From Nitrospirota bacterium (GTDB taxonomy: Bacteria > Nitrospinota_A > UBA7883 > JAJRTC01): a stretch of 34,915 nucleotides of DNA. Location: the NCBI GenBank assembly GCA_024278445.1, contig JAJRTC010000254.1, forward strand, positions 1-34,915, given 5' to 3'. Positions within the stretch are counted from its first letter, which is position 1, and every line of letters starts with the position of its first letter. Below the pieces are notes generated by a model. It was not told where the DNA came from. It saw only the letters and a list, made by a program, of their open reading frames with translations, and did no database searches. Positions 1 through 34,915 of this stretch are shown here, piece after piece. A program made the position numbers and the translations under genes.

Positions 1-45
1 AGGAATATTACCGCCTGACGATTCAGCAATTTTCTCTGGTGTCAT
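1..45 (-). CDS. 5' start of the next gene of the EPS operon (runs off the window; MTPEKIAESSGGNIP...)
   Basis: ATG at 45-43 overlaps the TGA stop of the phosphatase (ATGA coupling) and the frame is open to the window edge; only 15 codons are visible. Confidence 0.4.
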   Translation of the reverse strand, partial: MTPEKIAESSGGNIP

Positions 46-770
46 AATCTCTTAACCCCATGGATCAAATCTCCCGGTGCCTTCGTAACCATTTCACGCG
101 CCGCAGTTTCACCAACGATGTCGGACGCTACTTTCATACCACTTCTCAGGTTTGGATATCTTTCTGTCAGGTTGTGGCAGTCACTGGCCAAAAAGGTGAC
201 CTGATTAGTTTTGAGCAGATCGCAGGCGGCCTTAAAAACGGTGGCCCCAAAATCGCCCATCAGGCTTCCACAATTTATTTGTAACAAACAACCTGATTCG
301 ATATAGGGTTTGATTTTGCTTATATCGTTTTGTATTTCATAATTACGTTCAGGGTGGGCCAGAATGGGCTGAATGTTTTTTGAAACGAGCCGGCTCACCA
401 GTTGGTCACCACCAAAAGGCAGGTTAAAGGGTGGCAAGTCCATAAGAAAAGCCTTTCGTCCCTCCCAACTGCCGATCCAGGGCATATCATCATATTCCAC
501 AAACTTTAAAATAGCGTGGCTTATCATAACCTCTGCGGACAAATGAAGCCGTATGGCTATCCCTGCGTCATCAACCGCCTTTTGTAGCAGAGAGAAGGCG
601 GCTTTAGCACCATTTACAGATTCTTCATAATGGCCCTCACTTAGGTGGGGTGTGAGAACCTGGTCGGTAACACCATCGGCTACTACCAGATGAAGAAGTT
701 TTAGCGCCTCGAACATATCTTTTGCGCCGTCATCTACGGCAGGCAATATGTGGCTATGAATGTCTATCAT
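42..770 (-). CDS. CpsB/CapC-family PHP tyrosine-protein phosphatase (capsule/EPS regulation)
   Basis: MIDIHSHILP..DDG, TPH, AHPERN and ASDCH motifs; lies directly downstream of wzc. Confidence 0.93.
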   Translation of the reverse strand: MIDIHSHILPAVDDGAKDMFEALKLLHLVVADGVTDQVLTPHLSEGHYEESVNGAKAAFSLLQKAVDDAGIAIRLHLSAEVMISHAILKFVEYDDMPWIGSWEGRKAFLMDLPPFNLPFGGDQLVSRLVSKNIQPILAHPERNYEIQNDISKIKPYIESGCLLQINCGSLMGDFGATVFKAACDLLKTNQVTFLASDCHNLTERYPNLRSGMKVASDIVGETAAREMVTKAPGDLIHGVKRL

Positions 771-821
771 ATGCGCCTCTTCTAAGTGCCGCGATGTTGG
801 TTAGAAAAAACGTTCAGGGAT

Positions 822-3107
822 TTAAGCCTCGGCGCTGTTTCCAGCTTTGACCCCGGTAGCATAATACTTCCCGTAATAGTAGTCGCCATAGCCGTTCATA
901 GACTTGGTGTTGGCATGCGACAAAACAACACCAAGCGGCTTGATATGTGAATTGTGCAATCGTTTAAGAGTGCCCTGCGCTACGTTGTGCTTGCACCAGT
1001 CTACCCTGACCACCATTATTAACGCATCAACTAACTGCCCTAAAACCAGGACATCGCTAAAAAGAAAAACCGGCGGAGTATCGATAATCACATACTCAAA
1101 CCGTGCTTTAAGGTCATCAAGCGCATGTTTAAATTTTTTTGAAGAGACAAATTCGAGCGGGTTTGGAGGTATTGTACCACAGGTGATAAAGCTTAAATTC
1201 CTTTTATGATGTTTTCGTATCACCTGTTCCGCCGTCGCCTGCCCGGACACAAACTGTGTGATGCCTCTTTTCTCATCAAGCCCCATTGTTTTCGCTACGC
1301 TCGGATTACGCAAATCCGCTTCCAGCAAAAGAGTTGGGCCAAGCTGGCTGAACGACATCGCCAACTCACAACTTAAAGTGGTTTTACCTTCATTTGGCAC
1401 AGAGGAAGTGACCAGTAATGTTTTAGGGGGAGCGTCAATATTTGAAAAAAGCATACTTGTGCGAATATTGTTTATAGCTTCAATAAACATCTGCCCGGAC
1501 ATGGAAACAGAGCCGTCGCCAGCCAGAGTTTTCTTAAGGTCTTTATTGCCGATTAATGGCGCCATCCCAAGCACGGGTAGGGCAAGCTTTCTCTCGATAT
1601 CATCATGCCCTTTAAAAGTATTGTCCAGCCGCTCCTTCAATAAGGCTAAAAAGAAACCAAGCAGAAGCCCGCCAAAAAGAGAGGCGATAATAATCAGTTT
1701 CTTTTTCGGTTTAAATGGCTTCGTTGGGCGTTTGGCACTATCGACAATCTGAATGTTAGTGACCTTACTATCCTCGGTCATGTTGGTTTCTTTAAAGCGG
1801 GTGAGAAACATTTCGTAAAGATTGCGGTTTGCTTCCACATCCCGCTCCATCTTCGCAAGCTGAAATCCCTTCCCCTTTAACTGCCTTATTTCTGTTTCCT
1901 GTTTTTCATATATACTTCTCAGTTTCCGTTCATTTTCAGCCGCCACTTCATATTCTCTTCTTATACCTTCTACAACCTTGCCAACTTCCGATTGCAAACG
2001 CTTTATCGCTTCATTAAGGTCGGACTTGGCGGCAATCATCTTTGGATGTTTGTCACCATAGCGTTCAGACAACTCTGCCACATGCCTGCCAAGCTTTGAT
2101 TCTTCCTCTTTGAGTTTTTGTACAAGCAGGTTTTGTAATACCGAGCGGAGAGAATCTACCCCTTTTTTATTTCGTTGGGCAACCAGCAACTGGTTGTAAC
2201 GGCTCTCAGCTTCGGCCAGGTAGATTTGAGCCCCAACAAGTTCCTGAGTGATTTTGGAAAGCTTGCCCCTTATAATTTCCTGGCTGTTTTTCGTATCAAC
2301 AACCCCTTCCTTCGTCTGAAACTCAAGCAGGGCGTTTTCAGAGTCAACCAGTTTCTGGCGCAGATCGGCAAGCCTGTCCGTCAGCCAGGAAGTGGCCTGT
2401 TTTACAACAAAAAGTTTTGAATCAAGATTTCTTTCTACATAAGCCGTCACCACGGCATTGGCTATATCAGCCGCCAACTGCGCCGTTGGAGCCTCGTAAC
2501 TTACAAGCACAATCTGGCTTTTTTCCTCCCCGCCAATAGACAGATGCGTTTGAAAATAGGTGGTAAGCTCTTCCTGATACTCATCCGCTGTCAAAACAGG
2601 CTTATTACCGGAAAAAACACCTCCGGCAAAATCAACGTTTTGCCATTCAGCCGGAAGCCACTTTACAAGTTTGTCAAAACTGAATTTGCTGTTTTCATAG
2701 TCGGCAATAAAATCAGGGTTTTTATCAAGCGCAAGCTTTTTAATCACCGCTTCCGTAACCGACCTGCTACCGATAATTTCGTATTGCGTTTCATAGAAAA
2801 ACATGATGTTAGAAGCCGCTTGTAAAGGGTCTAACGAAACAATTTTCGGCGCATCGGGTTCAACCAGCAGTTTAACCTCGGCTTTATAAACAGGACTTGC
2901 GGAAAAAGCGGTGAGCCCGCCAATAAGGCCCGCCAGAATTGTTAAAGCGAGAATAGACCAGATGTGGTTTTTTGTTATTTTCCAATATTCGGCAAGGTCG
3001 AACTCATCGTTATCCGCGCCACTAAACGTTGAATTGTGAGGCGAAGCATGCATACCCATTACATCATGTTGAACTTGGTTAGTTCCCGTATTTTTATTTT
3101 GTATCAT
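822..3107 (-). CDS. wzc: Polysaccharide co-polymerase/tyrosine autokinase (Wzc/GumC family)
   Basis: Two TM segments flanking a coiled-coil periplasmic region; Walker A SSVPNEGKTT, A' EADLRNP and B IIDTPP; C-terminal Tyr cluster YGDYYYGKYY. Confidence 0.95.
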   Translation of the reverse strand: MIQNKNTGTNQVQHDVMGMHASPHNSTFSGADNDEFDLAEYWKITKNHIWSILALTILAGLIGGLTAFSASPVYKAEVKLLVEPDAPKIVSLDPLQAASNIMFFYETQYEIIGSRSVTEAVIKKLALDKNPDFIADYENSKFSFDKLVKWLPAEWQNVDFAGGVFSGNKPVLTADEYQEELTTYFQTHLSIGGEEKSQIVLVSYEAPTAQLAADIANAVVTAYVERNLDSKLFVVKQATSWLTDRLADLRQKLVDSENALLEFQTKEGVVDTKNSQEIIRGKLSKITQELVGAQIYLAEAESRYNQLLVAQRNKKGVDSLRSVLQNLLVQKLKEEESKLGRHVAELSERYGDKHPKMIAAKSDLNEAIKRLQSEVGKVVEGIRREYEVAAENERKLRSIYEKQETEIRQLKGKGFQLAKMERDVEANRNLYEMFLTRFKETNMTEDSKVTNIQIVDSAKRPTKPFKPKKKLIIIASLFGGLLLGFFLALLKERLDNTFKGHDDIERKLALPVLGMAPLIGNKDLKKTLAGDGSVSMSGQMFIEAINNIRTSMLFSNIDAPPKTLLVTSSVPNEGKTTLSCELAMSFSQLGPTLLLEADLRNPSVAKTMGLDEKRGITQFVSGQATAEQVIRKHHKRNLSFITCGTIPPNPLEFVSSKKFKHALDDLKARFEYVIIDTPPVFLFSDVLVLGQLVDALIMVVRVDWCKHNVAQGTLKRLHNSHIKPLGVVLSHANTKSMNGYGDYYYGKYYATGVKAGNSAEA

Positions 3108-3117
3108 GAAACTTTTA

Positions 3118-3678
3118 CTAGAAGAGACTCTCGCCTACAAACATCACGTCGCCAGGCAGAACCGGATCTTCCAACTTTACTTTATCAGTGGCGTCACCCG
3201 CACCCTCATGCGCCAGGGTTATCTTTTTTTCAGAAGCCCTGGGAGTGAACCCGCCAGCCAAAGCTATCGCCTTTTGAACCGTAAGGCCATGCACGAAGTT
3301 GAACCCTCCAGGTTTTCTCACCTCGCCGTAAACATAAAACAGACGATATTCAAGAATAGAAACAACTACCTCAGGTTTTTTAAGATAACCATCCAGTAAA
3401 AACCCGGCCAGGCGCTGTTCCAGTTTTTTTGAAGTAAGCCCATTGGCGCTAACCTCCCCCAGCAATGGAAAGGAAATAGTACCATTACTGGCAACGCGCA
3501 CCTTCTCAAGGCTTAGCTCTTCTTCACCAAAAACGGTTATGGATAACAAATCCCCGCTTCCTATCAGGTATTCGTTAGAGCCATCATCGGCCATAGAAAC
3601 AGGTGGGGAAAACAGCACAAGCGCAAACAACAAGAACAAAAATCTCTGTTTTCGCACCAAGGAACTAAAAATGCTCAT
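3118..3678 (-). CDS. wza: Polysaccharide export protein (short Wza/OPX: Poly_export + SLBB domains)
   Basis: YLIGSGDLLSITVFGEEELS, GTISFPLLGEV, VYGEVRKPG and AIALAGGFT motifs. ATG at 3678 is preferred over the track start at 3753, which overlaps the upstream gene. Confidence 0.9.
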   Translation of the reverse strand: MSIFSSLVRKQRFLFLLFALVLFSPPVSMADDGSNEYLIGSGDLLSITVFGEEELSLEKVRVASNGTISFPLLGEVSANGLTSKKLEQRLAGFLLDGYLKKPEVVVSILEYRLFYVYGEVRKPGGFNFVHGLTVQKAIALAGGFTPRASEKKITLAHEGAGDATDKVKLEDPVLPGDVMFVGESLF

Positions 3679-3736
3679 AGATTTAACCGCAATGGCCTCA
3701 CCCTCGACAAACAGGTGAACAGGGGCACCGGCAGGT

Positions 3737-4930
3737 TTAATCCTTGTTAACAAGAGTTACTTTTAATAAGAACGTATTTGCGACATAGTCCAACCCGGCG
3801 GCAGTTGAATCGCGACTATTATATTGATATTTGGCACCTAGTCTCAGCCACTCCCGCAGACGATATTCAAGTTCCAGGCTGGTATTGAAGTAGTCCTCCG
3901 TCTGATCGATACCGCCATAATCGACCTTATGAATGGCGGCATCGGCATATGAGATGAATTGGTCGGTAAACGAGTGTTTCCAATAAAGCGAAACGGTATC
4001 TCTAACATAATAGCTAGGATTAACCGCCACAGATTCATCGTAAGGAACCTCGTCTGTTCTTCTCGACGCTTCCAGAGTTATATGGCTATACGGTTTTGGT
4101 TCCCAAAGAACGGATACAAAGTAGCTTCCACCCTCGAAATCTTCAAGATACTCTTCATCCATGTCCTTCGTGTGATAGCCGACTTTAATTTCACCAGTGG
4201 TTTTGGCGGTCGCTTCCCACCTTACACCCGCGAGAGAAAATGTCTCGGTACTATCGAGGTTTATGGATGCGTCGTTAACATAGTCAACGGTTACATAGGT
4301 TCCTTCAAGCAATAAGGAAGTTTTAGAGCTTAGGTTGTAGTACAAGGTAATTGTTCCGCCGGCTCTCTCACGGTCGCGTTCGTCTTGCCCGTTGTTGGTA
4401 TATTTACGATCAAGAAAACTGCCGGAAACCTCAATTTGCGCAGTGCTGGTCCGGCGGCCATAGGTAACTTTTGCCTCAGCCGATCCCTGCTCCCAGGTAT
4501 CCAACTCACGCGGGGTACCTCCCCTGGAACCTGCGACACCACGATTTTCGTGCGACCACATATAACCTGCATCCAGAGTTACATCGAGCCTGCGTGTTAG
4601 ATCCAGCAAGAGTTCCGCATCCAGACGGTTATCGTTATAGTCCTCAGTGCTGTATGTATCGAATGAGGTAAACTCCCCAATGTAAGTAAAATCAAGGCTA
4701 TGTTTCCCAAACAGTGCCTTATAGAGGAGGGACGGGGCAATTACGAGAGCGTCGTCGCTGGTTTCATTCCCATCAGACATAAAGACGTTGTCTGTGTTTG
4801 CATACCCAACAGAAAGCGCAGGATAAAAGCCTGGGTCAAGCTCTTCTTCCGCAGTAGCATTAGAGTAAGAAAAACAAAGAATAACAGCCAGGAGAGGCAG
4901 GAGAGAACGCAATTTAACTCTATTATTCAT
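3737..4930 (-). CDS. EPS-associated outer-membrane beta-barrel protein (VpsM/EpsL/BBP2-like)
   Basis: Signal peptide, alternating beta-strand pattern rich in Y/D/T/S, TDNVF N-terminal motif, and position between the priming transferase and wza. Confidence 0.82.
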   Translation of the reverse strand: MNNRVKLRSLLPLLAVILCFSYSNATAEEELDPGFYPALSVGYANTDNVFMSDGNETSDDALVIAPSLLYKALFGKHSLDFTYIGEFTSFDTYSTEDYNDNRLDAELLLDLTRRLDVTLDAGYMWSHENRGVAGSRGGTPRELDTWEQGSAEAKVTYGRRTSTAQIEVSGSFLDRKYTNNGQDERDRERAGGTITLYYNLSSKTSLLLEGTYVTVDYVNDASINLDSTETFSLAGVRWEATAKTTGEIKVGYHTKDMDEEYLEDFEGGSYFVSVLWEPKPYSHITLEASRRTDEVPYDESVAVNPSYYVRDTVSLYWKHSFTDQFISYADAAIHKVDYGGIDQTEDYFNTSLELEYRLREWLRLGAKYQYNSRDSTAAGLDYVANTFLLKVTLVNKD

Positions 4931-5049
4931 AACTTGATGTTTCGACGGCGTTTTTATGACGCAACGCCAATCTACTATCCCCTCAATTAGTTGAATTAGT
5001 TTTAATGTTATACTAATTTTAAATATAAAACAAATTTTTGCAAACCTGA

Positions 5050-5094
5050 TGTTTTGGCTGAGCCAAACGTCTGAATATTCAGCTCAACCAAACA
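5050..5094 (-). terminator. Imperfect stem-loop downstream of the small secreted gene (terminator or mRNA-stabilising hairpin)
   Basis: TTTGGCTGAGC ... GCTCAACCAAA inverted repeat just past the stop at 5106; no long U-tract. Confidence 0.35.
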
Positions 5095-5105
5095 AAATAG
5101 CAGAA

Positions 5106-5534
5106 TCAGGATGGGCTCAGGTCACCACCACCACCGTTACCGCCATCAGGTACGCTGGACGGAACGGTTCTGCCGATAGCAAAGCCGGCGGCTGTCGCTT
5201 CCGTAATAAGAGCAGGGTCGGCTCCCGCTAAAATGGCACATCTGACGGCCACTTCTTCTTCTGCTCCTTTTTCCAGAGCGGCAACAACGATTGGAACCGC
5301 GTTGTCAGGATACATTTCTATAGCCGTTCTGATTATCTCACAGGTTTTTTCCGGAGCCAGATAGCTGGCCTCAGCGGCGACCTCTTCTATGGTTTTGCCT
5401 TCTGCCATGCCATTTTCTAGAACGGTTTTGACAGGAAGCTTAGCCTCCAGGTCTTCCTTGATACCGGCAAACGCAGGGGTAGAAACCCACGCCACCAACA
5501 AAAACAGTGATAATACAATTACTTTGTTTTTCAT
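5106..5534 (-). CDS. Secreted helical protein with a LapA-like DP-x4-EATAAG motif and a Gly-rich C-terminus
   Basis: Sec signal ending AFA|G; RBS GGAG upstream; tail AILAGADPALITEATAAG...GGNGGGGDLSPS. Confidence 0.85.
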   Translation of the reverse strand: MKNKVIVLSLFLLVAWVSTPAFAGIKEDLEAKLPVKTVLENGMAEGKTIEEVAAEASYLAPEKTCEIIRTAIEMYPDNAVPIVVAALEKGAEEEVAVRCAILAGADPALITEATAAGFAIGRTVPSSVPDGGNGGGGDLSPS

Positions 5535-5647
5535 TTTCTCCCTTTTACCTCCAACAGCATGAACGACACTATATGTATTCTCAATCAGACTAACTGTTAA
5601 TACCTTAAATTACAATTTTATTATCATAAACAGAGAAAATGCTTTTC

Positions 5648-7105
5648 TCAATATGCCTTTTTAGAAACCAGAGTGTATGTTGTCTTAAAAAGTATTTTAA
5701 GATCCAGCATGATTGACCAGTTGTTTATGTAGTCCAGGTCATACTGAATACGCTCCTGCATTTTGTCTATAGTCTCAGTCTCGCCACGGCATCCGTTAAC
5801 CTGCGCCAAGCCGGTCATTCCTGGTTTTATCCTGTGCCTCGCAAAATATGAACTTATTTTTTGTGAATAATAATTGTCATGCGCAACGGCATGCGGACGC
5901 GGGCCGACAAGAGACATTTTTCCTTCCAGCACGTTAAACAACTGAGGCAGTTCGTCAATACTGGTAGACCTTATGAAGCGGCCCACCGCAGTCACCCTGG
6001 GGTCGCCAGCCACAGCTTGAGTTGTTACGTTCGAGTTTTCTTTATGAAGACGCATACTCCTGAACTTGTAAACTTCAAACACAGACCCGTTCCAGCCCTG
6101 ACGTTTCTGTTTGAACATAACAGGCCCGGGAGATGAAAGTTTAACGGCGATGACCGTTGCAAGCATTATCGGGCTGAAAACAAGAATCGCCACACTGGCC
6201 AACACCCTGTCCAGAACTGATTTGGCAAATTGGGACGCACCAATAAGAGGAGTTTCCGAAAGTGCCAATACGGGCACGCCGGCGATTTCTTTTATATTGT
6301 GATTAACCAGTATCATGCCAAAAAGGTCTGGTGCCCAATTCACATTAACGTTTTTACTGAGAAGCTCAAGATAGAGCGTTTCAATTTTGGCAGACGCGCT
6401 GATAGGCATGGCTATATACACAGTTTCTATATCGAACTTTTCAAGCAGAGCGCCGATATCGGCAACCGACCCCAGCACGGGCGCGTTATCAACGTCCCAA
6501 CCGGACAAAGCCTGCTCGTCATCATCCACGACACCGACGATTTGAATAGGCAACCACGGGTTGCTGTTTATGCTACCGGCAAGAAACCTGCCTAAATTAC
6601 CGGCCCCCACAAGCAATGCAGGGGTTGTGTTCTTCTGGGAAGATCGAAAGTTTTTTAGTAAAAGCGGAAAAATAATGTGAGCCGCCAGTTGTAAAAGAAA
6701 ACATGACACGGCCCATGTAAGAATTATTTGCCGTGAATAGATCGTCGATGTCTTGGTGATAAAACCTATAAGTACAAGGCCGATGACAACGGCACCCCAA
6801 GCTTTAACGAGCTTGACAAAAACACCATAATTATCGGTATACCTTCTGTAAAGTCCTAAGCTGTTGTAAACGATCCACATCAATAACAGCGTGGCCACCA
6901 GCAGGATGCGGTAGTGGAAGTCAAACTCGTTGCCCCTTGCAAGCGTAAGAACGTAAAGCAAGCCGGACGCGATAAAGGCGTCTATCAATAGCTGAAACCA
7001 AAACAGTAAAGTGCTATGCTTCTGCAAAATGCTATGGCTACGGGAATAGGAAGGCGAATCGCCACGGGTGGCACGCCCCTGATTTAATTTGGTATTACCC
7101 AGCAC
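5648..7105 (-). CDS. wcaJ: Undecaprenyl-phosphate glucose phosphotransferase (WcaJ-family priming glycosyltransferase)
   Basis: N-terminal TM helices, CoA-binding-like LVGAG region, and KFRSM, SIDELPQLFNVLEGKMSLVGPRPHA, KPGMTGLAQVNG and DLDYI motifs; GTG start with GAGGGAG upstream. Confidence 0.93.
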   Translation of the reverse strand: MLGNTKLNQGRATRGDSPSYSRSHSILQKHSTLLFWFQLLIDAFIASGLLYVLTLARGNEFDFHYRILLVATLLLMWIVYNSLGLYRRYTDNYGVFVKLVKAWGAVVIGLVLIGFITKTSTIYSRQIILTWAVSCFLLQLAAHIIFPLLLKNFRSSQKNTTPALLVGAGNLGRFLAGSINSNPWLPIQIVGVVDDDEQALSGWDVDNAPVLGSVADIGALLEKFDIETVYIAMPISASAKIETLYLELLSKNVNVNWAPDLFGMILVNHNIKEIAGVPVLALSETPLIGASQFAKSVLDRVLASVAILVFSPIMLATVIAVKLSSPGPVMFKQKRQGWNGSVFEVYKFRSMRLHKENSNVTTQAVAGDPRVTAVGRFIRSTSIDELPQLFNVLEGKMSLVGPRPHAVAHDNYYSQKISSYFARHRIKPGMTGLAQVNGCRGETETIDKMQERIQYDLDYINNWSIMLDLKILFKTTYTLVSKKAY

Positions 7106-7176
7106 TGCTACTTCTCCCTCTCAACATTTGGTATTACAAAAGAGAACCGAACAACCTGACCCGAGAGCAAAACTCC

Positions 7177-7197
7177 TTGAACACCTTTCATGTTCAA
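7177..7197. promoter_or_regulatory. Perfect inverted repeat upstream of wcaJ (candidate operator)
   Basis: TTGAACA-N7-TGTTCAA. Confidence 0.4.
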
Positions 7198-7252
7198 AGC
7201 AGACAGTGTGCATGCTAATAACTCCCATCATTTTATAGGCAAAACTTGAATA

Positions 7253-7269
7253 TGTCAATTTACCTTACA
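7253..7269 (-). promoter_or_regulatory. Candidate bEBP (PrsR-type) enhancer facing the EPS operon
   Basis: TGT-N11-ACA; the minus strand reads TGTAAGGTAAATTGACA, which resembles the site at 7696. Confidence 0.55.
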
Positions 7270-7695
7270 TTTCTTGACAAGTAGATCGTGACGAGTTCAT
7301 AAAATAACTAACTGATATTACACAGCTTGATCGCCCTACGCTCTTCTTGCATGCCATATCAAGCCTATATTATAGACACCAAAACGAGACAAATTACACG
7401 AATCTACCACAAACAAAACATTGAACAAATCTCAAGTCTGGATTCAATGCAAATTTCATGCGAAAACAAGCTTTTTCTACTATAAGCAGAAACTTTTAAG
7501 CTCTAAAACAACATTAACAAACTGTTACATTAAAAAACGCCTCCGTCATGTACCGCAGTACAGCGCAAAATGGAAGCCCGGTTCGATATATTTCATTGTT
7601 TTAACAGTATATTCTTGATCCTCGTAGCCACCTGTGACAAGCTAAATAATTGAAAGAAAAGGAGTTTTTTCCACAAGTAAAAAAAATAAATTTGC

Positions 7696-7712
7696 TGTAA
7701 AGTTTTCTGACA
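7696..7712 (+). promoter_or_regulatory. Candidate bEBP (PrsR-type) enhancer for the PEP-CTERM gene
   Basis: TGTAAAGTTTTCTGACA (TGT-N11-ACA). The CTGTAAAGTTTT part is repeated at 7794-7805; the site lies about 175 bp upstream of a sigma54 motif. Confidence 0.7.
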
Positions 7713-7885
7713 GTGCAATTCAAGCCCTCGAACCCATTAAGACCATAAAATTCAAATGATTAGACAATTACGGACAAGAATGTCCTAAATCTACTGTAAA
7801 GTTTTTTTATGGCTCGGCTGAAAATGTTTTTTTGCTATATCCCTTTGCAGGTTAAATATCAATAAGTTAGCCTGAAATTATGCGA

Positions 7886-7901
7886 TGGCACGGAATATGC
7901 T
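7886..7901 (+). promoter_or_regulatory. Sigma54 (-24/-12) promoter
   Basis: TGGCACGGAATATGCT with exact GG-N10-GC spacing, upstream of a PEP-CTERM gene. Confidence 0.8.
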
Positions 7902-8024
7902 TAGTAAGTTAGCAGGAGAGAATATGAATTTGCGTATGTGCACTAGCAGTTACGCAACACAGACGGATAGATAAAGCATCATGATTTCAAATATTGGAAA
8001 CACTCTAGATAGTAAGGGGAGAAA

Positions 8025-8798
8025 ATGAAAAAGACAGCTTTTACGGTATGTTTGGCGCTTGTGGTGTCCAGTGTTCTATTTATCACCAGCCTAACAGAAG
8101 CCGCCACCATGAATCTTACGGGAACCATACGCGATTTCAGTACAACCCACCCTGATTTTGAAGGAACAGTTGGCGCTGAAACAGGGATAGTCAAAAATAC
8201 GATCGGCCTTGACGGCAAGCCTGTCTATAATAAGCTTGCTGACGGTAGCGACAGCCTCACAACCACCGGCACGGCAAACTTTAACCAGTGGTATAACGAC
8301 GTACTCGGAGTTAACACAAGCCAGCTTCTGACCATAACCTTGGATAACACTATCACCGCCGACCCTAACGTTTACACCTATGAGAACAACTCATTCTTCC
8401 CGATAGACGGCGCAATGGGTGGTAACGAGGGCAACCCGCATAACTACCATTTCACTTATGAGATCAACAGCGATTTCACCTATCAGGGTGGTGAAACTTT
8501 CAGTTTCGCAGGTGATGACGATCTCTGGGTATTTATCAACGGTCAACTGGCAATAGATTTAGGCGGAGTTCACGGGGTGATGGGTGATAGCGTTAATCTT
8601 GATACTTTAGGACTTACTACGGGGAATGACTACACCTTCGCCCTCTTTTTTGCAGAGCGCCACACGACAGAGTCTAACTTCAGAATTGATACCTCAATCA
8701 AACTGAACAATAAGGTTCCTGAGCCTGCGACACTTCTTCTGTTGGGTTCCGGCCTTCTTGGTTTTGGTCTCTTCCGCAGAAACTCTGAAGAGAGCTAA
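8025..8798 (+). CDS. Fibro-slime (PA14-like) domain protein with a PEP-CTERM exosortase sorting signal
   Basis: Signal peptide; RDF..HPDFE, FFPID, GDDDLWVFING, DLGGVH and FFAERH..ESNFRIDT motifs; C-terminus VPEP-TM helix-RR. Confidence 0.95.
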   Translation: MKKTAFTVCLALVVSSVLFITSLTEAATMNLTGTIRDFSTTHPDFEGTVGAETGIVKNTIGLDGKPVYNKLADGSDSLTTTGTANFNQWYNDVLGVNTSQLLTITLDNTITADPNVYTYENNSFFPIDGAMGGNEGNPHNYHFTYEINSDFTYQGGETFSFAGDDDLWVFINGQLAIDLGGVHGVMGDSVNLDTLGLTTGNDYTFALFFAERHTTESNFRIDTSIKLNNKVPEPATLLLLGSGLLGFGLFRRNSEES

Positions 8799-8823
8799 AA
8801 AACTTTTAATAATCAGTTCAAGC

Positions 8824-8863
8824 AAAACGCCTGCAGGCTTTAAACTGCAGGCGTTTTTTGTTT
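8824..8863 (+). terminator. Rho-independent terminator
   Basis: AAAACGCCTGCAG-N8-CTGCAGGCGTTTT followed by further Ts. Confidence 0.85.
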
Positions 8864-8985
8864 GCAACGCTGATAGAAGCCTGCGTTAATATCGTGCTTC
8901 TCTTTACCACGTTGTTACTACCCCGCCCCGCACAAGGTTTTATTGCCAAAGATAGCCGTAAGGCTTCCGATAAATTGATATAATC

Positions 8986-9732
8986 ATGGTAAGTGTTTTT
9001 GCACACCAGAACCTTAAGAAGGAGCGGCCCGATATTTTGCTCTCATTTGACAATCTTAAAACGCTTCCTCCCGCCAACAGGTTTTTTAAGGCCACGGCTC
9101 TCACCATGCTTATTTTTACTGCCATCGCAATAGCCGACAATGCCGGCCTTAGCCAAAAGCTTCTTGATTATGTGGCCGATAAATACGGCTCACGCGCAAT
9201 GGACAGATTGCTGGATTGGGAAGAACTTATAAAAAATAACAAGGATAAAAACAACTCGGAAAAACTCAAACTGGTGAACGAGTTTTTTAACCGGCTCAGG
9301 TTTATAAGCGACAAACGTCATTGGAAGAAAGATGATTACTGGGCGACACCGGTAGAAATGCTGGCGACAAACGGCGGTGATTGCGAAGATTTCTCAATAG
9401 CCAAATATTTTACTCTCAAACAGATGGGCCTTCCCGTTAAAAACATGCTGATAACTTATGTAAAATCGTTAACACTTAATCAGGCCCACATGGTTCTCAC
9501 CTATTACAAAACAGAGGACTCAGAACCGCTTGTGCTTGATAACCTGATAGACGAAATACGACCAGCTTCCGAGCGCAAAGACCTCGTTCCCGTATATAGC
9601 TTCAACGGTGACGGGCTGTGGTTATCGAAAGAGCGTGGCAGGGGCACGTTTATAGGCGACTCAAGCAGTATAAACTTATGGCAAGACTTAGGCATCCGAA
9701 TGGAAAAAGAAAAACCGTTTGAAAATAACTGA
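8986..9732 (+). CDS. lapG: LapG-like periplasmic transglutaminase-like cysteine proteinase (BTLCP, peptidase C93)
   Basis: VNEFFN, DYWATPVE, GDCEDFSIAKYFTL, QAHMVLTYY, LVLDNL and DLVPVYSFN motifs (Cys-His-Asp triad); the true start may be downstream of 8986. Confidence 0.9.
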   Translation: MVSVFAHQNLKKERPDILLSFDNLKTLPPANRFFKATALTMLIFTAIAIADNAGLSQKLLDYVADKYGSRAMDRLLDWEELIKNNKDKNNSEKLKLVNEFFNRLRFISDKRHWKKDDYWATPVEMLATNGGDCEDFSIAKYFTLKQMGLPVKNMLITYVKSLTLNQAHMVLTYYKTEDSEPLVLDNLIDEIRPASERKDLVPVYSFNGDGLWLSKERGRGTFIGDSSSINLWQDLGIRMEKEKPFENN

Positions 9733-9772
9733 TCTAGTTGTTACTGGTCTACATGTAGGGAAAGGTTAATCA

Positions 9773-10150
9773 TTGCAAATAAGGGAACGAGACCTCTATC
9801 TGGCCTTCTCATCGCTTCTGTTGCTGATGTATTTTTTTTCAGGTCATCACAGCGCAATGGGAAACTGATTTTTTGAACATGTGGCAGTTGTCCGGGAACT
9901 GGCAACCCATCCGTTTTTCCCAAGCCACCCGACACTAAGCTTAAACGCCCCACACGCCTTTTATTTACTCTATGCACTTTGTATAGCAACGGTTTCAACA
10001 ATATTGAACAGTGGCCCAATAGCTACACTGGCTTTGGCCGGTCTTTTCAACTTGCTATTCTTGCTAACAAGCCGATGGATATTTGTAAAATCGTACTTCA
10101 AAAATAAATTCACGGCATTTTACATGCTATTGTTCACACTGTTTTTATTT
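9773..10150 (+). pseudogene. Frameshifted and truncated membrane-protein gene
   Basis: Hydrophobic coding segments continue across frame changes at T-runs (~9832-9839 and ~9869-9874): ..AFSSLLLLMYFF / QVITAQWETDF / EHVAVVRELATHPFFPSHPTLSLNAPHAFY..; ends at the IS3 fragment. Confidence 0.45.
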
Positions 10151-10151
10151 A

Positions 10152-10419
10152 CGACCAGGAAGGCCGACTGACAACGCCTTTATCGAGTCATTCAACGGAA
10201 GTTTTCGAGATGAATGCTTAAACGCCAACTGGTTTTTGTCATTGGAAGATGCCCGTCGTAAGATCGAAACATGGCAAAAAGATTATAATGAGTTTCGGCC
10301 ACATTCAGCATTGGGCCATAAAACGCCAAAGGAATTTATGCTGGCTGCCAGAGAAGAGCAGTCAGCCATTGAAGCCAGAAAAGTCGCATAATGCCGGATC
10401 AAGAAATGGGAAGGGCTCA
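10152..10419 (+). mobile_element. IS3-family remnant (3' end of orfB integrase plus right end)
   Basis: 10152-10391 reads RPGRPTDNAFIESFNGSFRDECLNANWFLSLEDARRKIETWQKDYNEFRPHSALGHKTPKEF; it is followed by an IR-like end ...GAAATGGGAAGGGCTCA. Confidence 0.9.
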
Positions 10420-10546
10420 GTACTAAAAGAGGGAAGTTTACAACCTTCAACAGTCTCAGATTCATTTTCCCAGCGCCCCTGCCAACCAACTCCACAAAAG
10501 CCATACAAAAGTAGTAGGATAAAACCATGCGGGAGGAACGGGTCAT

Positions 10547-10568
10547 GCAACCTAATGTTGCGCAACAT
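10547..10568. promoter_or_regulatory. Overlapping palindromes, candidate upstream activator site
   Basis: GCAAC-N5-GTTGC (10547-10561) and the perfect palindrome ATGTTGCGCAACAT (10555-10568), about 125 bp upstream of a sigma54 motif. Confidence 0.4.
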
Positions 10569-10690
10569 GCGGTTCCACGAAACAACAAGTGAAACACTCG
10601 GGGGGCTTCAGTTGGAACATGCCGCTTGCACTGAATTGTATCTAGCTGTTTTTATTGCCTGCTAAAAAATAAAGGCACTAAGCTGAAATT

Positions 10691-10706
10691 TGGCACAAGC
10701 AATGCA
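10691..10706 (+). promoter_or_regulatory. Sigma54 (-24/-12) promoter
   Basis: TGGCACAAGCAATGCA with GG-N10-GC spacing. Confidence 0.75.
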
Positions 10707-10791
10707 ACACTATCAGGCAACAGCGAACAAATGAAACAGTCACTGAAACAAATGACTTTTTGAAACAATTTACATATTCAGGAGATAAAAA

Positions 10792-11175
10792 ATGAAAAAC
10801 ATCAAAACTCTGGTTGCAACAGTCGCTCTTACGTTAACTGCCGGTATCGCTTCGGCAACAACTCTTGAAAATATCAATGCTTCTTTCGATCGTGGGTTCG
10901 GCCATGAGCAGTATAGCTTCAACCAGGTTCAGGCTTCTTTTGACCGCGCATTCGTGGATAACGAGAGAAAAGTCGATTATAACACCATCATTCTCGCATC
11001 TTTTCAGCGCGACTTGAGAATTGAGGATCACGGCGTATACGCAAAAGAAACAGGACGCAACTCTTACGAGTTAGCTCTTCTCGGATGGGAAGACGTTCTG
11101 CCTTACGGTGAGCTGAACAGTGCCCCAAGTGTCATCGTTAGCAACGACGTAGAGAACCAGAAACCGGTTATCTAA
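10792..11175 (+). CDS. Small secreted protein with three ASFxR repeats
   Basis: RBS CAGGAG, signal peptide ending ASA, repeats ASFDRGF / ASFDRAF / ASFQRDL, own promoter and terminator. Confidence 0.85.
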   Translation: MKNIKTLVATVALTLTAGIASATTLENINASFDRGFGHEQYSFNQVQASFDRAFVDNERKVDYNTIILASFQRDLRIEDHGVYAKETGRNSYELALLGWEDVLPYGELNSAPSVIVSNDVENQKPVI

Positions 11176-11193
11176 AACTTAAACAGCCTCTCC

Positions 11194-11239
11194 GCCGGGG
11201 CGGTCAACCCCTGCATATCCATGACCGCCTCGGCTTTTT
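11194..11239 (+). terminator. Rho-independent terminator
   Basis: GCCGGGGCGGTCA ... TGACCGCCTCGGC followed by TTTTT. Confidence 0.75.
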
Positions 11240-11319
11240 AATTGCGCTACCGCCAGATATGAAGCCCTCTCTGCAAATAACGCGATCGCAGATATAAAGC
11301 TCTCATCAAGGTTGAAAAA

Positions 11320-12261
11320 TCAGGTTACGATTTTTTCAAGTTCATCAAAGACAGCTTTGGGGATATTGCGATCAAACGCTTTTATATTATCTGCAACTTG
11401 CTCTGGCGTGTTGGCCCCAACAATCGCCGCCGAAACCCCTTTTTGTGATGTAACCCATCGCAAAGCCAAATGTGTTAACGGTGTTTCTATTTCTCCCGCA
11501 TAATTTTTAAGGCGTTCAACCTTTTCCAAGGCCACTGCAAGTGCTTCTTTTTGAAAAATTCCTAATTTCCCGCGTCCGCGCCAGCCTGTAAATTTTGAGT
11601 TTTTATCATATTTACCTGTGAGGAGCCCGGAAGCCAGCGGGCTGTAGGCTATAGAGCCGATCCCCTCATCTATAATATAGGGGAGTAGCGAGCTTTCGAT
11701 ATCACGCACAAGCAAACTGTATTGCGGCTGTACACATGTTATCTGTGCCATTTTTTGCGCAGTTTCTAAAAGTTTTACGTCGAAGTTGCTCACGCCAATT
11801 TCCATGATTTTGCCTTTTTCCTGCAATTTGGCCAGTGCGGTCATCGTTTCATCGATGGGTGTGTCGGGGTCGGGCCAATGTATCTGGTACAGGTCGATAT
11901 GGTCGGTTGCAAGGCGATGGAGCGAGTTTTCCAGCTCCTCGACCACCGATTTGGCCGATAGATCGTGATACATGGTCGCAAGGTTTTCTTCTTTCCATCG
12001 GAGCCCCAGTTTCGTGGCGATCAGGAGATCATCGCGCCTGTTTTTGATAGCATCACCGACGATTTCCTCAGAGCGACCGAATCCGTATATCGGTGCGGTG
12101 TCGATCATATTAACGCCAAGATCGAGCGCCGTCTGGATTGTTTTGATGGATTGGTTCCGGTCGCGCTCATCCCAGAATGGGGGGCCGCTTATTCCCCACG
12201 CTCCGTAGACGATGGGCGCCGTTTCAAGTTTTGATTTTTCAGACAGTTTTTGTTTTTTCAT
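11320..12261 (-). CDS. Aldo/keto reductase
   Basis: IDTAPIYGFGRSE, ATK, DLYQIHWPD, IGVSNF, QPQYSLL and YSPLASGLLTGK motifs. Confidence 0.95.
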   Translation of the reverse strand: MKKQKLSEKSKLETAPIVYGAWGISGPPFWDERDRNQSIKTIQTALDLGVNMIDTAPIYGFGRSEEIVGDAIKNRRDDLLIATKLGLRWKEENLATMYHDLSAKSVVEELENSLHRLATDHIDLYQIHWPDPDTPIDETMTALAKLQEKGKIMEIGVSNFDVKLLETAQKMAQITCVQPQYSLLVRDIESSLLPYIIDEGIGSIAYSPLASGLLTGKYDKNSKFTGWRGRGKLGIFQKEALAVALEKVERLKNYAGEIETPLTHLALRWVTSQKGVSAAIVGANTPEQVADNIKAFDRNIPKAVFDELEKIVT

Positions 12262-12324
12262 TTTTCGATTATAAAGGAACAGCTATTTTTGACCAAACAC
12301 CTAAACTGTGTGGGGTATAAATAG

Positions 12325-12485
12325 GGTAGTGAGCCAGTTTGGTCATTCTGAGGCAAAGGCGAAGAATCTCGAATTACATCTGACGCAATAATAGGTTCGA
12401 GATGCTTCGCGGAGCCTGCCCTGAGTGAACGAATTGAATTGAATGGGCTTCAGCATGACAACAATGCGCAAACTGACTCACTACC
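12325..12485 (+). mobile_element. MITE copy 1 (161 bp) with a perfect 8-bp target-site duplication
   Basis: TIRs GGTAGTGAGCCAGTTTG / CAAACTGACTCACTACC; ATAAATAG at both 12317-12324 and 12486-12493; homologous copies at 27626 and 30088. Confidence 0.88.
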
Positions 12486-12550
12486 ATAAATAGCGCAAGG
12501 TCACGCCTGATGTATAATGTTAAATTTTTAAGATATTCAGACAAATCAAA

Positions 12551-13021
12551 ATGCTGAAACTGAGAGCCAAAGATTTTGACGTCATGAAAGAACACGCCGA
12601 GCGCGAGTTCCCCCATGAATGTTGCGGGGTAATCATCGGTGATTTTTCCGACAAAACAAAAACGGAAGTGCGCCCCTGCGCAAATATACAAAACGAGTTA
12701 AACGAAAAATATCCGGATAAATACACACGATCGGCCGACACAGGATATTTTATCGACCCGAAAGAACTTCACAAGGCTATGATGGACGCATCGAAACAGA
12801 AACTTGATATCATCGGGTTTTACCACTCACATCCAAATCATGACCCGTACTGGTCGGCTGAAGATAACCGGGCCGCCATGTGGGAAGGAACCGGTGAACC
12901 GCTATACCCGGACGCGTCACATGTTGTAATTTCGGTTTACGATGGCAAGGTTAAGGGTGCTTCTGTCTTTAAATGGGCTGAGTCTGAAAAAAAGTTTTTA
13001 CAACATAACGTAGAACTATGA
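12551..13021 (+). CDS. Mov34/MPN/JAMM (M67) metallopeptidase, Mec-like
   Basis: PHECCG plus HSHP....SAED JAMM motif. Confidence 0.9.
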   Translation: MLKLRAKDFDVMKEHAEREFPHECCGVIIGDFSDKTKTEVRPCANIQNELNEKYPDKYTRSADTGYFIDPKELHKAMMDASKQKLDIIGFYHSHPNHDPYWSAEDNRAAMWEGTGEPLYPDASHVVISVYDGKVKGASVFKWAESEKKFLQHNVEL

Positions 13022-13806
13022 CAAAAGCAAACGTGGTTGAGGTCGAAAACGTATCTTTAAGTTTCGACGGCCACAAGGTGTTAGACGACGTATCTTTCTC
13101 TATACAGGCTGGAAGTTTCACAGGATTGATCGGCCCTAACGGCGCTGGTAAAACAACAATACTCAGGGTTCTTTTAGGTTTGCTCAAGCCTGATGGTGGA
13201 AAGGTTCGCATATTTGGTCACCCGCCCGGAAAATCGCACAGTTTTATAGGCTACGTTCCACAAAGCATAACTTATGACCGCATGTTTCCCGTATCAGTTC
13301 GCGAGGTCGTAATGATGGGTCGGTTTGGGACCATCGGTTTGGGGCGTGGGCCTAAAGAAAAAGATCATGCGGCGGTTAACGAAGCGTTATCGGTTGTTGG
13401 TGCGCAAAGTTTTGCAGATAAGCGTTTCGGCAAGCTTTCGGGCGGGGAGCGGCAAAGGGCGCTTATAGCCCGCGCACTTTGCGTTAAACCGCATCTTCTT
13501 CTGTTAGATGAGCCTACGACAGGTGTGGATGTGGTGTCGCAGGACACATTTTACAAGATGTTAAAAGGGCTTGTGAAAAACATGAGAATGACGATCATGC
13601 TGGTAAGCCACGACCTGGGCGTTATAACAAAAATGGTGGACGACCTTATATGCATCAACCAGAAAGTTTTTGTTCACGGTTCGCCTAAAGATGTTTTGTC
13701 CGATGGTGTTATAGGGCAGGCATACGGGTGCGAAGCGGAGATTTTAATGCACGATCATTCCACGCCGCATCGTGTTGTGCGGCCGCATGACCATGAGGCA
13801 AAATAA
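13018..13806 (+). CDS. znuC: Zn/Mn ABC transporter ATP-binding protein
   Basis: GPNGAGKTT, GYVPQ, LSGGERQR, LLLDEPT and VSHD motifs; His-rich C-tail. Confidence 0.9.
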   Translation: MTKANVVEVENVSLSFDGHKVLDDVSFSIQAGSFTGLIGPNGAGKTTILRVLLGLLKPDGGKVRIFGHPPGKSHSFIGYVPQSITYDRMFPVSVREVVMMGRFGTIGLGRGPKEKDHAAVNEALSVVGAQSFADKRFGKLSGGERQRALIARALCVKPHLLLLDEPTTGVDVVSQDTFYKMLKGLVKNMRMTIMLVSHDLGVITKMVDDLICINQKVFVHGSPKDVLSDGVIGQAYGCEAEILMHDHSTPHRVVRPHDHEAK

Positions 13807-13808
13807 AA

Positions 13809-13889
13809 ATGCTTGAGACTTTTTCGTGTCACTCCCATGGTTGTCTTTGTTGGTGTATAACCAATGCGAGGCAAAACAAAAATGCTTGA
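13809..13889 (+). other. Cys/His-rich 26-codon ORF within a duplicated znuC-znuB junction
   Basis: MLETFSCHSHGCLCWCITNARQNKNA*; 24-bp direct repeat at 13795-13818 and 13868-13891 (23/24 identical). Confidence 0.35.
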
Positions 13890-14685
13890 GATGTTTTCTT
13901 ACGGGTTTATGGTTCGCGCCCTTATGGCGGGAGTTTTAGTTGGCACCCTGCTCGCCGTTCTATCCGTACCGGTAAATTTAAAGAGGCTCTCGTTCATGGG
14001 GGTTGGTGTTTCGCATTCGGCTTTCGGCGGTATAGCGATTGGCGCGTTTTTAGGAATAAACCTTACAATGTCCGCCCTTGTTTTTTCTGTTGTCGTGGCC
14101 CTTGCCATCGGCTGGTTTTCAAGGCGGGGCGGCGTGCATGAAGATGTTAGCACCGGTGTTGTTTTTGCTACGTCTATGGCTTTAGGCGTTCTGTTTTTAG
14201 GTTTTATGCAAGGGAGCGGGATAGACCTTTTCTCATACCTTTTTGGTTCCATACTGGCCGTAACCGAAGCAGACCTTGTAATGGCGGGTGTTGTTTTCGT
14301 GGTTGTTACAGGCATCTTTTTTTATTTGCGTAAGGAATTCCTGGTTGATTGTTGCGACGAGGAGTGGGCGCGGTTTTCGGGGGTGAATGTGGAGCGTTTG
14401 CAAGATCTTTTACATGTCATGATTGCGCTTACCATAGTGGTGTCGATAAAACTGCTTGGCATAGTTCTGGTTTCTGCGCTTCTTGTAATTCCTGGTGCCA
14501 TTGGTTATATGCTGGCGCACGCTTATAAAACGCAGTATCTGATTTCGATAGCCGTGGCGCTAATCTCGGTGCTGTTCGGGCTTGTTTTTTCTTATAGCTT
14601 TGATATTGCTTCCGGGGCTTCGATTATCCTTACGGCTTCATTTTTATTTCTTTTAACGTCCGTTTTTGGCAAGAAAACCGGTTAA
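13882..14685 (+). CDS. znuB: Zn/Mn ABC transporter permease (ABC-3)
   Basis: FMVRAL, SHSAFGG, YLFGSILAV and GIVLVSALLVIP motifs; start at 13882 follows GAGG. Confidence 0.9.
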   Translation: MLEMFSYGFMVRALMAGVLVGTLLAVLSVPVNLKRLSFMGVGVSHSAFGGIAIGAFLGINLTMSALVFSVVVALAIGWFSRRGGVHEDVSTGVVFATSMALGVLFLGFMQGSGIDLFSYLFGSILAVTEADLVMAGVVFVVVTGIFFYLRKEFLVDCCDEEWARFSGVNVERLQDLLHVMIALTIVVSIKLLGIVLVSALLVIPGAIGYMLAHAYKTQYLISIAVALISVLFGLVFSYSFDIASGASIILTASFLFLLTSVFGKKTG

Positions 14686-14702
14686 CCAGAAAAAGTATCC
14701 AC

Positions 14703-14731
14703 TTGCTACATCGGGTGGCCTTTGATACATT
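14703..14731 (+). promoter_or_regulatory. Sigma70-type promoter of the pyr operon
   Basis: TTGCTA-N17-TACATT just upstream of the PyrR site. Confidence 0.55.
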
Positions 14732-14753
14732 GATTCAAAGCTTACGGCTTGCG

Positions 14754-14782
14754 CTTTAAATTAGTCCGGTGAGGCTAAAAAG
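14754..14782 (+). ncRNA. PyrR-binding RNA stem-loop (pyr leader attenuator)
   Basis: CUUUAA..AGUCCGGUGAGGCU..AAAG matches the PyrR loop consensus; downstream UUAGCCU (~14833-14839) can pair with AGGCUAA as an alternative structure; directly upstream of pyrR. Confidence 0.88.
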
Positions 14783-14905
14783 TTGCCGAAGACCTGGTAT
14801 TCGACGGGCCGGTTACGGTTCTCCACAGTTTCTTAGCCTTTTTTTGTCTCACCTTGCAATTGAAGCCCTGTTGTTTTTAACTCTAATGTTTACAGGTGGA
14901 TACAA

Positions 14906-15502
14906 GTGGCTCCCCAAGCTAAAAAGAAAAAGGCGACAGAAGAAACGGGTGTAATTCTGACGGCGGACAAGATGCGCCAGACCATAACCCGCATGGCGCA
15001 CGAGATAGTTGAAAAAAACAGGGACCTTGACAGCCTTGTCCTTGTAGGGATCGTGACCCGTGGCGGCGTTCTGGCACGAAGGCTTACAAAAAAGCTTAAG
15101 AAAATAACCGAAGTGGAGCTTCCCACAGGTGTTATGGACACAACCTTGTATCGCGACGATTTTAACAAAAAAGGGGCAACCCTGAAAGAAGACAAAGGTA
15201 CCGATATCCCGTTTTCCATAGAAGGGAAAACGGTTTTGCTTGTAGACGACGTGCTTTTTACCGGGCGCACCATAAACGCCGCCATTACGCATCTTTTTGA
15301 TCTTGGCAGGCCGAAAGAGGTTCAACTAGCTGTTTTAATAGACCGTGGGCATAGAGAGCTTCCTATCCGGCCAGATTATTGCGGCAAAAACGTGCCAACC
15401 CAGTATGTAGAGAAAATACGGGTGAGGTTTAAAGAGTGTGACGGCCATGAGATTGTGTTAACAGGCGCGGGAGATAAAAACGGAGAGAACAATGGGGAGT
15501 GA
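14906..15502 (+). CDS. pyrR: Bifunctional pyr operon regulator/uracil phosphoribosyltransferase
   Basis: [17 protein letters not shown] and [13 protein letters not shown] motifs. Confidence 0.97.
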
Positions 15503-16445
15503 GGCGAACGTTTTTTCTCATCGCCATCTTCTTTCGATGGACGATTTGTCTCGCGACGATATCGGGCAATTTCTCACAACCGCCAAAATGATGAAAGAAG
15601 TTTCCGAACGGGAGGTGAAAAAGATTCCCACCTTACGCGGCAGAACGGTTATCAACTGTTTTCTTGAGCCTTCCACAAGAACGAGAATGAGTTTTGAAAT
15701 TGCCGGTAAAAGGTTATCTGCCGATGTCATCAATATAAGCGCGTCCGGCTCATCGATGAGCAAGGGGGAATCGCTAAAAGATATGGCGGGAACGTTGCGG
15801 GCCATGAATCCTGACCTGATAACCATACGAAGCCCGCATTCCGGTGCCCCTTTTCAGGTGTCTGAAATGATAGAGCGTTGCTCGGTTGTAAATGCCGGTG
15901 ACGGCAGGCACGAACATCCAAGCCAGAGCCTCCTTGATATCATGACGATAAGCGAGCATAAAGAGGCGTTTATGGGGCTTAAGGTTTCTATCGTCGGCGA
16001 TATATTAAACAGCCGCGTTGCAAGGTCTAACATAATTGGGCTTAAAAAACTTGGTGCCGTTGTTACCATATGCGGCCCCAAAACCCTTCTTCCGGTAAAT
16101 GCAGAAGAAATGGCGGACGGTGTGACAACATCGATAAAGACCGCTGTAAAAAATGCTGATGTGGTGATGATGTTGCGGATACAAAAAGAGAGGATAGGGC
16201 AGGCGACATTTCCTAATCTTCGTGAATATTCGCGGCTTTTCGGGCTTACCTCGGAGAGGCTAAAACTTGCGGCAAAAGATGTGGTGGTTATGCATCCGGG
16301 GCCTGTAAACCGTGGAGTCGAAATTGCGCCAGACGTGGCAGACGGGCCGTGGTCTGTTATCCTCGACCAGGTAAAAAACGGTGTGGCTGTGCGGATGGCT
16401 ATTCTTTATCTTCTTTTGGGCGGCGGCCTTGCGCAGGGGGAGTAG
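15492..16445 (+). CDS. pyrB: Aspartate carbamoyltransferase catalytic subunit
   Basis: [29 protein letters not shown] and MHPGP motifs. Confidence 0.97.
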
Positions 16446-17723
16446 ATGGCGGGTTTATTGATAAAAAACGGGAGGGTGATTGACCCTGCCTCCGGTGTAG
16501 ACGAGGTGACCGACGTTCTCATAGAAAAGGGAGTTATCTCGAAGATGGCCCGAAATTTGAAAGCTCCCTCCGGCGCGAAGGTGATAGACGCAACCGGAAA
16601 ATGGGTGACGCCGGGGCTTATCGATATGCACACGCATCTTCGCGAACCGGGATATGAATATAAAGAGACGATAGAAACCGGCGCCTTGTCTGCCGCTGTC
16701 GGAGGATTTACGTCGATAGCCTGCATGGCGAACACTAATCCTGTGAACGACTCCGCTTCCGTTACCGACATGATAACGGAAAAAGCGAAAAAAGCGGTTG
16801 TTAACGTTTTTCCGATTGGTGCGGTTACGCAGGGGTTAAAGGGTGAAAAGCTGGCCGAGATAGGCGAAATGGCGGAATGCGGAGTGGTGGCGCTCTCCGA
16901 CGACGGCAAGTGCGTGATGGACGCAAGGTTAATGCGGCTTGCGATGGAATATGGCTCCATGTTCGGGTTGACTTTAATAGAACACGCGGAAGATCATTCG
17001 CTGTCGGGCGGCGGAGTTATGAACGAGGGGGCGCAAGCTGTGCGAATGGGGCTGGTTGGCCAGCCTAAGGCGGCGGAGGATTCTATCGTGGCGCGTGATA
17101 TAACACTTGCCGAATATCTCGACCTGCCGGTTCATATCGCGCATTTGTCGAGTGCGTATTCTATTGAGCTTATACGCGAGGCGAAGAGACGAGGCGTGAA
17201 AGTTACGGGCGAGGCCGCGCCGCATCATTTTACGTTAACCGATGTCTGTTGCGACGGATATGACACGAACGCCAAGATGGCGCCTCCACTGCGCGAAGAT
17301 AAAGATGTTGAGGCGATAAAAAAAGGATTGAAGGACGGGACGATCGACTGCATAGCCACAGACCATGCGCCGCATAGCGCTGATGAAAAAGAGACGGAAT
17401 TCGACCAGGCCGCGTTTGGAATCGTCGGGCTGGAAACGGCTTTGCCTTTAAGCCTGGCCCTTGTCGATAAAAAGGTTTTAACGCCGTCACGGCTTATAGA
17501 AACATTAACGAGCGCACCTGCGAAAATTTTGGGAATAGAGAGGGGCTCATTGTCACAAGGCGCGGTTGCGGATGTTACCATAATCGACCCGGAGGCGGAA
17601 TGGGTTATCGACCCTTCAAAATTCAGATCGAAGGGGAAAAACACTCCGTTTGGCGGATGGAAAGTTAAAGGACGGGCGGACGTAACGATTGTAAAAGGAA
17701 GAGTGGTACACGAATGGCAATGA
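16446..17723 (+). CDS. pyrC: Dihydroorotase (type I)
   Basis: DMHTHLREPG, KMAPPLR and IATDHAPH motifs. Confidence 0.97.
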   Translation: MAGLLIKNGRVIDPASGVDEVTDVLIEKGVISKMARNLKAPSGAKVIDATGKWVTPGLIDMHTHLREPGYEYKETIETGALSAAVGGFTSIACMANTNPVNDSASVTDMITEKAKKAVVNVFPIGAVTQGLKGEKLAEIGEMAECGVVALSDDGKCVMDARLMRLAMEYGSMFGLTLIEHAEDHSLSGGGVMNEGAQAVRMGLVGQPKAAEDSIVARDITLAEYLDLPVHIAHLSSAYSIELIREAKRRGVKVTGEAAPHHFTLTDVCCDGYDTNAKMAPPLREDKDVEAIKKGLKDGTIDCIATDHAPHSADEKETEFDQAAFGIVGLETALPLSLALVDKKVLTPSRLIETLTSAPAKILGIERGSLSQGAVADVTIIDPEAEWVIDPSKFRSKGKNTPFGGWKVKGRADVTIVKGRVVHEWQ

Positions 17724-17728
17724 AAGAT

Positions 17729-17815
17729 TCCTCCCCCTTAAGGGGGGAGGTCAGGTGGGGGTGGATGATTTATTTATACACCCTCCCCTTGATCCCCTCC
17801 CCTCGAGGGAGGGGA
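17729..17815. repeat. REP-like GC-rich palindromic element
   Basis: Two inverted hairpin units, CCTCCCCC-TTAA-GGGGGGAGG and CCCCTCCC-CTCGA-GGGAGGGG; a degenerate similar unit follows up to ~17900. Confidence 0.7.
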
Positions 17816-17937
17816 AAGGTGCGGCGCCTATGTCACCCTAAGGGAGAGAAGAAGCGGGTCTTTATATCTCTATACCCCCTTGTGAGCACACAAGGGAGGG
17901 AAAGAGTACCCGCAAATATAGGCGCGAAAGGAAGTAA

Positions 17938-19056
17938 ATGAAAAAAGCGTATCTTGTTATGTCTGACGGGCGCGTGTTCACCGGCAAGCCGTTGGGCGCA
18001 GTTGGCGAGACATCTGGCGAAGTCGTGTTCAACACTTCCATGATGGGATATCAGGAGATCCTCACAGACCCTTCATACGAAGGGCAGATTATCACCATGA
18101 CCTATCCGCTCATAGGCAATTATGGTGTGAACGACGAGGACGTCGAGTCGTGCGATATTTTCGCCGCAGGTTTTATAGTTAAAGAAGAGAGCGCCATAGC
18201 ATCAAACTGGCGCAAAACAAAAACGCTGGGCGACTATTTGCGCGAGCATGACGTTGTTGGCATACAGGGGATAGACACGAGAGCGTTGACCCGTCACATA
18301 CGCGAAAAAGGTGCGTTACCTGCGATTATAATTTCTTTGCCCGATGCCGATATAGATGAGCTAAAAGCACGCGTAACAAAAGTTGCGGGAACAGACGGCA
18401 TTGACCTTGTGTCGAAAGTCACATGCGATGGGGCATATAGCTGGGACGACGGACTGTGGGATATTGAGCAAGGGTTTACCAAACCTGATAGTGAATCAAA
18501 ATATAAAGTTGTGGCGATTGATTATGGCGTGAAGCGAAATATCCTGCGCCATCTTGTAAACGCCGGGTGTGATCTTACTGTTGTTCCGGCAAGCATGACG
18601 GCTGACGAGATATTAAAAAAGCAACCGGACGGAATTTTCCTCTCCAACGGGCCTGGTGATCCATCGGCTGTTCCATACGCCGCAGAAACCGTAAAAGAGT
18701 TGATAGGCAAAAAACCTTTGTTCGGAATCTGTTTCGGGCATCAGACGTTGTGCCGTGCGCTTGGCATGGATACTTATAAATTAAAGTTCGGGCATCATGG
18801 CGGCAACCAGCCGGTTATGGATCTTTTAACCCGCAAGGTAGAGATAACCGCGCAGAACCATAACTACGCGGTGGACGACAAGTCCCTGCCGGACGGCGTA
18901 GAAGTTACGCACATAAATTTGAACGATAAAACCGTTGAAGGCATAAAGTCTGACAAGTTAAAAGTGTTTTCGGTGCAATACCATCCGGAAGCCTCCCCCG
19001 GCCCCAACGATGCGCAATATTTGTTCAAACGGTTTACCGATTTGATGGAGGGATGA
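17938..19056 (+). CDS. carA: Carbamoyl-phosphate synthase small subunit
   Basis: [22 protein letters not shown] and [10 protein letters not shown] motifs. Confidence 0.98.
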
Positions 19057-19079
19057 AAATAGAATAACATCGTAATTGT

Positions 19080-19505
19080 ATGACCGATATAAACCTAACA
19101 CAAACTGAAGCTGATACTTTAATTTCAATGCCAAAATTGCGTGTTAATGATGATACTTGGGATTATCCAAACTCTGGCGGGTCTTTATGTGTGCCGCTTG
19201 TGTCACAGGACAATAGAGAGGAGTTCAACCTTGATATTTATAGAGGGCGTATTAATTTGCTTAAAGGTACGCACCAGAGTAGGGCAAGGCAAGTTATTGT
19301 GCTAGTGCGGTTAGATTTTGGAGGTTCTCCTCACCGTAATCCAAATGATGAAGAAATAGGAAGCCCACATTTGCATATTTATCGTGAGGGATATGGTCAT
19401 AAATGGGCTATCCCCGTTCCTGAAGATAAATTCCCCAATATTTCTGATTTATATGCAACGTTATTAAGCCACCTAAAATTTTTAGGGGCCTTTTCTCATG
19501 ATTGA
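19080..19505 (+). CDS. DUF6978-like protein, probably with a frameshifted C-terminus
   Basis: [36 protein letters not shown] resembles DUF6978. An alternative-frame tail [15 protein letters not shown] (19454-19501) has its stop overlapping the next ATG. Confidence 0.75.
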
Positions 19506-20265
19506 TGAAATACAAAAATTACTAGATCAATATGTTTTATGGCTTAAGGATAAGACATTGCTACGGGAGATGCCTGACAATTGGGTGGAGATTACGACCC
19601 CTTACCTTGATCGACATAATGACTATCTCCAGATATACACCAAGAAGCAAAATAGAACATTTGTGCTTACTGACGATGGCTACATTATGGATGATCTTTT
19701 GCAAGCTGGGTGCAAACTAGATACTCCAAAGCGTAAAGATTTGCTGAAAATGACTTTAGCAGGGTTTGGTATCGATAATAATAACGGGGCTTTAGAAGTT
19801 CGTGCTTCTGCTGAAAGTTTCGCATTGCGTAAACATAATTTAATTCAGGCTATGCTAGCAGTTAATGACTTGTTTTATCTGGCACAGCCAATGGTTGCTA
19901 GTCTTTTTTATGAAGATATAGTTCAGTGGCTTGATCAAAATGATATTCGTTATACACAAAATGTGAAGTTTGCTGGCAAGAGTGGTTACGATCATTTATT
20001 TGATTTTGTTATTACCAAATATCAGCAACATCCTGAGCGCATCATTAAAGCAATTACTAACCCAAGTAGGAATACAGCAGAAGCCCTTGCATTTAAGTGG
20101 ATTGACACTAGAGATGTAAGGCCATCGGACTCACGAGCATATGCACTGCTTAATGACAAGGAACAAAGAGTGCCTTCAAGTGTATTTGATGCTATAAAAA
20201 ACTACGGTATTACACCTGTGTTGTGGAGTAGCCGCGAAAATGTTAAAGCAGAGTTAGCTGCCTAA
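19498..20265 (+). CDS. DUF1828 + DUF1829 domain protein
   Basis: [38 protein letters not shown] and [13 protein letters not shown] motifs; AT-richer than the flanking car genes. Confidence 0.85.
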
Positions 20266-20309
20266 CCTAGCTATATTCTTTCTTCAAATTGTAAGTTTAA
20301 ACTAAAAAA

Positions 20310-23300
20310 ATGCCGAAACGAACTGACATAAAAAAAATTCTTGTTATTGGTGCGGGGCCTATCGTCATCGGGCAGGCGTGCGAGTTTGACTATTCCGGCA
20401 CGCAGGCCGTGAAGGCGCTAAAAGAGGAGGGGTATGAGGTCTGCCTTGTAAACTCAAACCCAGCCACAATCATGACAGACCCCGACATGGCCGACCGCAC
20501 ATACATCGAGCCGATAACACCGTCAGCGGTGGAGAAAATAATAGAGCGTGAAAAGCCGGACGCGGTTCTGCCGACGGTTGGCGGGCAGACGGCGTTGAAC
20601 GTGACCGTTGCGTTAGCCGAAGCCGGTGTTTTTGAAAAACATGGCGTAGAGCTTATCGGCGCAAAACTCGACGCGATAAAAAAGGCGGAAGACCGTGACC
20701 TGTTCAAAAAGGCGATGGCGTCCATCGGGCTAAAAACGCCGGAGTCGCGCCTTGCGCACAACATGGAAGAAGCGCTCGATGCGTTAGACATCGTTGGCCT
20801 TCCGGCGATTATACGCCCTGCGTTTACATTGGGCGGCGCAGGCGGAAGTTTTGCCGCAAGCGAGGCGGAATATGAAGAGAGCGTGAGAACCGGCCTTGCC
20901 ATGAGCCCCGTGTCGCAAGTGTTAATAGAGCGCTCCATCGCAGGCTGGAAAGAGTTTGAGTTAGAAGTCATGCGCGACATGAAAGACAACGTGGTCATAG
21001 TCTGCTCGATAGAAAATTTCGATCCGTTAGGAATTCATACGGGCGACTCTATAACCGTTGCGCCGGCGCAAACGTTGACCGACCGTGAATATCAGATCAT
21101 GCGTGACGCGGCGATAGCCATTATCCGGGAGATTGGTGTGGACACGGGCGGGTCTAACATACAGTTTGCCGTGAACCCTGAAAACGGCGAGCTTGTGATA
21201 ATAGAAATGAATCCGCGTGTATCGCGTTCATCGGCGTTAGCGTCTAAGGCTACAGGTTTTCCGATAGCTAAGATCGCCGCTAAGCTTGCCGTCGGTTATT
21301 CGCTGGACGAGATACCTAACGACATAACCCGCATGACGCCGGCATCTTTTGAGCCGACGATTGATTATTGCGTTGTGAAGATACCACGGTTCGCGTTTGA
21401 AAAGTTTCCAAAAGCCGAAGACGTTTTAGGTGCGCAGATGAAATCTGTTGGCGAGGTGATGAGCATTGGCCGCACGTTCAAGGAGTCGCTACAAAAAGCG
21501 ATACGCTCGCTTGAGACGGGCTATTTCGGTTTTAAAAATAAAGACAGCGCTACAAACGAGCAGATAGAGAAAGTGTTAAAAGTGCCGTCGTCGAAAAGGT
21601 TTCCATACCTTGGCGAAGCGTTAAGGCGCGGTTGGACAATTGAACGCGTGCATCAGGCTACAAAAATAGACGCATGGTTTTTGCACAACATGAAACAGAT
21701 TATCGATACCGAAATGGAAGTTATTAACGAGGGGCTTGGCGACGACGACCGCTTGCGCGAGCTAAAGGAACTTGGTTTTTCCGACAGGCGCCTTGCAAAG
21801 CTTGCGGGCGTAACAGAAAAAGATATACGGGCAAGAAGGTTAAAGGCAGGCGTCGTTCCGGTATATAAAAGGGTAGACACATGTGCAGGTGAGTTTGAGG
21901 CATACACTCCCTATCTTTATTCGACATACGAAGAAGAGTGCGAGGCCGATGTGTCCGATAAAAAGAAGATAATAATTTTAGGCGGCGGGCCGAACAGAAT
22001 CGGGCAGGGGATAGAGTTTGACTACTGTTGCGTCCACGGTGTTATGGGGTTGAAGAAGGATGGCTATGAAACCATCATGGTCAACTGTAATCCGGAAACT
22101 GTCTCAACCGATTACGATACTTCAGACAGATTATACTTTGAGCCGCTGACGTTTGAAGATGTGATGTCTATCATAGACCGTGAAAAACCGGACGGGATAA
22201 TAGTGCAGTTCGGTGGGCAGACGCCGTTGAACCTCGCAAAGGCGCTAAAGGAAGCGGGTGCGCCGATTATCGGCACAAGCCCGGAAGCTATAGACCGCGC
22301 AGAAGACCGCGAAAGTTTCAAGGCGATGTTGGAGAAACTTGATTTAAAACAGCCGCCAAACGGGATCGCCACAAACACGGTCGAAGCTCTTGCCATAGCA
22401 AAAGAGATATCCTATCCGGTTGTTGTGCGCCCTTCATATGTTTTAGGCGGACGGGCGATGGAGATAGTTTACGATGACGATGCGTTAAAGTTTTACATGG
22501 CAAACGCCGTGCAGGCGTCGCCAGATAAACCAATTCTTATCGACAAGTTTTTGAATTCCGCGATAGAGCTTGACGTAGACGCGGTTTCAGATGGCAAGAC
22601 GGTTGTAATTGGCGGCGTGATGGAACATATAGAGGAGGCGGGTGTACATTCTGGCGACTCGGCCTGTTCACTTCCGCCGCGTAGCGTAAGCGTCGAACTT
22701 GTTGAGGAAGTAAAACGCCAAACCAAAATGTTGGCGGTAGAACTTGAAACCGTGGGGCTTATAAACATACAGTTTGCCATACAGGATAACGAGATTTTTA
22801 TTTTGGAAGTAAACCCCAGGGCTTCGCGTACTGTTCCTTTTGTTTCCAAAACAATAGGCAAACCGCTGGCGCAGATCGCGGCGCGTGTTATGGCTGGCAA
22901 AACGTTAGCTGAGTTGGGTTTCACCGAGGAAATAAAATTCAGCCATGTTGCCGTTAAGGAAGCTGTCTTCCCGTTTATAAAGTTTCCTAATGTAGATACG
23001 ATCCTTGGGCCTGAGATGAAATCGACAGGCGAAGTTATGGGGCTTGCCCGCTCGTTCGGGATGTCGTTTGCAAAAGCGTCTAGCGCCGCCGGGGTTGAGC
23101 TCCCGTTGTTTGGCGCGGTTTTTGTTTCTGTAACAGATTCTGATAAGAAAATGGCGGTGACAGCCGGAAGGCGTCTCGCTGATATGGGGTTTTCATTGCT
23201 TGCCACAAGTGGAACGGCGGCCGCGTTGAAAGGTGCCGGGCTTGCCGTTGAGGTGTTAGCCAAAGTCGGCGAAGGAACCCCGACATGTGTAGACAGGTTG

Positions 23301-23516
23301 GCCGATGGCGATATTGTTATGGTTATCAATACGACCTTCGGCAAAAAGTCTATTCAGGATTCTTACACTATAAGAAGAACGGCGCTTACGATGAACGTGC
23401 CATACCAGACCACCGTCGAAGGTGCCTTGGCGTCGGTTACGGCGATAGAGGCACTTGTTAAAGGCGGAATGGATATCATGGCGTTGCAGGAATATTTTAC
23501 GATGGTAAAGTCGTAG
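20310..23516 (+). CDS. carB: Carbamoyl-phosphate synthase large subunit
   Basis: [30 protein letters not shown], duplicated ATP-grasp domains and C-terminal MGS domain. Confidence 0.99.
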
Positions 23517-23622
23517 GTTAATCAAAACGCCGTATGGATGTTTGTGCAAATAGAACTTGCATCGATCGCTCTTATAATGGGTGTTATTGGCCTTAATCCT
23601 GGTGAAAGGTTGTACCGGTAAA

Positions 23623-25116
23623 ATGAACCTGACCTGCGTTGCGCGATTTTTATTTGCCGTCCTGTTTACGTTCTGTGTTCTGCTTCCAAACGCATATGCC
23701 GAAACTCCTTCATGGTTTGGAAGGCAATACGAAACACTGCTTTCTGAAACGTGGATGAATGTATCCTTTGGTAAAAACAAAATCGGCTTTTCGCATCAGA
23801 AAATCGAAAAAGGAAAAGATGGATATCGCATAACGTCGCGGGCCGTTATACGCCTTAACGTTATGGGCATTACGCAGGATATGTCGTTTTCAAGGTCTTA
23901 TCATCTCGATAACAAAAAGGATGTTTTGGGCTTTATCTCCCTTATGAAAATAGATAACCAGCGTCAACTAACAGTCGGCACGATAGACGGAAATGTTTTA
24001 AAACTATCAATTAAAGGGGCGGGCGGCTCAAACGACGTAACTAAAAAATTGCCGGATGGGGTAGATTTTGCTGAAACGTTTTCATTTAAACTGGCCGATC
24101 AACTAAAAGTCGGCATGCGTTTAACCGTTCCTGTTTACATGGTGGAATTGCGAACCTTTGCTCCGATGACGCTAAACGTTATTGGTAAAAAGAAAATAAA
24201 ATCTGCTGGGGGCGAAGTTGAGGTTTTTGTTATAGATGTCGCCATGCAGGGGTTTACAAGCAAAAGTTATGTGACGCAAGATGGAGTTACTGTGCGAGAA
24301 GAGCAGAGCATGATGGGCATGGTGTCTGAAGTGGTAGACGAGGCGACGGCGTTATATTTCCCGAAAGGTTCCGCCGTTCCGGTGTCGAGCCTCATCACGT
24401 TTAGCCTTGTCAAGCCGGATAAGCCGATACCCTCTGCCGGATCCTTAAAAGAATTGAACCTTGTGATAGGCGGCATTAAAAACCCTTCCGCCATTCCGGA
24501 GGATGACAGGCAACGGGTTGGAGCGGCCAAGTGGGTGCAAGACGCAAAAGGTGGGCGGAGTTTAAGTTTGGCAGTAACTATTCAGCGCAGGGTTCCACAA
24601 GGTAAAATTTCGATAAAGGAAGCGTCTGCTCTTATGCCCGATGGGTTACGGCCCACGCCTGAGATACAGTCTGGCAACAAGATGATAAAAAAACAGGCGC
24701 TTAAGATTATCGGTGGAGAAACAGACGCCTTTGAGGCGGCAAAAAAAATAAGGCGCTGGGTTTTTGAGAATCTGAAAAAAGAATTGTCAGATTCAATCAC
24801 CGCCGTGGATGTTTTACGTTCAAGGAAGGGGGAGTGCCAAAGCCACACTAACCTTTTTACAGCGTTGGCGAAAAGCGTTGGCATACCAACCAGAACCGCG
24901 TCGGGAATAGTCTATTCTCGTGCTAACGACGGTTTTTTATATCACGCATGGCCCGAAGTTTACATTTCAGAATGGATTCCGATGGACCCGACGTTGGGGC
25001 AGGATGTTGCGGATGTGACACATTTAAAACTTGCCCAGGGTGGTGTGGAGAGCCAGCTTAAACTTATCAGCTTTATAGGCAAAATCACTGTTTCCGTCCG
25101 CTCGTTTAGGAAGTAA
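23623..25116 (+). CDS. Secreted transglutaminase-like domain protein
   Basis: Signal peptide ending AYA|E from ATG 23623; triad motifs GECQSH, YHAWPEVY and WIPMDPT. Confidence 0.88.
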   Translation: MNLTCVARFLFAVLFTFCVLLPNAYAETPSWFGRQYETLLSETWMNVSFGKNKIGFSHQKIEKGKDGYRITSRAVIRLNVMGITQDMSFSRSYHLDNKKDVLGFISLMKIDNQRQLTVGTIDGNVLKLSIKGAGGSNDVTKKLPDGVDFAETFSFKLADQLKVGMRLTVPVYMVELRTFAPMTLNVIGKKKIKSAGGEVEVFVIDVAMQGFTSKSYVTQDGVTVREEQSMMGMVSEVVDEATALYFPKGSAVPVSSLITFSLVKPDKPIPSAGSLKELNLVIGGIKNPSAIPEDDRQRVGAAKWVQDAKGGRSLSLAVTIQRRVPQGKISIKEASALMPDGLRPTPEIQSGNKMIKKQALKIIGGETDAFEAAKKIRRWVFENLKKELSDSITAVDVLRSRKGECQSHTNLFTALAKSVGIPTRTASGIVYSRANDGFLYHAWPEVYISEWIPMDPTLGQDVADVTHLKLAQGGVESQLKLISFIGKITVSVRSFRK

Positions 25117-25150
25117 ACTGTTCTGATAGTTATTTAGGATAATTGAAAAA

Positions 25151-25918
25151 TTGGATTGCATCGTAAGGGTTAACGAGGAACTGGGTGGCGACTTTTTTTA
25201 TCTTGGCTTAGAGCCTTTAGAGCCTATCGCCGATATTCGCCCCGGTCGATTTTTCATGGTGCGCTGTTCGCAGTCAGCCGACCCGTTTTTACGCAGGCCG
25301 ATGAGCGTTGCCGATTATAAAAAAGACGGTTCCGGCTTTGGCCTGGTTGTGCAGACCGTAGGCTGGGGGACGAGCCTTTTATCTACTCTTGTTCCGTGGG
25401 ACAGAATAGACGTGATTGGCCCTTTCGGGACGAACTTTGAGGTTCCGGACGGAGCCCGTTCCTTATGGGCCGTTGCTGGCGGTTCCGGTGTCGCTCCTTT
25501 TTTAGGGCTTATTGACCATGCGGAAGGTGACGTTGACCACACCGTCTTTCTTGGTGCGAGAACTTCTGAACTTCTGATATATGCGGACAGGCTTAAGGAG
25601 AGGGGAGCTTGCGTTATAACCGCTACTGAGGATGGCTCCTCAGGGGAACATGGGCTTGTAACCGAGCCTCTTGTAAAAAAGCTCGATTCGGGCGAAAAGC
25701 CAGACGTTATTTTTACCTGTGGCCCAACACCTATGATGAGGGCCGTTGCCAGGATAGCCGAGGCCCACGGCATTAAATGTTCCGTATCGCTTGAGAACAG
25801 GATGGCTTGCGGGTTCGGGGCCTGTGTCGGGTGCGTGACCAAGAAAAGGGGAGAGGAGAACTATATAACGGTCTGTAGCAGGGGGCCGGTGTTCGATTCC
25901 TTTGAGGTAGAAATTTAA
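25151..25918 (+). CDS. pyrK: Dihydroorotate dehydrogenase electron-transfer subunit
   Basis: LRRPMS, GPFG, AGGSGVAP, CGPTPMM and MACGFGACVGC..C [2Fe-2S] motifs; TTG start. Confidence 0.93.
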   Translation: MDCIVRVNEELGGDFFYLGLEPLEPIADIRPGRFFMVRCSQSADPFLRRPMSVADYKKDGSGFGLVVQTVGWGTSLLSTLVPWDRIDVIGPFGTNFEVPDGARSLWAVAGGSGVAPFLGLIDHAEGDVDHTVFLGARTSELLIYADRLKERGACVITATEDGSSGEHGLVTEPLVKKLDSGEKPDVIFTCGPTPMMRAVARIAEAHGIKCSVSLENRMACGFGACVGCVTKKRGEENYITVCSRGPVFDSFEVEI

Positions 25919-25919
25919 T

Positions 25920-26834
25920 ATGCCTGTTAATCTTGCAAATAATATAGCCGGGTTAAACCTCAAAAATCCTATTTTAGGTGCGTCTGGCACTTTTGGATAT
26001 GGCACGTTGTATGAGCGGTTTTATGATATTTCCGTTATTGGCGGGTTTGTTACCAAGGCATTGTCCCTAAAACCGAGAGCCGGGAACCCCGCACCAAGAA
26101 TCTGCGAAGCACCAGGCGGTATGCTAAACGCCATTGGATTGCAAAACATAGGGATAGACAGGTTTGTAAACCAGAAACTGCCTAAAATAAAAGATAAGGA
26201 CCTCGTAATCATCGCAAACTTTTTTGGTGAAACGGTGGATGAATATGTTGAGGTCGCCAGCAGATTGAATGAGGTTGACGGTGTGCATGGGCTTGAAATG
26301 AATATATCGTGTCCTAACAGGAACAACGAGGGGCTGGTATTCGGCGCAAGTTGCCAAATTACGGAAGATGTTGTTAAAGCATGTCGTAAGGTAACAAACA
26401 AACCGTTGTTCGTTAAACTTTCGCCAAACGTGGCCGATATAGCCAAATTTGCAAAAGTGTGCGAAGACAGCGGCGCTGACGGTCTGTCTGTGATAAACAC
26501 TCTCTCCGGCATGGCGATAGACATAAGATCACGCAAGCCTATTCTTGCAAACGTGATGGGTGGGCTTTCCGGCCCTGCCATTAAACCTGTTGCCGTGCGG
26601 ATGGTGTGGCAATGTTACAGGGCGGTTAAAATACCTATTTTTGGCATAGGCGGTATATCATGCGTAGAAGACGTGGTCGAGTTTATTCTTGCCGGAGCGT
26701 CGGCTGTGCAGATAGGCTCGATGAACTTTGTAGAACCCGAAATTTGCAAAACTTTGGCCGAGGAACTGCCGGATCTTTTGGAATCTCTTGGAGTTTCTGA
26801 CTATCGGGAGCTTATTGGCGCACTGGATGTTTAA
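25920..26834 (+). CDS. pyrD: Dihydroorotate dehydrogenase (family 1B catalytic subunit)
   Basis: ASGTFGYG, MLNAIGLQN, NISCPN, KLSPNV and GGLSGPAIKP motifs. Confidence 0.96.
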   Translation: MPVNLANNIAGLNLKNPILGASGTFGYGTLYERFYDISVIGGFVTKALSLKPRAGNPAPRICEAPGGMLNAIGLQNIGIDRFVNQKLPKIKDKDLVIIANFFGETVDEYVEVASRLNEVDGVHGLEMNISCPNRNNEGLVFGASCQITEDVVKACRKVTNKPLFVKLSPNVADIAKFAKVCEDSGADGLSVINTLSGMAIDIRSRKPILANVMGGLSGPAIKPVAVRMVWQCYRAVKIPIFGIGGISCVEDVVEFILAGASAVQIGSMNFVEPEICKTLAEELPDLLESLGVSDYRELIGALDV

Positions 26835-27084
26835 CGGTGAATTTTTTCTTTTGTCTTTTACCATTAAATTAATGTATAAAATAGTACAGGGATCGAGTCC
26901 GACGCTTACCGTGTGATCCCGAAACTTTATGATCCATCAGATTTTCATGAACAGGACTTCTGTCCTTTTGCAGGGTCGGGTAATTAATACGGATTAAATT
27001 TTCTGATTTTCTATATAAGCGGGGGCGTTTGCGCTCCGTTTCCTCTATTGATAATGATCTAAACAGAATAAAGGTGGTTAAACG

Positions 27085-27291
27085 TTGAAGCGACAAAGAC
27101 AACAGACGCCAAGAAGAGGCAAAAACCCTAAACGCCCGCAGACCGGCAGATTTAAAGCCCGTGGCCCGGCCCGCGAGCCGGAGCGCCAAGTGGATGGAAA
27201 GTATATGGATTTGCCCATGAAAACCATTGAAGAACGTAAAGCCGCACAGCTTGCCAAGTGGCGCAAGGAACTTGGGATAGACGAGGAGTAG
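27085..27291 (+). CDS. Small basic hypothetical protein
   Basis: TTG start with AAGGTGG upstream; converges on the neighbouring gene with a 10-bp gap; no family recognised. Confidence 0.5.
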   Translation: MKRQRQQTPRRGKNPKRPQTGRFKARGPAREPERQVDGKYMDLPMKTIEERKAAQLAKWRKELGIDEE

Positions 27292-27301
27292 CTAGTAGCT
27301 T

Positions 27302-27538
27302 TTACGGCGTACCCTTTTTTTGTGGCAGTTCTCCAAGCATTTTATCTACATCTTTCGGCGATGCCGAACCGCTGATGATTTTTGCGATAGTTTCATTGTT
27401 CGATGAACCTTTCAGGTGGTCAAGGGTGATATCGGCCACGCCAAAAAATTCTTCTACCGTCATTCCTTTTTTCATGGCAGAGATAAGTAGCTTTAAAAAC
27501 TCGTTTTCTATTTCTGATTTGAGCTTATCGTCGGCCAA
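27302..27538 (-). CDS. Small hypothetical protein (78 aa, MADDKLKSEIENEF...)
   Basis: TTG start at 27538 with a strong GGAGGAG RBS; helical, protein-like composition. Confidence 0.7.
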   Translation of the reverse strand: MADDKLKSEIENEFLKLLISAMKKGMTVEEFFGVADITLDHLKGSSNNETIAKIISGSASPKDVDKMLGELPQKKGTP

Positions 27539-27625
27539 GGTAACTCTCCTCCAGAGGGTGCGGTAGCTTTTATTTACAATCATGATATGCGCCCTAAAAG
27601 CGGGTGTCAAACGGAGAGCTGTGAA

Positions 27626-27785
27626 GGTAGTGGGTCAGTTTGCGCATTGTTGTCTAAAGCCCATTCGATTCACTTCGTTCACTCAGGGCAGGCTCCGCGA
27701 AGCATCTCGAATCTATTCTTATCGTGTCAGATGTAATTCGAGATTCTTCGCCTTTGGCTCAGAATGACCAAACTGACTCACTACT
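27626..27785 (-). mobile_element. MITE copy 2 (inverted orientation)
   Basis: Reverse complement of copy 1 with the same TIRs; no target-site duplication seen. Confidence 0.85.
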
Positions 27786-28071
27786 CATATAGTATTGGTT
27801 AAAAAAGTTATATGGATAAATAAAAATTCAGTAATTGAACTATCATCCAATTGTTCTTGCGATAAAATTACTTGAGCCGTGCAAGGCCCTGTCTCTTACC
27901 GCACATCTGGCGCAGGCTACCTAAAATATCGGCTATCCAGCACAAGACGCTGAATTTTATATTTTTGTTACATGGACTTAGAAATCATAATATAATCGGG
28001 CAACCATGCTTCTTTCCTTGGAACTGGTATTTTTCTGTTAAGTACGACATGTTAAACAGAGCGGATTAAAC

Positions 28072-29229
28072 ATGGCGCATGAGCTTGCGGATACCAAAAT
28101 CCTGATAGTAGACAATCAGGGTGAGATACGCAATATGCGTGAAACCTTGCGGGATATTGGCTTTAATTCAGTGAAAGACCTGACATCCGGTCTTAAAGTA
28201 TTAACCGAGATACAGAAGGAAACGCCAGACGTCGTTCTGGTTAATTACTATCTTCCACAATACTCCGGCATGCAGGTTTTCAAGTCTTTAAGCGGAACCC
28301 AAGCCTTCGCTTCGGTCAAGTTTATCATGATAGTGCCCAAAACAGATTCCAGGAAAATTAAGGATGGCATCCTTGCCGACGGCATTTCAACTCTGCTGGA
28401 GCGTCCCTTTAGTCTAGACGAACTGCGCGAATCTATCTTCAGCCTGTTCGGGATGGGTATGGAGCATATGAAGCAGGTTGCCGAGGCTCAAATGCAGGAA
28501 GGGCATGAGCTTTTTGAGGCGGGCGATTATGAAAACGCGGTTCAGAAGTTTCGAGAAGCGGGCGATGTTGTTTCAAACCCGGAGTCTGTCTTTTGGCAGG
28601 GGCGATGTTACCTCGAGATGGGGATGTTCGATCAGGCCAATGCGTCGTTTCAAAATGCCAACAAGGGGAAAAGGTATCCTGGTATCAGCAAATGGCAGGG
28701 GTTTTTACATGTAGCCAAAAAAGACTATAAAGAAGCTATGACTCACCTTGAGAGAGCTATAAAAGAAGACAAGGCCGATCCGTTTTTGTTGGTAGCGCTT
28801 GGGAAGTGTCAGCTTTTCATTGAAACGGAGAGTATGGCCGAAGCTTCATTTAACGGGGCGACATCTTTAGCGCCGGACGACGAAAAGGTAAAACTTGAAA
28901 TCGGCAACGCCTATCTTGAAAAAGAACTTTATGATAAGGCCGAAAAGATGTTTGGCGCGGCCATCAAAATAGCGTCGAACGATATACAGCTATATAACCG
29001 CATGGCCATTGCCTTGCGAAAGCAGGGAAAGTTCAAGCGGGCCATAGAAATTTATGTAATGGCGCTAAAGATAGACCCTGAAAACGAGGGATTATACTAC
29101 AATCTGGCCCGCGCCCTGCACGAATCTGGCGATGATGAAAAGGCCATCAAAGTTTTGAATAAAGCGCTCGACCTCGATCCTGAGTTTACAGAAGCTACTG
29201 CGCTTAAGAACGAGTATACAAAAGGCTAG
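28072..29229 (+). CDS. Atypical (pseudo-)receiver domain + TPR-repeat protein
   Basis: REC-like ILIVDN..PDVVLVNYYLP..SG..LERPFS followed by TPRs (YNRMAIALRKQGK, YYNLARAL). Confidence 0.88.
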   Translation: MAHELADTKILIVDNQGEIRNMRETLRDIGFNSVKDLTSGLKVLTEIQKETPDVVLVNYYLPQYSGMQVFKSLSGTQAFASVKFIMIVPKTDSRKIKDGILADGISTLLERPFSLDELRESIFSLFGMGMEHMKQVAEAQMQEGHELFEAGDYENAVQKFREAGDVVSNPESVFWQGRCYLEMGMFDQANASFQNANKGKRYPGISKWQGFLHVAKKDYKEAMTHLERAIKEDKADPFLLVALGKCQLFIETESMAEASFNGATSLAPDDEKVKLEIGNAYLEKELYDKAEKMFGAAIKIASNDIQLYNRMAIALRKQGKFKRAIEIYVMALKIDPENEGLYYNLARALHESGDDEKAIKVLNKALDLDPEFTEATALKNEYTKG

Positions 29230-30044
29230 CCTTTAGTTTCATTCATGCTTCCTTGTCGATATCCTTTGATATCGACTGATACATAAAGAAATCCGGCTTT
29301 TTTCAAGGCTTTATATATAGAATCCGCAACGGTTGCGTCTATTGCCCTTGGGATATCCTCTTTTAAAAACTCGATACGGGCAACTTCGCCGTGATGACGC
29401 ACCCTCACTTGGGAGAAACCGAGCCTGCGGATAGCAGATTCAGCGGTTTCCACCATTTTCAAGCTTTCGGCGGTTATGGAAGAGCCATATGGCAGACGTG
29501 AGGCAAGACATGCATAGGCAGGTTTATCCCAGGTAAAAAGCCCCATTTTTTTGGAAAGCGCCCTTATTTCATCCTTCGTCAAGCAGGCTTCCTGTAACGG
29601 GCTTATTACGCCTTTTTCATCCCGTGCGCGCAAGCCTGGCCTGTGGTCGCTTAAATCGTCGGCGTTGGCACCGTCGAATATGGCTGTAATACCTTCATTT
29701 TTTGCAATAGAGGCCAGCTTTTTAAAAAGCTCGGTTTTGCAGTGATAACACCTGTCGGGCGGGTTTTTGCGATAGTTCTCATTTTTAAGTTCGTTTGTGT
29801 CTATTATAATATGTTTCGCGCCAATTTCTTCCGTTATCTTCTTGGCGTCGGCAAGTTCCGAAGCGGGGAATGATGCTGAGTTTCCGGTTGCGGCCACTGT
29901 TCTGCCCCCAATTTTTTTAAGGGTGTCGTGGCAAACTTTAAGCAGAAAAGAGCTATCTACACCGCCTGAGAAGGCAACAATAACCGATTTTTCATTCAAA
30001 ATCAGTTTTTGCAGGCGGGCAAGTTTTTCGTCAATGACGTTCAT
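29226..30044 (-). CDS. larE: ATP-dependent sacrificial sulfur transferase LarE (PP-loop)
   Basis: AFSGGVDS, RCYHCK, DGANADD..DHRPG, ACLASR and QVRVRHH motifs. Real start at 30044; the track extension to 30254 reads through the MITE. Confidence 0.92.
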   Translation of the reverse strand: MNVIDEKLARLQKLILNEKSVIVAFSGGVDSSFLLKVCHDTLKKIGGRTVAATGNSASFPASELADAKKITEEIGAKHIIIDTNELKNENYRKNPPDRCYHCKTELFKKLASIAKNEGITAIFDGANADDLSDHRPGLRARDEKGVISPLQEACLTKDEIRALSKKMGLFTWDKPAYACLASRLPYGSSITAESLKMVETAESAIRRLGFSQVRVRHHGEVARIEFLKEDIPRAIDATVADSIYKALKKAGFLYVSVDIKGYRQGSMNETKG

Positions 30045-30087
30045 TATATTCAGGAGTATAACGCAGTAACGCGATATACAAAAGCGT

Positions 30088-30251
30088 GGTAGTGGGTCGG
30101 TTTGGTCATTCTGAGCCAAAGGCGAAGAATCTCGAATTACACCTGACGCGACAATAATAGATTTAAGATGCTTCGCGGAGCCTTCCCTGAGTGAACGAAG
30201 TGAATCGAATAGGCCGGCGCATGACAACAGTGTGCAAACTGACCCACTGCC
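30088..30251 (+). mobile_element. MITE copy 3
   Basis: GGTAGTGGGTCGGTTTG ... CAAACTGACCCACTGCC; flanks AAAAGCGT and CAAAGCGC (6/8 identical, a decayed TSD). Confidence 0.85.
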
Positions 30252-30355
30252 CAAAGCGCGCTTCTCTTGCTAGGCTGAAGGTAAAATGTTAGATTAAGCC
30301 CACTTGGAAAGCGTATATCTGCTTTAACTTGCTGTAGTTTAATCGGGAACTAAAA

Positions 30356-31891
30356 ATGTCGAGAGAAAACTGGGGTAGCAGGATGGGTATCATCCTGGCG
30401 GTGGCAGGTTCTGCCGTTGGGCTTGGTAACTTTTTGCGTTTTCCCGTTCAGGCGGCGCAAAACGGTGGCGGCGCGTTCATGATTCCTTACATAATCGCCC
30501 TGCTTGTTGTCGGTATCCCGCTCTGCTGGGTTGAGTGGACGATGGGCCGTGCGGCCGGAGGGCGTGGGCACGGTTCAGGCCCTGGCATACTTAATGTTTT
30601 CTGGAACCACCGCGCCGCGCGTTACTTTGGTGTTCTGGGGATTTTTATCCCGCTCATGATCTATTTTTACTACGTATATATAGAAGCATGGTGCCTTGCC
30701 TATTCGTGGTACGCCATTTCAGGCTCTTTGGGGTATGCGGCGGAGGCGAACGAGATGGGCGTTTTTCTCAAAGCCTTCCAGGGGCTTGCTAACAACCATT
30801 GGTTCTCCGGTATAAGCTCCGCCTATGTCTTTTTTCTCATCACGTTTTTTATTAACTTCTATTTTATATACAAGGGTGTGGTGAAAGGCATCGAATCCGT
30901 TTGCAAAATCGCGATGCCGATACTCGTTATTATGGGCGTCGTCATAATGATCCGTGTTTTAACGCTTGGTGCGCCAGATATGCTAAAGCCTGATTGGAGC
31001 GTAGACGGTGGTTTGGGGTTTTTATGGAACCCTGATTTTAGCCAGCTTACAAACGCAAAGGTGTGGCTTGCGGCGGCGGGGCAGATTTTTTTCACTACCT
31101 CTGTCGGCCTGGGGCTTATTATCACCTATTCCAGTTATTTAAAAGCGAAAGACGACGTGGCGTTGTCTGGTCTAACATCTATTTCCATAAACGAATTTGT
31201 CGAAGTTATCATCGGTGCATCTATCGCCATTCCGGCGGCGTTCGTTTTTTTCGGCCCTGTCGGAATAACGGAGATTGCGACAGGTGGCGCTTTTAACCTG
31301 GGCTTCGTCACCATGCCGATGGTGTTTGACCAAATGCCGCTAACTGCCCTGTTGGCCTTCATGTGGTTTTTTCTTTTGTTTCTGGCAGGTGTCACAAGTT
31401 CGATATCCATGTTGCAACCTGGCATCGCATTTTTGGAAGACGAGTTCGGGCTAACCCGTAAAAAATCTGTCACAATTTTAGGTGCTTTCTGTTTTGTAGC
31501 GGCTCAGCCAGCAATTTTTTGGCTCGACAAAGGCGTGCTGGACATGATGGATTTTTGGGCCGGTACTTTTGCCATCGTTTTATTTGCAACGGGCGAGGTT
31601 ATTATTTTTGCGTGGGTGTATGGAATCGACAGAGGTTTTCAGCAATTGCACCATGGGGCGGATATAAGGGTGCCTGCATTTTTTAAGGTTATCATAAAAT
31701 ATGTAACGCCTGCGTATCTCATCATTATTCTTAGCGTGTGGGTGTATCAGGACGCCGGAAGCTTTATGCCAAGCCCGGATGATCCGAATTTTGTCTACAA
31801 GGCAGGAACGTTAGGTTGCATGTTAGCGTTTATCGGTGTTCTTATAGCCGCTGTTGAAGTTGCGTGGCGCAGGAAGGAACTTAAATCATGA
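30356..31891 (+). CDS. Sodium-dependent NSS/SNF-family transporter (LeuT-like)
   Basis: RENW.SR.G.ILAVAGSAVGLGNFLRFP, NGGGAFMIPY and AAAGQIFFT motifs. Confidence 0.95.
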   Translation: MSRENWGSRMGIILAVAGSAVGLGNFLRFPVQAAQNGGGAFMIPYIIALLVVGIPLCWVEWTMGRAAGGRGHGSGPGILNVFWNHRAARYFGVLGIFIPLMIYFYYVYIEAWCLAYSWYAISGSLGYAAEANEMGVFLKAFQGLANNHWFSGISSAYVFFLITFFINFYFIYKGVVKGIESVCKIAMPILVIMGVVIMIRVLTLGAPDMLKPDWSVDGGLGFLWNPDFSQLTNAKVWLAAAGQIFFTTSVGLGLIITYSSYLKAKDDVALSGLTSISINEFVEVIIGASIAIPAAFVFFGPVGITEIATGGAFNLGFVTMPMVFDQMPLTALLAFMWFFLLFLAGVTSSISMLQPGIAFLEDEFGLTRKKSVTILGAFCFVAAQPAIFWLDKGVLDMMDFWAGTFAIVLFATGEVIIFAWVYGIDRGFQQLHHGADIRVPAFFKVIIKYVTPAYLIIILSVWVYQDAGSFMPSPDDPNFVYKAGTLGCMLAFIGVLIAAVEVAWRRKELKS

Positions 31892-32061
31892 CTGCTGGCG
31901 GCTATATCATGATGATCGGCAGTTGGGTGTTTATAATCGCTCTTGCGTGGTTTTGTATGCGGAAGGTTTTAACGCTTCGCAAAGCGGATGCGGAAAATAT
32001 AAAACCGATTTACGAGATCGACACCGGCGACGTGGAGAAAAAAGAGGAAACAGATGACTAA
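31888..32061 (+). CDS. Small single-TM protein, candidate NSS small subunit (MetS-like)
   Basis: MTAGGYIMMIGSWVFIIALAWFCMRKVLTLRKADAENIKPIYEIDTGDVEKKEETDD*; ATGA overlap with the transporter stop; absent from the ORF track (57 aa). Confidence 0.75.
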   Translation: MTAGGYIMMIGSWVFIIALAWFCMRKVLTLRKADAENIKPIYEIDTGDVEKKEETDD

Positions 32062-32132
32062 GGACTGGGATTTTATAGAAAATTTACCAGAACATTGGCA
32101 AACTTTAACGTAAGCAGAATTGCTAATTAAGC

Positions 32133-32633
32133 ATGGCGTTGATACTAAAAATGCGTTTTTTTACGATTTCCCTTGTATTTGCAACTGTTTTCATCACTTC
32201 GGCTATGGCGGCAGATAAAGCCACGTTCATATGCGATGAAAAGGGTGAGGCGCTTATATCAGCAATAAAGGCATCCGACAGAATACTTTTGGAAAAGGCG
32301 ATAGTCGACGGTGCGGATATTAATTGCATACAAAAAAGTGGGCACTCTCCCCTTTTCTGGGCTGTTGGCAAAAGAAATCTGGAATTAACCATAATTTTAT
32401 TAGGACATGGTGCAAACCCCAATCAAGCGGCACAAAACGCCGGAATTACTCCTTTGATGATGGCGGCGAATTATGGTGATTATGAAATAGTGAAAAGCCT
32501 GCTAGACGCCAGGGGCGATGTTTTTGCCAAAAACAAATATGGCAAAACAGCGTTATTTTACGTGATAGGGAAAAAACAGAAAAAGATAGAGAAACTGCTA
32601 AGAAAAAGGATGAGTGAGGCTTCAGAGAAGTAA
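32133..32633 (+). CDS. Secreted ankyrin-repeat protein
   Basis: Signal peptide ending AMA; ankyrin repeats GHSPLFWAV, GITPLMMAA and GKTALFY. Confidence 0.88.
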   Translation: MALILKMRFFTISLVFATVFITSAMAADKATFICDEKGEALISAIKASDRILLEKAIVDGADINCIQKSGHSPLFWAVGKRNLELTIILLGHGANPNQAAQNAGITPLMMAANYGDYEIVKSLLDARGDVFAKNKYGKTALFYVIGKKQKKIEKLLRKRMSEASEK

Positions 32634-32644
32634 ACTTATTTTAC

Positions 32645-32764
32645 TGGACTTCCCCCGGTTCCAATGCACCTATCCCGTCACTCCACCATAGGTTTACCTT
32701 AGTCCGATGGAGTTTGAGAATCTGGTGGTTTAGCTTAGGTGTACACAAAAACGCGGGAAGATCA
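32645..32764 (+). mobile_element. Internally deleted IS3-family element (120 bp)
   Basis: TG...CA ends with imperfect IRs (TGGACTTCCCCCGG..TGCACCTA / TAGGTGTACAC..GCGGGAAGATCA); the interior encodes the transposase tail RHSTIG/YLSPMEFE. Confidence 0.75.
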
Positions 32765-32827
32765 TTTTGCATGGTATGCTGGCATGGGTTTCAATAAACT
32801 TTGTATTTTATGGTTATCTGAGAGTTC

Positions 32828-34438
32828 ATGAGTCTTTACATACTAGATAACCACTATTCATTTTTGCCAGATCATAGCTCAACCTATACTTTTGCAGGTG
32901 CAGATGGTCATGTGAAATGGCCCATGAAAAATGGAGCTGGTTTGGGGGTTGCCGGTACATGGAATTGCCTTTGGCGACTTGGCTATCATCCTCTTCTTGT
33001 TTCACCAGATCAACTGCCATCACCAACTCGTGATGATGTTCTATTCGTATATTTAGAAGGTTTTTTACTATCGAAAGGGCAATTAGCAGTCAATAGATGG
33101 CTTAGTGATGGAGGACGAGTTGTTTCTTCTGGCGATGCTTTATCATGGGGTGAGGTTTTTCCAGGGTCTGCTGTTAGTGAACAGGAAACCATAGACCATC
33201 CGTATCACGCGTTAGCCTTTAAATTTAATGAAGAGAATCTACCTAAGCTTATCGCTCCTCCTAAATGGCGTTATGCATTATTACGTTCGAATAAAGCCCG
33301 TGATTTTGAAACTATAGGGGCACTTTATGCGGTTGGAGGTGAACGTCAAACTCCATCTCGTGCAGATATTCAGCAAATTAATAATGGAGTGGCCATTATT
33401 AAGAAAGGCGGGCATTGGCATCTTAACGGAAATCCATTTGCCGCTTTTCAAGCATGGTTGCAGGGCCAGGAAAATATAAATACATGGTTCAATTGGTACC
33501 ATCGAATTTTTTGGTTAGATGAATATGTAGCATATTTAGGGAAAATTCTTATTCGATATGGCTCTATTCCTTCATCCACTCCGCGCCCGGGCATTCCTGG
33601 GTTGGGTTCAACAACATTAATTTTCAAACATGATCTCGACCTGTCCCGTGACACGTCCTGTCTGTCACTTGAAAATAAAATGAATATAGCTGGAGTTCAC
33701 CCCATTCTGATTGATCGCAATTCTAAATTTTGGGTTGATATGCTTAAAGAAAATCCATGCCATGAAGCGGCCTTTCATTACAATTCTATTAAGGGTAACA
33801 AACTCTCAAAGCTGTGGCGGTATATTTTTAATAAGCCCTTTCCTGCTTATAAACCGAATTTAAATGCAATATCAGGGGTTGGCCTGCTCAACCAAGTGCG
33901 GAAAGCTCAGAATAGAGGAATCGGAATACAAACTTTACATAAGCATGGGTCGTTTATTATTTACCCTGAACTGATAGATGCCTTAAATAAAGTCTATCAG
34001 GCAAGTAGCGAGACTCTTGGTGGGTCAAGTTTTTCCAGAGCAGAGATTTTGCGTTGGGGTATTGACAGAGTAGAAAATGTAAAAGGTTCTATCGGTGAGT
34101 GGCCTGATACCCAGTGTCCGTTGTGGTATCCATTTAAGCTAGCTCATGCAGGGCATAATGGAAAAATGCTATGTGGGTGGGAGATGACGTCTTTGATGGA
34201 GACAGAACCGCTCTTGTTCGAACAGATGCTAGATTACCAGATAGATGGAATCGAACAACGCATTATAACTATAAACTATCACCCGTATCATGCTACTGCT
34301 AAAACATTTGCGGAGGATGGGTGTCTACCATGGTTAAAGCGCAATATAGAGATAATGCAGGATAGGGGGGTCTTGGCGATGACTATGGCTGAGCTATTTA
34401 TGAAAATAAACGCACTTTCTCAGCATCAGAATGTGTAA
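32828..34438 (+). CDS. Hypothetical protein with a possible polysaccharide-deacetylase-like C-terminal domain
   Basis: Long AT-richer ORF; FKHDLD, FHY, YPF and NYHP motifs reminiscent of CE4/NodB-like barrels. Confidence 0.6.
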   Translation: MSLYILDNHYSFLPDHSSTYTFAGADGHVKWPMKNGAGLGVAGTWNCLWRLGYHPLLVSPDQLPSPTRDDVLFVYLEGFLLSKGQLAVNRWLSDGGRVVSSGDALSWGEVFPGSAVSEQETIDHPYHALAFKFNEENLPKLIAPPKWRYALLRSNKARDFETIGALYAVGGERQTPSRADIQQINNGVAIIKKGGHWHLNGNPFAAFQAWLQGQENINTWFNWYHRIFWLDEYVAYLGKILIRYGSIPSSTPRPGIPGLGSTTLIFKHDLDLSRDTSCLSLENKMNIAGVHPILIDRNSKFWVDMLKENPCHEAAFHYNSIKGNKLSKLWRYIFNKPFPAYKPNLNAISGVGLLNQVRKAQNRGIGIQTLHKHGSFIIYPELIDALNKVYQASSETLGGSSFSRAEILRWGIDRVENVKGSIGEWPDTQCPLWYPFKLAHAGHNGKMLCGWEMTSLMETEPLLFEQMLDYQIDGIEQRIITINYHPYHATAKTFAEDGCLPWLKRNIEIMQDRGVLAMTMAELFMKINALSQHQNV

Positions 34439-34465
34439 TATAAGCACAGTAGGCTATTAGGTAAT

Positions 34466-34915
34466 ATGAATAAAAACAATGTATTTCCCGTGCGGGTAAC
34501 GCTTGAGCTGACTAATGCCTGCAATCTGGATTGTGTGTTTTGCCCACGACAGAAAATGTCGAAAAATCTTGGATTTATTGAAGATAAGCTGTTTTACAAA
34601 GTCATTGATGAAATGGCTGAGTTTGTTCCAGTGGCGTTAGTTCCTTTTTTCCGTGGTGAGTCACTTCTTCATCCAAAGCTGGTTGAGTATATTCGTTATG
34701 CCAAAGAAAAGGGGATTGGGCCGGTTCAGCTTACAACCAACGCAATGTTACTTGATGATAATAAATCACGGTCCATAATTGAAAGCGGTGTTGATTTTAT
34801 TTCATTTAGCATGGATACAACCAACGCCAAAGATTATGAGGATGATAGGGTTGGTGCGGTGTACGACACTGTCGTGAATAATATCTTGCGATTTATTGAT
34901 ATTCGAAATCATGAT
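34466..34915 (+). CDS. Radical SAM protein (partial, runs off the window)
   Basis: MNKNNVFPVRVTLELTNACNLDCVFCPR (CxxxCxxC), GESLLHP and TTNA motifs; not in the ORF track. Confidence 0.92.
   Translation, partial: MNKNNVFPVRVTLELTNACNLDCVFCPRQKMSKNLGFIEDKLFYKVIDEMAEFVPVALVPFFRGESLLHPKLVEYIRYAKEKGIGPVQLTTNAMLLDDNKSRSIIESGVDFISFSMDTTNAKDYEDDRVGAVYDTVVNNILRFIDIRNHD

Follow-up and report, generated by a model that had tools for sequence, protein, structure and literature searches.

A small secreted protein with an adhesin-type LapG site: a possible connection between c-di-GMP signalling and polysaccharide export

The window, i.e. the whole stretch of 34,915 nucleotides analysed here, encodes a 142-residue secreted protein that carries an adhesin-type LapG site inside a polysaccharide export operon. 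We consider it somewhat likelier than an even bet that this protein serves a class-3 OPX/beta-barrel exporter as a periplasmic accessory and is cleaved, putatively, by LapG. Since the site lies in a protein of an export operon, polysaccharide export may be connected to c-di-GMP signalling through it. In the literature searched, no description of a small LapG-site protein in a polysaccharide-export operon was found. As the preliminary description had stated, the open reading frame lies between wcaJ and the beta-barrel gene and has TAAG at residues 114-117 (nt 5195-5184); short-Wza, Wzc and CpsB genes follow:

42..770, minus strand: CpsB/CapC-type phosphotyrosine phosphatase (PF19567, 160.9 bits)
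822..3107, minus strand: Wzc-like polysaccharide co-polymerase/tyrosine autokinase (TIGR01007, 154.9 bits, over cutoff; Wzz, GNVR)
3118..3753, minus strand: short Wza-like OPX protein, 211 aa, Poly_export plus one SLBB (PF02563, 78.7 bits; PF10531, 48.8 bits; EpsE/EpsY below threshold)
3737..4930, minus strand: outer-membrane beta-barrel, BBP2_2, EpsL-like (PF10082, 151 bits; TIGR03014 below threshold)
5106..5534, minus strand: small secreted protein, 142 aa, of an unnamed helical-repeat family (from the ORF list)
5109..5183, minus strand: its low-complexity Gly/Pro-rich tail, residues 118-142, ending GGNGGGGDLSPS (family tails, low pLDDT)
5184..5258, minus strand: its LapA-type LapG recognition helix plus TAAG, residues 93-117, EEVAVRCAILAGADPALITEATAAG (hhalign; NF033682 below threshold)
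5648..7105, minus strand: WcaJ-type undecaprenyl-phosphate glucose phosphotransferase, the initiating EPS enzyme (TIGR03023, 489.3 bits, cutoff 410.75; Bac_transf, CoA_binding_3)

By its length and domain content the OPX protein fits class 3, and the beta-barrel is its probable porin partner. A GGAGG-type ribosome-binding site stands before the small gene, and by inspection the amino terminus of its product (MKNKVIVLSLFLLVAWVSTPAFA, residues 1-23, followed by G) resembles a Sec signal peptide. Residues 25-121 form a helical domain and residues 122-142 a disordered tail, the protein ending with AILAGADPALITEATAAG, a Gly-rich stretch and SPS (carboxy terminus ...AILAGADPALITEATAAGFAIGRTVPSSVPDGGNGGGGDLSPS). 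A Pfam match to the protein was not found, nor was a Pfam or NCBIfam model for its family. In the AF2 model (mean pLDDT 84) the 10-residue blocks across residues 31-110 reach 96-98 and the tail blocks 54-60. It is important to note that TAAG lies within a helix in this model, which would therefore need unwinding before cleavage.

The accessible text on LapA places its cleavage between A108 and A109, where an AA-RR exchange blocks cutting (PMC3032545); by analogy, the scissile bond here would be that between A115 and A116. The site also fits the definition [T/A/P]AA[G/V] within aa 70-150 that is given in the available part of bioRxiv 10.1101/2020.05.11.089839. The supposed likeness to retention modules was borne out by a profile-profile comparison of the family with 19 such modules (hhalign probability 96.8%, E 2.2e-10), albeit over 25 columns only, and a 25-residue helix plus the cleavage motif is the sole region in common. 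Likewise, the NCBIfam model retention_LapA (NF033682) matches residues 96-137 with E 1.3e-4 and 22.1 bits against a cutoff of 50 bits, through only the last 30 profile positions. The motif is identical to that of canonical modules. When the 2.41-Mb genome was scanned in six frames, DP-x3-7-E-x-[TP]AAG was found once, in the small protein, as against 60 occurrences of bare [TP]AAG. The exact back-translated AGADP-x5-ATAAG pattern occurs at no fewer than 120 loci in genome_contigs, and most of the matches listed are giant Pseudomonas-type adhesins with the motif around aa 100-140; a frame-shifted version of the pattern gave 51 loci and no in-frame match. Judged from these sequence comparisons, the motif is more than a chance occurrence.

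The lapG-like gene reported about 3.5 kb away is present, its start lying 3452 nt from that of the small gene, together with a further gene directly upstream of it:

8025..8798, plus strand: fibro-slime/PA14 protein with a PEP-CTERM sorting signal (TIGR02148, 125.9 bits; PF07589, 31 bits)
8986..9732, plus strand: LapG-like periplasmic cysteine protease, BTLCP/Peptidase_C93 (PF06035, 62.6 bits; NF045674, 232.2 bits, below the equivalog cutoff of 320)

A terminator-like hairpin (8824-8857) separates these two genes, which are probably on separate transcripts. The protease is the only LapG match in the whole genome, retains Cys133-His168-Asp185 and the DCED motif (invariant columns in alignment A3 of 10 sequences) and matches 4fgo/4u65 with E 1e-51 to 6e-52. 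The lapD gene of the source genome lies on another contig.

With an assembly that is 87% complete and split into 269 contigs, one may ask whether LapG serves a giant LapA-like adhesin that is missing from it, the small protein being an incidental look-alike. The genome is indeed fragmented, repeat-rich adhesins frequently fail to assemble, and canonical adhesins also occur in some carriers of the family (Neptuniibacter G062/G063, G152, G193, G098, G099). However, a retention_LapA match over the cutoff was found in none of the 61 genomes around the window, which include the lapGD-bearing relatives G005 (100% complete), G003 (99%) and G014 (95%, 6 contigs). Among gammaproteobacterial carriers two of ten have an over-cutoff match and eight lack one; a canonical module was absent from 14 of the 16 LapG-positive carriers tested. 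Moreover, a second substrate is compatible with an adhesin being present. We regard this reading as very improbable. If LapG does act on the small protein, the family would supply the principal substrate for the otherwise orphan LapDG pairs of genomes that lack a giant adhesin; the accessible part of the literature counts 2720 LapDG organisms without an identifiable LapA.

The unnamed family comprises 68 relatives of the small protein at E<1e-3. Conservation of TAAG among homologues had been anticipated, and this holds in part: among LapG-positive carriers identified without recourse to the motif, all 18 keep x-A-A-G ([T/A/P]AAG in 16), but overall it is kept in only 40 of 69 members. As 29 representatives are without it (9 one residue off, 20 with no or a partial match), the motif marks a subgroup rather than the whole family. 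Carriers in which LapG is not detectable are rare (2 of 21 across two unbiased samples), and in both of them, G012 and G069, the motif is degenerate. In alignment A1, whose 45 of 69 sequences were selected partly for having the motif, A115, A116 and G117 are each conserved in 90% or more, as is the nearly invariant Ser140; the sequences of alignment A4 were selected by the exact motif. The carboxy-terminal family consensus is GGGxx(A/V)SP(S/N).

Co-occurrence with lapG/lapD and with the wcaJ-barrel-wza-wzc set was also found. In the window's own order, six of the seven family-bearing genomes have LapG; across the 61 genomes the family is present in 7, LapG in 7, both in 6 and neither in 53 (one-sided Fisher p 9e-7, overstated since kin are not independent). 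In a gammaproteobacterial order of 151 genomes, LapG occurs in 13 of 14 carriers versus 50 of 137 others (p 5e-5). The small gene, the barrel, LapG and LapD share one phyletic pattern in the window's own order, so that co-occurrence within it does not point to the small protein in particular. This pattern, as far as it unites small gene and barrel, would also suit a structural or chaperone-like part of the exporter with no functional tie to LapG, in which case the 25 residues would reflect common descent or convergence and lapGD would travel with the EPS cluster for other reasons. Synteny of small gene and barrel is seen in all EPS-type loci examined (the two are neighbours in G001, G003, G005, G012, G014, G206, G118, G115, G128 and G160), the 20 relatives without the motif keep the GGG..SP end, and lapG lies elsewhere in the genome in G003 and G014, where the two genes are unlinked, and in G115, G128, G160 and Neptuniibacter genomes. 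On the other hand, a contiguous lapG-lapD-small order exists in seven gammaproteobacterial genomes, even where no EPS genes follow (G064, G065, G099, G193); G061 and G195 probably have it too, interrupted by contig breaks. In G206 and G118 the order is lapG-lapD-small-barrel-wza-wzc(-cpsB), all on one strand; in G005 a contiguous 26-kb EPS cluster has lapGD at one end and the small gene at the other, and in G001 lapGD is beside the wcaJ orthologue. Because the carriers that have lost the motif are, in addition, the very two that lack LapG, and the co-fold described below passes its controls with an interface on the conserved helix, we deem an exporter part unconnected with LapG unlikely.

Co-folding of the small protein with LapG gave ipSAE values of 0.72/0.77/0.74 versus 0.00 in three controls, with a partner pLDDT of at least 79 and a contact agreement between runs of at least 42%. 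In calibration, 58 of 80 solved complexes attained the mark, as did 2 of 110 mismatched pairs; this calibration holds only roughly here, because we used our own alignments and included Ca. Each computational check run favoured the proposed link to LapG. The predicted contacts (residues 97-98, 101-102, 104-109, 111-112 and 115) set the conserved helix against invariant LapG residues. The LapG surface includes A167, V203 and Y204, which correspond to A169, V205 and Y206 on the LapD-binding face of the P. fluorescens protein; the co-fold may thus reflect the LapD-LapG complex, whose structure is solved, or show competition with LapD, instead of substrate docking. This overlap with LapD-cross-linking residues and the predicted helical state of TAAG speak for a protein that binds LapG and is not consumed, be it a pseudosubstrate or decoy, a LapD competitor, or an adaptor that recruits LapG to the exporter, some other protein there being the true target. 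The variants encoded in lapGD operons stop 1-4 residues past TAAG; cutting them would remove almost nothing, and a decoy or binder suits better than a tether. Short members directly after lapD, for instance, end in ATAAGL or ATAAGKAKK and would lose only 3-6 residues. However, the di-alanine is itself the best-conserved element and decays where LapG is not found; it is not obvious why a protein that only binds LapG should need it. The EPS-operon forms have a conserved tail of 20-45 residues after the site, which gives cleavage a consequence. As to another target, no conserved LapG site was found in other proteins of the operon; the barrel's own TAAG (residue 376) is conserved in none of three orthologues. 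We hold a binding role of this kind, as decoy, LapD competitor or adaptor, to be less likely than cleavage.

For a LapG-cleaved accessory, the following course can be envisaged. After Sec export and removal of the signal peptide, the compact helical-repeat domain is predicted to fold in the periplasm, next to a Wzx/Wzy-type exporter with a short class-3-like OPX protein and a beta-barrel porin. Its last helix (AIxAGADPx5ATAAG) is the recognition and cleavage element also present in LapA-type retention modules, and docking of this helix on LapG is predicted. At low c-di-GMP, by analogy with LapA, LapD would free LapG to cut between the two alanines, detaching the Gly-rich tail, whose SP(S/N) end is conserved, from the helical domain. 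LapD and c-di-GMP would thereby control the exporter. If polysaccharide export or cell-surface retention needs the intact protein, cleavage would switch it off, a direction we infer from c-di-GMP logic and from Caulobacter HvyA.

The small protein shares with the T1SS retention modules of the LapA/MapA/FrhA type (NF033682) the 25-residue element xxIxxAIxAGADPx5ATAAG, a site (aa 114-117) inside the published 70-150 range, a Gly-rich stretch after it, genomic coupling to lapG/lapD and predicted LapG docking. It differs in having a Sec signal peptide where they have a C-terminal T1SS signal, an alpha-helical repeat before the site where theirs is beta-rich (profile positions 1-70), about 25 residues past the site with neither RTX repeats nor an adhesin body, a gene in a Wzx/Wzy EPS export operon and not beside lapBCE, and a retention_LapA score of 22 bits versus the 50-bit cutoff. 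A precedent for a LapA-unrelated substrate that acquired the site is CdrA of Pseudomonas aeruginosa, described in the accessible text as a two-partner-secretion adhesin cut by LapG (PMC4694147); unlike the small periplasmic protein tied here to polysaccharide export genes, CdrA is a large surface adhesin secreted via CdrB. The exporter itself, a 211-aa OPX protein (Poly_export + SLBB) adjoining a dedicated beta-barrel and a Wzc-type PCP, resembles the composite class-3 OPX/beta-barrel translocons EpsY/EpsX and WzaB/WzpB of Myxococcus, as these appear in the available portions of PMC9601211 and PMC12819527; in those of the latter, the terms LapG, c-di-GMP, plug and accessory do not occur. Finally, the accessible text on HvyA of Caulobacter crescentus presents a BTLCP from a capsule export locus whose catalytic activity prevents capsulation and whose target is unknown there (PMC4241560). 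As in our case, a periplasmic cysteine protease of the LapG family is tied to a Wzy-type polysaccharide locus, although HvyA is governed by cell-cycle abundance and not by LapD and c-di-GMP. The small-protein family represents a candidate type of target for HvyA-like proteases.

The small gene lies in a row of export genes on the minus strand of the window, between wcaJ and a beta-barrel gene, and the start of a lapG-like gene is found 3452 nt away. ORF and profile searches bore out the preliminary description of this ORF in every particular, i.e. the reading frame itself, the position of its TAAG, its neighbors and the distance to lapG.

Genes of the window around the small gene (coordinates, strand, feature)
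42-770, minus: CpsB phosphatase, export gene
822-3107, minus: Wzc-like co-polymerase/kinase, export gene
3118-3753, minus: short Wza-like OPX, export gene
3737-4930, minus: BBP2_2 beta-barrel, export gene on one flank of the small gene
5106-5534, minus: small gene, 142 residues, with a GGAGG-type ribosome-binding site upstream
5648-7105, minus: wcaJ, on the other flank of the small gene
8986-9732, plus: LapG-like gene

The OPX protein (211 aa) contains Poly_export and SLBB only, is adjoined by the BBP2_2 barrel and is a putative class-3 protein by its length and domain content. By inspection, the N-terminus of the small protein, MKNKVIVLSLFLLVAWVSTPAFA|G, comprises a basic n-region, a hydrophobic core and AFA|G. 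It looks like a Sec signal peptide, from which we predict periplasmic exposure, and a signal-like N-terminus recurs across the alignment of the small-protein family. The TAAG occupies residues 114-117 (nt 5195-5184), and the C-terminus reads AILAGADPALITEATAAG, then FAIGRTVPSSVPDGGNGGGGDLSPS. A TAAG is also present near the C-terminus of the beta-barrel (DSTAAGLDY, residue 376). We rejected it as a LapG site; three orthologues read STYPDIDY, SSFPDINY and STFPGIDY, and the tetrapeptide in the barrel is probably there by chance.

The cleavage motif is that of LapA-type retention modules. In a six-frame search of the 2.41-Mb assembly, the pattern DP-x3-7-E-x-[TP]AAG occurred once, in the small protein, while bare [TP]AAG occurred 60 times. 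The retention_LapA model (NF033682) matched residues 96-137 with 22.1 bits (E 1.3e-4; 22.9 bits in the genome-wide search), which is below its 50-bit cutoff and covers only positions 91-121 of the 145 in the profile. Back-translation of AGADP-x5-ATAAG and a scan of single genomes, one for each species, gave at least 120 matching loci; among the matches listed, most are giant Pseudomonas-type adhesins with LQQAIAAGADPTxxxEATAAGP about 100-140 residues from the start. Therefore, the element in the small protein is nearly identical to the canonical one. Run out of frame, which served as a control, the pattern matched 51 loci, none of them with an in-frame match. The profile-profile comparison proposed earlier likewise came out in favor of the relationship: the alignment of the small family (45 of 69 sequences) and that of 19 retention modules align over 25 columns (96.8%, E 2.2e-10), a score that is generous because both alignments are enriched for the motif. 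The aligned part is limited to residues 93-117 of the small protein and module positions 101-125. With its TAAG at 114-117, the small protein also conforms to the LapG-site definition in the accessible text of Collins et al., [T/A/P]AA[G/V] within residues 70-150 (bioRxiv 10.1101/2020.05.11.089839). It falls outside the LapA-like class (>1000 aa, RTX, T1SS), having 142 aa, a signal-like N-terminus and neither RTX nor any other Pfam domain. The element itself is a LapA-type site.

The product of 8986-9732, the presumptive protease, scores 232.2 bits with NF045674 (below the equivalog cutoff of 320) and 62.6 bits with PF06035 (above the cutoff of 27), and it matches the LapG structure 4fgo in the PDB at E 5.9e-52. 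Its residues D132, C133, E134, D135, H168 and D185, which include the Cys-His-Asp triad and the DCED motif, are invariant in the ten sequences of the LapG alignment. The only LapD of the genome is located on another contig (C7:9299-10672), where it follows unrelated genes and runs off the contig end; it shows GGDEF, the beginning of an EAL domain and PF16448 (155-158 bits). Wherever relatives have lapD, this gene directly follows lapG, which is not the case here, and a lapD remnant looked for downstream of lapG in the window was not found. Barring an assembly error, the two genes appear to have become separated in this genome.

Several other features of the window deserve mention. The gene directly upstream of lapG (8025-8798, plus strand) is of the fibro-slime/PA14 type, and its product bears a PEP-CTERM sorting signal; between it and lapG stands a strong hairpin, terminator-like and with a 13-bp stem (8824-8857). 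Apart from this hairpin, promoter and terminator scans of the window were no richer than those of shuffled sequence, and an Rfam scan of the window gave no match. More PEP-CTERM tails are found on contigs C82, C247, C83 and C11 of the assembly, which makes an exosortase system in this genome probable. The stretches 7106-8024 (wcaJ to the PEP-CTERM gene) and 9733-10791 (downstream of lapG), about 0.9-1.0 kb each, hold no convincing ORF or Rfam match; a 138-aa ORF at 10249-10665 matches no family. What is otherwise a pyrimidine-biosynthesis stretch is interrupted between carA (17938-19056) and carB (20310-23516) by two genes at 19080-20265 (plus strand), of which one encodes a DUF6978 protein (141 aa) and the other, which overlaps it, a DUF1828/DUF1829 protein (255 aa). 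A second, unrelated protein with a transglutaminase core (511 aa, Transglut_core and weak DUF3108) is encoded at 23581-25116 (plus strand), between carB and the pyrD-region genes.

The small protein belongs to a real and widespread family, for which an exhaustive HMMER search returned 68 representatives at E<1e-3. No Pfam or NCBIfam family covers its members, a search of the Atlas hit unnamed clusters only (best score 0.91), and a genome-locus search with the single protein P0026 found no relative. Members are 114-493 aa long and share a signal-like N-terminus, helical repeats of the type AxEIVxAAxxAGxDPxxV and a low-complexity tail of 20-45 residues that ends with GGGxx(A/V)SP(S/N) at the very C-terminus. 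Among 69 aligned sequences the site reads x-A-A-G in 40 (TAAG 33, AAAG 4, SAAG 2, PAAG 1); nine differ by one residue, and the other 20 match the motif partly or not at all. A cysteine-rich subgroup lacks the motif, yet keeps the GGG..SP end. One representative, P0003 (493 aa), has four complete modules in tandem, each ending in TAAG (positions 128, 247, 366 and 486), the last being followed by RSHR only; going by its sequence, it resembles a polyprotein from which cleavage could yield four units. AlphaFold2 predicts a helical domain with a mean pLDDT of 84 (96-98 in the 10-residue blocks over residues 31-110), in which the last helix (107-121) contains the TAAG, and a disordered tail. A Foldseek search of the PDB found no structure at E<=0.001; designed helical repeats and TPR proteins were at the top of its list.

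The preliminary description had asked whether the family occurs together with lapG, and in two samples it does. The first comprises 61 genomes around the window. Six have both the family and LapG (the window's own genome, G000, and its relatives G001, G003, G005, G009 and G014), one has the family only (G012), one LapG only (G016), and 53 have neither. LapD is present in G000, G001, G003, G005, G014 and G016. In G016 the barrel gene begins at base 3 of its contig, so the small gene may merely be cut off. In G012, which is 94% complete, no LapG or LapD was detected, and its small orthologue has lost the site (AIGSGGDQDVVVRAALAAIW) and retained the GSPS. The barrel shares the phyletic pattern of the small gene in this sample, and thus the association is one of lapGD with the whole small-barrel-wza-wzc module. 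The second sample consists of 151 genomes, at a completeness filter of 90%, from the gammaproteobacterial order around G064; as carriers we counted genomes with an open frame of <=260 aa and a model match starting by position 50. LapG, present in 63 of the 151 genomes, was found in 13 of the 14 carriers versus 50 of the 137 others. The sole carrier without it, G069, has the gene on a 1.27-kb contig, and its site reads AAAS. One-sided Fisher tests gave p values of 9e-7 and 5e-5 for the first and second sample, both overstated because related genomes are not independent. In the order around Neptuniibacter the family occurs in only 2 of 151 genomes.

Conservation of the motif, which the preliminary description also proposed to check, holds in the LapG-positive carriers and is incomplete in the family at large. 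Leaving out five genomes that had been found through the motif pattern itself, all 18 LapG-positive carriers have x-A-A-G (TAAG 9, AAAG 6, PAAG 1, SAAG 1, IAAG 1), and 16 of them fit the published [T/A/P]AA[G/V]. The motif is absent in both LapG-negative carriers (G012 and G069), a comparison of two cases only, and 29 of the 69 family sequences are without x-A-A-G. A canonical retention module scoring over the cutoff was absent from 14 of 16 LapG-positive carriers tested and from all 61 genomes of the first sample. A retention_LapA match on contig C98 of the window's genome was rejected as an adhesin. The protein, 347 aa and secreted, is FecR-like, and its cluster (8510-13040) also encodes a beta-barrel and, beside the FecR-like gene, a CHASE2-adenylate/guanylate cyclase. 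FecR-like proteins match the N-terminal half of the retention_LapA profile in 34 of the 61 genomes, regardless of LapG, and are a source of false leads for this model.

Gene order ties the family to lapGD and to the OPX/beta-barrel exporter.

Gene order in gammaproteobacterial carriers
G206, G118: lapG-lapD-small-barrel-wza-wzc, on one strand and uninterrupted; G206 continues into cpsB
G064, G065, G099, G193: lapG-lapD-small, the small gene being a short form that ends with ATAAGL
G061, G195: probably lapG-lapD-small across contig breaks
G115, G128, G160, G152, G098: small(-wcaJ)-barrel-wza-wzc-cpsB, with lapG elsewhere

Thus lapG-lapD-small is contiguous in G064, G065, G099, G118, G193 and G206. 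Among the relatives of the window's genome, G005 has lapGD and the small gene at opposite ends of a single 26-kb cluster, which holds genes for an epimerase, glycosyltransferases, a UDP-glucose dehydrogenase, a flippase and two Wzy_C proteins together with wzc, wza and the barrel gene; a response-regulator diguanylate cyclase is encoded just beyond it. G001 has lapGD back to back with a gene orthologous to wcaJ of the window (60% identity), and there is no linkage of the genes in G003 or G014.

A suggested co-folding of the small protein with LapG also turned out positive. With residues 56-248 of LapG (ten-sequence alignment), the mature small protein (family alignment) and one Ca as input, the predicted complex reached ipSAE values of 0.72, 0.77 and 0.74 versus 0.00 in three of three controls. 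The partner pLDDT was >=79, and the runs agree in >=42% of contacts. The calibration set reached this mark in 58 of its 80 solved complexes and in 2 of its 110 mismatched pairs, rates that hold only roughly here. The model supports binding to LapG. On the small protein, the contacts (97-98, 101-102, 104-109, 111-112 and 115) fall on the conserved helix; on LapG they include A167, V203 and Y204, which correspond to A169, V205 and Y206 of P. fluorescens in the alignment with 4u65 chain E. Since this surface overlaps the LapD face, the pass may partly echo the solved LapD-LapG complex, or substrate and LapD may compete for one face. The overlap in the predicted interface keeps alive a role as decoy or competitor, as do the short operon forms that end right after the site. 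In our estimation, the model of a LapG binder or decoy, rather than a cleaved accessory, is rather unlikely.

We consider it highly probable that the small protein is functionally tied to LapG. As to how, we lean slightly toward a LapG-cleaved accessory of the exporter. The LapG cut in LapA falls between Ala108 and Ala109 and is blocked by an AA-to-RR exchange (PMC3032545). By analogy, LapG would cut the small protein between A115 and A116, and at low c-di-GMP this cleavage would inactivate a factor needed for polymer export or retention. A bolder reading, which we regard as improbable, sees in the family a 'mini-LapA' that would have as its cargo either the polysaccharide or the export channel. 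The helical domain would stay in the periplasm as the retention part, and the Gly-rich tail would thread into the OPX/beta-barrel conduit, with the nearly invariant Ser of SP(S/N) acting as a covalent attachment point for the polymer or as an in-channel plug. Wzy_C domains include ligase-type enzymes, and the two Wzy_C-domain proteins of the G005 cluster bear on the attachment idea. LapG, by cutting at TAAG, would then set cell-bound polysaccharide free, or it would open or close a channel that otherwise has no gate. If true, c-di-GMP would control polysaccharide retention or export directly and post-translationally; this reading would also account for many LapDG pairs that are orphans and possibly for the kind of target that BTLCPs of capsule loci (HvyA) act on.

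Coming back to the cleaved accessory, known systems offer several points of comparison. In Myxococcus, short OPX proteins work with a beta-barrel porin, as described in two reports (PMC9601211, PMC12819527); PMC12819527 makes no mention of LapG, c-di-GMP, a plug or an accessory. A search of the openly accessible literature found no description of a small LapG substrate or of a Lap link to an OPX/beta-barrel exporter. The accessible text of a census lists 2720 organisms with LapD and LapG that are without a recognizable LapA, and its authors proposed undiscovered LapG substrates, citing CdrA (bioRxiv 10.1101/2020.05.11.089839). Because this census required >1000 aa and RTX motifs (bioRxiv 10.1101/2020.05.11.089839), it could not find the small family. 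HvyA of Caulobacter, a LapG-family protease inside the capsule locus, blocks capsulation, and its target was not identified in the available portion of that study (PMC4241560). If our reading is true, the small protein is a testable candidate for the capsule control by transglutaminase-like periplasmic proteases that this portion of the HvyA work left open (PMC4241560). Bench tests are feasible, since the system occurs in two distant lineages and among its carriers are Gammaproteobacteria that are in culture and have complete genomes (Neptuniibacter). To our knowledge, all known LapG substrates are large surface adhesins. If LapG cuts the small protein, the Lap inside-out switch would also govern a Wzx/Wzy polysaccharide exporter post-translationally, and a new route would lead from c-di-GMP to matrix production.
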